A stretch of DNA of 62,508 nt, the filler included, from Dugesia japonica (Eukaryota), in the NCBI GenBank assembly GCA_001938525.1. It is 5 parts of 5 records of this genome, joined end to end, with 100 filler letters (N's around TTAATTAATTAA, not from the genome) between each part and the next. Parts side by side here need not be neighbours in the genome. Positions count along the whole stretch, not along the records: positions 42,956 to 52,934 come from MQRL01392310.1; positions 53,035 to 62,508 come from MQRL01317991.1; 3 more parts are not named here. One strand, written 5' to 3'. The notes under the pieces were generated by a model, which did not search any database, had not been told where the DNA came from, and saw only the letters and a list, made by a program, of their open reading frames with translations. Of the stretch, positions 1 through 62,508 are shown piece after piece. A program made the translations under genes and the position numbers. Within the stretch, counting starts at the first letter, position 1; every line of letters begins with the position of its first letter.

Positions 1-364
1 ATATAAATTTTATTTAATTGTTTGAAACACTTTAAAATTTCAAATCGAACACATTTTTTAATTATTTGAAAAAATTGTCTCTTAATTAATTTTTCATGTT
101 TCCGATTTATTAATTAAATAATTTATTCTATAAATTAAAAATTTAATTATATTTTATTTTATTTATTTTAAACAATTCAAACTCCTAAATAAAAGATTTT
201 TTTAACTATTAAAAAAATACGCTATTAAATCAAGTTTTCATATAAATGAAATTGAACTTTATCTTTACAATTAACATTAAAAATATTGTAAATAAACTCC
301 TTTTTATTTACAAGAAAATGAAAGCTGAGATCTCAAAAAATTTAATCCAGTTCTTAAAACAATT

Positions 365-745
365 AATAATGATAATAATAATCAATAATAATNNNNNNNN
401 NNNNNNNNNAATAATAATCAATAATAATGATCAATAATAATAATTAATAATAATAATCAATAATAATGATCAATAATAATAATTAATAATAATATTCAAT
501 AATAATAGTTAAAATAATCAATTAAAATCAATAATAAATATTAATAATCAATAATAATAATCATTAATAATAATAATGAGCAAAATTATTCAATAATGAA
601 GATCAATAATAATAATGATAATAAATAATAATAATATTTAATAATAATATTCAATAATAATAAATTATAATCAATAATAATTTAATAATAATCAATAACC
701 ATAATCAATAATAATCGATAATAATAATTAATAATAATAATGTTT
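365..745. repeat. (AAT)n/(AATAATAATC)-type degenerate microsatellite
   Basis: Near-continuous AAT triplets interspersed with ATC/ATT. Confidence 0.9.
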
Positions 746-862
746 CTAAATACAAAGTGTAATTCAATAATATTAAAAAATATTGCGGATATTACATAAT
801 CTGAGTACATAATAAAATATAAATTATTAGAGATTTATATTTCTAAAATATAATCAAAAAAA

Positions 863-1411
863 TTAAATAAATATTACTAAGCATTCCACTTTGAGACATC
901 GAGATCCATTATGCATTCGTTTTAGATGAGTTAACACGCCCATCATGTTGTGACTTTTAACAAAACAGTTCTCGAAAGAACAATGAAACACGTAAAGAAA
1001 ATGTTTCTTAAAGTGAGCATATAAATCTGATCTGTCTGAAAATAGATTTCTACAATGTGGACAATCGAATGAAATATCGGGATGTTCAAATTCAATGTGA
1101 TCAAGTGAACTGTTCATATTGATTTTGACACGAGCCATACAATGCGGACATTTATATCTATTATCCGCTGAATCAGTAAAATGGTTCTGAATATGTTGCA
1201 TCAAATCGACACTGGGTAAATGGCTACAACAATAAATGCACTCAAATTCATTAATTGATGGATGGCAACATCTGTGATGCTCAAGAAACAATGAAGGATT
1301 TGAAGTTGAAAATGTTTTTGAATTATTACTTGACTTATTGTCACAGCATATAGAACAAACAAACATTTGGTTGACTTTTTCCAAGATGCTGATTTTATGA
1401 TAGTTCGACAT
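863..1411 (-). CDS. Intronless multi-C2H2 zinc-finger protein (182 aa)
   Basis: Repeated CxxC..HxxxH units: CIYC..HIQNH, CPHC..HIEFEH, CPHC..HFKKH, CSFENC..HLKRMH. Confidence 0.8.
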   Translation of the reverse strand: MSNYHKISILEKVNQMFVCSICCDNKSSNNSKTFSTSNPSLFLEHHRCCHPSINEFECIYCCSHLPSVDLMQHIQNHFTDSADNRYKCPHCMARVKINMNSSLDHIEFEHPDISFDCPHCRNLFSDRSDLYAHFKKHFLYVFHCSFENCFVKSHNMMGVLTHLKRMHNGSRCLKVECLVIFI

Positions 1412-2248
1412 TTTTTACAAATTAGTAAATATCTAAAATAGAAATTTTCAATATTTCACCAAAGAAACATTAAATAAACCAATTATAAAATATATAATAT
1501 AGAGAAATTAAATAAAAGTCAGATGACAACTAAACACTGAAGTAAACCATTATAATTCTTAAAATAAATGCAAAGAAAAACATGTTTACTGATCTATTAA
1601 AACGAAATGAAATTGTAATAAATTTTCATAATGAAATAATTATTTTGGAAAATTATTTGATATATTTTAACTTTTAAGAAATAGTTTTTTATAATAAATT
1701 TTAATTAGAAAATACTTGATTCCAGCGTTATTAAATTAGTTTTACAGTAAGTTTCCGAATGAAAATTTTCGTTAACTAATTAAATGGGGAAATTAAAAAA
1801 TTTATTTATACTTGTTTATTATTTTTAAAATTGTAAAATTAATTTAAAAGACAAACTATTAGAATTATTGAAAGAAATTATTGACTTGATCAATGTTGTC
1901 TCATAATTGAATTTAAAGTTAAATTATAAATATTTTACATATTTGAATCAAAAGATTTTGTAAAGAAACAACTTAAAAAATGCTCAAAATTTTAATCTGC
2001 TGATTAAATGATTAATTTAATTAAATAGACCCCATTTAATTAAATATCAACATCTATGTTATAAGCAATTTCGAGTGATCGTATATCTACATATTTTAAA
2101 GGAGAGGCAATTTCTAACATACGACCTTTCATAGTAAATTAAAATTATTTTGACAAAATTCGTTTAAATCAAGTGGTTCTTAATCTTTTTAGTGATCAGC
2201 ATTCCTTAAAAATATGTTTATATTTTATATTAAGTAAAAAAATTTATT

Positions 2249-2487
2249 AGTAGTATTAAAATGGGCGTGATGAACCCTATCCCCTTTTTTTCATTTTTTC
2301 GCCGTAACCAAAATGATCACTTTTACGGCTTTTCTATTCAAAAGAGTGAAAAAAAGGTAAAAAGCGTTTTAAATTGGAAAAATTCTAATAAAATTTGTAG
2401 AATTACAATCAATGAGAGATATCATTTAGAAACGGCTCAAAAAGGAAAAAAACGCTCGAGGTTCATTACGCCCATTTTAATACTACT
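2249..2487. mobile_element. ~240 bp MITE-like element with AGTAGT..ACTACT termini
   Basis: Left AGTAGTATTAAAATGGGCGTGATGAACC is the near-perfect reverse complement of right GGTTCATTACGCCCATTTTAATACTACT; no clean TSD. Confidence 0.65.
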
Positions 2488-2567
2488 TCACTTTTTTAAA
2501 AATTTACATAATTTCTAATAAATAAGATAAATAATAATAAAAAGTTATTTAATTAATAAAAAAAGAC

Positions 2568-5500
2568 ATGTCGGCGTTACGAAGAAATAATAATTCCAAT
2601 TTACCACCAATTATAAGGAGAAATAGAAATAGGATAAATAGATCACCTCCTCATTCAAATCGAGCAAAAATAAGAAGACGTAATCGAGAAGAACGGGAAA
2701 TTAATAGATTGAATGCAATAAATGTCCATCCGTATTATTTTAAAGAAACAATAGCACATGATTTTATTCAGATGGACGACATAAATGGTTATTTATCGAT
2801 TTTTGAAAATATGATCAAAGATAAGATAGAGCAATGTCCATACAAAAATTCAAATCTATTATCTCTTGCACTCTTAATATGAAAAGAGACGATTTATTAA
2901 TTAATGAAGAGATAGAAAATAGAAATACTTTAGAACAGGATATATTAATTCAGTCGCATCCTTTAATATTTTTTAATAATAGTGAAAATAATTATAAACA
3001 AATGTATATAAGTTAAATAATGTATTTGACAGATGAAATGAACAGTTTACAAGGAAGCAATTGGAGAATAATTGGTTTTAAAGATATTTCATTAGAATAT
3101 ATTAGAGTTAAATTTCTACATGGAGGCCACATTTTAAATTTCCCATTTAGATCCAACTCAATTATAAATATTAAAACGAGAGATAATTTTTGTGTATTTT
3201 GGCATATAACTGTATATTTATTTCCCTAACCGGATGAATCATATCATAAAAGTGAATTTAAATATTATTCAAAATATTTTAAAGCAATAAATCCTAATGT
3301 ATTAATGGAAAATGTATAGATTTAAATCAAATAATGAAGACAGATTTTCCAATAAACAAGATTAACATTTTAGAAAAACTATTCAACATTTCAATAAATG
3401 TTCTTGAAATAAATCAAAAACCGCTTGAAAATGATATAAAACTTCGAAAAAGTTATATAACAACCCCTTTGCATATTTCAAATTACGAAGTAAAAACTAA
3501 AGGTTTCCAATGTGAGGTTTTAAATAATTTTCACAAGCTATACAATAATAATAACAGTTATAGATATTGCGAACCTGATTGTAATAATATGGCCTGTAAT
3601 AAAAGTAAACTATACCTAGGTCATTACTTTTGGATTAAAAGATTAAAGAGTTTTCTCAATGAGAAATCATCGCATACAGGAAGTGATTCAAACTTATGTG
3701 GCAGATGTTTTAATTATTCGAGAACAATAGATTCTTTTAAAACACATAAAGAGTTTTGTGAGTCAATTGATAATAAATCTAGATTAATTTTTCCGGTTGA
3801 TATAAAAATCAGTTAAATGACGCTTTAAAAGAATATAATCAATACCAACATCTTTTAAGTAGAACGGAGTTACTCGAAAAATGCACAAAACTGAAACAAA
3901 AATATGAAAGAATGTCTCATCTAAAGTTTTCACAATTTCATTATAAGTTAAAACAACCGTTTGTGATTTATGCCGATATTGAGTCATATATAGCATAAAC
4001 ACCGATAGTTATTACTACAGACACAAGAATAGTGAATACCAATATTCCGTATACAATTACTCTCTATCTCAAATCTTTATATCAAGAATTAATGAAAGAT
4101 TATACTAAAGTTTTCCATCGACCTAATTGTATGGAAGAATTTATTAAATTTGTGATTGGAATAGAAAACGGGATGAATTATTTTTAAAAAACCCTGTAAA
4201 AGCAAATCCAATAAATGAGGATTTAATTAATTATACTAATTATTCCGAATGTTGGATTTGTGAAAAACCGCTGTGTGGTGATAAAGTATTAGACCATGAC
4301 GACTCTGAAGGAAAATATAGAGGAGCAGCGCATAAAAGCTGTAACTTAAATCTAAGTTTGAAGAATTTATTTTTACCAATATACTTCCATAATAAAAGTG
4401 GATATGATTTTCATATAATTATAAAAAAATTAGCAAAACAAACTAAATTAAATGGACGATATGATGAAATAGGTAAAATTCCTAAAACAGAAGAGAATAA
4501 CATGTCGGTTACATATGGGAAAGTGAGATTTTTAGAAAGTTATCGAATGTTGCAAAACTCAATAGAGGGAATATCAAAATCATTAACAAAAGAAGAAAGT
4601 AAAATATTATATAATTTCTGTAAAGAAGAATCAGAAAGATTAACTCAAAACATAGTAAGATTAACTCAAGATGTAAAACGATTGATTTTAGAGGATCCAA
4701 CTAATAATGTGACCGACGAATTAAATATAGAATCGGTAATTCTTGATTTAGTCTCACCTGATACATTATTTGAATTAATTAAACAAAAAGGAATACATCC
4801 ATACGAGTGGATAGATAATTCATCAAAATATTATGGCACTCATCGCGATTTAAATGATAGATTTTGTCCTTTACCAATAGAATCGTTTTATTCAACTTTA
4901 AACAGAAAAGGAATAATTAAAGAATTTCAACGATATAAAGATACTTTTCTGATATTTCAATGAAAGAATTTCCACAATTATACAATTCTATATCATAAAG
5001 TGGATGTATACATTATGGCTGACGCAATGGAAAAATTTAGAAGCATAAATGAATTAGATCCAGCTTATTTTATCTCTGCTTCTGCTTTAACATGGAGAAA
5101 AGGTTTAAAATATACGGGTATTTCCTTAGACTTATTACAAACGCAGAAATTATTCAAATTCTTTGAAAGAGGAATAAGAGGAGGAATCTCAACGATATTA
5201 GGGAATAGATATGTTAAAGCCAATAATAAATATACTAATAAAGATTTCAATGATTTTGCAGTATTAGATGAAATAGAATATCAAAATATATTAAATGATT
5301 CTAAGATAAAAGGAGAAAATACAACTAAACTAAAATAAAAATTAGAATCTAATTTTCTATTATATATCGACGCAAATAATTTATATGGATATTCAATAAG
5401 TCAAACTTCACCTTATAGTAATTTTGAACAAGCGTGAAGAGAAGCAATTGATAAAATGAATCAAAATTCAATGCAAGCATTATCGTTTATGTTTAATAAA

Positions 5501-6741
5501 GCAAAAGAAATACATAATAACGAGTTTAATACTGGTTATGATTTTAAAGTTGATAATATAAAGATGACACGACAAAAGTGGTTGATATTAGCTCATATCA
5601 TTATATCCATTATATCGATATATCCATTAGCTTCAGAAAAAAGAAAGATAAATATAAATGAATTATCTAATTATCACAGAAATTTATTAAATCAGTCAAA
5701 ACAAAAGTTTGTCGAAACAGATAAATTAGTTTTAGATTTAAATCCGAAAAAGAATTATGTTGTTTATTGGAAGAATNTANAATACTATCTTCAAAGAGNA
5801 ATGGTTGTAACAAAAGTACATGAGATAGTTTCATTTAGAGAAAAACCGTNGTTAAAAGATTATATAGATTATAATACAAGAAAAAGAACTGTGGCTACAA
5901 CTGACTTTGAAAAAGATTTATGGAAATTAATGAATAATGGTTTCTTTGGTAAATCAATGGAGAATATAAGATTATGACAAAATATAGAATTAGTTAATAC
6001 ACCGGAACAATTTATAAAAAGAACTTCTAAACCAACTTTTAAAAGTTTAAAACAATTTGATGAAAATTTATTTGCCTGTCACTTTACAAAAAAACAAATA
6101 CAAATGAATAAACAAATTTACATTGGACTTGTTATATTACATTATCAAAGTTGCATATGTATAAAACCTTTTATGAAGAATTTAATCCTAAATTAGATAT
6201 TACACCAATATATTCAGATACGGATAGTTGGGTGCTTAATATCAAATCAGAAAATTTATATAAAGAAATAGGAGAAAAGAATTTAAAAGAAATATTCGAC
6301 TTTAGTAATTACAAAATAGATAGTAATACTAGTAGAGCATTACAATTAACTCCTGAAGATTTAACTAAACACAAAAAAGTAATTGGTTATTTTACAGACG
6401 AATTAGGAGAACAAATGATGTTAGAGTTCTGTGCTTTAAAATCTAAATCATATTGTTTTGTACATGAAGATAAGAAAAAGGAACCGGGAATTAAAGAGAA
6501 AAAGAAAAATAAAGGAACAAGTAAAAGCGTCGTCGACAAAGAAATACACATGAATAATTATAAAGATGCAATAAAGAATGGTAATTTGCAATATAATATC
6601 AATTATAGTATTAGAACGAAATTACATAATGTTTATACAGTAAAACAAAATAAAATATCTTTAAATTCATATGATGATAAAAGATATTATTACAATAATA
6701 TAATTAACATTCCATATTGCAATGGAAGTTATTTAACATAA
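2568..6741 (+). pseudogene. Protein-primed family B DNA polymerase (pPolB), fragmented
   Basis: Arg-rich N-terminus; INIKTRDNFCVFW..GHYFWIK (vOTU-like); CWIC..DHD..GKYRGAAHKSCN (HNH/EndoVII, ~4246-4350); FHNKSGYD; KGIHPYEW; RGIRGG; YIDANNLYG (~5363); KLMNNGFFGK; YSDTDS; KSKSY; KNKG; DDKR. Confidence 0.95.
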
Positions 6742-7765
6742 ATATTAATTTAACCTTTTAATGAATATTAAAAAAATGGATGAAAATTATAACAATAAAG
6801 ATAATAAATATAATGAAAATTATTATATTTTAAGTAAAGAAAAATTTTAAGATATAATAAATGATTTTAAAATAAATGGTATAAAAACAACAAAGATACA
6901 AGAATGTATAATTTTAAAGTCTAATCAAAATAGATGAAAGATTTTTATAAATAATTAACAGATTATAAATAATTTAATTTATAAAAATGCCTGATCCAAA
7001 TAAAAAAACATTTATAGAAATTTATAATATCATTGCCTCAATATTTTTATTTCAGAAGAATAAAAAATTCAAAAGCGTACCAAAAATGTTGGAAGCTTTT
7101 ACATAAGAAACCGATTTTCATATAAAAATAGCCTGTTACTATAAATATATGCGATATTTAAAATCATCTATATATTTATTACAATCTTTATATTCATCAC
7201 AGAATAATAACGAATTAATTATTTTTATTAAGAAATACGATACAGTAAATATTAATTTTGAACATTTAAAACACTTTATTGATTTTACTGATAAAGAGCT
7301 TGAATATCAGTCAAATCACTTTTCTGCATTGTCTCAAAATGACTGCAGTCAACTACTGTCATTTCCAACACAGTCAACTGCAGTCAATTACCAACAATTA
7401 AAAATACAAATATCGACGAAATTGACCAATATTTGGCAAAGAATTTAGTTAAAAATTTTAATAAAGATTATTTAGAAAACATTAAAAAAAAACACATGAA
7501 ACTTTTAATAGGTGAATCGTTTATAAAACAGATTTATTTTACTCTTGGGAAATTAGAGTATTTAGTCAAAGATAAAAATAAAGAAGTTGAATTATGATCA
7601 ACAAAGGTCAATTAAATTAAATTTTATTTTCATGATCATTATTATTGTTTTATTAGTATTATTAGTTTACTTTGCATTTAAATATTTTAAAACATTATCA
7701 TTAACTACTTTAAAGTTATTTTAAACTATTTAATTTTATTTAATGTTTTCATATATCTGCTGAAT

Positions 7766-8122
7766 TCAGATAATGACTTCATTTTCATTTTTATTCATTT
7801 TCGATGATGCATATTCTTTTGTAATTCTTTCAATATCTTTGGAATCAAAATTATTATTCGCTTTTAATTTATTAGTTAAATGACGATTTTCATTAATTAA
7901 TTGTTTATTCTGATTAGCTAATTCATGTTTTTCTGAAGCAAGATTATATATTGTTCCGCCCATTATATCAACGCATTGTTCAAATTGTTTTGCTCTTATT
8001 ATAAATGTTCTCCCTGCTTCAGCTTGTCCACCAATAGGTAATGAATTATACATATTTACATCTTGTAATTTTAATTTAAAATCATTATCATTAGAAATAC
8101 ATTTTATAAATTTATTTGCCAT
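7766..8122 (-). CDS. Polinton accessory ORF, coiled-coil, function unknown
   Basis: Intact 118-aa ORF inside the viral gene block with an A-rich ATG context. Confidence 0.45.
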   Translation of the reverse strand: MANKFIKCISNDNDFKLKLQDVNMYNSLPIGGQAEAGRTFIIRAKQFEQCVDIMGGTIYNLASEKHELANQNKQLINENRHLTNKLKANNNFDSKDIERITKEYASSKMNKNENEVII

Positions 8123-8779
8123 TTTTTTAAAAATTTAATCTTTTATTTTCTTCAATTAATTTATCATTTTCTTATTCTAAATTACAAATAGTGTTGCACA
8201 TTTATTCAATACAATGTATGTATTGTTTGCTTTTAATAAAAAGATCTAAATATAATTCAGCTTTATTTGCTATGGATAACTGTTCAACTTTATCACACTC
8301 ATCTTTAATTTAATTTTTATAAATAACTTTTAATTGATCAATTACCAGTCTTAACCATAAAATCCTTTGGCAAATGCAACTCGATTAAATGAATTATCAT
8401 GTCCATTATAACCTTTTAATATTTCAATCAAGTTTTTATTTTCCTCGCCTGGTGATAAAGAAGCAATACAGTTAAATTTTTCATAAATCTCACTAGCGAA
8501 TAGAAATTTAAATATAAAGTGGCTAAGAAATTAGCTTGCAATCTTTTATCATGTTGTGGAATTTTATTATATTCTTCTTTAATTTTATTTCCTACTATGC
8601 GGCTAATACCAATTATTTTAATAAGATTATTAATTCACATAATATGACTTTCGTTTACCATTTTTTTAAAAATATTTAATTTAATTTTTATAATTAATTT
8701 TCAATTTTATGTAATTTAAACAATTATAATCTATTTCTAATTTATTTTCTTTCGTACTTTTGTTGTAGATTGATTTATT

Positions 8780-9426
8780 AAAGATTCCATTTCCTTTAGC
8801 TTTGTTAATAAAAAAGTATTATCCACAGCAAAGCGGTTAGTCATTGAAGATGACGCTTTATCTATTTCTTTTTCTTCTTTAACGTCAATATCAGTTTTAA
8901 TCTTTAATATTTTATTTTTGATTTCATTAACAATTGTTTTACTAGTATTTATCTTATCATCGGTTAATATATTATCATGTAAACATTTTTGATGATAAAG
9001 AAATAATTAATTTTTACTTGTTTCTAATTCTTTAATTAAATCATTATATTTCTTCTTTCTTATTTTAATTAAACCGATGTTTAATAAACCATGAATGATT
9101 GAATTTGTTAAAGGAAATGTGCCAAGAATAATAGCAGGTAAAGTTAAAATAACTATACCACTTGTAGCTAAAACGGTTATTGTTATACCTGCTGCACCGA
9201 ATAAATTTCCTATTAAAATATCGGTATATCTTACGCCTGTATCAAACTTTTTCCATCTTCTATATATTTTATTATAATGATTTATTTTATCAGTTAAAAA
9301 TGTTTAATCATTTTCAAAATCTTTAATTCTTAATGTTTTTAATTTATTCTTATAATCAGCTATAGATGCAGTTCGATTAAATTCTTCACTTATTTCAGGA
9401 TAAATACGATCATATTCTTTCTCCAT
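8780..9426 (-). pseudogene. Hydrophobic-hairpin plus coiled-coil protein (candidate membrane-active Polinton protein)
   Basis: Hand translation: RWKKFDTGVRYTDILIGNLFGAAGITITVLATSGIVILTLPAIILG..KKKYNDLIKELE..KCLHDNILTDDKI; interrupted by stops. Confidence 0.55.
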
Positions 9427-9451
9427 TTTTAAATGTAATATTTTTTTTAAT

Positions 9452-10893
9452 TTAATAAAACTTTGATTTTATAATTGTTTCATTATTATTATTATTAACA
9501 TCGCGAGCTACTTTTGGTTGTACACTATAAAAGGCAAAAAACTGTTGGTATATATCTCTGCTATATGTTTCACCGCCACTAGTTTCATAACATAAACACT
9601 CATAAATAAATCCACTCGTATTTTTATCTCCTATAACCAGTTTTCCAAATTCAAAATTTTTTTTATAGTAATGCGTTGTTCTTTTTCATAAATACTTTGA
9701 TTAAGGGTAATTCGATTTCCTTTCTTTTCAATATATAATAAATTAGGATAAGGTTTAGAAGCATTCATGTAAGTTAAATTAACTTTTTATTCGTGATATA
9801 ATTCTTCATTATTTAATTGTAAATAATTTGTATATCCTTTATATTCTCCTATTATATTTTTATTTGATTCTCCTCCTTGAATAAACGCGCCTTTTAAATC
9901 AGAATAACTTTCTCTAATAAAAAGAATCATAAAAACAAAGTCTTTTTTAAATTCAAAATTAGAAATAAACTGGTCTCCTTTATTTAAATAAAAACATTTA
10001 TTACGACTAGAGAAATAGGTATTTCCTACTGACGCATTTCTCAATTTTAATTCTGGTTTTCTTTTTATAGTTAAACCCCCACCACTTTAATCTTCAAAAT
10101 AAAAATTATCATTTATCTTATCTAATCCGAAAGGAAAATTAGATGACAGCCAAAACTCAATTTTTAAATTATATTGTTTTTCATATGCTCTTATTCTATT
10201 AATAAATGACAATAAATGATCATTAAAAGTATTTATATATAAATGGTTAAAGAAAGTAAATCGTGTATTATTTTTTAATTTATTACTAAATTCCGTTTGA
10301 AAGCCCTTTAAAACCGTTTTCTGTTTCAGTTTAAAAGAATTAAATTCAACTTGATTTATTTTGTCTTTTACAATATCTTTTAAAAATTTAATTTCTTTAT
10401 TTTGATCTTGTTTAAAAGAATTAAATTTAACTTGATTGAGTTTATCATTTGATTTTAACTCAATTTCATTTTTAATTTCTTTATCTATTAGATCTTTAAT
10501 TTCTTTATCTAATTTAGTTTTAAACTTTAATATTTTAGTTTCAATCGTTGCATTTACTCTACTAATTAATGAGTCTATTCTAAACGTTGTTCTATTATCT
10601 ATATCCTTTTTAATTTGATCTGTATATTTCTTTAAATATTTATTATTTACAACATTATTATCAGTTTTAGGTTCTTGAGTAACTTATAGTTTTTCTATTT
10701 TATCTCCCAATTCATTTACATAAACTTTATCAAGATTTTTTATCTCTCTAGCAATTTTATTATTTAACTTGTATTCTAAAGGTTTAGCTAATTTAGCTTC
10801 AGTATGTTTAATTACATCTTCTAAATTAAAATCACTTGATTGAATAGTGGGACCAGATTTACTTGTAGAAATAAAAGTACTCATTTTTTCCAA
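9452..10893 (-). pseudogene. Fiber-like virion protein: tail-fiber motifs, coiled-coil shaft, beta-rich head
   Basis: One frame with a few in-frame stops; YVNELGDK and EPKTDNNVVNNKY resemble fiber repeats; C-terminal LVIG..GFIYECLCY resembles a LamG/ConA-type domain. Confidence 0.55.
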
Positions 10894-10900
10894 TAATTTA

Positions 10901-11338
10901 CTATTTATTCAAAGGTGTTTCCAAATCTGAGTAAATAGAGTCAATAATTTTGTCAAAAGAAATATCTGTATTATTTAACATATATAAAACATAAAGGCAT
11001 AATATACCACATATATTTGTATTATTAGGCAGTACTTGTATTTTCTTATAAAAATAATCTTCTTTTAGAAAAGCTTCTACTTCATCTGTAGGTTTAATAT
11101 CATACGAATCTAAATATTTAAGTTTATCCTTAAAACAAACCCAATGAGATCCGTTTTTATTCGAGCTTTGATAATTAATAATAACATTGTGTTTCTTAGT
11201 TGTTTTTAATTTATAAAGCCCATCATTCATTAATATTTTAATAGGCAAATTTAATTTAATAGAATATTCTTTTAAATCAAAATTTGTTTTAGCAATAATA
11301 CCAAAGGTTTTTAAGAAATCAAGTATTGAATATTTCAT
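10901..11338 (-). CDS. Adenain/Ulp1-like capsid maturation cysteine protease
   Basis: IINY..GSHWV..YLDSY..IQ..NICGILCL gives the H-D-Q-C catalytic order. Confidence 0.9.
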   Translation of the reverse strand: MKYSILDFLKTFGIIAKTNFDLKEYSIKLNLPIKILMNDGLYKLKTTKKHNVIINYQSSNKNGSHWVCFKDKLKYLDSYDIKPTDEVEAFLKEDYFYKKIQVLPNNTNICGILCLYVLYMLNNTDISFDKIIDSIYSDLETPLNK

Positions 11339-11342
11339 TTTA

Positions 11343-12059
11343 TTAAACCTGTTTTAAATGTAAAAATATACTAATATTTTCGCCGTTAAAATCAATTAAA
11401 TTATTATATTCATCAACAACAGAAATCCTTATTGATTCTATTAACTTTTTAGTTACAGGAATATAAATAGGATTAGACATTCTTTCAATAAGTTTAAAAC
11501 CAAAAGATACGGTGTTAATAGGAAAAGAATATAAAACATTTTCTTCTCTACCATTAAAATAGCTACCTTTAATTAAATCACAAGTAAGATTTATCGTTGT
11601 AATATTTATTATTTGAATATTATTTGCAATAGTATATTTCCCTCCCGTATTATAAATCCCCGAATTAAATCCAAGAATTTTATGAAAGAAAGAAGTATTT
11701 TCAATGAGTAATATTTGTTCTTTCGGAATAATTAATTCACATTTAGATGTAGATAAATCAACTTTAATTTCTATTTTAAATATTCTAAGCTTTTCATTTA
11801 ATTCTTTAATTTCATATGTACCAGGAGTAATTGTGATTACTTTATCATTTAATTGAAATTTATTATTTGAAGTATTAATATTGAAAATAGTATTATAACA
11901 ACTAAACCATAATAATCCTAATTCATAATTAAAATCTTTATTTAATTCAATAGGTGTAGGGAAATCAATTTTAAATTCAGATGTTTTTGATTGTGCAGAT
12001 ATAGTTGTTGAGAATCTAGAGCTCATTAAATTAATTAACTTTTCCATTTCCTGTTCCAT
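11343..12059 (-). CDS. Minor capsid protein (penton)
   Basis: FPTPIEL..YELGL, ITPGTYEI..LN, ILGF, CDLIKGSY.NG...VLYSFP, PIYIPV, I.ISVVDE..NLIDFNGE; adjacent to the protease. Confidence 0.85.
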   Translation of the reverse strand: MEQEMEKLINLMSSRFSTTISAQSKTSEFKIDFPTPIELNKDFNYELGLLWFSCYNTIFNINTSNNKFQLNDKVITITPGTYEIKELNEKLRIFKIEIKVDLSTSKCELIIPKEQILLIENTSFFHKILGFNSGIYNTGGKYTIANNIQIINITTINLTCDLIKGSYFNGREENVLYSFPINTVSFGFKLIERMSNPIYIPVTKKLIESIRISVVDEYNNLIDFNGENISIFLHLKQV

Positions 12060-12064
12060 TTTAT

Positions 12065-12956
12065 TTAATTTTCTTTATAAGTTGATTATACTTATCTGTT
12101 GAAATAAAATGATTATTCTTAATTCTTACTAAGAATACTTTTAAATTGTTGATCAACATTATTATGTCCAGCTTTTTGTGCCGCAAATAATATATTTAAT
12201 TCAATAAATAGAATTATAGGATTCAACGCTTTGAGTCTAGACATCTTGGATGGTGTATCTTCGCTTTCATCATCACTAATTGAATTTAAATGGCTTATTA
12301 TCGGGCTTCACCCCAAGACATTCGTCTGCCCTTTTCCTTCTTGAATTATTGATCCATCATTAGTTGAAGATAATTTTTAAAACGTTTTATATAATTACTT
12401 GCTAAAGATGATTTACGTAAAGATAATAAATTTAAATATTTTTTAATTTCATCTTTATTATTAGAGTTTTTAGATAAAATTAAATTCTCTAATTCATTTG
12501 TAAATATAATTTCTGTATTATGTGTTTTAGAATATAAATATGACATTCCGTTTCTTTTATAAAGAAATAAAAGAATGATCATTAATAGTTATAATTCTAT
12601 AATTAACATTGTTTATTTTTTAATTGTAAATGTAGGATTAATTGTTTTCGTTATTAAATTAGTAATATCTTGTTTCAAATAAATCGGCTCATAATTATCA
12701 AAATCAATTAATAATGGTTGCTGTTGCTGATTTTCCTTTTTATCTTGAATAGTTGGTTTAGGCTGTTTAGTATTTTCAATTGAAACAAGTTGTGTTGGTA
12801 ATAATCTATTCTTTCTAATGCTTTTAATGTTGGTGTTTGCTGTTGAGTTAAAACATCATTTAAAATTGTTGATTCAGTTTTTTCAGATAATTATTTATTA
12901 TTATTTATCTTGTTCTTTGATTAATTGTTTTAATAAAGTAATTCTATCTTCATACA
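12065..12956 (-). pseudogene. Conserved Polinton-type protein with C-terminal ELNILFAAQKAGHNN motif
   Basis: Hand translation of ~12100-12210 matches the LxLLxAxxxAG(N/H) motif seen in Polinton ORFs; upstream part frameshifted. Confidence 0.5.
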
Positions 12957-13240
12957 TTTTTAAATATCTAGTAAGGTCTCATACATATTCCTAAACCATG
13001 TTTTGATTCTTTTATTTTAACAATACCGCCAAATTTTAATTTTTTACCCGTTTCATTTATTACTGATTTTACTGAATCAGATAAGTTTGATTAATTAATT
13101 AAATTCTTTATAACCCTTTCTTCTTTATAATCCTTTTCCTTGATAAAGATTTAAATAAATTCCATTACCTTTATAACTTTCTACTATCTCTTTTCCTTTA
13201 AATGGTTGAGTAGTTTTATTTCCGACTTATTTTAATTGTC

Positions 13241-13528
13241 TTAATTCCTCTTCGGCATTTGTCTTTCTACACCTAATTTTAAAGCTTCTCTTGCTTTTAC
13301 AACAGCTGTTGCTACTCCTCTTGCTGCCGCTCCTAATCCGCCTACAACAGCTGCGGCTTTTGCAATAAAAGGAATCAAAGCTAATAATGGTAATATTCCT
13401 CCTTCTTTAGTTTCTTCATTTTTAACNGCTTCTTTAATTTTCTTACCAATCCAATATTTTTCATTATTTATTAAAACAGATTTAGATTTATTAGAATCTA
13501 TTAATTCATTTTCAGTAATATTAGTCAT
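13241..13528 (-). CDS. Adenovirus pX/mu-precursor-like small core protein
   Basis: EGGILPLLALIPFIAKAAAVVGGLGAAA resembles the GGILPLLIPLIAAAIGA segment of adenoviral pX (recalled from memory). Confidence 0.65.
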   Translation of the reverse strand: MTNITENELIDSNKSKSVLINNEKYWIGKKIKEXVKNEETKEGGILPLLALIPFIAKAAAVVGGLGAAARGVATAVVKAREALKLGVERQMPKRN

Positions 13529-13547
13529 TATTTTTTCAAATTATAAA

Positions 13548-14366
13548 ATGAGTATGGATTTGACTTCGTCAATAAGACACAAAGTGTCCGACTTACCGAT
13601 ATGGAATAAAAATAAAACATTATTTAATAATAAAATTTTACCAAATAATTTTAGATTATTAATTATTGGTTCTTCTGGTTGTGGAAAGAATGTATTATTA
13701 ATGAANNNNNNNNNNNNNNNNNNNNNNNNNNNNNNNNNNNNNNNNNNNNNNNNNNNNNNNNNNNNNNNNNNNNNNNNNNNNNNNNNNNNNNNNNNNNGTT
13801 TAGAGAATAATTTAACTAAGAAAGCTATTTTAAATATATTTAATAATCAAGATAGAATACCAGATGAAGTAAATACTGTGTATAGTATTGTTGAATGGTA
13901 TAAAGAAAATATTATTAATTCTGATGTTACAAATAAAAATTAATATATAGATGAGGAAAATAAAATTGATGTTACATTTTCTAATAAATCTTTAGATATT
14001 ATTTATTGTGACAATCTTCCTAAAAATAAAAAGAATTTAGTTATATTTGATGATGTGGTAAATATGAAAAATCAGGATATTCAAAAATCATATTTTACTA
14101 GAGAAAGACATAATAATTGTAATGTTCTTTATATATCTCAAACTTATTACGCTTAAGATAAAAACTCAATTAGAAATAATTCGAATTGTTTTATATTTTT
14201 CAAGTTAAATAAAAGAGATAAAGAGATCCTTTATCAAGATTTAATTAGTAATATCAAACAGGATAAATTATCCTTTGATAATTTTATTAAAAATCACTGG
14301 AAAGATAAATATAATTATATCTATTTAGATAGAGAAAAAGAAGAGATTATTGAAAATTTGTTTTAA
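13548..14366 (+). pseudogene. A32/FtsK-like genome packaging ATPase
   Basis: Walker A GSSGCGK, Walker B LVIFDD (~14038), TRERHNNCNVLYISQ, IRNNSN; in-frame stops and an N gap. Confidence 0.92.
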
Positions 14367-15050
14367 AAACTAGTTTTTAGTAATTCATTATCATAAAACC
14401 TTCCTAATATATCTTCATTATTTAAATCAGTTATTCCATATGTAATTGGTTTAGTATGATAAACTTTAGTTATTATAAAAATTTCATTAGTAAATTTTGT
14501 TGTATATATTTTTTAAAATTTATTTTTATATTTGAATATCCTTACTCTATCACCTATTTAAAACTTTTGCCTATTTAAGATATTATCATTCTCATGATTA
14601 TGTAAATTAATTATATCTTTAATTTTATCAGGATTTTCAGATGCTTTTTTTGGCGATAACTTAATATTACTATGAATTGAATTATTATATTCATTGACTA
14701 TTTTATCTAATAACGCTTTATTCCATTCCTGTTTCCCAATTGATTTAAAATATATAAACATTTTATTTTACAATGTTTTTATTAATCTTTCAGCAATAAC
14801 TGATTTACCTTCATTCTCTGTGTGATATAATTTTATATTATTTTCATTTAGAAATTTATCAAAGTATTTTGATTTTATTGCTCATTCTTTATCAAACTAA
14901 ATATAATCTGTTATTCTATTATTTTCTTCAAATATATTTTCATAAGCTTCTCTTAAAGATTCTTGAGTTTTACCTATCATTGGAATGCAAAAAGCATATC
15001 TTGTATATAAATCAATACATACTAAAATATATCTATACTTTTCCTGCGTA
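14363..15050 (-). pseudogene. Polinton retroviral-like integrase, 5'-truncated
   Basis: YILVCIDLYTRYAF, IAERLIKTL, YNNSIHSNIKLSP, GDRVRI, EIFII.KV..PITY..DL..EDILGRFYDNEL. Confidence 0.9.
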
Positions 15051-15686
15051 GCTTTGCTACTAGTCATCTAATATGACGAGTCAGTGGATTTTTTAACCAT
15101 CAACTTACCAACAAGTCTCCATCAATGTCGTCGCCTCATACAAAAACTGTTTATTGAATTGTCAAGCGTCAAAATGAAAGGGTTCTTCTGCGTCATATTA
15201 CACAGCAAAACCGCTTAATAAAAACATTAGACCTGATCATCAAAAAACAGGGTGAGCTGTCGGAGCACACCAAGCAGATTCTCACCCATAAGATCGAATT
15301 CCTACAACAACATAGAGCTGATCTGGAAAACCGCCTTGAACAAGAAACTTGAACCCGTTGGAACAGCGAAGATGACGAGGCCGCCTTCAATTTTATGAAT
15401 GGTGAGCCTACTAACCCTGGAGCTCTGAATTATATATGAATAATTAAAAAAATAAATTTTAGTACCAATATATTTCTTTAATTGTTTTATAAAGTAAATA
15501 ATGCGAAAATATGAACCCAAAATAAAGGTATACGAGTGAGCACTTCAAGTATACGTTGGAAGTTAACCACTCTATACTGATAACCTAATTAGGGACATTA
15601 GGTAAATTCTTTAACGGGTCCCCTGAGGGCTGCCTTTTTTCCCCCAGCCATATGTTTCTACTGTAAACTCAGGTGGAACCCCAACA
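15051..15686 (+). mobile_element. Unclassified multi-ORF TG..CA element, copy A (last ORF plus terminus only)
   Basis: Ends CTCAGGTGGAACCCCAACA as at 54583 and 56370 (rc); ORF 15085-15439 (INLPTSLHQCRRLIQKL..AAFNF..PGAL) homologous to 56602-56981. Confidence 0.8.
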
Positions 15687-16711
15687 ATATTTTAAACCCA
15701 GTGGTGTATTTTCGTTTGTTTGTTTTATTTGAAAATGTTTTTTAAAAATTTATTTTTTGGTGTATTTTTTAAATATATTTAAAAATTTGAACGATTTAAT
15801 AAAACTAATTCAGAAAATAACCAAGAAAATTATTCAAAAATGGTAAATTTTTATGATAATAATTTTAAAAATTTTTATGATACATAAAAAAATTTAATTC
15901 AAAAAAACTCAGTAAATGATTTGTTTCGCTGCACTCTCTTAGCGCTGATCAAATACCTAGTTATCTTATTAAATGAATAATAATATTTTAAAACAGATTG
16001 TAGAAGTACATACATTTATTTCTAATTTAAATGAAAATTTCAAATAATTTTTATTGTCTAAAATAATTTCTTTTTTGTAGATTTGTTTTTAATTTTAATT
16101 TTAAAGCTAATTTCTTTAATGAATTTAATTTTATTCAATTTCATTTCAAGTGATATTTTAGTAATCTAAAAATTCCATAATTGACTGGAAAGATTGTATT
16201 GGATATATTAAGTAGATTGACTGTATTGAGTATATTGGGCATATTTTGGATATTAATTGTATTGAATAATTGAATGTGTTAAATATATAGGGTTAATTAA
16301 TGATTTTTGAATTTTTGTATGTTGGATTATAATTTTTTTTGTGTTTTATTTGAATTTTATCATGAATGCTGTTCAAAGGATACACATCGAGAAACTCTGA
16401 TCCTAACTATTCTTTACCAGATTTCTTAATCTGAATCTTTTAAAAATCTCATCGACTTCAATGTAGTTTTAGTTTTTTTTGAAAATTATTGTTTTTATAA
16501 AATTTTAAAAATTACAATTTATATCATCCTTTTATAACTCGAGCGACACACACAATTTCATATTCATACAGAAGTAGCAAATAAAATTAAAATTTTTATG
16601 GATAACTAAAAATATTTTTAAAAAAACTAAAAATAATTATCAAAAAAAAAATAAAATTATTAACTTGTTTGCTTAATATCAAATCAATAAACTAAGAAAA
16701 GATTAAAAAAA

Positions 16712-16921
16712 ATGAAATTCTGTTTGAATTGTAATGAAATCATTGAAAATCCATATGAATATCGATTGTTTAGGTGCCATCATCTGTTTTCTAAATCTTG
16801 TATAATTGAAAGGTCTGTCGTACAGACTGTTTGCCACTTCAAATGTCCAATTGATGGATTATCTAATCTGACAATTTTGGCTAATTATAGTGATGTTGGG
16901 TTGGAACACATTCAAGAATAG
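16712..16921 (+). pseudogene. RING-finger-like ORF, probably truncated
   Basis: CLNC..CHHLFSKSC..CPID follows C3HC4 spacing with one ligand changed to Ser; early stop. Confidence 0.55.
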
Positions 16922-17084
16922 AAAATTGTAGCTCCGTAAAGTGTGAAGAAAATATGGACAATAGAGGGCAAAGTAGATGTGCTGGACCAGAAAATGGCTT
17001 ACTATATGCGAAATTATTATTATTATTATGTAATTATTATTAGTATAATTATTATAAAATTAATTTTTAAAATATTGAAAATCG

Positions 17085-17222
17085 AAACTCGGGCGTAGAG
17101 GACCCAAATTTTATCATACAGAAATAGAATTTATAATAGTGGAAAAAGAATGAGGAATTAAATAATAAAAATAATCTACAATAATATAATAATATATTAG
17201 AAGGGCCTCTACGACCCGTTTT
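17085..17222. repeat. Short inverted repeat pair, MITE-like
   Basis: AAACTCGGGCGTAGAGGACCC versus GGGCCTCTACGACCCGTTTT. Confidence 0.5.
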
Positions 17223-17259
17223 ATTTATTATAAATAACGCTAGTTAGCGTTTAATATTA

Positions 17260-19870
17260 TTAGAGGAGTAATTAATTTGGTCCAGTCATCTTTTTGCCTT
17301 GTCTGAATCGGATGATAGCAGTCATACATAAACAAAGAAGCTGATTATTCACCAGAAGTTCAGACAAGGACTTTGCCTAGAAACTAACAGATGCATCACA
17401 TAGGTCACATGAAGTGATGACCGAGATTTACCAAAATTCAAAAGTCCGAGTTCGTGTGCAGAAACACTGAGGTATGCACACCGAATTCAGGACTGTGGCA
17501 GCTAATCAGAAAGCCAGATAATGAAATACGCATTACTATTCGCCGGCTAATCGAGAACCAAATAATTTCTCTATCCTAGGGGAAATAAAACGGGCTGACG
17601 CGAAGCAATCAGTCAGAGTAAAAAAATAAATTTTTGTGTTAAATTGGAGAGCAGAGTATTAAAAAAAAATTTTGTGTTAAATTTTATAGCGGAGTATTAA
17701 AGATTCTTTGTTTAAATTTATAGCTAGTAACACAACGCGTATTTCTCAATATTGGATCTTGGACTCGGGATAAACGAAAAGTAATGTTTGTTCTTTATAC
17801 ATAGTTTTACCCCATTTTGGAATTTATGTAAACTTGTGCCATTGCCCAAATTTGAGTTCTCCGGGATGGATCGAGCTCCGGATTTATTCCGATCAGTAAT
17901 GAGTGTCTAAATATTATGAGGTTCTACTTATCCACGAATAACCTGAATGTAAAGAGATGAGAGTCATTGTAGAGCAAATCCAGAAAATGGATCTGATAGG
18001 ATTATCCGTAAATTATGAGTTTGCAGGAATTGGGAGATCGATCAATCTCGGGAGTAATTGTTTGGTTATTTGAGTTTAAAATGCTATGAGTTTGAATTCA
18101 TGGGAAATTAGCGGGTCCATTCGTGTTTTGGGTCACTAAGTATTTTTTTTATTTTTATTTTTATTGTTCTTGTCAAGCTATTTAATGTTAATAAAATCAT
18201 CATAATAAAGTAATTTTCATTGATTTACCATATTATTCATTCTGCATTTGATAATCAAGTACAATTTTTCTAAATATTCATTATTGCATTATTAATACAA
18301 TATCTCACACTTAAAGGTTTGACGATACCAGTCACGATAATAATAATATAATATCTCACCTATCTCTGTATTCATTATAGTTATTCCGTTTAGGTAATAA
18401 AATGAATTCCGGTAAAATATTATTTAAAAGAATAATAAATCAACCCTAAATTTCAGTAATCGTCCGACTAAATTATTTTCCATTAATTGTTGATAATGAT
18501 TACAAAAAATCCATTCTAGCATAAGACAATGACTGGAACGAGAAAAGATGCGTAATTAAGGCTCATCTTTCCTCGTTCTCGTCATATAACGTTGGAAGCC
18601 AAATTTAAGGCTGTAGGCCGAAGAAAATCATTCCACAATTAACCCACAATTAATGCTCGTACTATTTCATGATTTTATTTAATTGTTTATGGTCTATTAG
18701 ATGGTTAAAGGTAGACGCAATCTCCAAAGGCCTCCTTATATTTGACCCTACATTGACGATGTAGGCCGATATTATATTGAGTGGAACGAAGTGCGGATCA
18801 TGATAAGAGTAGAGGCAGAGAAACATTATCACGAGATCAAGAGCCTCGAGGCGGATAACGAGACGGTCCTAAAAAATAATAGAATAAATGAGTTAGTGTG
18901 TCAGTTGAAACGAGCTCGAGAGTCGCTGCAGAATCAGATCAAACAACTCCAGGGAGAGCTATCTGGCACTTCTCCAAAAATCGTTTGTGTTTTTTCACTC
19001 CGTAGTGCTACAGAGGTAGACGATGAGATCGAAGAACGGGAAATAATCCGTAATCTGATGGATTAGAGTGATACGAATGAACAATCAGTTTAATCTTAAT
19101 AAAAGTTTCTCAGTGTAATTTTGATTTTAAAGCAAAGTTCGCATTAATTGCTTTGTTGTTAATATGATTTAGAGAGTGTGATATGTAGGTCACAAGTAAA
19201 GTAAAAAATGCTGCAGAGGTGGTAGTGTATTGATATAACGAGCTTAGTTTTATTTTTTGTTTATTCGGTGTTAGTAGTTTGAGGAGCAAGCGATTGATAG
19301 AGACATTTTGCTCGAGTGAAATGGCAGATAGCGGTGAGGTTGTGACGGAAAACGTCCCAATTATGAAATTTGACATGGTATATTTTTATGCACTGGTTTT
19401 AATAGTATAATATATATAAATTCACAAGTAAGAGCGATATGAGGTAGTCTACAAATTTAGATCATTTTCAATTATAAAATAATTAAAATTCTTCTTATAA
19501 TTTAGTGGATAAAACTGCCGAGAATAAAATAAATATGAGGGATGTGTTATCAACGCAGAAGAAGTGGAAGGAGGAGCGTAGGACACTCAGAAATGAGGTG
19601 CTGCAGCTGAAGAGCCAGGCCACCAAACACAACCTCAAACATCAACAGCTTAAAGAGAAGGAGTTTGCTCTACAACAAGCAAACCGTTTGATGGCTGATA
19701 TAATCAAAGTTTATGCCGATCGAGAGGCGGTGACATTTGCTAATTTACTATCGCTGTGGTTGTTGTATCAAGAACCACCTGAGGAGTCCAGAGTGAACCA
19801 TACCACGGTCTATTTGGATTTCGGAAAATTAGAGTAATAAAATTTTTCAATGTCGCATTAGTTTTTTTTT
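17260..19870 (+). mobile_element. Divergent relative (copy B) of the multi-ORF element; ends not identified
   Basis: GC-richer ORF islands (18700-19066, 19505-19837) separated by AT spacers with AATAAA; 19505 ORF shares MRD..W.E..IIxxYxDRE with the 53793 and 57458 ORFs. Confidence 0.45.
17615..17725 (+). repeat. Three imperfect ~40 bp tandem units
   Basis: Repeated GAGTA(T)TAAA..TTTGTGTTAAATT..AGC. Confidence 0.65.
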
Positions 19871-19890
19871 CTCATTTATAACGGTTATAT

Positions 19891-19990
19891 NNNNNNNNNN
19901 NNNNNNNNNNNNNNNNNNNNNNNNNNNNNNNNNNTTAATTAATTAANNNNNNNNNNNNNNNNNNNNNNNNNNNNNNNNNNNNNNNNNNNN
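19891..19990. other. Artificial contig linker (also 31036-31135, 42856-42955, 52935-53034)
   Basis: Identical 100-nt N-TTAATTAATTAA-N block; the 12-mer places stops in all six frames. Confidence 0.95.
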
Positions 19991-21299
19991 TTACATAATT
20001 TAACAAATAATTACTGATATGTATTATTGAGCTTTTTGTTTAGGGCCTGTCAGATATGTAGCTAGTTTAGTGCTTTGTTCTATAATCACTAATTAATTTG
20101 TAATTTTGTATTTATACTTGCTACATTTCTAACATATTTTTTTAATTGGAATATCTCTGTGTTGCATTTCTAACTTTATTTTCTTTAATAATTTCATTTT
20201 TACGTAATATTTCATGTAATTTTCTTATTGGACAATTTATTTCTTTTACTAATTTACTATTTGATTTCAATGGATCTTCAAGTCTTTTAGATTTCCATTT
20301 ATTAATTATATTCATTTCTATTTCATTTAAAATACCAAGACTAATTTCTTTGGTTTTAAAAATACGATGCATTTTCTACATAAATAATTTGAATTTTTAT
20401 TTTATTAAAAAAATGATGTTTCAAGATGTTTCAAATCCTGATTACTCGAGTAGNGCTCTGTATGTCTTCATCCTTATTTTATTAAAAATTTATATATTAA
20501 ATTGAGGGAATATAATTGTAATGATTGTAGTGAAATATTTTTAGGAAAGGTTTAATTATATAAACATCTCGATAACGGAAATTGTAAAATCTTTTTAAAT
20601 TATCAATGAAAATGTAATTATTGTTTTGAAAAATTTATTATTAGTAAAANNNNNNNNNNNNNNNNNNNNNNNNNNNNNNNNNNNNNNNNNNNNNNNNNNA
20701 TAAATAATTTGAATTTTTATTTTATTAAAAAAATGATGTTTCAAGATGTTTCAAATCCTGATTACTCGAGTAGGGCTCTGTATGTCTTCATCCTTATTTT
20801 ATTAAAAATTTATATATTAAATTGAGGGAATATAATTGTAATGATTGTAGTGAAATATTTTTAGGAAAGGTTTAATTATATAAACATCTCGATAACGGAA
20901 ATTGTAAAATCTTTTTAAATTATCAATGAAAATGTAATTATTGTTTTGAAAAATTTATTATTAGTAAAAAAAATTTTTTAAACATAAAAAAATTTGTTTT
21001 ATTAATAAATTTAAATGCAATGATAAAATTCAAAATATTACTTTTTCAGATTTCTATACTATTAAATGTATATATCAAACGGCTTTAAATTTTTAAATTT
21101 TTAATTTTTTAATGCCTCTGCTCTTGATTTAAATACGTCTCTACTTTCTTTTCACAGAGGCATTTATTAATTATAAATTTTTCGATTTCTCTCAAAATAT
21201 TCGTTTTTTTCTCATGATAATTATTTTACATTCATAAAATAAAAGTTTGTTTTTTAATACATTTTTTTAAAGAAAAACAAGTAGTTATAGAAGTACGGT

Positions 21300-23652
21300 T
21301 TTAAATCTCCAAATTGTTTTTCTATGCTTTTTGACAAGAAATCAAGCGACTTTATCAAATCCATACTGTCAATACATTTTTGTTGCAGTTTTTTATACAA
21401 CAATTACTTCTGCTCTACAGGTCCTTCCATTCCAAGAATTTTTTGCATTAAACATCCAAAACGCTTCTATCCTCAAGATGAAAAGACAGCTCAGTAAGAT
21501 ACTGCTTTAAAACAATTTAGGACATCAGATTTTTCTTCATGTTTCTTCATTCAATACTGTTATAGACGCTTCAGAATCCCACAACATTTTGATCTTCACA
21601 TTTCTCATATTCGTCAAACTTTTTAGCCTATCATCTGCAGTCTCATATATCTCAACATTTTTTCCATTCCGATTTTCAAAATTCTTTATTGACTCAACCT
21701 CACAGACGAAATGTATACAATAGAGTCCGTTTGGTTTTTTACTTCTTCAAATTCATCTTGTGAACAATTTATTTAGTTTATATTATCTTTTTCTTCGTGA
21801 ATAAACATCACTGATTTTCTTGAGAACTTCGAAGTTATCTCTAGCATTATCTTTACCGAAAAAGATGATGTTACATAATTTCTTATACCAATGTTTACCG
21901 CAAATTAAAAATTTGTTTGTCAGTGGAAATTGAATTCTCATATGGTCTTCACCGTAACAGAAACATTGAGCAGATCAAAAAAATTCATCTTTAGGTGCTG
22001 AAAAATCTATAAATTTATTGTATATTCATCAAGCTGTGTTTCATAGAATACATTGGAATCCATTTCATTCTTGAATCAGAATGGTGTATGAGTGCAACTT
22101 GTCGTTCATTTCGTCTTTTAAAATCACCATTGCTATGGTAATTGTTAGGTAATTTTAAAAATTCATAAATATTTTTAAAATTTAATTCAATAATGTTTTT
22201 ATTAAATAAATATTTATTAGTTAAAATTTTTTAATGAAATTTGAAAATCAATATTTATTAGTTAAAATTTTTTAATGAAATTTGAAAATCAATATTTATT
22301 TGTTGAAATTTTTCAAATGTAAATTCGAAATATTTGTAAAATATATTTTTAATAAATATAATAAATTTGTTTAAATTTATTNTTATTTAAAAATATAAAT
22401 CGGGAAAGGCAAGTTTTGAAAGAAGCGTTCAAAAAGAAACAAGAATTTCAAAGAATTAATTGTAATTGAAATAAAGTATTGAATTAAAAGTCTTGTTTTA
22501 GTTGATTTAAATGAAGAAAAAATTTATAAAACTAACAGTAATAATTATGTGGTCGTTTGATAATTAATAAGGGTTCGACAAAGAGTTGCTGGTTCACTCG
22601 ATCATAACCGAAATTCCTTTGTGGTTTTTGTCTATACTCTTCTCAATTGAATTGACCTTTTTTGTACCATATCTGCATAACTCCTATAAAGAAATAATTA
22701 TAAATTAAAATTAATTTAGCCAATAGAAATCGATTAAGTGGTGTATTAATATTTTATTGGTTCTATTCTCATATAATTATATAANTGTGAATTAAAATAA
22801 ATTATGTCACAAATAGTTGTGATTTTGAAAATGAATTATCAATTGAAAAATTAAATAACAATTGCATTGGCGTACTGCGTTTTCCTAAATCCATCCTTCA
22901 TTAGCTTCTGCTCTCCATTTTCATAAAGTTTAGCCAAGCTACAAATATTTCCTATTGGTATATTTGATTTGGTGATAACAGCTGCTTTGAATCCAGCACT
23001 TCTTGCGCGTTTTGAAGAACATCAATCAAAATTTCTTTTTTAAAAAATCCAAAGTCCAACAAACTAGTTAAAATATTTTGGACTCAAATTTCGAAGGTAG
23101 CACATCTCTCATCATGATTTTGTTTTACCTCTGCCAATTCCATAAATAAATATGTGATGAATTATTTTATCATAAATGTTTCTGCAAACTACTCTCTTGC
23201 TTCTTCCTTTCTTGTCGTTTCTGATTTGAAAATTTCCACAAGGCAGCGTCTTTAGACAAGAGCAAATCAAAGACTCCCGTAAAGTTTAACTCATTGATTG
23301 TTAGCCATTCTTCTATATCCTTTAACCAACGTTGCACATCATCGAAGCTTCTGCCATGAAAACATTGCATTTGAAAATTAATTAATTCTTGAGCTAGATT
23401 TTTCTGATTGCGAGTTATGACATTAATATTTTCGGCGTGGTCGCCAGTAAGATATGATAAGATTCAGACACACTAAAAACCAAAAACTGTTTAATAAAAC
23501 AAAACAGAATTATATAATATATAACTTTGTAATAATAAAAATTTTTAATTAAAATTTTTATGACTTTTTATGTACTATTTTTAGTAATTAATTTTTTACT
23601 AATCTAGTTTTTCATATTAACCAAATGTTGTTAAATAGAATGTTATATTACA
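21300..23652 (-). mobile_element. Decayed Ty3/Gypsy retrotransposon: LTR (~23447-23652), PBS, gag, RT/RNase H remnants
   Basis: LTR TGTAATAT..ATCTTAC then PBS TGGCGACC (23446); gag FHGRSFDDVQRWLKDIEEWL; weak pol-like remnants at 21300-22130. Confidence 0.7.
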
Positions 23653-23951
23653 AATTATCTCAATATAAATATGTGTATAATTTATTTAGAAGTAGATTAA
23701 GTCACTTAGGTCCCGAATACTCATGAGGTTTGAAATCACAGCTAGAAAAAAAACTTAAATTAAAAAAAATTAAAATCAAGTGACTTCAATAAAGTTTACT
23801 TTACTCAAAATAAATACTTTTTACTTATTAAATGTTATTATCAAAACAGTTAAGTTACAACTGAAATGGCATAGTTTTATAAAACATTAATTTATTGTGT
23901 ATTTCTGAAAGAAAGTTCTACATTATGATATAATAATATTATATATTATGA

Positions 23952-24300
23952 TACCAGTGTGTCCCACAAAATAAGCGTTATTGCTTTAAAAAATTTGATT
24001 AAAATTTTATTTCCCAAAACAAAGTTTAATAAATAACATAATATGTATCCTTGTGGAAAACAAGAATCCAACGTTGGGCAATTTTTTGGATCTCATTTTT
24101 ATAAAAATCCTGGGTTTTGAGTCAAAGAACTTTGTATTGTTATTCTGAAAATTTTATCCATTTTCAAAGCGCCGACTTTGGAGAAAATATGCCTTCCATT
24201 AAAACATATGAAAGTCAAAAGTCGCAAGGTCTGGCGAGTATGGTGGATGAAGTAGTATCTCAATTCCATTAAAACTAATGATAGTTTTGATTGAGATAAT
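23952..24300 (-). mobile_element. Mariner 3' fragment
   Basis: HPPYSPDLA motif, FYK..IQKLPQRW-like C-terminus, TIR-like end after TA. Confidence 0.8.
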
Positions 24301-24319
24301 TGCATTTTCAAAAATTAAT

Positions 24320-25077
24320 AAAGGATACAAGTATATTTGTCATATATCGATATATTTAACATATTTGCAAAAGCTATTCCAGTAAAATCTAAATCTGCTA
24401 ATAATATCGAAGCGACAATCAAGTCAATAATCAAAGATGAACAGCCAAATAATCTACAAACGGATTTCAGTAAGGAAGTTTACAATTCCAAAGTCAACAA
24501 TCTTATAAAACATCTAAAAATAAACTATTATAATGTATTCCCACAGAGATTTAATTGCACATTGAGAAATGCTTTGACTTTGTTTTACTTTAACTTTGTT
24601 TTACTGGTAATAAAACCTGAATAAATGTATTACCAAAACTTATTCATATCAATACAAATTAAATGGAGCAAGATCAGTTGATCAAACAATCAATTAAAGT
24701 AACGGTTACGGTAACAAAAATATAAAGAAATAAAAAAACTAAAATTTAAAGTCAGTAACTATGTTAGAATCTCAATGATATCTGCTTCCCCATTCATCAT
24801 GAGTTTCAATAGTAATTGGAGCAATGAGACGTTTCAAATAACAAAAATTAATACTAAACAAAATCTATTCATGTATGTGATTAAATATTATGAGAATAAT
24901 ATAATATAAGGAAAGTTTTAAGGAATTGCAAGCCATTCTTCTGCCTACGAAATTTAGAATACAAAAAATATTAGATCGAAATAAACAAAAAAGAACAAAA
25001 CATATTATGTAAAGTGGCACGTATATGAAACCCCTACTTGAATATCAGCATCAAAAATAGTTGATAATGAGAAATAA
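24320..25077 (+). pseudogene. Second Polinton integrase with C-terminal chromodomain, degenerate
   Basis: GYKYILSYIDIF, AIPVKSK, LQTD..KE.YN, RFN.TL, FKVSNYVRIS, NWSNE.F.I, YYVKWH.Y. Confidence 0.85.
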
Positions 25078-25300
25078 TTTCTATATACTTTTACCGAGCA
25101 ATAATTGTCTTCTTGTTCAACCATATAAAATGGTAGTAATTTATCTTCGAGTTAAAAAATCCAATTTGCTTGGAAGATCAATGAAATGTAGCAATGATGG
25201 ATTTTACCTTTGTATATTCCTCCATTCTAACGTGTAGTTAATCCAGTATTGAATATGAATTATTTAAACCAATTGTGAAGGAAATAATACTTTATGTTAA
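25067..25300 (+). pseudogene. N-terminus of a Polinton minor capsid (penton/PX-type) gene
   Basis: MRNNFYILLPSN..LKNPICLE...VAMMDF overlapping the integrase end, as in canonical Polintons. Confidence 0.65.
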
Positions 25301-27599
25301 TAACAAAAAAACGTTGCTTTTAAGCGTTGTTTCTCAAGACAAATATAACAATAATACTGAAGCAGATATAAAAATTTAAGATAATATGATAGCTTTTAAT
25401 AATATTGTTAGTCTAAAAAGCAATTTAACGTTCTGTATTAAGACTTAAGGCTTTTGATGGTTTATTGAACACATGTTTATCGTACTCGCTGATTAATAAA
25501 AATTCTGCAACTATGTAGAAGCATAACTAAAATCTTGAAGTATTTATAACACCTCATAGCCATGCTTCTCTTTTTCCAGTTCAGTGCGACTTTGCGGTAT
25601 TGCGTCTTACACTCTTTAGATATTTTTCTTTGTGTTGACCCCTAAATTTTTCTAATAAATTTGATATCTGAATCGAGAAATTATGTAGTTTTTATAAATG
25701 AATCACAAATAAAATATTTAGATTTGAATGATACTTTTTTATATGTTTAGGTAAAAGTAGTTGATAAAGTCGGGAAAGACTTAGTTGACCCCTTTGATGT
25801 AATACCTAGGTACTATATATATTTCATTCTTTGTGTTGGAGTAAACCATTCGCTGATATAACTAATATAGTTAAGGGTCCCCCAAATAAGACAATTGTAA
25901 ATCCAATTAGCGAATTAAAAATTAAAGTTAAAATAAACCCCGTTTGATCGGAATTTAGTTTAATTTAAAATACTCCTGAAGAAAAAATCAAAAATTTGTG
26001 AAAAAATCAAATGTTTTTTTGAAAAGATTTTTGTTACGTCAATAAATATTTTAAAAAAAACATTTTTGATCTACGCCTTAGTTTATTTTCGTAATTTTGA
26101 AAATATTTAATTTTTTAATTCACAGATCAATGGCTAAAAATTTTAAAAAAGTGAATAATTACACAAAGTGTAAGTCGATTTCATACAAATATGTATTGGG
26201 AATTGTAAAAATTTTGTGTGTGCAATATTTCTTAAATCATGATATTCATATTTGATTTTTTTGAAAGCTGAAGAAAGAATGGTAAAAATTGGAAGAAAAA
26301 ACATAAAACATAGCCAAAGGACAAATAATCCTCAATAAATTCTAATAAGAAATAAAATTTTAATAAAACAATCATATTTAATTATTAATAATTAATTATT
26401 GAAAACATAAACCAATTAGTGAAAAAGACTAAAAAGACCATAATTATGGTCACAAACCAGAAAAAGAAGTGGGGTAAAAAAATTTTGATGCTTCAAGAAG
26501 CAGGAAATTTGATTTCCTTATTTACAAAATTTGAAAACTTTTAGAAGAAAAAGAAAAGGGTAACAAAAGATGAGCCAAAGAAAGGCCGTAAAAGATATTG
26601 AGAACAAAAACAAAACATGTGATTACTAAAAATAACTACCAATAAAAGACAAAGAAAGATGAAAAGTTAAAATTAACCACCAATAAACAATGGCCGAGAA
26701 GCAGGAAAAAATAGGGAAACAATTAGCAAAATGGGGTCGTAAAAATAATAGGTATAAATACCGCAACAATTTTCATGAAAATCATCATAAAAAATTCTTG
26801 CTTTCAAATTTAATACAATAAATGTAATCAAAAATTTATTAATTAATATTATTAACATTGTAACATATATGACATATTTGACTTTATTTTGAAAAAAGGT
26901 TTGTTATAAAAATTGAAATGCTACAAAGGTAGAGAAAAGTAAAAATTAATTGTTGACGAGGCTGTAAATTCGATATTGGCAATGACCTCCATTTCCACTA
27001 TCTCTCGAAGCAACACAAAATAAATATGTTAAACAAAGAAGAATCTCTTCGTTTTCCATGTTTCGAACAACCTGAAAATAAAATCATTTAAAAATAAATT
27101 AAAACGCATCTTTATGCAACAATTAAAACATCGTTTAGTTTAGGAATTAAATTTTAAAATTTTATGTATTTTCATTTGAAATTAAAATTTACACATTATT
27201 ATAATTAGCAGTAATTCCATTATGGAAATGTTATTAATTTTCTTGGTTTATACTTTGTTACTTAACTAATATTACCTACGGACACTTATTTATTATTTCT
27301 TACAACAATGGTCTAATAATAATAAAACTTGTTAAATATACAAACTACGAATATAAGTGTTGTTAAATGGATATTAGATCAATGCTATCCAAAGTTTTTA
27401 TAAAGAGTACTCTTTGTTTATTTATAATTACCCAAATCAAAATTTAATTATGTACATGTAAATAAGACATTAATTTTTATTGACAACATTGTTTTTATTT
27501 TATATAAGTAATACATATAAATTGAAAATCAATAGTCATTACGAGCTTTTTAGGCCGTAGCTAAAATGTTTACACTAATTCTGGCTTGATGCTACCGCA

Positions 27600-27770
27600 A
27601 GCTTAAATTATGTCATTTTTGGGATACAGTTTATTTCTTCTTTTGTTTCATAGTTCAGTTAACACAAAAAGTCGATTTCATACAAATATGTATTGGGAAT
27701 TGTAAAAATTTTGTGTGCAATATTTCTTAAATCATGATATTCATATTTGATTTTTTTGCCAAAATTGGTC
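27600..27770 (-). mobile_element. hAT transposase C-terminal dimerization fragment (partial second copy at 26170-26263)
   Basis: FWQKIKYEYHDLRNIA..TYLYE..RNKL; ~95 bp near-identical duplicate 1.5 kb upstream. Confidence 0.6.
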
Positions 27771-28429
27771 ATTGCATAGTAGATACATCATAGCATACTG
27801 GAACAGCACACATTCAGTACCTCCCCAGGATCAGTGATGTCATGAAACTTAATCCTAATGTTTTTAGTTGGGAAATTAAAAACGACATCATGTTAGGTAA
27901 TATTACGTTACTGATTTTAAATTTTCCCTGTGTATTTAGTTGGGAAAATATTTTGTACAAAAATTATGTCATTAAATTTTTTAAATTTTCAAGTTTGTAA
28001 AAATTTTTCAAGGGATTTTTTATGGGTGAAAAAAAATAATTTCACTTAATTTAAACCAACAATCATAGAAGTCCATTAATTAAAACAAAACTAATTATAA
28101 TGTACTGATTACGTACCCATAACATTATTGTTGTTCAATCATTACATAACCATGGCGTCATTACGTATTCACAACAGACATAAAAATTTAACCGATGAAA
28201 TTGTAGTATTACAGCCCCAATTAAGTCATCCCACATCTAAATTTTCGACTAATCAAATCGCTAGAAACATGTGTATTTTTTACCCCGAAGAGGATTGTGA
28301 AGCAATGCGGCTTTATCTACCTACTCTGGACTTCTATCGATTATTTCGAATGGGCCTTCACATGGGGACTGTAAACTTTTTGGGTTTTTAATTCTCAATC
28401 ACACTTGTTTGCAGAGGTATAATTCATAA

Positions 28430-29400
28430 AGAAAGAAAGTCTTGCATATCTACATCATCGGCAGGTGTTGATTATCATTGATTTTGATTTTATTTTCTAC
28501 TTATTCTTGCGATAGCTAGTCGAATTGAATGATAATTTTTAAGTTCCCTAGAATCCGAATCGTTGAACAAAACACTATCTTTCATTGCTTTCATGTACGT
28601 TAATGCTTTGTGATCTGTGCGCAAAACGAACTGGTTGCCTTCTGATAAATGAGGAAATGCTTGGTTGCTAGATAAATTGCTAAAAGCTCGCGATCAAACA
28701 TGGCATATTTCTTTTCTGTCTTGCTCATTTTTTTTGAAAAGAATGAAATTGGCTGTAACTTACATTTACTTTCATGATTAAGGTTGACACCCACTCTAGT
28801 GTTGGATGCATAGGTACGTAAAATAAATTTACGACTGTTGATTTTGTATCGGCATTAAATAGTTTTGATGGAAAAACGCTGATGTCCGCTTCTGTGTCTG
28901 TGAGAAAAGCGAAGTTTCTACTGGACATTTCAAAAGGCACTGTGAATATTGTTGTTACTGATTTGAGTTTTGGGATCGCAGCTACCAGCATAAGTGAGAT
29001 TCTTGATCGTTTTTTGAAGAAAATTTATATGTATGTTGGTATTTTCTTGACTTTTTTCCGAATCGTCTGTGAAAATAACTGATATCAACTTTATTTATTA
29101 CCTTTTACTTTGAATTATTTTTTCTTTCAAATTTTTATACGCTATGCCACAATTGAAGCCCAGAATTTATTGAAATTCGTTTAGAGAATTTGATAGTAGG
29201 TTTGATATCAAGTGCAGGAATATTGCCCTTGACCTTATAATATTTGATAATTGAAAATTTGCTTCAATCTGCATGAACATACTGAAGGATTTGCAAAATA
29301 ATTCGGGAACTTGATTGAGATATGATTTTTTTTCTGAGATCTTATTTCTGATATCAATGCTGTGTTCCAAATTATTTTGCATAATAATTGAGAAAAAGGG
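28430..29400 (-). mobile_element. Internally deleted Ty3/Gypsy: gag, protease, RNase H
   Basis: FMQIEANFQL gag motif; FLTDTEADISVFP protease; PISFFSKKMSKTEKKYAMFDRELLAIY RNase H. Confidence 0.85.
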
Positions 29401-29459
29401 GATTAGCTTGTATTTAAAAATTGTATTTTTATCCCAAATAACTAATTAAAACAAATTAT

Positions 29460-29825
29460 TTAGTGACGCAACAGATACAAAGATGACGAAAGATATAATG
29501 AACCTTATAAGGTGACAAAAAGAATACTTGAACGAAGTTATGAAATTACAGATATGAAAGATAAAATATTAATAAGAAATGTAGAATGGCTCCGAAGTTT
29601 TAAAAAAGGGCTATTGGGGATATAATTTATTAAATAATTAAAATAATTTAAGTAATATATCTCATCAACAGATAATTGTTGTTATTTAATAATCGAAAAT
29701 TCATATTATTATCATAATTTAACCCATTGTATATCAAATCATGGGTTAAATAATGAATATTATTTTGGATTATTATTATTATTATTATTAAAACACTAAT
29801 CTAGTATTATTTAAAAATATAACAT
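29460..29825 (+). mobile_element. Gypsy integrase 3' end, polypurine tract and probable LTR
   Basis: EPYKVTKRILERSYEI..RNVEWL.SFKKG then AAAAAAGGG. Confidence 0.55.
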
Positions 29826-30049
29826 AAATTTAAAAAAATTACTTGAAAAATGCTAAAATTCTCTAAAACCGAATTCATTGTTTCTTTATCCTTAAACTGT
29901 TTCAATCGAATTAATAATTTTTTAAGATAATCACATATGGGATAATTTTCAACAGAGAAAATCATTTCGTCATTAACAATTGAATGATCAATAATCTAAA
30001 AACGAATTGTTTGAATTTTTTCATTATACTAATACTTATACTTAACATA

Positions 30050-30200
30050 CAGTCAACACATAATTATCCGATTATTTGATATCCGACAAAAATTTTATTT
30101 TTAATGGTTTTTCACTTCTAGGCTATTTTATTATTACGCATTTTAATATTTTAACGAAACAATATGTAGAGACAAAAGTCGAATAATCAATGTTTGACTG
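30050..30200. mobile_element. Tigger/pogo-type MITE
   Basis: TA|CAGTCAA..ATTATCCGA and TCGAATAATCAATGTTTGACTG|TA. Confidence 0.8.
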
Positions 30201-30339
30201 TAGCTTTATATCTAGAAATAATATAAAATATGAAAATAATATTTTTAATGAAATATTTGTAATATTTACAAATTACCAGAGTTCATTATTGGTATTGCAT
30301 TGGTATGACAATAATGTCGTTTTTAACCTTTATATTAAA

Positions 30340-31035
30340 CTCAAACAAGTCATATCCAAATAATATTTATTAACTGCAATACACTCATTGCAATCAACAC
30401 ATGCTTGCCAACAGGAAATTAATTGATTTATCCCGGTAGTATAAAACCCATGTGTCCTCCATTCAATAAATTGTAGGCATTTTCAGCAGCACATTTGTTT
30501 AAAATTTTACCTTACAAGAAGAACCCAAAATAATTATAAAAAATGATAATCGGTGAGCGAGAGGTCAGGCGAGTATGATGGATTCTGCAAAATTTCGTAC
30601 TCCAACGCATGCAACTTTCTTATTTGGTAATGAAAAACCGGACATTGTCGTGAAGAATAATAGGACAAATGCCAGACGAAGTCTTTGCATTGTTTAGTGA
30701 ATTTTATCGATTTCCTGCCAATACTTATTTTTTGTATTTATTTCTTTAGGAGTCAGAAAGTCATAATGAATAATGCTTCCAAAATACTAGCAAACGGTGA
30801 GCATAATCTTCTTATCGTAAAGTTGGGGTTTTGGAAAGCATTTCTGAGCTTAATGGCGGTTCAACTGTGGTGAACGCTTGTGATTGTCATACAAAATCCA
30901 ATTTTCATCAAACGTCCCAATGCAAGTTATAAATGATGTTCCGCAAAAGAAGGGACAGGCACTGTTCAAAATGCTGATTCTTTGTTTCTGATTTAAATCA
31001 CGCGGTACCCATTTTTCAAGTATCTTCACCTTGTC
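30340..31035 (-). mobile_element. Mariner transposase remnant
   Basis: DE.WILYDN, LHDNV, YSPDLS..DYHF, FYTTGINQLISCWQACVD. Confidence 0.85.
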
Positions 31036-33189
31036 NNNNNNNNNNNNNNNNNNNNNNNNNNNNNNNNNNNNNNNNNNNNTTAATTAATTAANNNNNNNNN
31101 NNNNNNNNNNNNNNNNNNNNNNNNNNNNNNNNNNNTTTTACCCGTTTAATAGAATCATAACTATCATTATTTACATCGGACAAGATTAAAAGAAAATTGT
31201 TAGTATTCTCAGTTGACTTTTCATATAGGAATTTTTCAAAAATATTTTTAAGAGTCAAAAAGTTCGAATTAATGGAAATGTATATTTGTGTTTATTAAAT
31301 TTTTTGAAAGATTCGATACATCAAAATGTTAAAATTATAAATTCGAGTTACCGAAAAAATTTCGAATTAGATAGTGTTGGCAATCCAACAACAAGCAGCA
31401 ACATCAGCTAATTGTTCCGAGAAATATAGGAAGTCATGATAATGATATTTATTTCTATTGATAATTTATACTTAAAAATCATAACAATCGGCTAATCCAA
31501 GAATGGTAATAAAACTTAGCACGCCAAAAAATTGTTAACACTATTAAAAATAAATAATAAATAAATAAAATAATTGAGAGAATATTCTTTTTACTTTTTT
31601 TTTTAATTATTTACTAATTAGTTTGTGTTTTAATTTATTTAAAAACAATTAATAATCACTAGATTAAAATGATACCAATCAAATATGCAGAGAGTTTTGT
31701 AAATACTTGGGCCNNNNNNNNNNNNNNNNNNNNNNNNNNNNNNNNNNNNNNNNNNNNNNNNNNCAACAACAAGCAGCAACATCAGCTAATTGTTCCGAGA
31801 AATATAGGAAGTCATGATAATGATATTTATTTCTATTTATAATTTATACTTAAAAATCATAACAATCGGCTAATCCAAGAATGGTAATAAAACTTAGCAC
31901 GCCAAAAAATTAATAAATAAAATAATTGAGAGAATATTCTTTTTACTTTTTTTTTTTAATTATTTACTAATTAGTTTGTGTTTTAATTTATATAAAAACA
32001 ATTAATAATCACTAGATTAAAATGATACCAATCAAATATGCAGAGAGTTTTGTAAATACTTGGGCCGTTGATTACGACTCAGTTTAACATGGAGAGCCGT
32101 TGTATTCGGTTATCTGAAATTATTGCATTTCGAGCGTCATCTATTAAGGAACATTTTGAAATTTGCTATAACGAAAATGCCGATTAATATGCTCGAAGAA
32201 AGAACAAAAGAAATTGTATTTGCACGGAATCCACGAATTACCTGAAATATGGAAGAAATGTGCTGCTAACGACGGAAGCTTCTTTGAATTAAGTACTTTT
32301 GATGTTTCTCTAGAATTTATCTTATTTTCATTGATATCAAATCCGTATGATTAACTGATAAACCTAGTATTTATTACACAATTATATATGCACTTTGTAT
32401 AAAAAATGAAGTTTTGGCACTGGGTCAAAATTGCATTAATATTTTTAAAAAATTTTGGAACGTTGATAAAATCATATTTGCCATCCCCAGGGTAATCTAT
32501 TCGTTTATTGTTTCTATTTATTAATAATAACTTCTCTTATTGAATTGTACTTTTCTGTAATTTATATTTCTATAAAATTTATATTCTATAAAAATGTTAA
32601 TAACAATTTTATTACTCTGAAAATTTTATTATAATTTAATTAATTATAATTTATTTATATTTTAATTAATTTTGTAATAAATTTAATTTAATTTTTATGC
32701 GCAGCATTATTGAAAATTTTATATTTACATAGTAAACGATAATAGAATTATTCACGTATGACAAATGTTNNGAGAAAAATATAATAAAATTTTTTATGTT
32801 TTAAAATTATATTTTGTATTATGCATCAGCAAATATGTATAAATACTGCTATGTATCATACATTTGTTTTATTGCGTTGCGGTATTATAGACAATTTATC
32901 ATGGTTTGCGGACCCTTTTAATATTTGGAATTTAAATTTACNNNNNNNNNNNNNNNNNNNNNNNNNNNNNNNNNNNNNNNNNNNNNNNNNNNNNNNNNNN
33001 NNNNNNNNNNNNNNNNNNNNNNNNNNNNNNNNNNNNNNNNNNNNNNNNNNNNNNNNNNNNNNNNNNNNNNNNNNNNNNNNNNNNNNNNNNNNNNNNNNNN
33101 NNNNNNNNNNNNNNNNNNNNNNNNNNNNNNNNNNNNNNNNNNNNNNNNNNNNNNNNNNNNNNNNNNNNNNNNAATGAATGACTGCTTAA

Positions 33190-33645
33190 CCTTTGTGAAT
33201 AGTTAAGCGAGATATCTCGTGTTAGCCAATTTAGGAATGTACTGCAAAGTCATTGGCAAAATATCTTTGGAAAGTAATCTATCACGATCCCCTATATAAC
33301 CATTGAATACAGATTCAGAACCAATAATATCAATAAAATTTTTGAAAAGTAAAATGTCTTATTAAATGAGAACTATTGTACACATTATTTACCAATTCTA
33401 TCAATATTTATNNATAAAAAGTATCTAGGTTTATAAGTAGAAAATTGTGGAATTCTTTGAAATATCTCTAGAAATTATACCTAAAAACTTTTTTTCATTA
33501 TAGATATGATGAAGGCTGAAGTCTGTGTTGAAAGTGCTAGAAGACTTCACTTTCCTTTTACTTGAGATATTCCTTAATTTGTGTTCGGATAGTTCTACTG
33601 CTATCTTTACACATAACATAAATGTCTCGTGCTGCTTCCATAGCT
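33190..33645 (-). CDS. Probable exons of an unidentified host gene
   Basis: Open segments LWKQHETFML..EKKFL and DILLFKNFIDIIGSESVF..LTIHK bounded by AG/GT; no family recognised. Confidence 0.3.
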
Positions 33646-35315
33646 ATTTGACCATGACAAAAGAAAAAGTAAAGTAAATGTGAAAAATGAACTTTATTAC
33701 TGCTTGGAATTTCCATTTGTATATTTGAAAATAAGGTACAATCAAGTTATTGAGAAAAATAATGATAACATGTTTGTTAATGAGAATGAGCCATTTAAAA
33801 TATCTACATACCCTTTGCAAAACAAAACACAAAACAGCAATATAGAAACCGAATTATAAAATGAGGGAACTTATTTATCAACCTTATAAATAAAACATAT
33901 AAAACAAGGAGGTTGAGCGCACTAAACCATTCCACCAAAATAAGTCGAAAAAACTATATTGAAATACTACCCAGACGATATTAACATTGGAAAATCACTC
34001 GAGCATTATTAAAATTAGAATACTCTCTAGGTGGTTTTCGAATATTAAAATCCTACCGGGTGGTGCTGCATCTGAAGAAATTTGATTTAAGTGACTGATT
34101 GGATTAAGATTACTTATGAAGAAAATTAAAAAATATTAAATAACAAATAAATTCATTATCTGTATATTGACTTGATCGAATTTATTCATTACGGGATAAA
34201 ATAATATTATAGTGCCCCTTGTAAACTTATGTTTTATATATGCAAATTCTTTTAATGTCATTGTTAGTTAATTCTATCTTTGATCCTTCAAAACTAAATA
34301 ATTGGTATTTCTTCATACCTATACTAAACTTGTTNACTGATACCAATTGANTTTTGTTATAACAATCTAGATACGACTGATGTATTAAATCGGTATCTTT
34401 TCATACATCATAACTGCACAAGATTGATATCATAATTTCGAGCTCAATCATAAGGTCAGTTGTTGTCAACCATCCATATTTGATAAAAAATGTCTTTAGG
34501 TGCTTTCAAAGAAGAATGACCACGAAATATCCCGAAAATTGGCCAAGAAAATGGACTGCACTCATACAACAAACATTTAACATTTCCATCTGATGGGTTT
34601 GGAGCAGAAGTGTAGAGCTTAGGTGCCTCACAAACTCAGCGAATAAAACAGAGAAATCGTTTTCAATTGTTACTAGGAACGATTTTTATTACAGAATTAT
34701 GAGAAAAGATGAAAACTAGTTCCTCCTTGTCAATATGAGACAATGGAAGAAGTCAGTAACTAAAAGAATCGTATCTTTGCATAGAGTGAAAAAAGCCAAT
34801 GATATGTCCGGTGCAGTGGTAAAACGTTGAAAAATATAGGACAATTAAAAAGGAACACACATCAAGCGTCATTGAAATAGCCACCCAAGCAAACGAATAA
34901 AAGGTTCTTCAGCATTCGTCGTAATCTCTTGATCTGATGCAATCTGATTTCTAATTTTTCCAGTCGTTGTTTAACCAAATAATATCAGAGACCTTCAAGA
35001 ACGACAATGACGTAGCAAGGTGATTTCAGTTGAAATGGCATCAACTTATTGGTCGAGAGGTGGGAGCAGGTCTTAAAAAATGATGGTAACAGGGAAACTT
35101 ATTTAACATCTTAATAATTTCAGTATAAATTTAAAAATTTAATTTTGAATTTTATTAATTTGTTTTTTTAAAAACCGATTATAAAAATAAACGTAAATTA
35201 AAATTCAAAAAAAAATTGAAATTGATTTCACGAAAAGTTTATTTTAGCATTCTTATACATTTTACATAATTAAGAATTGGAATTTTTATTAAATTTAATA
35301 ATTTATAATTTACAG

Positions 35316-36271
35316 CAATTGTTCCCAACCTAAGTTTTGTGGACCCTAGGCGTTCCGCGTCCTAAATTTGAGGTTCCGTGTAAAAATTTTAGCCTTTTAA
35401 TTTTTTGCACATTTCAGTTATGAAATTAAGGATTTCGAATACTAAGTTTAGATAGTATAAAATTTATACTAATCTAAGAGCCATAGCTCTCACAATATCA
35501 TCAGTTACAGTTTCATATAAAACCCCTCCAACAGCTTGGAATCAATCTCTTGTGTTTTAGAACACGCTCTTAATTTCTTTTTGTTGTTGCTTTGCTTGGT
35601 AATCATTTTCTCATTTTTCAAAATCTTGTTAATTACTGCAAGAGGCATTTTAAACTTGCTGCTCAATTTTCTTTGTGTACACATAGGATGACATGCAAAA
35701 AACTTAATTACCTCTAGCTTTCCTTCAACAGAATATGCTCTTCTTTTAATTTCTGACCTCTTATTCATTAGAAAATTTAGAATTAATAATTAATAATTAA
35801 AATATAATAAAATTGTATTATTAAAACAAAGTATGTTTCTTATAAAATTCTAATTTCTATTAAAATGTATTCATTTTTACATTAAATCGTGTTCACTGTT
35901 CGTAACAAGCAATGTTGCTTATAAATTACAAATTTCTTCAGTATGGAATATATATTTTTTAAAATTTAATTATAATAATTTTTCTTAAAAGATTTGTCTC
36001 TTATATACAATCTTTCTTACAGACAGGTTTGACTGTACTTAGTAGAATCTTATTTTTATTGGTGGAGTTTTTTTCTTTTCACATTTTACATTTTCTATAC
36101 AAAAAAATAAAAAATTAGCCTACGAAACTCCCTTATTTTTCATAATTAACACATGAAAACCTTTGTTACAAATCCAGACTGATTGAACCGCAACAATCTA
36201 GAAATTTATGATTATTGACAGATAACAATACCTGAAGGGTTCCGCGAATACCAAAATGTTGGGAATCACTG
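35316..36271. mobile_element. Non-autonomous hAT (Buster-type) element with 8-bp TSD
   Basis: CAATTGTTCCCAAC..GTTGGGAATCACTG flanked by ATTTACAG at 35308-35315 and 36272-36279. Confidence 0.9.
35480..36035 (-). mobile_element. Tigger/pogo 5' fragment (psq/CENP-B HTH) nested in the hAT element
   Basis: KRRAYSVEGKLEVIK..QRKLSSKFKMP...INKILK; TA|CAGTCAAAC end. Confidence 0.85.
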
Positions 36272-38087
36272 ATTTACAGGTATATTTAAAATAATAATTA
36301 TTTTTTTAAATTATTAAATTTCTGATATAAAATTATTTACTAATTTTCTTTAAAATATATTGTTATTATATTTTTAAATTTAATAAATAAAATATTTTAA
36401 TAAACTAATTTTTCTATTTCAGTCTCATTTATACATTTTTTAGGTTGGTTTGAAAAGACAAATTTTTATGTTGTTTTTTCGTGTTGTCTTATATTGGAAT
36501 AAATTTTGAAATGAAATGTGTTGATTTTGTAAATGCATCAACGAGTACTCCAAAATCATCTAACATCGATCTTATTACTGTTGAATTTTCTACAAATGTT
36601 ACGTTATTAAGCCAAAAAATTGCGGAATTTCTTTTGTCAAAGATCACCGAAGCACGGAATCCATAAATAACTTGATCATTTTCAATTTTAGAATTAATAT
36701 TCTCAAATTTCCGGTGGTATTCATTTTAATTACAAAATTTTTCATTTAGATTTAATTGAAATTACACCTTGAGCTTCAATAACTGTCACTTAAAAACGAA
36801 AAAATGTTGTGATAAAAGACACAACCATATTTCTTTGAATTTTTTCGATAATTTACTATTAGATTTTTTTTTGCAATTTTTTTTTACAGATCTAAAATTT
36901 AAAATCCATTTCAAGAAATTAATAAAATTAAATTGTTGTAAGTAAATTAATTAAATTTATTTATACTAAATATGTATTTATAATTTTAAATAAAAAATAA
37001 ACATTCTGTGATTTGTTCTTAATTTTGATTACTGTTTTAGAATTCTAATTATTTCTAATTTAAATGAGAATATAGAAAATGGATTCCATGCCAATTATCG
37101 GTGATTCATTGACAAGAATATTCTATTAATGTCATAAATTTCAATTTGAATTAATTTTCCACTTAGAAAATATTATTTTAACAAGGAAAATAATAATGAA
37201 AATTTAATAAGCATTATTCTAATTAGATTTAAATTATTTAAACAAAAATTGGCATTTCCACCGAATTTCTGTGAAAGAATCCATATAAATCATTACATAA
37301 ATTTAATTTATAACAAAATTCATTAATTTCGTTTGATTAAACCAAACAAAGTAGTTATTTTCTCGACAAAACACATTATTCAACTTTAATAAGTAGGTAG
37401 ATAGTAGCGCACGGCACCACATACTTCTTGTTCAACCCCTCTCACCATTATCTTTAAATTTTTTTGGAGCTTCAATTTGATTGGCCGCACACATGTTTCC
37501 TGCAATTTTATTGGTCGAAAATTTCAGGCGTGTGATTACTTAATTGGTGCCATTATTACTAAAATTTGATTGGTCCAAATTATGTGTGGTANNNNNNNNN
37601 NNNNNNNNNNNNNNNNNNNNNNNNNNNNNNNNNNNNNNNNNNNNNNNNNNNNNNNNNNNNNNNNNNNNNNNNNNNNNNNNNNNNNNNNNNNNNNNNNNNN
37701 NNNNNNNNNNNNNNNNNNNNNNNNNNNNNNNNNNNNNNNNNNNNNNNNNNNNNNNNNNNNNNNNNNNNNNNNNNNNNNNNNNNNNNNNNNNNNNNNNNNN
37801 NNNTAAGGAATTCAAAGTCAACTGTTATTAAATAAATCTTTAAATAAAATCATTACAGAAAATCATTACTTATTTTCATTAAAGAAAAGCATTACTAAAG
37901 TTCATTAAGTTAAATCATTTAAGAAAGACATTACCATTTAAATAAAATTATCTTTGCTTATTTTCATAATTTATCAAATTTTATAATAACATTGATAACA
38001 ATAAATTTCCATATTATATATATCACAAATCATAATAGGTTTTCCTAAATAATCTTAAATAACATTAATAATATATCAAATTAAATA

Positions 38088-38950
38088 ATATCAGTGGAAA
38101 ATATCAGTAGATAGTGAGGTAATACCAGTGAATAGTGGGAGAATACAATTGGTAGTGGTATAAGATCGGTAGATAGTGAGAGAATTCCAGTGAGAGAATA
38201 TCATTGGTAGTAGGATAATACCAATAGATAGTGAGAGAAGACTAGTGAGTATTGAAAGAATACCAGTGGATAGTGAGAATACCAATGCGGTGTGGAAAAA
38301 AGTCAGTAAGTGATTTTGAAAAGTGAAAGAAAATTAGTAACTGTAAGAGAAGACCATTACAAAGTGCAAAAATATCAGTGGATAGTGGGAGAAGACTAGT
38401 GAATAGTGAGTAAATATCAGTGGAGAGTGGAGATTACCGGTGAATAGTAGCAGAAGACCTGTAGTGACTGTGAGTAGACCAGTGGAGAGGTAAAGAATAT
38501 CAGGAGGAGAGAGTAAGAGAATACTAGTGGATAGTGGGTAAAACTAATGGATAGAAAGAGAATACCAGTGTGGAGTAGAAAAAGAAAGTGATTGATTGAG
38601 AAGAGTGAAAAGTGAGAGAAAATCAGTAACCATGAGAGAAGACCAGTGCACAGCGAAAATACCAGTAAAAAGTGAGAGCAAATTAATGAACAGTGTAGAA
38701 AACCAGAAAGACAAGGTTATAGAAGAGTAAACACTGTTAGAAAGTCAGTAATCAAGAGACAAGACCAGTGAAGAGCGAGAGAAGAAAGCCAGTGAATGTA
38801 ACAGAAGACCAGTGTAGAGTGAGAGTAATGAAGTAGGTGTGAGAGAAAACCTGTGAAAAGTAGTCAAAAAATAGTAAGAATGAGAAAAGACCGATAAAAA
38901 GCAGGTAAGAAAGTTAGGCGACCTGTGAAGAGCGAGGGAAAAAACAGTAA
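38088..38950 (+). repeat. Purine-rich degenerate minisatellite, unit ~20-22 bp
   Basis: Recurring CCAGTGGATAGTGAGAGAA variants. Confidence 0.85.
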
Positions 38951-39289
38951 ATGATTATATGATCAAAATATTAGCCAGTGGATGTTAACATTCATATAAT
39001 CCGCGAGATATTAACATTGTCATTGATATTATCATTAATATTCTCAGATGGATGTTAACGTCAATATTAATTTGTCTGGGAGATATTAACATTAGCATTA
39101 ATATTAATATTGTACATGAGAACATCTAATATCATAGAGAAAGTAAGTCTTTGTGTATATAATGTTGAGAATTTTCACTAGTTTTATAAGTGTTTTATGG
39201 TTAGAAATGTCTGCGTTTTTTAGAATTATACATAATCGTTAGGGTTAATCTAAACTTTACATTTAATCATATAAGTTTCAAAGCCATTA

Positions 39290-41300
39290 CATAGAAACTA
39301 TAATACCTCACATAAAAATTTAATTTAACCATACAAAATGTCTAAGTTAACTCATGAAAATTTCTAAATCAACACATAAAGGTATTATCCATTGCACAAA
39401 TTATAATACATCACACAAAATCTTTACTCAACTCATGAAAAAAAACCTCAACACATGAAGATGAAATAGAAGTCATTAAAAAGTTTCATATATTGCATAG
39501 ACGTAATCAGTAACTTTCAAAATTATCAAAACATTACATAGACGTCAATAAAAATTTTCAAAGATTTACTAGAAGTCGATTGAAATCTTGAAAAATTACA
39601 TAGAAGTCATTAAAATTATGATTCATCATACCAAAATTGCATTCTGTCAAACAAACATTAACACTTAATATGTAATGACTTTAAGCCAACACAAAATATT
39701 ACATTTCATCACATAAAATTATAATCCATTGTATTAAATTAAATAGAAGTCATGAGAAATTATCATAAATTACATGGAAATCAAGAAAACCTTTCAAAAA
39801 TTACATAAAAGTTATTAAAAGTTTCATAAATTACAAGGAAGTCACTGAAATTTCTTAGTCAACACAAAAATTCTAACCAATCAGATAAATTAATAATCAA
39901 TCACACTAAACTATAGTTCAAAATATTGACAGTTTTAAGTTACTTTAAAATTATAATCCAGACACTACAATTACTTTTGTCACAAAAAATATCTTAGTCA
40001 ACACATAAAACAATTAACCACCAAGTTAAACTTATAATCAGTCACACTAGAATGTAGTTCATGACATTGGAATTTCTAAGTCAACTCTAAAAAATTTCGA
40101 TCCATCTAACAAAAGTCTAATCTAACTCATAAAAATTAACACTCAACAAGTAAAAGTTTAAGTTTTAACGCATAANATTTTTAAGTCAGCACATAAAAGT
40201 TATGATCTATACACACTAAAATTATATTCCATCACACTAAAAATAACACAATAAATTTATATTTCATTATACAAATTGTAATTCAACACATAAAAATTAT
40301 AATCCATGCACTAAAATTATTAAAACACAAAATTCTTAGACATCTCATAAAACTTCTAATTCAACGCATAAAAATTAACACTCAACAAGTAAAATTCTCA
40401 GTCAACACTTACAATTTTTAAACCAACACATAAAAATCATAATTTATCACACTAAAAATATAATTAGTCACATTTAAATTCTAAGTCATCTCTTTAAAAC
40501 TATAATTAGTACACTAAAATTATATTTCATCACATAAAATATATAAGACAACACATCAAAGTATAATCCATCTCACATAAGTCTAATCCAGCCCATATAA
40601 TTAACATTCAACAAGTAAAACTCTGAGTCAACACATACAAATTATACTTTATTACACTAAAATTACAATCCATCACACAGAGTTGTAGCAAATTACACTA
40701 AAGTTTTCATTTTATCTCACAAAATTTCATTCAATCACAGTAAAACTCTTAGTACACACATTAAACTTTTTAACCAGTACGTAAAAATTATAATTCTTTG
40801 TGGTAAAGTTATATAGAAGTCATTGAAATTATTATTTCAAAATACATATAAGTCAAAAGAACATTTTAAACATTGTATATTTCTATTACAACGTTTTTAA
40901 AATTACACAGAAGTATTCAATAATATTCAAAGATTACATAGAAAATAATAAAATCTCTAAGTTATCAGATAAAATTTCTAACCAACCAGTAAAACGCATA
41001 ATCCATCACACTAAAAATATAGTTCATCACATTGAAATTTCTAAGTCAACTCTTTAAAATTACATTTCATCACACAAAAGTTTAAAACACATTAAATTTT
41101 TAAGTCAACATGTAAAATATAAGATTCATTATTGAAACTAAACACTTCAACATGGAAAATAATCACGTTCTCAAGGAAAATTAAAGTTTCAACACAAAAC
41201 ATAGACACTTTATCATAAAATATACAGGTATCATCATGGTAAATACACGAGTCATCAAAGAAAATTAGAGATAACTATAAAGAAATTATAGAAAGCGTCA
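39290..41300 (+). repeat. A/C-rich degenerate minisatellite, unit ~21-22 bp
   Basis: Recurring CACATAAAA(A)TTATAATCCAT / AGTCAACAC / TACATAGAAGTCA variants. Confidence 0.85.
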
Positions 41301-41943
41301 TTGAAAATACAATTTTCATTATAAACCTTAAAATTCATAAGATTTTAAGATAAGAATTAATCAATTTAAATTTAATATTTTATTAAATTAAAATTCATAA
41401 GAATCAAAATTATACAGTTTAAAATAATTACAAATTAAAATTTAACTTCTTGAAATTAATATGAATCAAAGTTTAGTAGCTTATAATTAATATGAATCAA
41501 ATTTTATCTGCTCAAAATTAATGCAAATCAAAATTAAACAGTTTAAAATTAATATAAATTAAAACTTAAAATTGATCAGTTAGAATTAATGTTTTTAAAA
41601 TTGATTTTGTTAAATTATATTAATTAAAATATGTCAAACAATTATTTATTATTAAATACTTTTGTGTAAACATATTAATTAAATATGGCTTGAATGGAAT
41701 AATTTCATATTATTTCATCATTATTTCGCTATTTTAACAATAGCAGGTAAGATATGTTTTATTTAATTTGATATATTATTAATTTTATTTTAGATTATTT
41801 AGGAAAACCTATTATGATTTGTGATATATATAATATGGAAATTTATTGTTATTATAAAATTTGATAAATTATAAAAATAAGTAAGGATTTATTTTATTTA
41901 AATTAAACGGTAATGATTTTTTTAAAATTGTAATATGTTTCGT

Positions 41944-41978
41944 AAATCCTGACGAAGACAAGGTCGAAATATCGATTT
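41944..41978 (+). ncRNA. Minimal type I hammerhead ribozyme (Penelope pLTR type)
   Basis: AAATC-CTGACGA-A-GAC.AAG.GTC-GAA-ATAT-C-GATTT: stem I AAATC/GATTT, intact core, 3-bp stem II, palindromic stem III. Confidence 0.75.
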
Positions 41979-43169
41979 GTTATCCAATATCAATAATTAA
42001 AACCTAAATTTTGATCTAAGCTTTTATATTAAATGAATGTTTCGTAATGCTTTTATTTTAAGTTACGAAATTTTTAAAAATTAATAATTTCTTTTAATTN
42101 AATAAATTGATTTTCAGATGATAATTGTATACGTTAAAAAATCTTTATGATATTATTAAAGTGTTTGGATATATGGTAAGTTATTACGAATTATGATCAA
42201 TATTATGAACTTTGATAATAAGTAAGGATTTATTTTATTTAAATTAAATGTTTATAATTTTATTTAAATTATATATATAGTTGATTATATATGTGGTAGT
42301 TGCAATAGCGTTACATAATAATTTAGTTTTGCCAACAGAAACAAAAATAAATATTGATCTATCAGATACATGAGTTGTGGTAATACTGAGTCATTACTAC
42401 CTATCAAAGTGGACAAATGTTCTGTAATTGATTTTGAGAAATGCAACTTAATTGAAAACATTCAGTAACAATATAAGATTACACATCATTAATTTTTATT
42501 ATTCATTAAAGGTGAAATATAATAAAATAAATTTAACAGAATACTACTCACTAGTTTAGTTTAAAAGCTTTAATTCTGTAACAGCCTATCTAAATAACGG
42601 CTGTGGTGTGGATCGGGATGAGCAACGGATTTTCTTCTTCTTATTTTTCTTTGAAAGTGTTTGGAGATATGGTAACTTATTACGAATTATGATTAGTATT
42701 ATGAACTTTGATAATAAGTAAGGATTTATTTTATTTAAATTAAATGTTAATAATTTTATTTAAATGTTAATGTTTTTCTTTAATGATTTAACTTAATGAA
42801 CTTTAGTAATGCTTTTCTTTAATGAAAATAAGTAATGATTTTCTGTAATGATTTTNNNNNNNNNNNNNNNNNNNNNNNNNNNNNNNNNNNNNNNNNNNNT
42901 TAATTAATTAANNNNNNNNNNNNNNNNNNNNNNNNNNNNNNNNNNNNNNNNNNNNTCTAGACTGGAGATACTTTGATAATTATATCTTCCAATAATCTAA
43001 CATATTCTAACTGAAAACCGTAGCAAATAGTTCTGAGAAAAAAATTTAATTAACAATAAATTCACATAAAAATTTAAGTCCAGTACTTAATTAATATTTT
43101 AATGAATAAAAAACTGGACAATATTCTATTTAACTAGGCCAGAATAATTTCCTTTTGCATCTGAATCGC

Positions 43170-44520
43170 GCATTTTTTAAGAATTAAAATGTGTCCAATA
43201 TTGATTCTTGTTGTTTTGTAATATAACATGACCATTTCAAAGGCATGAAATGCTTCCACGACAGCTGTCGTTTTCTGCTGGTAACACATTGTTCTTGATT
43301 TTCAATTAATAAAAAGTTTCGATTGTGATAAATTAATCAATTTCATCATTGTCGTCTTCCTTAAATCATTGTTCTACATCAATTACGTTTAAAACTGATG
43401 ATTTCCTTGATTATTTCAGAAAATATTTATCAATAATATTATCTGAAATGTGTTTTTATTTGAAATAATCAACATAATTTTCGATGAATTATTAATATTT
43501 TCCAATGTGATTGTTTTCCAATTATCAGCTAGCATAAAAATACATCTTTAAACTATCAGCTCTACTCTCTTCTTTAGATGCCATCAATTACACTTTGGTT
43601 CATTGGCTGATGTATTGAAGTGGAGCTGGTAGGAAAAAGATCACTTTAAATCGAATTCTGTTTTTTAATTTCCAAGTGCGTTATCCAATAAAAGAATCAT
43701 ATTATCTGTTTTATTTTCTTTTTATCTAAATTTTGTTACATTTTGAATAAAAATGTTTCTATATCAGTCAATGAAAACTCCAGAATTTATCCATGCATAT
43801 TTTTGGGATTTTTAGTTAAAACAAATCGGATTTTTAAATTTGCAAATAATTAAGTGTTTAATGTAAGATTCATTTGCATTTCCAACAACCATTACCGTTA
43901 CTATTTTCTTATTCATTTAAAATCTTGGTGACACCATTTACCCTCTTGAAGTAAACTATCTTTGAGGAAAGATTTCCAATATAAGCTCATTTCGTCNGCA
44001 TTATATACTGGATCAAGATGTTTTGTTATTTTGGTAACATTGCATTGGATTCGCTCGACATTTTAGGCTTCTGAATCCCATGTTATGATTAAAATCACTT
44101 CAATAATCCTGAACCAGGTGTTTCATTAAATTTTCTACGAAAATTAAAGTCAAGGGCCAGAAATTGTATCACCATTTCTTCTTTTCTTAGTAAGCCATAA
44201 GTTGACTACTTCTAATTTTTCATCATTTAACGGCTGCGTGGTTTTTCTTTTGTTGAATTCTTTATGGTTTTCCATTTTACCCATATATTTTAAAATTCCT
44301 TCTTTTTCTTTTTTAATTTTTGAAATATTAGTTTTGCCAACATTGAATAGTTCCTCAAGTGGTGTCCCTGATTCTCCTTTTCTAATCATTTTTTTTCTCG
44401 ACGGACAAGACACTGCAGTCCCGTTCGATTGTAGTAATGAAAATAGTCATTTTTACCTTTATTGACAAAACAGGGAAATTGTCAACTTTTAATTTGAGAA
44501 ATAATGTGTCTGAAACATTT
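43170..44520 (-). mobile_element. Tigger/Jerky-like transposase, degenerate
   Basis: HTH FNVGKTNISKIKK, W...KR..G..ISGP, YNADE..LYWK, LLDNA, QPM.Q.VI. Confidence 0.85.
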
Positions 44521-44523
44521 TTG

Positions 44524-44527
<4 letters not shown>

Positions 44528-44555
<28 letters not shown>
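44528..44555. repeat. (AT)n microsatellite
   Basis: Perfect AT run. Confidence 0.95.
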
Positions 44556-44557
<2 letters not shown>

Positions 44558-45212
44558 AATGTTTTCTATCACTTAGTTATGGCATATTATATTCATAAGG
44601 TAAATTTACATTGTCACTTACTAAATTGTAATATAAATTTCTTATTAAATGAAACCAGGAATGCCAGATGCACACAATGAGCGGAAATATCCTGCACAAG
44701 CAGTTAAATATATCTGTCAGGTAAAAAAACGGATTTTAAATGTAAAATAACGTCACAAATTGATACATTTCTGATAGGATCAGATGCATTGCACAATAAT
44801 GATCATGATAAGTATTAAACCTTTTCCAGAATTCTTTCGAACCACCTGAGGAATTTTNNNNNNNTTTACGTAGTGTCTTAGAGCACACCGCCTCCAATAG
44901 AGAACTTTTTTGTCTCGCAAGACCGTATTCGAAATCTGGTATCTCTCTGTAGAGAACCAATAAGATAGCTTCGATTTAATGCCAGGTCCTTCCTTATGTG
45001 TTATAATCAATTACTACATTTTTATAGTGTATTTTCTATTAAGTCACTACATTATGAACGAATTAAATTTCATAGAAATTTTTATTTAAATGCAAAATTA
45101 AAAAATTGGTCATTAATTACGTATTTTACGCTTTAATTGACATAATTTAAAACAGTTTATACAATCAAACAATTTATTTGTACCAAACTTAATTCAATTT
45201 TTATGAATTTAC

Positions 45213-45827
45213 CTGATTAACAGTATTGGCTGCCAAACTTGTAAAAAAGGTTCCAGTACTAACACAAAATAACAAATTTAGGTTTAATGCAGAAGGAGCC
45301 ATCACAAAGCCACAAATACAACTAGTAACAACAAGTGTAGTTAACCGTAATTTACCTAGTTTCATATACATATCATATCTATGTTTGAGCGATAAATAAC
45401 TTAAGTTTCGAGGAAACAAATTAAGTGATAACTGTTGCGAAGGATCTATTTATTCCATTAAATACGTACAAAAGTATTAAATAATGATACCTTTTATATC
45501 GTTAATTTTAGAATCATTCAATGTTTGTGGTTTTAAATATTGAACTAAAACTTCTGAATCATTATTGTAATGCCTTTTTGGATATTCGCCTCTGCAGAAC
45601 TTCTCAATAGAATTTAAATCAATAGTCATTGGTTTCATATGAATTGGCCGAACAAGACAAATTTCTTCGCCTGATTCAAGACGAACATAATTTAAACAAC
45701 CAGGCTTTAACGTTATTCTAGAACTATTTGAATCAATGTTCAGTTTTGTTTTCTGACTCGATACAAATAATTTTGCTAAACTGGTATTATAATGTTTTAA
45801 AAATCTACGACTCTGTAACGTAATCAT
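45213..45827 (-). CDS. COX10: Protoheme IX farnesyltransferase, exons 1-2 only (intron 45446-45490)
   Basis: LGKLRLTTLVV..GFVMAP..GT...SLAANTVNQ|GT matches the COX10 first TM region; the 45-nt GT-AG intron joins it in frame to a basic presequence-like N-terminus; later exons not found in the window. Confidence 0.85.
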
Positions 45828-46347
45828 CAAGAAATACTGTTACTAAGTTATTTAGTCTAATGTTTGTGGATTTAGATAAATTTTTACAGGTTTTAATAAT
45901 TCCAGGAATAAGAATTGATTTTTTACCAATTTCACTATCACAAAGATAAATGAATATAGTAATAACTGTTAAAACAACTTCGACGTTATCTGAGCACAAT
46001 CCTTTAATTATCAACCAAAAATTTTCGTGATGGCAAATATAAGAATGATATGTCACGTTTGGAGAAATATTACAAATTCCAATAAGTGAATTCAAATGAA
46101 TTCTATGGGAAAGGCTTTCGTTAGTGAACTGTTGATTGTAATATAAATTAATATTTTCAAAAAATATATCTAAGGTATTTAATTGTAATAAATGTTTATG
46201 ATTTCTACTATCGTAGGCAAAATTGGCAAGATTTGCAATTATTTGATCTTTTACTTCAATTGAGTCAATATTTTTCAATTCGTTAACAATTTCTTCTAAA
46301 TATTTTAGTCTTTCTATGCTTCCTGGTGCAGCTCGACCTTTATTCAT
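45805..46347 (-). CDS. ARMC7: Armadillo repeat-containing protein 7
   Basis: RLKYLEEIVNE..KDQIIANLANFAYD..GICNI..LCS.N.EVVLTVIT signature. Confidence 0.92.
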   Translation of the reverse strand: MNKGRAAPGSIERLKYLEEIVNELKNIDSIEVKDQIIANLANFAYDSRNHKHLLQLNTLDIFFENINLYYNQQFTNESLSHRIHLNSLIGICNISPNVTYHSYICHHENFWLIIKGLCSDNVEVVLTVITIFIYLCDSEIGKKSILIPGIIKTCKNLSKSTNIRLNNLVTVFLDDYVTES

Positions 46348-46777
46348 AACACATCAGAAGTTATCTACAACAAGAAATTTTTATATAAGTTGTTAATTAA
46401 TTATAGTATGCCTGTATGGAAAATCAAATTTATAATTTTAATATTGTAATTATTTGAATATTAAAACAATACACAACTTTACATAATCATAAAACAAAAT
46501 GTTTATTTTTATTATATCTACAATTGTAAATACCAACGTACAATAGTCAGAAAGACATTATAAATCACCTAAAAGTCAAGGCAATTAGTAAAGTTTAAGT
46601 AATGCATTTCGTATGTTATAATTAATATTAGAAACGAGCGAAATTTTTAAATATTTCAATCTCAGTTTGTATTATACTTCTACTTACTTTTACGTGGTCT
46701 AATGTTTAAATAATTGTAAAGATATAAACGAATGTTAATACAAAAGTCATTTTATTTCATAATAAATGTTTAATATA

Positions 46778-48025
46778 ATAGGTTGAGTCAAAAAATCCCG
46801 GACACTTTAAACTAAAAATTTAGAAAAAAAGTCATAAAAACATCAAAGTTTTATTCGTCAAAAATAAAGTCTTTCGCTTGATAAGGTCTTCAACCATCTA
46901 TCAGCTAAATTTTGGATTCCTTTCTGATACCATTCTGGTGGCTTGGACTGCAAAAACTCAAGGACTCTACTTTCGACATTTGCTACTGAATTAAATTTCT
47001 TGCCAATCAGAAAATGACTCATTGACCGGAATAAGTGATAATCTAGTGAAGCTAAGTCTGGTCCATAAGCTGGATAAAGTAGTAGTTCGATTCCATCGAG
47101 CTCTTCTAACTTAGACTTTACCACTTTAGAGTTATATGCTGGAGCATTATCATGATTTTCTATTGATTAAAGCTGGATAACGAGTGATCAAAACATCATA
47201 AAATCGTTCACATTGTTCAGTATACAGGTTACCATCGACAGCTCGGCCTTCTGGAATTAGCTCTCATAATACAGTACCCTCAAAATTCTACCTTATGGAT
47301 AACATCACCTTGTGTTCAAACATTCCCTATTTAACTACCGATTATTCCTTCTGACCTGGCTGAAGCCATTACCTTTTGATAATAGGATTTCTGAGATTTA
47401 TCCGCATTTCATTGCCAGTTAGGATTCGTCTCCGGAACCTGTCATCTTTAGGATTATCTAACAATTTCTTGTCAATTTCTTCTCTCATTTGTGCTTATTG
47501 ATTAGAAAGTTCATGGCAAACAAATCTGGGTTTCTTATTTACAAAACCATGTTCGTGAAGGTGCCGACCAATGTTGGATTGAGACGTCCCAAATTGAGTA
47601 GCCAGTTTGCGAGTGCTGGTGTCTAGCCTTTGTTGAATTCCTTGGAACAAAGCTTCATTTGTCAGGACCGATTACCTTCCAGAACGTGATTTGTCTTCCA
47701 GACTGGTATTGCCTTAAATAAATCTACGAAAACATTCTCCTACGGTGGCTTCTGAGACTATCTCAAGATCTTCAATTTCAATTATGTTCATGGCTGTTGC
47801 ACTAACGCTTAGACCCTGTTTCTAATAATGATGTAGGATACAGGAATTATGATTTCTTCATACGCCATTTTGTGAGTTTCTATGATAAATATTTTTTGAA
47901 ATTAAATCCATAATAATTGACTTACTATATGAAAATAGATAATATAATTTGTTTAAAATAACGCTGCTTTTTTAAATTAAAATAGACAAAATAAAAATTG
48001 TCCGGGAACTTTTAACTCAACTTAG
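46778..48025 (-). mobile_element. Full-length (~1.25 kb) inactive mariner
   Basis: Imperfect TIRs (AGGTTGAGTCAAAAAATCCCGGACA / TGTCCGGGAACTTTTAACTCAACTT), TA flanks, HEL, HDNAP and YGPDLASLDYHLF motifs. Confidence 0.92.
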
Positions 48026-49033
48026 TAATTAAGCATCACCTAACTTATAATTTGATTTTAACTACAGATTTACATGACTTATTTTATCATTTTGTTGTTT
48101 ATATCAAACTTCTGTTTGAAAGTTCTCTGTATTTTTATATTTGAATACAGTTTTAAAATAAACCTTCAACTGAGTAATTAATTTACTTTCAAATCAATCG
48201 ACATTTTTAACTTTTAACGAATTTGAAGAGTTTATCGAGATAGAAATAAGAACTCAAAAGTACAATACCATTTCATACAAAAACACGGTATTTTAAGTCT
48301 AAAAATTTTAATTTGAAGTTCGATAAAATATTTTTAAAATACTTCTTTTTTTCCCCATTTTGATAATACATTTCAAAATTTTATAGTAACTATAACTTTT
48401 ATTAAAAACATTGATTAAAAAATTCAAAACATAAATGTTGCTAAAGTAAAACAATTAGTATATTATTATTTTATACTACTATTGTGGTAGCTGCTTTTAA
48501 CATATCAGTTAAAAGTTTAATTCAGATCAGGTTAATATACAAGAGTGATAAATATTATGTAATCTTTAATATACTTTTTGAATGTACCTCCAAAAAAAAG
48601 AAAATGATATTAAAGTGGTACTTATATTGGGAGTAAAGTACATTTATACTGTCTTCTATTATTATTTTCTCACATTAAATGTTTTGTAAAATCTTTTTTT
48701 ATAATTTATCGGAATCAATAACCAAAGAATCGAGTTGTGATAAGTTCCCTGCAAAATAACCATCATTTCTTGTTTAATTTTGCTATTTTTATTGTGTTTT
48801 AGTTCTTAAATGCATGAATTTTTTTCTTTTAACTAAAAAAATAAATGGTGGATATTTTTTGCTGGCCTAATTTAATTTTTACAAAAATGCATAAAACTGT
48901 CATCGATTGGTTGATCATTGGAAGTAAATATTGTTAAATATTTTCTACAAGGTTAAGTTAAAGTAATTTCCACTTGAAGCGCTAAAATTTTAATAATAAT
49001 TGTTGATTTTAATTTTTAATCCCTGACGAAGAC

Positions 49034-49685
49034 ATTAGATGGATAGTAACGCACTAGAACACCCCTCCACCTCATTTTTAAAGTCTACTGTTCCCAGTTT
49101 TAAGCGTTTTGATTGGTCGAAAATTTTAAGGTCCAGGTCAAATGGTCTCAATTTTTGAAGAGTCATCGAAGTTTCCTGATGAGGTCATAATGTGATTTTT
49201 TTTCTTTTAGGGTAAAGTGTTAAAGGATTTTTATCGGTTGAATTTTTTTTAAGGTCAACTATTCTAGATTTTTGGTGAGTCATCTGTGTGAAATTAAATT
49301 TTTGTTTAAATTGAAAATTTTTTATGATGTTTATTAACATGATGTTTATTTAACAATTAACATTAGGTGCTCCCGGGCACTATTAACATAAAAAAACAGC
49401 GCCCCGGGCAATATTTATATTAATATCATTAAAAATTATTTTCATGCATTGTTTCATTAACAGTTTTGTTTGAATTTCATAACATTACACTAGCTTCTCC
49501 GACATGTACAGTGCAATGGAGCAAATCCATCAAGGTCTGTTAGCATCCAATCGAGTTCATTCATAAAAGTTTAGGCCAGTTGACCTTGACCTTAAAAATT
49601 TCGACCAATCAAAACACCTAAAATCGAGAACAGTTTACCTTAAAAAGGGGGTTAGGGTGTTCCAGTGCGCTACTATTCATCTACT
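49034..49685. mobile_element. 652-bp non-autonomous Polinton-type element with 6-bp TSD
   Basis: ~110 bp imperfect TIRs ending CATCTACT; GAAGAC on both sides (49028-49033, 49686-49691). Confidence 0.85.
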
Positions 49686-49691
49686 GAAGAC

Positions 49692-49830
49692 AAACTCAAA
49701 AATTAGAATTATTATTGAAAACAAAAATAAATTTGATCGAAGCTTTATTTTAGTGAATTCTTTAAAATGATCAATGGTTACCTCTAACAATTATTCTCTC
49801 AATAATTGAAATTGTAAAACTAGTTTATAA
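49692..49830 (+). repeat. Penelope-like pLTR repeat (related copies at ~41980-42040 and 62405-62508)
   Basis: Shared TTTGATCGAAGCTTT..CAATGGTTAC..ATTATTCTC.CAAT..TGTAAAACTA; follows a hammerhead-type core. Confidence 0.55.
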
Positions 49831-49976
49831 TTATCAATCTTTATCTAAAACATGGATGTACAACAAATTTCACGGATTCACAACGATTTCCTCCAAAATA
49901 CTGACTGCAAACCGATCATTTAACAGTGCTATATAATTTTTCGAAGTTATATAGTATAGTATAGAACTTATATTAT

Positions 49977-50080
49977 TAGTGATGCACAACTTTCAACCCG
50001 ACATCTTAGCATGGATGGCCCGCTACATTGATATCAGCTGATGATGCGGCCCATCTAGAAAAAGAGGTTGTGCACAACTG
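49977..50080. mobile_element. ~100 bp hAT-like MITE remnant / hairpin
   Basis: TAGTGATGCACAAC..GTTGTGCACAACTG with inner GATGGCCCGC/GCGGCCCATC pair; no TSD. Confidence 0.5.
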
Positions 50081-50247
50081 ATCTAGAATATTATTTCACA
50101 TATGATTAAGTTAATAATGAAATATTTTTAGTAAAATAAATTGTTGAATTTATAAATAAATAACTATTGATAAAATTATCAAATATTTAATTTAAATAAT
50201 TTAAATTTGAGAAGATTGATAAAATCTATATTAACTAAACAATACAC

Positions 50248-51084
50248 ATGGCCTGTAGAAGAGAACGAAATATTCCTGGTTCATGCCTAAATTTGCCACA
50301 AGGTCAGGATTATGATTCTCCAGTTAAAAGATGTCGTTTACAATATATGCAGTCTGAACATATCAAACATAAAGATATCGCAGAACTTGAAGGTGAAGAG
50401 GGCCCGATGCCGGATACTCTTAGGATAGGAATAAGAACCCGTTATTTTGCAATCGCTCCGAACGATTCATCACACAATGAATGGATAGCGTACACAATTT
50501 ATCATTTATATGATCGTTTAATTAATTATTGGAACATTTTAATGTATTTCTGTTTGGATTCAGAATCAGCTAAACGTTTACATAAAGCACGATCAGTAAA
50601 ATATTACGGAGTTCCACCAGCTAATCCTTTGCCCGCAGAACTAAGAGATCAAGTTAATGAACCAGACAATCATTGTTTTTTTGATAGAAGTTGGTTTCCG
50701 ACTAATCATGACCCAGAAGGGTGTAGCGTAATTGAAACATTTCCTCAATATATAGAAAGATATATTGAGCATTTGGATTTGATTAGAAATGATACAAATA
50801 TTATGCCCGGTGTCGAGGAAGAATTTCAATCAAATTTTATGGAGGCAATGTCACCTACATACAAAAATATTATTCCATTTTTTGCACATGTATATCGAAA
50901 ACATTATAGAGGTTTATGTGGAATGGGAATTTTATATCATTTTAATTCATTTTTTATGAATATTATACACCAAGGATTGGTGTATAAAATGATTACTGAA
51001 AATGATATTGATGACCAATACGTATTCAATCATTATAAAAGGATTTACAAAGAAGAAGAAATGAGAGTCAAAGGTGGTAATTAA
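50248..51084 (+). CDS. Intact intronless 278-aa ORF of unknown function
   Basis: Longest ORF in the track, GC above flanks, AATAAA downstream; no recognised motif except SPVKRCRL. Confidence 0.7.
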   Translation: MACRRERNIPGSCLNLPQGQDYDSPVKRCRLQYMQSEHIKHKDIAELEGEEGPMPDTLRIGIRTRYFAIAPNDSSHNEWIAYTIYHLYDRLINYWNILMYFCLDSESAKRLHKARSVKYYGVPPANPLPAELRDQVNEPDNHCFFDRSWFPTNHDPEGCSVIETFPQYIERYIEHLDLIRNDTNIMPGVEEEFQSNFMEAMSPTYKNIIPFFAHVYRKHYRGLCGMGILYHFNSFFMNIIHQGLVYKMITENDIDDQYVFNHYKRIYKEEEMRVKGGN

Positions 51085-51516
51085 TTAACTGACAACAAAA
51101 ATATTTTAAAACAAAGAATTTATTTATTAAATAAAATTTTAATTTATTTATTAATCAGAATATAAAATTATTTAAATAAAATTAAATAATTCATTTAAAT
51201 ATTTAAAAAAATGCAAATTTACAACCTCAATATGTCATTCAAGCTTAAGTTTTATTTCATTTTATCAAAGTAAGATATGTAGTTTGATTAGTTCATTTAA
51301 TTATTAGGATTTTTGAAAGATAAAAAATATTATCGCAAACTAATATATCATTAACGATATAATTTTCTGGAGCTTTGATTGATTTGATTTATATGTGAAC
51401 TGAAATAATATGTAATATGACATAATATGAACTAAAATAATATAAAACAATACATAAAATAAAATAATATAAATATGAAAATATATAATTATAAATAATT
51501 GATACTGTGTTCAATA

Positions 51517-51855
51517 CGTAAGGTGATTTTAGAAAAATAATTTATTTGAACATCTAAATTTCTTTTGTCTCCTTCAAAGTTATCCCCTCCGGTTGCAACA
51601 CACATTTACCAACGTTTAATCCAATCATCAAAGCACGATGCTTGAGGAGAAATATTTACTGAATGTTTAATGAGAAACTCATGATTGATGATTGAACTAT
51701 GAAAAGTACATTGTCGTAAAATTCATGAATTGTTTGCCCATAAATCTGATTTATTTTAAAGAATGGATATACTTAAAAAACGTATAACAGGTAAATAATA
51801 AACTTTATTAACTGTTTTAAATTGTTCCAAAAATTTATGGTGCACCACACCATGA
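51517..51855 (-). mobile_element. Mariner 3' fragment
   Basis: GVVHHKF and CFDDWIKRW..CVATGGDNFEGDK. Confidence 0.8.
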
Positions 51856-52644
51856 TAGTAGGTAAAAGGTGGTGTACGAACCGCGCGCGGAGAAAGTTTA
51901 GTAAAATTGGCTATGTATCACTCAATATGAATGCCGGAATTTTAAAAAATTACTGTATCAACCAATCAGATTGTAGGAAATCTTTTAAAAAGTGCCAACA
52001 TACAGATAAATTAGAATGCATTAATTTTCAAAAGTGGCTACGTATAAACCAGTCTAAATATGTCCTAACCGTGAATACGTTTGAATGGTTTTGAATTACG
52101 TACTATTCGATTCAGAATAATTTTCAAAATTTTTAAATTTCTTAATTTTCAAATTATTAGATTTTAAAATTTTTCCAATATTTTTAAAATCAACTTCATT
52201 ATACTTTGTTAAACTTGCTCATGTATTACATTTTCTTTGTTTAACTTACATCTCAAAATTTATCGAATCTGGTGTCAATCGATAAAAAATTTTATGCTGA
52301 GTAGGAAGATCATGGTATTACAATATTACCTTGAAATAAATTGGAAAAACAAAAATAATCTTGTGCGTACGCACTGAAGGGACAGAAGAACAATTATATA
52401 TATATAATTTCCACCCCCACAAATATTATAAACTTCTTCGTAATATTAGTATTAGAAACTCCCAGCAATATTAATAATAGTTTCTTTAATGTTAACTTTC
52501 ATATTAACATTTGAAAAGTTTGCGATGATTGCCAACATTGAATTTAAACAAATTTTTTAAAATATTTTTATAATAACTTTTACAGTCAATAACAAAATAA
52601 ATAAGTAATAAGTGTTTTTATACAATACAATTATTTAATACAAT

Positions 52645-54583
52645 TGTTGGGATTTTACCCTAGGTGGGTTGAATTTTTGTTTGGTTTAAAACATTATATA
52701 AAATTAAGTCTAGGGTAATTGACCTGGTAAAACCCCGCGATGAATTTAAATCTAGTGTCTCCAAAAAATCCAGATCTTCGGGATGAAGCCGTTGACTCGT
52801 AGCTCGAGTGCATACTCTCACCCCTTTGGTTCGGGTTCGTTTCGCATGATACTCGCCTGCTTGAAATCCTACTTATAAATCATTAATTTATTTGATTTCA
52901 ATTTATAACGGATTTTATGGAATTTTTATTATCANNNNNNNNNNNNNNNNNNNNNNNNNNNNNNNNNNNNNNNNNNNNTTAATTAATTAANNNNNNNNNN
53001 NNNNNNNNNNNNNNNNNNNNNNNNNNNNNNNNNNATCTTGTTCTCTCCCCGGATGAAATGGATTTAAGGTGTTTTAGGGAACTATATCCCCTCCCTTGGG
53101 AGGTTGACTTGGACATTGAACCTGGCTATGAATCGTAAAATAAAATTCGGTGTTGATTACACTCATTGTTACTATTTAACTAATGTTGTTTTATATTTAA
53201 TGATGTTACGAATATCGTATTATGTTGACGGTAATTTTAATTTTTTCAGTCAGAAATGGAATCAATATAGGAGAGAATAATCTATCGCAGAACTCGTCGC
53301 ATAATTTTCTGGCGACATAGAAATCCGCATAACCGCGACGCAGGTGTTTTGTCTGACCGATCGGACTTACCACCGGTAGATGTCATCGTCGCCAGAATCC
53401 AGGATTTTGTCGAGCGACAAAATTATTGGAGCTGGATGGGGCTGGACCAAACCCTTGTCACGACATTCCATTATCAACCTACAGCCCCTCCTCAGCGGTG
53501 CAGGCTTTTATTAACCATTGATTATGAGATGTAGCGAGGATTCAGAGAATACGGCACTCGTGGAAGATTCGACTCTTACTCATTAGTGTGTTACTATTAA
53601 TTTTGTTGTATGTTAAAATAAAATCACTAAGTATTCCGGTCTTATCACTAAATCCTTTTATTCCGAAATTTTCTTATATTAAAACTAGGATTAGTGGTAG
53701 TTAATTGTCCACCGGGTAACAATAAATGTAAGTATTCGGTGTTACTCAACAAGGCTTTGTATTGTGTTTAACCCAAATTCGTTTTCTTCTAGTGCACACG
53801 TCATAGAATCGCGCTACAGAACCAACCAAGAAAATGCGAGAGTCGGTGATGAGGCCGAAATCACGTTGGACCTATATAAACTAGAAAAACGGCGATGGGA
53901 GGTCAGTACGGCATACGCTGAAGCCAAAGTAGGTCGTTATAAAAAGAAATGTTTGGCTTTTAAAGCCGAGGCTGAAGCGTCCCACCGGCAAGAGAGAATC
54001 CTGAAGGCTCAATTAGATACGTTCACTGAGATTATCCGGTCCTACCAAGACCGAGAGAATTAACTGGTTCAGGATATTCACAAATTGAAAACTGCAATGC
54101 CCCTCGAACCATTGATGGTCGACAATGGTACCCAGGCTCCGAGAACTTAATATCTGCCATTGCATAAATAAATGTTTTGATATTAAAATTTAATTTTTTA
54201 TTCTATTTTTTGCTTAGTTAATTGGCATATCTGTCGCCGAACGAATAAACTAATGTTATATCTTGTTTAGTGCCGCGAATCACATTCCCAAAAAGCTTAA
54301 GAAGATGTCACCCAATTATGCGACATCTCATATAATTTTCATGTAAAATAAAGTTTTTATTTTTTGACTCATTCTAACCTTTAATAAATTCGTGGTAATA
54401 GGGAAAATAGTGAACCTAAATCCAAAGGCTGATGAGCGCGCACCTCCCATTAAGTGAGAGCTCAACTACCATAAGCTGAATACCTAACCTAGGTGCATTA
54501 GGTTAAATTCTTGGAAGGGTCCCCTGAGGACTGTTTTTCCCCAGCCACATTTCTCCTCATCCTACTCAGGTGGAACCCCAACA
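52645..54583 (+). mobile_element. Unclassified multi-ORF TG..CA element, copy C (spans a linker gap)
   Basis: TGTTGGGATTTTACC start and GGTGGAACCCCAACA end; ORFa ..53138, ORFb 53256-~53590, ORFc 53793-54150, ORFd stub from 54271, collinear with copy D. Confidence 0.8.
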
Positions 54584-54599
54584 TCTGTATAAGTTTTTG

Positions 54600-55400
54600 A
54601 TAATTATCTATTTTAATATTGATTTATCGATTTAAATATAATGAAACCATCACACAATAAAGCATTCAACGATACCTTACTCAGGTCTAAGTCATTTATG
54701 ACAAATAATATTTTAATGAAGTTTCAAGTGTATTAGATTTGATTTCGGATAGAACCACAGTAGGTTACATGCAAAATTTAAAGTAGTTAGAGCTTTATTA
54801 GTGTTGAGAATATTAGCAGCAATACAAATAACATATGGATTTCAATTGGCATATGATATCTTCTTTTTAATCGGATATTTATGATTGAAGTAGTCGCTAT
54901 TTTGAAGATCGGTATATTATGATCGCCATTATTAACGTAAACCGTGAAAATATGTACGCTGTTGCTACTATAACAACAAAATAATATGAACATAAACAAA
55001 TTATCATTTATTACATCTTCGTTGCTTAAACTTTTATTAATTTTTTCTACATTTCATTCAATCAATTTGTCTTCTGACTTATTCAAAAGATATCGTCTTT
55101 TATGAATTTGTTTTATCACTTCAAATCGAACTGCATATCTTTCTTTGTCTTTTATTCTACATTCTACCTTAATACATATTTCGTCTCCAACTTGAAATGT
55201 ATCTTTATTGGTATTAAGTAAATAGATTCTTCTTTCTTTTATTCATTACTGAAACACCTTTCTCTGTGTATGTATACTTCTGCTGAACTTAATCACGATG
55301 TCTTCTGACATGTTTCATTCAATAAATATTTAATTTCTGCTACTAACTCTGCCAAATGTTTTATTTTTTTTATGTTTTAATATTGTTTTAAAATTGAAGT
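54600..55400 (-). mobile_element. Gypsy integrase 3' end plus probable LTR
   Basis: FQVGDEICIK..RRYLL..NVEKI followed by TGTAATAAA at ~55015. Confidence 0.55.
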
Positions 55401-55544
55401 TCTACTATTCCATTTGTATTATAATGATATTGACTAGAAAAGCAAATCATTATATTCATTGAATCTGTCATCTTTTTAAAATCTTTTGATTCGATAACTT
55501 TCATGAACTTCATTGAAAATTAAATAATTCTTAAATCAAGCAAA

Positions 55545-56330
55545 ACTAATCATCTATAATTTAGATACATAGACGGTATTTTCCTTGTAACTAATTCTCC
55601 TCTAGAGAACATTTTAGAATTAGCTAACAGTATAAATGATAATATTAAATTTACTTTAGAGAATTCAATTGACTTCCAGATTCCTTTTCTAGACACTTTA
55701 ATACAATGGAAACCCGGTGAAATATTAACTACCAATTATATTTTAAACCATTTTGCAGTGGAATAATAAAACTACCATCATCCAGAAAATTTGTATAATT
55801 AAAGGTGAAAGAATTCGAGCTGAGAGACTAACTTTAAATAAAGAAATAATAAGTCAATAAAAAATAAATTCTTAAATAACGGTTACCTAAATAAAATTAT
55901 ATCAAAATATTAAACGTTGAATACAAAACATAATAAATCAAACCAAAATCAAACACAGTTATTAAATTACATTTTAATAATGAGAAATGTAGCCAAATCA
56001 TGCAAAATATAATAAACAATTCTACACTCAAATATAATCCAAGAATAATATTCAAAACGCAAGAATCTTTGGGCATTCAATTACAGAAACCAAAACAGAA
56101 TTTATGTAGTTCCAAATGCATTTGTGATGGTAGAAATATATGCAATGAAAGTGTATAAAAAATATATATAAAATGTATAAAAATGTTAAAAATAGCTTGC
56201 ACGATTTGTCAAGAGACATATATAGGATAAACATGCAGAAAAATCCAAACAAGAACTAAGGAACATCTGAAACAAATACATTTTAGAAGAAACAATGTAT
56301 AAGTAGTTTTTTTTATTCTGATTAAATGGT
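55545..56330 (+). mobile_element. Penelope-like retroelement RT C-terminus and GIY-YIG endonuclease, degenerate
   Basis: FRYIDGIF, NIKFTLE..IPFLD, then CTICQETYIG.T.R..QTRTKEH. Confidence 0.85.
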
Positions 56331-56369
56331 GCTGACATGTTTTTGTATAAATTATTGCTTCATTATATA

Positions 56370-58490
56370 TGTTGGGGTTCCACCTGAGTAGGATGAAGAA
56401 AAATGTGGCTGGGGTAAACAGCCCTCAGGGGACTCTTTCAAGAATTTAACCTAACGCCCTGGTGTANNNNNTTGACCTCTCGCTTAATGTGAAGTGCGCG
56501 CCCATAAACCTTTGGCTTTGTGTTCACTATTTTCCCTATTAATACTAATTAATTAAAGGCGAGACAAAGTTAAACTATAGACACTTTATTTTATAAAATA
56601 ATTACATCAGATCCAACGCCCCCGGATCTAACCATTAGGCTGGATCGGCTACCAAGAAATTGAAAGCGGCGACATAGTCGTTGTCGTCCCATTAAACTCA
56701 GGTAGGGTTTCCTAACTGGCGGTAGAGGTCAGATATACTGTTTGAGGAAGTCTATTTTCCTCTGCAACAAAAATGTATTCTTCTCCTCTAGTGCTTTTGC
56801 CCGCACCGCCAGATCGTTGTTTTTTCACAACCTGATAAGGTTTTTTGATCAGACGATCTCGTTGGTTCAAATGTTTGAGAAGTGCTCTGTCGGTTTTCCG
56901 CTTTAGATGGCATTCTATTAGTAGGCGGCGCAAAATACGATAGCATCTGCAGACACTACTAGGAAAGGTGATGCGAGGCACTAAAATAAGTGAAATATTA
57001 AAGATATCATAACAATGAACTAGATTAGTCTCAATCTTGGTTAGCAGTTATTTTATTTAATTTATTTAAATAAATGAGCAAATACGAAAAGAAAAATTTT
57101 ATNNNNNNNNNNNNNNNNNNNNNNNNNTTTTCTCTATCATCAAGGGTTTGATAGGTATCCTGTCCCTGAGATTTAAGACATCCCCAACCAGATTATTCTC
57201 TCGGTCGTGGCTGGACAGGATAATTTCCGCAAAGGACTCAACCTTCTTTTTCCTCGCTTGCATGTGGGAGGCTTCGGCTTCCTTTTTAAAGGCGATACAC
57301 TTTTTCTTGTATCGGAGTACTTTACTATTCGCGGTGGCCATCTCCGCCTCCCAATGACGTTTCGCAAGGCGGTAAAGATCGCAAGTCATTTCTTGGTCCT
57401 CACTGTTGTCTCTCATTTTTTTGGTGGGAGCTGTAGGACGATTCAGAGAGGAATGCACTACAAAATAGTAACTATTACTAAAATATTATTATCGCAATTA
57501 TGGAAGCACACAACGCTTAAAAATAAACTTTCATATTAATATTGAACGAAATCTTCTTTTAATGTAATAACAAAGAAATAAGTTAGATTATCGTTAAGAA
57601 AAGACACTTATTTATTTATAACTTTAAGCTTCAAACACAGAAATCATTGTATATTCGTAATTGTATCGATATTAGGAGCGGTGTTCTCGGCATCTATATT
57701 ACCAGAGGGTTCTCTCACGCCCAAGAGTAAGTTGGAGATAAAGGCTTGTACTACTGGAGGCGGGGCCGGAGGTTGATAGTTAAACGACGTAACGTGGTTA
57801 TGCGCTGGTCCGTTCTATTGGTGGAAGCGTATCCTCTCGCCGAAGCTCTGGATGCGAGCCACTGTAGCCTCGATGGGTGGTAAGTTCGACCGATTTACCA
57901 AAATACCTGCATCTCGGTGATGCGGGTTATGGTGGCGTCTAAAAATAAAACGGTGAGTTTTTCGATCTATTACTTGTTCCCAAACGGATTACATTTCTAT
58001 TTAAAAAGTAATACTAATTATTACCATAACACTAATAAAATTTATATAGGTTTATGTGACAAAATTATAATTAGAAAAGTCTAAGGTTAATTATACTAAG
58101 ACAAGACCATATGAATTGGTTTTATATTAATTTTTATTGTTAAACATAATAGAACTGAAGATGGTTATTCCTCGACTATGTTAACTTTTTTATCTAAGGG
58201 GAACATCTCTGTGAAACATTGGAGATCGGTTTCATCAGGATGTTCTATTTTGCCACAAGTCAGAACGTGGGCTATCAGTTGCCTCGAACGAGCGGCCTGA
58301 CGTTGCTTTTTATCAGTCTCAAAGCATGAGGCAGCTCTGCTGGCATAGCTAAAGGAGAAACAATCAAACATATATATAATGGTTCTGTTCACGTTTAATA
58401 CTCCTGAGAAATTTACGAGAAATGCTTGTTAACTGATGACACTCTTTACTGGGGTACGGTAGCGGGGATGGACCGAGGTATGTGGCCAGA
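56370..58490 (-). mobile_element. Unclassified multi-ORF TG..CA element, copy D
   Basis: Terminus TGTTGGGGTTCCACCTGAG; ORFa ~58490-58165, ORFb 57994-~57640, ORFc 57458-~57100, ORFd 56981-56602. Confidence 0.85.
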
Positions 58491-58499
58491 TTTATCTTG

Positions 58500-59450
58500 C
58501 CATTGAAACCAAGAGAATGAAACGATGTATTGGAATACTAAGCCGAACCTTGCAAAAGGAACAACTAAAAGTGGATACGAACATTCCTCCTCGTTTAGAC
58601 ATTATTTGAATGCTAGAGCCAATGAATTCCACCACGCGGATGCAAATCACAACGTTCATAACAGGTTTCTCGTGAGGTCGAGGGGGTTAATAATTACAAT
58701 CAGAGGAGCAATGGTATTCGTTTCAATGTTGCTAGTAATAATTAGACTGGTCATAATAATGATTAATGATATTTAACATTATGTTGTTAGCGCGAATCAT
58801 ATTGATAGTGCTACCAATGCTAAACACCATACTACCCTAAAAAACAATAATTCTAATGTCGGTGACTATGATGGCCATGGGGTTAATCATAAGTAGCATT
58901 ATATATGATCTTTGTCTCAGTGCAGAGATGAGACGAAAAGTAATCTTATGGATAATGATCACCTAAATAATAGCAGCAACGGTAATTATGAAAATAAATA
59001 TAATAAATCCAGTTAATGGCAATACAATTGGTCAAATAATAATAATGCTGAATAATAATTAATATTGGTATGGATTATAATAATATTACGGAAAAATTGA
59101 TGCTACTTTAGTATTAGTGAGGAAGATGTTAATTTAAGCGATAATAATAAATTGAATAATGGTAATAATAAAGATAAAGGAAACACATATTTCTAAATTT
59201 CGACCTCACCAATTATTGTTAGATCATCATAGTGGCCATTACAGTAAGTAATATGCAAATTGTCAGTATCAGATCGAGAAATAAATTATGCTTATTTTTT
59301 TAGCGGCGATGTTAAATATATGACTAATCTTGGAGAGAGTTCGATTATGGTTAATTTTAAAGAGATGTGTGGGTCATTCCTAATAATCCAACACAATCTC
59401 CTATTTTTGTTTCGTTAGTACGATCTTGGTACACGCTAATGATGTGAGTA
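58500..59450 (+). mobile_element. Possible Gypsy gag(-pro) remnant with Asn-rich stretch
   Basis: IGILSRTLQKEQLKVD..NARANE resembles the gag GI..LQ..LL..ARA.E motif; very decayed. Confidence 0.4.
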
Positions 59451-59985
59451 AGTTCACAAAAAAAAGTATTTTCTTCTACACACTACTTTTAGATATCGGG
59501 ATACTGAGTGGAATGACAGAAACAATTTAGTCATAATCAGAAAGTGTGTGTAATTTAAAAACTGATAATGATTGCTTACTGTGACAAAATACTAAAACTA
59601 TGATAATTGGGGTAGCTGGATTAATTCCATTAACAGTGACATTACTAGTATATGATGAACCAGATCTGGACACTATTAATCAGAGTACAAGATTTATACT
59701 ATCACAAGAAAGCAACTTATCGGACTATTAGCTCAGGCTTGGGAAATCGAGTTAGTGGATATTTTTTATTGCGGAGAACCAGAGGCTTGCTAGAATTTTC
59801 CGTTGCAAAAATATGGATATTATTTTTTTCTTATCATAAACATCGCAATGTTGAGGTAATCGTATAGATAAAAAAAATATGTTTGGAGTTTTCGCAAATT
59901 AAATATATTTATCATAACTAATTTTAATATAATCAACTTTTTATAACATTATATATATTTAATATAACAAACATTATTAAACAAC

Positions 59986-62200
59986 ATAGTTCGACTATAA
60001 GTATAAAATTTACTTTGTAAATAATTTCAGTTTTTCTGCAACGGGTACTTTGCGAAGTGGGCTTGATTTTGATTGAGAATTCCTCCGGTTGGCGTTCCGA
60101 TATATTTGTTTTTCTAACTAGAATACTTCCTTTGAATAGTTATGTGATGCCCGATTATTAAGCTTCTCGTCAATTTTCTTTACAAATCAGTTTGGGCAAA
60201 AATAAAACTTGGCTAGCTTCACAAAACTGTTAAAATTTTACTATTTTTTGCGTGTTTCCTTCTAATTTTCTGGGGGTTTAAATATCGTTTTTCAAGACAC
60301 CCTGACTTGCTTGGCATTGGCCAGTTATTTTTAATTCAAACCTCTGGTTTCTCATTGGCGTTGGTGCCAATTTTCAGAGTTTTTTAAAGGTTTTTTAGCA
60401 TTCTATTGGTGCCTNNNNNNNNNNNNNNNNNNNNNNNNNNNNNNNNNNNNNNNTAATGATTCCTTTGTTCTAATTTTATTTTTAGACATCCCATTAGTCC
60501 AGTTTTTGGGACCTTATAGCAGCCTTCTGGATGATGGCAGGGTTTTTTGACAGAAAAGAATCGATGACCAACCCTAATTCCTTCTGGAATTTTCTTACGC
60601 CGAGCTCCTGTGATTTTCCGGAGCAAAGTTATTCGCATAAAACGAATTTCAGCCTCATTTTAATTTATTTTACACTTAAGTTAATAAATATTTTCTTTAT
60701 AATTAATTCTTATGGTTAATAATTTTCTTGCTTCTTTACTAATAATTGATTAATTTTCTTTAATTGATTGCATTAATGGATGTTGGCTTGATGACCCAAG
60801 TTCATTGTTATCGGGTTTTACTTAGGTTGTTCATTAATTTACACCCTGTTCGATGGTTGTACTCGTTCTTCTTCTCGTTTTAACCATTTTTGGTGCCTTA
60901 TGATTTCTTCTTCCTTTCCGTATTTTATAATCAATGACCGCCTTGGTCTTGCTTCCTCCTCTATTTTGTGTTTAATATATAACTTGGTGAGTTATCGACT
61001 TTATTTAATCAAATAGAAAAACTTGGCGAGTTATCAATCATACATCCTTACAAAACGTTTCACCGTCAGGCTTCTTTGAACCGAGGATTGTACCATAAGA
61101 TCTACTGTGTCATACCGCAACCAACGATACTATTACGGTTCCCATAACATGTATATGCTCGTTTTAAATTGAATTTAAAAAGTTATTGTTCTCATTTAAG
61201 CATCGTTTAGGTGAAAACGAAGCATTTTATGTCCAAGCTTCTTTATGTACTTTTAAATTTCCATAAGAATATTACCAAGATCAAAAACCATAATAACTTT
61301 TTTACCGTCCCACTTGAGTGAATTGACGATAACACTATGTAATTTACTGCGTCAATAGGCATCCAACGATATCATGACCGTTTTTGTATGACTTATAAGT
61401 ATGTTCGTAAATATAAGAATATCAAGAAGATAAACCATGGCTCCATTGAATCCGCTTACCACTTTTATCATCATCTCTTTGAATGTCCTTGGTGCCGCTG
61501 CGATGCCAAATGGCATTCTATTAAAACATCTAACTCCATCTAACTTTGCCAACATTCCATCGACATAAGGCGTAGGAAAGGCTTTTCTTTTCGTTACTGC
61601 GTTCAATTGTCTGAAATCTAAACAAATTTTTATGTCTTTGTTTTCCTTTTTCAATACACACATCAGTGGGGTATTCCATGGAGAGTTCATTTCCAGATAA
61701 TATTATTCTCGAATAGTTTTTGGATAGCTTCTTCTATTTTAGATTCTAAATTCATTGGTTGATTATACGGTTTTACATTGATTAGTTCACCACTTGTTAT
61801 GATTTTGTGTCTTGTTAGATGATTCGTCATACATCCCAATTATCTGCCATAAAAGCATCTTCTTTACTTCCAATTATTTTCAATAACTTTTGATCCTCTT
61901 TAATCTTAAAATATTTAAAGCTCTTGTCAATCGCTCTCTTTTTGAAATTTGTCTCCCGAATTTCGCATCAATATTACAAATGTAATTTTCGACTTTTTCA
62001 TCCGTTTTACTGTTACCCTTTTCCATAAGCTTATATCCAAAATTCTTCTGCATATCTATTCCTCCTATCAGATCTGATGTTACTCTTTCAGCAACTAAGA
62101 AAGTAATCATTTGCAAACTTCATCAATTATCACTCCAATTTTAACTTTCACAACAATTTTAAGTGTACTATTATTTGCACAACGCAATCTTTCATTACTC
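59986..62200 (-). mobile_element. Decayed Ty3/Gypsy pol (protease end, RT, integrase remnants)
   Basis: DLIGGID; SPWNTPLMCVLKK..CLDFRQLN..RMPFGIAAAP.TF..VYLLDILIF. Confidence 0.9.
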
Positions 62201-62508
62201 ATTTCTAAATTTGCTTACATAAAACTTAATATTTATTATAGATATTATTCAGAATTTAATTTAAATATTTGCAATTTAATTTTATTAAATTTCTGTTCAA
62301 TTTACAAAAAATTTAAATCCGTTTTAAAAATAACAACGACATACTCAACATTATTGTTATTATTATTATTTTTTTCAATATTTTTTTTCAAATATTTTTA
62401 AAAAAGATTTGATCGAAGCTTTTATATTAATAAATTCTGAAAAACGACCAATGGTTACGTCAAATAATTATTCTCGCAATTATCGTTAATGTAAAACTAT
62501 TATTATAA

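Follow-up and report, generated by a model that had tools for sequence, protein, structure and literature searches.

Decayed copies of a probably mobile repeat in Dugesia japonica carry small coding cassettes that resemble alternative last exons

The small coding units found in a stretch of Dugesia japonica DNA (the window, 62,508 nucleotides at full length, filler included), most of them opened by an acceptor-like AG and ended near an AATAAA, are, as read from the sequence, decayed copies of a repeated element. This element, which carries cassettes a to d (Table 1), is likely mobile. The unit plan would consist of an acceptor-like AG, about 100 codons, a stop and an AATAAA. The explanation that best fits the whole, held with slightly less than even confidence, is that the cassettes are alternative last exons of a mobile element, with one upstream donor completing the ATG. 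They would be cis-spliced to a common donor, likely ending in A and placed within the upstream repeat's tail or behind it, and its A together with the TG behind the acceptor would form the ATG of ORFc and ORFd. Which acceptor and which poly(A) site are used would then decide the one small protein made from each mRNA.

Table 1. Copies, cassettes and tails in the window (a slash marks the putative junction; AATAAA distances are counted from the stop)
Feature	Position	Strand	Remarks
Copy A: cassettes a-d and conserved 3' tail	53035..54583	+	left end inside scaffold gap 52935-53034
ORFa in A, C-terminal remnant	53035..53138	+	AATAAA at 53139-53144, immediately 3' of stop
ORFb in A	53254..53600	+	starts AG/AA ATG; internal stops; AATAAA 16 nt past 53600
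ORFc in A	53793..54150	+	starts AG/TG; AATAAA +16
ORFd remnant in A	54271..54335	+	starts AG/TG; ~300 nt internal deletion relative to B; AATAAA +11
3' tail of A, conserved	54336..54583	+	ends ...CCCCAACA; terminal inverted pairing
Debris between tails of A and B	54584..56369	.	two remnants
3' tail of B, conserved	56370..56601	-	
ORFd in B	56602..56980	-	starts AG/TG; no in-frame ATG ahead of first stop; frameshifted; AATAAA +11
ORFc in B	57128..57457	-	starts AG/TG; 110 codons open; end within N run 57103-57127
ORFb in B	57644..57996	-	starts AG/AA ATG; stops inside; AATAAA +27
ORFa in B	58165..58348	-	preceded by strong acceptor-like TTTCTCCTTTAG/CT ATG; AATAAA +26
Copy C: ORFd and tail	15085..15686	+	ORFd stop 15439, AATAAA +11; left side joined to Polinton-type integrase remnant
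Copy D: distant ORFc-family cassette	19506..19837	+	110 codons open from AG/TG; AATAAA overlapping stop
Copy D: further cassette-like ORF (D3)	18701..19093	+	AG/ATG, own start, phase 0; internal stops
Copy E: 3' tail of more distant copy	52645..52934	-	ends ...ATCCCAACA at 52645

A preliminary description of this DNA had listed six AG/TG strings and the AG/AA ATG of ORFb, all of which are present, and had placed the onset of coding conservation right after the AG. The latter is borne out for ORFc, ORFd and ORFb when copy A (+) is compared with copy B (-), ungapped from the AG. Identity is 24/60, 18/60 and 19/60 upstream of the AG and 32/45, 35/54 and 99/150 downstream of it, respectively, and the scores of the upstream spacers were equalled or exceeded by 62, 283 and 179 of 300 shuffles. 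In the phase-1 frame, the differences are distributed over the three codon positions as 3/2/7 (ORFc, 14 codons), 4/2/13 (ORFd, 17 codons) and 15/8/27 (ORFb, 49 codons). Synonymous codons in this frame number 5, 8 and 16, compared with 0-4 in the other frames. Every cassette acceptor has in-frame stops at most 50 codons upstream, and the first stop of ORFd in B is reached only at codon 90. ORFa (AG/CT ATG), b, c and d are all compatible with phase 1. Alternative terminal exons entered in phase 1 from upstream are thus a well supported reading at the sequence level, and splicing of the cassettes is highly probable.

An acceptor filter returned 194 sites in 122,822 nt, of which 16 are followed by TG. 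Four of the five strong AG/TG sites pass it, the one at 57457 being a single pyrimidine short; the five belong to only two ORF families and do not represent five independent events. The sixth site, at 15085, had been proposed as a weaker acceptor and does not look like one, having 4/12 pyrimidines and a second AG 2 nt upstream; it falls in the antisense of a Polinton-type rve integrase remnant.

The claim that stops are closely followed by AATAAA also holds: the hexamer is found between -2 and +27 nt of the stop at all ten readable cassette ends and in antisense at one, against a chance rate of 0.16-0.23 per AT-rich 41-nt window. These ends represent five ORF families and exclude ORFc of B. 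The stops of ORFb in both copies, A-ORFc, B-ORFd, C-ORFd and D3 were taken as the end of the GC-richer block, with earlier stops read through, and the ten-of-ten count is therefore partly post hoc.

ORFb has its own ATG just past the AG, as probably do ORFa and D3. In ORFc, the 13 codons from the AG to the first in-frame ATG hold 5 synonymous changes between A and B; therefore, translation would start upstream of that ATG. The A/TG frame of A-ORFc meets a stop at codon 5, a frameshift near 53845 and another stop at 54063. The idea of an ATG split by a leader ending in A is favoured, rather than established, by the presence of TG after AG in two unrelated families although the residues after the TG are not conserved, by the lack of an in-frame ATG in B-ORFd ahead of its stop at codon 90, and by Val in some relatives where others have the called start. 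At all five strong sites, T stands at -3 of the genomic GTG, which is a poor context for GUG initiation. Donor exons ending in A are less usual than those ending in G. Whether A/TG is the initiator of ORFc and ORFd is judged an even call.

The ORFc family has 16 unnamed relatives in databases, with no Pfam or PDB match. A Met start is called in 13 of them, followed by S (nine), A (two), T or L. At the position colinear with the called starts, P0008 has Ala-Val-Ser and P0001 Ile-Val-Asn; this Val lies 67 and 69 residues before the Tyr of YADRE, as do the Met of P0007 and the GTG at 19506, and is compatible with YAG/TG and a genomic GTG. The 13 called Met may be true genomic ATGs, contrary to a split start in those lineages. 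Single-sequence searches with B-ORFc and with the ORFb pair gave no match, and searches of Atlas, Pfam and PDB gave coiled-coil look-alikes only. A further candidate relative, P0002, was dropped as a generic coiled-coil match. A scan of viral contigs for ORFc-family loci returned none, and the lone match in prokaryote genomes (L008) was attributed to chance. As many as 28 diverged contigs of the same organism cover one ORFc site and as many as 18 one tail site. For cassettes 1-3 of copy D, homology to ORFa, b or d was rejected, the scores being reached by 36-98 of 100 shuffles.

The tails of A and B are identical at 140/163 positions over 54401-54584, and all four tails end in CCCAACA, with unrelated flanks beyond. 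The tail of E was matched by nhmmer (52839-52634, E 6.5e-4), and its score against C was reached by 1/300 shuffles. The region 52645-52935, which had been suggested as the leader or 5' region of the element, is actually this minus-strand tail, and the proposed size of about 2 kb is consequently not defined. Position 52645 was likewise discarded as a TG start or leader of copy A, being the end of the E tail. A left end was found for none of the copies: A and E enter the gap, C is truncated, and none is present upstream of B. No Rfam match, hammerhead or other, was obtained in the tail at E up to 1; CTGATGA occurs in one of four tails (A), and folding z scores range from 0.3 to -1.0. A pistol-like pseudoknot can be drawn by eye, and the tail bears an inverted subterminal motif. 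Tail-motif scans gave one viral and six metagenome matches, all put down to chance, and a second motif gave none.

A candidate leader end, chosen post hoc, lies in the A tail (54432..54459, +). It comprises an ATG at 54432 and, in phase 1 to it, a donor-like A/GTGAG at 54453/54454. A GT donor ending in A and common to all copies was not found: A/GTRAG occurs in two of four tails at different places (in C at 15536), B has GC at the site matching that of A, and E has none. The candidate bears on a second, rather unlikely reading, in which the cassettes share a short coding leader exon that brings its own ATG and xTG encodes an internal residue, leaving the start unsplit. Only a coding leader would need the phase-1 fit shared by ORFa, b, c and d, and the tail ATG, 22 nt before the donor-like site, has the required phase in A. 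It occupies the same place in B, and position 54435 is G in 796 of 813 depth units of X1 (ATG-G), so that B and most other copies would encode Met-Gly, which may be a myristoylation signal. In iERVs, too, short peptide-coding exons are spliced to the env exons (PMC12992720). However, a coding leader leaves unexplained both the TG after AG in two unrelated families and the Met/Val-Ser start pattern of the relatives; moreover, the ATG is missing from that place in C and E, the donor position reads GC in B, and D3 is in phase 0.

The alternative without any common leader, with a promoter per cassette and either a tiny 5' exon in the spacer or unspliced GTG initiation, is quite improbable. Two spacers upstream of ORFc hold donor-like sites that would suit it, T/GTAAGT at 53728 (65 nt from the AG) and A/GTAAGA at 19428, but B has no donor at the matching place, the spacers are unconserved and the GTG context is poor. 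The c-d spacer, moreover, extends only ~75-100 nt past the AATAAA, and no donor scoring at least 3 occurs there in A or B; therefore, ORFd would need a distant donor. A single common donor for the cassettes is regarded as probable, although with less assurance than their splicing.

The preliminary description had also allowed the leader to be trans-spliced, for which no support was found here. An operon-like unit with a spliced leader providing the missing base would agree with the closely spaced same-strand ORFs, with the succession of poly(A) signal and acceptor, and with the acceptor-like AG ~10-17 nt before possible ATGs in the host gene ARMC7. Most spliced leaders outside flatworms end in G. 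Flatworm leaders end in AUG (PMC12582326), which would put ORFc and ORFd out of frame, and this origin is very improbable.

Four of 24 sequencing runs were mapped onto the decayed copies, two of them raw RNA runs of which ~6% (X9) and ~25% (X13) were used. Depth was 0 at each of five acceptors (A-ORFb, A-ORFc, B-ORFb, B-ORFd and B-ORFc). With the cassettes barely covered, no joint rows were obtained and no loose ends occurred at the acceptors among the matches listed, coverage there being nil. The 96 and 179 reads obtained from these two runs fell almost entirely on the Penelope-like remnant, which is covered very deeply. Poly-T loose ends at 54175/54211 were rejected as mapping artefacts of T-rich sequence. 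X1 and X4 are even over 30/30 and 29/30 bins, respectively, and appear DNA-like.

The element is read as LTR-retrotransposon-like, at a little below even probability. The tail, ~250 nt long with a ...CAACA terminus, is most like an LTR's R/U5 end, and the typical LTR end CA is found in all four tails. By inspection, no primer-binding site or polypurine tract lies beside the four tails, and neither would be expected at the right end of a solo or 3' LTR; target-site duplications were not found for these copies, which have no readable left end. Ginger-type DNA transposons have TGT termini. A and E face outward over the gap and are too unlike to form one pair (score reached by 48/300 shuffles). 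Neither gag/pol nor a transposition enzyme was found linked to the copies. A reverse transcriptase (RT) remnant (61352-61702, -) lies on the same strand as B, 3 kb upstream across an N run, with no link to B found. The A-B debris contains, judged by motifs, what we take to be an integrase-C-terminus-like piece (55045-55300, -) and presumably a Penelope-like RT/GIY-YIG remnant (~55500-56300, +), neither with a Pfam match; linkage to such an RT is not steady, since B alone, and not C or E, adjoins it.

The absence of a linked transposition enzyme would also suit decayed, scattered parts of a mod(mdg4)- or lola-like host gene family that uses alternative 3' exons. Cargo of a DNA transposon would fit as well, and a transposase might then act at the inverted subterminal motif. 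Together, these origins are about as improbable as separate promoters: four tails stop at the same CAACA with unrelated flanks, diverged copies are many, and none of the ORFc relatives, which are unnamed and occur singly on contigs of 0.5-2.2 kb, is annotated as a host gene.

Under the preferred reading of alternative last exons, a selfish element would express its accessory set through acceptor and poly(A) choice with a splice-gated start, tying translation to splicing that host silencing pathways can control. Small ORFs without a genomic ATG escape annotation, and such elements and their proteins would be invisible in repeat libraries and gene sets. A larger proposal is doubtful, namely an unclassified, widespread animal element family of adenovirus-late-like design, with an A-ending leader and at least four poly(A)-ended cassettes, in which ORFc and ORFd would acquire their ATG only after splicing and the products would include a new coiled-coil family whose SUMO-interacting-motif-like C-terminal V-V-D-L-D could counter host silencing.

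A splice-made start codon is already known, and the multi-cassette, poly(A)-ended array is apparently new within the literature searched, mostly outside subscription journals, where neither spliced accessory cassettes arrayed in series, each poly(A)-ended, nor a transposon A/TG start was found. In env of Drosophila gypsy and the springer-subclade errantiviruses, the ATG is made at the splice junction as AT/G (PMC2585583, PMC12992720). As proposed here, a 3' ORF without its own start obtains its ATG through an upstream leader junction; there, a single env ORF ends at the LTR poly(A) site, whereas here the junction would be A/TG, at least four small ORFs each have an AATAAA, and env similarity is lacking. 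MDG1-group retrotransposons likewise have several small accessory ORFs (sORF1/sORF2), separated by an alternative poly(A) site, but there each sORF has its own start and the transcripts undergo no splicing (bioRxiv 10.1101/2025.03.14.642691). In bdelloid LTR elements, the diverse ORF3 is typically expressed from spliced messages, and these elements and Terminons share with the present copies extra ORFs, often coiled-coil, 5' truncation and a structured 3' end (PMC5408684, PMC6431247). Unlike in Terminons, no hammerhead motif, telomeric repeat or linked RT was found here. The adenovirus major late unit combines one leader with many acceptors and several poly(A) sites, and its start codons are unsplit; compared with it, the present cassettes contain no adenovirus-like gene, and their leader is a predicted one.

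Self-comparison of the window reveals two diverged copies of the repeated element, A and B, arranged tail to tail, each carrying the GC-richer cassettes a, b, c and d in identical order, followed by a 250-nt tail. Their identity is 61-65% in ORFb, ORFc and ORFd, 41-53% in the spacers and 86% over the last 180 nt. CCCAACA terminates all four tails found (4/4; copies A, B, C and E), next to unrelated flanks, and an arm located 53-76 nt upstream is able to base-pair with the final 18 nt; in copy E, both arms are altered in step. The tails have the CA terminus of LTR elements, while hammerhead or Penelope features were not found in the tail or the copies in the window. No left end was found for any copy in the window, and the element is thus at least 2 kb in size. 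Nor was a target-site duplication or a linked pol gene found beside these copies. A further tail stem (54480-54560, 15585-15650 and 52720-52790), without a match in Rfam, has a loop that could pair with downstream CCCTG/CCAG in a pseudoknot-like manner; C and E differ there by changes in step, as judged by eye.

The AG|TG strings at which the cassettes had been proposed to start are present, and the five strong sites represent only two ORF families. Downstream of the AG, differences between A and B show a codon pattern in a single frame, the one that needs a single base from upstream to be complete: they number 3/2/7, 4/2/13 and 15/8/27 at the three codon positions, and 5, 8 and 16 codons are synonymous. 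Upstream spacers are no more alike than shuffled sequences. In ORFc, codon 15 is the first in-frame ATG and the codon pattern already starts ahead of it, and B-ORFd reaches its first stop without any ATG, indicating that the start must come from elsewhere. AATAAA follows the stop within 27 nt at 10 of 10 readable ends (chance about 0.2), six of these stops, in decayed copies, having been picked where the coding block ends. A-ORFa closes near an E-V-D-L-D stretch (53110-53135, +), like the C-terminal motif of ORFc relatives. The weaker site at 15085 is not acceptor-like and overlaps the antisense of an rve integrase remnant; by our own count, it presumably falls within the codon preceding the first catalytic Asp of this remnant.

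A profile built on all three ORFc sequences retrieves five proteins, four with a YADRE motif; the other, P0002, was removed. After a second round, in which 15 of 1175 candidates were accepted, the family comprises 16 distinct proteins, all unnamed and encoded on contigs 0.5-2.2 kb long from ENA, JGI or Logan, with no fitting family in Pfam, PDB or Atlas. A profile built solely from database proteins matches the window at 19550-19789 (E 4e-21), A-ORFc (0.007) and B-ORFc (only 0.28); together with the profile-profile comparison (E 4.8e-11), this identifies A and B as distant family members. A called Met occupies the colinear start in 13 of 16 relatives, followed by S, A or T in 12 of these; two extend further upstream, with Val at this position preceded by Ala or Ile, residues that a codon ending in CA or TA can encode, and the remaining one is shorter. 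GTG starts appear as Met in the output of prokaryotic gene callers, and all relatives may therefore be AG|TG at the DNA level, although a genomic ATG in the thirteen is possible. V-D-L-D-like C-terminal tails, present in 10 of 16, presumably resemble a SUMO-interacting motif.

The tandem order of acceptor, ORF, stop and AATAAA, with spacers too short (c-d) and too variable for separate promoters, is best read as a series of alternative last exons in cis, which would be spliced from one distant donor. An initiator created as A|TG at the ORFc and at the ORFd splice junction is favoured by the TG directly behind the AG, shared by two unrelated families whose next residues are unconserved, and by the start-like second residue of ORFc relatives; the AAA ATG G of ORFb is also compatible with a leader ending in A. 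Alternatively, the leader may be a coding exon in phase 1 and the start codon not split, which accounts for the common phase of a, b, c and d. A candidate leader end, recognized post hoc in the copy A tail (an ATG, 54432, whose frame reaches A|GTGAG, 54454, in phase 1), would serve a split-start or a coding leader alike. At this donor position B has GC; C has A|GTGAG at a different place (15536) and E has none, with 0.1 such sites expected per 250 nt. Should the tail represent the R/U5 portion of an LTR, this would be the place from which an LTR element takes its leader. The preliminary description had placed the 5' region of the element at 52645-52934, but this piece is a minus-strand tail, the fourth in the window (nhmmer E 6.5e-4). 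Its AG|TG observation is largely real and its leader-splicing interpretation partly supported: alternative last exons fit the sequence and the A|TG initiator is favoured, but the leader region was misplaced.

Four of 24 listed sequencing runs were aligned to 53035-59300 at 80% likeness; the 24 include no recorded RNA holder. In the two raw RNA runs (X9 and X13, of which about 6% and 25% were read), depth is 0 at five of the acceptors and no joints occur, which is compatible with both the presence and the absence of splicing; reads fall almost exclusively on the Penelope-like remnant. The two contig sets (X1 and X4) behave like DNA and contain many diverged relatives, with up to 28 contigs at one ORFc site, 18 at one tail site, 15 at ORFb and 6 at ORFd. 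The alignment of one contig of 985 nt is confined to 53244, in the ORFb pyrimidine tract, and onward. At 54800-55528, an identical 729-nt X1 contig has a depth of 64.7, several-fold that of its near-identical neighbours (9-17), and this integrase-like/Penelope-like junction may therefore be repeated.

The window is AT-rich (GC 19-37% per 2 kb) and also carries retrotransposon and mariner debris. Together with the Polinton-type remnant and the ARMC7 gene, this content points most probably to an animal as the host. Each of the 100-base gaps (19891-19990, 31036-31135, 42856-42955 and 52935-53034) has a TTAATTAATTAA linker at its centre; they are assembly joins of undefined size, which makes the order of the parts across them uncertain. 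ORFs at 10087-12074 in the Polinton-type remnant are presumably capsid- and protease-like. TTGTAG, acceptor-like, immediately precedes the ARMC7 start, and a second ORF of 115 codons, with no Pfam match, begins within the end of ARMC7. TGTTGGG occurs at 16894, within the RING-finger ORF.

Features of the element copies and their surroundings in the window
Feature	Position	Strand	Remarks
Copy A	53035-54583	+	
Copy B	about 58350-56370	-	
Copy C	15085-15686		ORFd and tail
Distant ORFc (copy D)	19506		amid other cassette-like ORFs, for which no relation to ORFa, ORFb or ORFd was found
Polinton/adintovirus-type element, decayed	2234-15085		type B polymerase, A32-like ATPase and rve integrase remnants
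Type B polymerase (Polinton-type remnant)	4148-6741		
A32-like ATPase (Polinton-type remnant)	about 13560-14370		
rve integrase (Polinton-type remnant)	15085-14380	-	ends abruptly at copy C
ARMC7 homologue, intronless	45477-46353	-	PDB 7dvq_K, E 1.4e-21
Divergent Mob1/phocein-family ORF, intronless	50239-51084	+	Pfam E 6.9e-13; long unrelated N-terminal half
Short RING-finger ORF	16712-16918	+	zf-RING_10, E 3.5e-4; upstream of copy D cassettes
MITE-like small inverted-repeat elements	49069-49652 and 17090-17220		first: 88-nt arms, 82% complementary
Penelope-like RT/GIY-YIG remnant	55500-56300	+	very many relatives in same organism

In the literature covered, mostly non-subscription main texts, no element was found that has spliced cassettes in an array, each with its own poly(A) site, or an A|TG start. 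Bdelloid LTR elements and Terminons bear extra coiled-coil ORFs (PMC5408684, PMC6431247). Short coding exons serve as the splice partners of env exons in other iERVs (PMC12992720). The gypsy env start is described as made from AT|G by splicing (PMC2585583, PMC12992720), whereas A|TG is proposed for the window cassettes. MDG1-group elements contain two small, unspliced ORFs separated by a poly(A) site (bioRxiv 10.1101/2025.03.14.642691), while the window cassettes are read as putative spliced last exons.

Follow-up and report, generated by a model that had tools for sequence, protein, structure and literature searches.

To our knowledge, the LTR elements with mapped leader structures are few (Ty1, retroviruses). 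For the DNA ends of such elements, the parts of PMC3601003 covered here give an LTR integrase consensus, TGTTRNR...YNYAACA, with the integrase reading 8–15 bp at the element end, and name AATAAA as the other conserved LTR motif. In planarians, the total length of the giant gypsy element Burro/GYPSM1, as given in the sections of PMC6431247 available, implies LTRs of several kb.

The window analysed here, a stretch of 62,508 nt from Dugesia japonica, is AT-rich, animal-type DNA with one ARMC7-like and one Mob1-like gene as well as remnants of Polintons and of gypsy RT, and it contains three copies (A, B and C) of a structured terminus that can be set beside these systems. The original prediction had claimed that the three are related, and the relationship proved real: an exact 19-mer is common to all of them, ending at 15686 (+), 54583 (+) and 56370 (−), and was matched in none of 100 shuffled sequences, even allowing 3 mismatches. 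A profile built from A, B and C matches only these three within the window. All three end in CCCCAACA, which fits the integrase att consensus YNYAACA and lies at 54576–54583 (+) in copy B, where 54583 is the element boundary. Copy A (15583–15686, +) consists of an upstream hairpin at 15583–15603, a terminal domain at 15616–15681 and the terminus at 15679–15686, and copy C (56370–56454, −) of a terminal domain at 56435–56375, the terminus at 56377–56370 and the 3′ arm of the upstream hairpin.

The shared sequence extends well upstream of the terminus first noted: B and C are 78% identical over 260 nt, homology at the protein level covers about 1.5 kb of B upstream of its terminus, and A and C share ORF3 (protein comparison, E 7e-8). 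The motif AATAAA is invariant in all three copies, 221–237 nt before the end and after the ORF cassette; AATAAA is frequent in so AT-rich a window, and the conserved feature is its position. It lies in a conserved, poly(A)-signal-like AAAATAAA, found in B at 54345–54352 (+; 237 nt before the end), in C at 56592–56585 (−), and in A at 15449–15456, within the segment 15098–15456 (+) that also holds an ORF3 remnant.

On its left side A adjoins, as read by eye, what is left of a cut Polinton integrase near 15095. This belongs to a degenerate Polinton/adintovirus-like element at ~2550–15095 with remnants of a protein-primed DNA polymerase B (Pfam E 3e-5), in which a protease, a capsid-like ORF, a packaging ATPase and the integrase that is cut at the left junction of A can also be made out by eye. 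Elsewhere in the window are a single-ORF divergent Mob1/phocein gene with a long unrelated N-terminal part (50248–51084, +; Pfam E 7e-13), an intronless ARMC7-like gene (45805–46347, −; Atlas score 0.96–0.97) for which a protein search gave no match at 1e-10, and, at 49033–49686, a MITE-like structure in which inverted copies of about 124 bp (81%) flank 400 nt. The four 100-base gaps (19891–19990, 31036–31135, 42856–42955 and 52935–53034) carry the linker TTAATTAATTAA in their middle, apparently an assembly joiner, and contiguity across them is uncertain.

Boundary, abundance and transcripts

Genome-wide variation was followed in public DNA contigs placed on 54430–54660, from three runs and two samples (2,618, 2,078 and 2,185 contigs per run). 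Immediately after 54583, 74, 72 and 68 contigs diverge in the three runs, with an agreement of 0.46–0.48. Because contigs leave at this same point in every run, the terminal CA is the true end of the element, with mixed AT-rich flanks beyond it. Within the window the flanks of A, B and C are likewise unrelated (18–20 of 60 positions identical); those of A and C start with ATAT and TATA, and that of B (54584–54633) belongs to another repeat. Summed word depth reaches a maximum of 238,258 within the domain and is 14–18 in unique flank, a sign of a very abundant repeat and not a copy number. Depth also rises about tenfold towards the end of B, over its final ~190 nt. The three copies are thus the right-hand ends of a mobile element with a high copy number.

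Transcripts are sparse: in the part searched of one oligo-dT RNA run, 14 reads with 5 different starts lie near 54494, downstream of AATAAA; in the parts searched of two other runs, none started near 54494 in the second and none fell on the domain in the third. Nearly all RNA reads in the stretch are carried by a very high-depth repeat between B and C (~55480–56160), in which a Penelope-type RT-like remnant can be made out by eye.

For the terminal ~8 bases the simplest account is an integrase att site, a signal at the level of DNA. The original prediction had seen at the element end a cis-acting signal in RNA or single-stranded DNA, and a cis-acting signal there is supported by the sharp genome-wide boundary, a J-loop that varies while the stems hardly do, and two pairs with two-sided changes. 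Of the two forms proposed, RNA is favoured over single-stranded DNA only indirectly.

The orphan ORF cassette and the LTR reading

Upstream of the structured end lies a cassette of small, GC-rich ORFs, which point toward the end in all three copies. In B (53038–54353, +) they are degenerate small ORFs or exons: an ORF0 remnant, ORF1 at ~53260–53531, ORF2 at ~53793–54135 and an ORF3 stub that starts at 54271; the TAG|TGC acceptors lie at 53792 and 54270. In C (56585–58690, −) the cassette comprises ORF0, ORF1 at 57997–57647, ORF2 after an acceptor at 57458 and ORF3 after an acceptor at 56981, so that ORF2 and ORF3 start after TAG|TGC acceptors in B and C alike. The two copies are identical at about 60% of bases (139 of 231 in ORF1 and 93 of 150 in ORF2), and the differences fall mainly on third positions: 45, against 25 and 22 at the other positions, over 77 codons of ORF1, and 33, against 10 and 14, over 50 codons of ORF2. 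This excess means that both have been selected as proteins, under purifying selection. While the genes diverged this far, 32 of the 34 paired columns of the terminus stayed identical.

What these proteins are related to was searched for widely. No Pfam family was found for ORF0, ORF1 or ORF2, and a structure model predicts ORF2 as one long helix. A HMMER scan of 1.84 billion proteins gave a single credible outside homolog of ORF1, P0002, an intact 94-residue protein on a 512-base ENA contig (E 6e-9, 35–38% identity to ORF1); the other two of the three matches were dropped, P0003 as repeat-driven (5 stretches) and P0001 as probably so (31 stretches). The N-terminus of P0002 looks like a WW domain by eye, and Pfam gave no match for it at E up to 1. 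A protein search with ORF2 found no match, nor did the ORF1 alignment in a word index; the Atlas held no usable match to ORF1, none of five window proteins was found in the protein collection, and no relatives of the cassette were found among viral contigs.

Elsewhere in the window, region D (16700–19890, +) has several GC-rich small ORFs with apparent introns and a RING-finger-like ORF at 16712–16918 (Pfam zf-RING_10 E 4e-4, below the cut-off), and its end is lost in a gap. It may be distantly related to the B/C cassette, the link being weak (17 and 68 of 1000 shuffles reached it), and it was not established as a fourth copy.

Several features expected at an LTR were looked for. A candidate left end of B, TGTTGGG at 52645–52651 (+), matches the right end over 7 bp in inverted orientation and sits at a rise in GC; it lies across the gap 52935–53034, and the heptamer is expected by chance about once per strand in the window. 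For A and C no such left end was found. No target-site duplication of 4, 5 or 6 bp was found at this candidate, itself beyond the gap. No primer-binding site was found after the three window copies or in the majority of loose contig ends, a count by contigs that favours unique flanks over a shared primer-binding site. Upstream of C, on the same strand, are pol remnants with a gypsy protease-like stretch (by eye) and an RT (Pfam RVT_1 E 8e-4, below the cut-off); since their GC content is 31–36%, against 42–48% in the cassette ORFs, they may belong to another element. The remnant at 60840–62210 (−) is a deleted gypsy pol with protease-like, RT and possibly integrase C-terminal parts. Apparent introns, such as the cassette has, are unusual inside an LTR.

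The explanation that best accommodates these observations, to which we give a probability of roughly 55%, is that the right end is the U5/att end of a long, ORF-bearing LTR of the Ty3/gypsy type with a selected RNA fold. The last 7–8 bases would then be the integrase recognition site, read as DNA, and the stretch after AATAAA would be R-U5. In a 5′ LTR the last ~150 bases would form the folded leader of the genomic RNA, and its closing stem would lie five bases ahead of the primer-binding site, much like the U5-IR stem of retroviruses; by the same analogy the fold might help primer placement and the start of reverse transcription, or packaging. A, B and C would be solo LTRs or remnants of 3′ LTRs. 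Alternatively, the element may belong to an undescribed class, high-copy and integrase-dependent but not a conventional LTR element, in which a spliced orphan-gene cassette is followed by a four-hairpin RNA terminus that serves as replication signal and has been preserved by compensatory changes between families that are about 60% identical in their genes; this we consider unlikely, and propose it tentatively.

Conservation and variation of the terminal fold

In copy B the terminal domain (54517–54578, +) is built from an outer stem, 54517–54528 with 54565–54578, an inner hairpin at 54529–54546 and a variable, pyrimidine-rich joiner of 18 nt at 54547–54564. The outer stem and the inner hairpin were found where they had been predicted, but with A.C mismatches in the inner hairpin of B and the outer stem of C; the structure, said to end immediately before the terminal CA, in fact ends earlier, with five unpaired bases after the stem. 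The ACCTAA/TTAGGT hairpin upstream is visible at 15583–15603 in A and at 54482–54503 (+) in B, where it has a 7-bp stem with pair 7 mismatched, but the copy ending at 56370 has no visible 5′ arm (N at 56467–56471). A further predicted hairpin, absent from the original prediction, lies at approximately 54438–54462 (+) in B.

Across the three copies the named stems are paired in 49 of 51 cells (96.1%). Invariant columns make up 32 of 34 paired and 16 of 32 unpaired positions (Fisher P 6e-5), a contrast for which the structure was chosen from the same three sequences. The J-loop is variable and the stems are nearly unchanged; loop lengths vary between copies while arm lengths are constant. The expectation of conserved stems and variable loops was in this respect borne out by the paired columns, but not by the unpaired 13-base linker at 54504–54516, which in the genome-wide contigs is almost invariant too.

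The genome-wide contigs give a larger set. Over 54517–54578, sites varying at 5% or more make up 3 of 34 paired and 12 of 28 unpaired positions (P 0.003), whereas over 54482–54563, a contrast that leaves out three sites private to B, they make up 5 of 36 stem and 13 of 46 loop positions (P 0.18). From these two contrasts and the near-invariant linker it follows that conservation favours the stems without being confined to them.

Within the inner hairpin (18 nt) the sole variable sites, 54530 and 54545, are pairing partners (chance 0.03–0.11). Copies A and C have G-C at this pair; A-T makes up at least 35–42% of depth and G-T at least 14–15%. At pair 7 of the upstream hairpin (54488 with 54497) A has T-A, and C-G accounts for at least 85–88% of read depth. 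These bounds on two-sided change are marginal frequencies from partly different contigs, not single molecules, and the same marginals permit ~14% A.C mismatches if 54530 and 54545 vary independently. The G-T class fits RNA of the + strand better than the opposite strand, provided that A.C is rare. In the third hairpin (54438–54462) one pair is U-A in A, C-G in B and U-G in C. Two-sided changes are thus seen in three separate hairpins, each of which could be one event. The check for conservation and covariation in a larger alignment, as the original prediction had proposed, was therefore favourable in its stem bias and, as bounds, in its two-sided changes, but not over 54482–54563.

The stability of the domain is no better than chance in most tests. 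Its folding z is −2.09 (A), −0.79 (B) and −1.85 (C) as RNA and between −1.6 and +0.1 as DNA, and the terminal window ranks 2 of 15, 22 of 42 and 10 of 58 for fold stability along copies A, B and C. Within the main domain none of 17 pairs shows a two-sided change among the three copies alone. These weak z-scores and the missing covariation, together with the conserved unpaired linker and a stem/loop contrast that loses significance without the terminal 20 nt, are what would be expected if the fold were incidental to the end of an element, LTR or other, the conserved sequence being DNA bound by integrase or another protein and the two-sided changes, any of which may be a single event, being due to repair of a quasi-palindrome by template switching or to a single split between subfamilies. 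We find this distinctly unlikely: such changes occur in three hairpins, the 5′ arm of the terminal domain lies 55–66 nt inside the element end, beyond the 8–15 bp that integrase reads according to the part of PMC3601003 covered, and it is the loops and not the arms that differ in length. The terminal fold is probably real.

Other element classes and known systems

The original prediction had held that the terminus does not fit a hammerhead core, and this stands: CUGANGA-stem II-GAAA is absent at every terminus on both strands, with no Rfam match there, and the CTGAGGA that B contains stands on its own, without the rest of the core. The comparison with Rfam that had been proposed as a check gave no match for the terminus; over the window there were no matches at gathering level, and loose E-values brought up only sub-threshold hits, none describing the domain. 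The window contains no tRNA or tmRNA. As a separate observation, 41949–41969 (+) carries a CTGANGA-stem-GAAA pattern resembling a minimal hammerhead of the Penelope type, with no Rfam match at E up to 5; the window has 6 such patterns, with 3.6 expected.

A Penelope-like or other target-primed retroelement, comparable to the Terminons, would also have a structured 3′ end behind a multi-ORF cassette, and its terminal fold would be recognised by the reverse transcriptase. The Terminons described in the part of PMC6431247 covered are truncated at the 5′ side, end in a 3′-terminal fold and carry numerous accessory and coiled-coil ORFs, and here ORF2 is predicted to be a long helix, A has no 5′ part and the splice acceptors are kept. 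We doubt this explanation strongly, since the copies have no hammerhead core, no telomeric repeats in their flanks and no tail, and their end fits the integrase att consensus; moreover, A is truncated against a cut Polinton integrase without a matching other half, which suggests deletion.

The end could instead be the TIR of a cut-and-paste DNA transposon of the Ginger2 type, with the arms serving as transposase sites or as a fold in single-stranded DNA. In the part of PMC2836005 covered, Ginger2/Tdd elements have ends in TGTNR, targets of RTATAY and TIRs of 50–180 bp; the reverse complement of the present end begins TGTTG and so agrees with TGTNR, two of the three flanks (A and C) are AT-alternating, and depth rises about tenfold at the end of B. 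It is very unlikely nonetheless: A, B and C all have the same end, for which the chance with a TIR is 0.25, the candidate left end of B matches over 7 bp only, the window holds no left-end copy of the structure and no long TIR was found, the folding z as DNA is −1.6 to +0.1, the flank of B misfits RTATAY, and Pfam found no transposase or integrase-like ORF among the scanned cassette ORFs, although the copies may be non-autonomous.

The least probable of these explanations is that the end belongs to a virus-like element, integrating, multi-gene and unclassified, in which the small spliced genes would be the genome proper and not LTR cargo. In its favour, the orphan ORFs number at least four and come with acceptors and AATAAA motifs, ORF0–2 have no Pfam match and the whole protein scan gave only one credible homolog; against it, the cassette yielded no polymerase, capsid or Rep, no relatives were found in viral contigs, and the part of PMC6431247 covered already describes long LTRs and accessory ORFs in giant gypsy elements. 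Outside the window the terminal 19-mer occurs at one viral and six metagenome loci, which were counted as chance because all seven lack the upstream arms, and the two-arm pattern was found at no locus in viral sequences. The 3′ end of a Helitron is a short hairpin followed by CTRR, and this class was rejected as the copies end in AACA.

In the literature searched, which covered neither the Repbase reports nor Grohme 2018, no account of the structured terminus was found, and the portions available of PMC11410931, PMC10954484, PMC4455052, PMC10175614, PMC13238120 and PMC13309565 do not describe it; the element may already be named in the Repbase reports or in Grohme 2018. With diverged copies that number in the hundreds to thousands within a single genome, it offers a natural covariation data set, and the fold can therefore be tested by computation alone. 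If the element is an LTR element, it carries several selected, spliced-looking orphan genes and extends what LTRs are known to contain; if it is not, it marks an abundant element that is unclassified.

Among described systems, the retroviral U5-IR stem, which closes beside the att end, and the structure of the Ty1 5′ leader (TIPIRT) are functional analogies only, for a role in priming, dimerisation or packaging, as far as the material on them covered here goes. The GLT2 repeat of Schmidtea mediterranea, judged from a probe in Table S1 of PMC8532177 (400 of 485 characters), shows by eye an AT-rich intron, a TTTAG|TGG acceptor and a GC-rich coiled-coil exon, and in exon style is most like region D (19508–19834); one GLT2 primer had no match in the window, and no description of GLT2 was found in the literature. 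By description, Burro/GYPSM1 shares the thousands of copies, the accessory ORFs and the coiled-coil and RING motifs, but its accessory domains lie mostly inside the polyprotein and the part of PMC6431247 covered describes no structured LTR end. Closest are the LTRs of animal Ty3/gypsy elements (Metaviridae), which, in the part of PMC3601003 covered, have the same YNYAACA 3′ end, the same AATAAA followed by a T/GT-rich stretch, high copy number and AT-rich flanks; they differ in that here at least 1.5–2.3 kb of spliced-looking orphan ORFs precede the end, and that a conserved four-hairpin fold is not among the LTR motifs given there. On balance the terminus works like the U5 end of an LTR, with membership in that class putative; its att-like end is ordinary, its RNA fold probably selected, and the unusual part is the orphan-gene cassette that precedes it.
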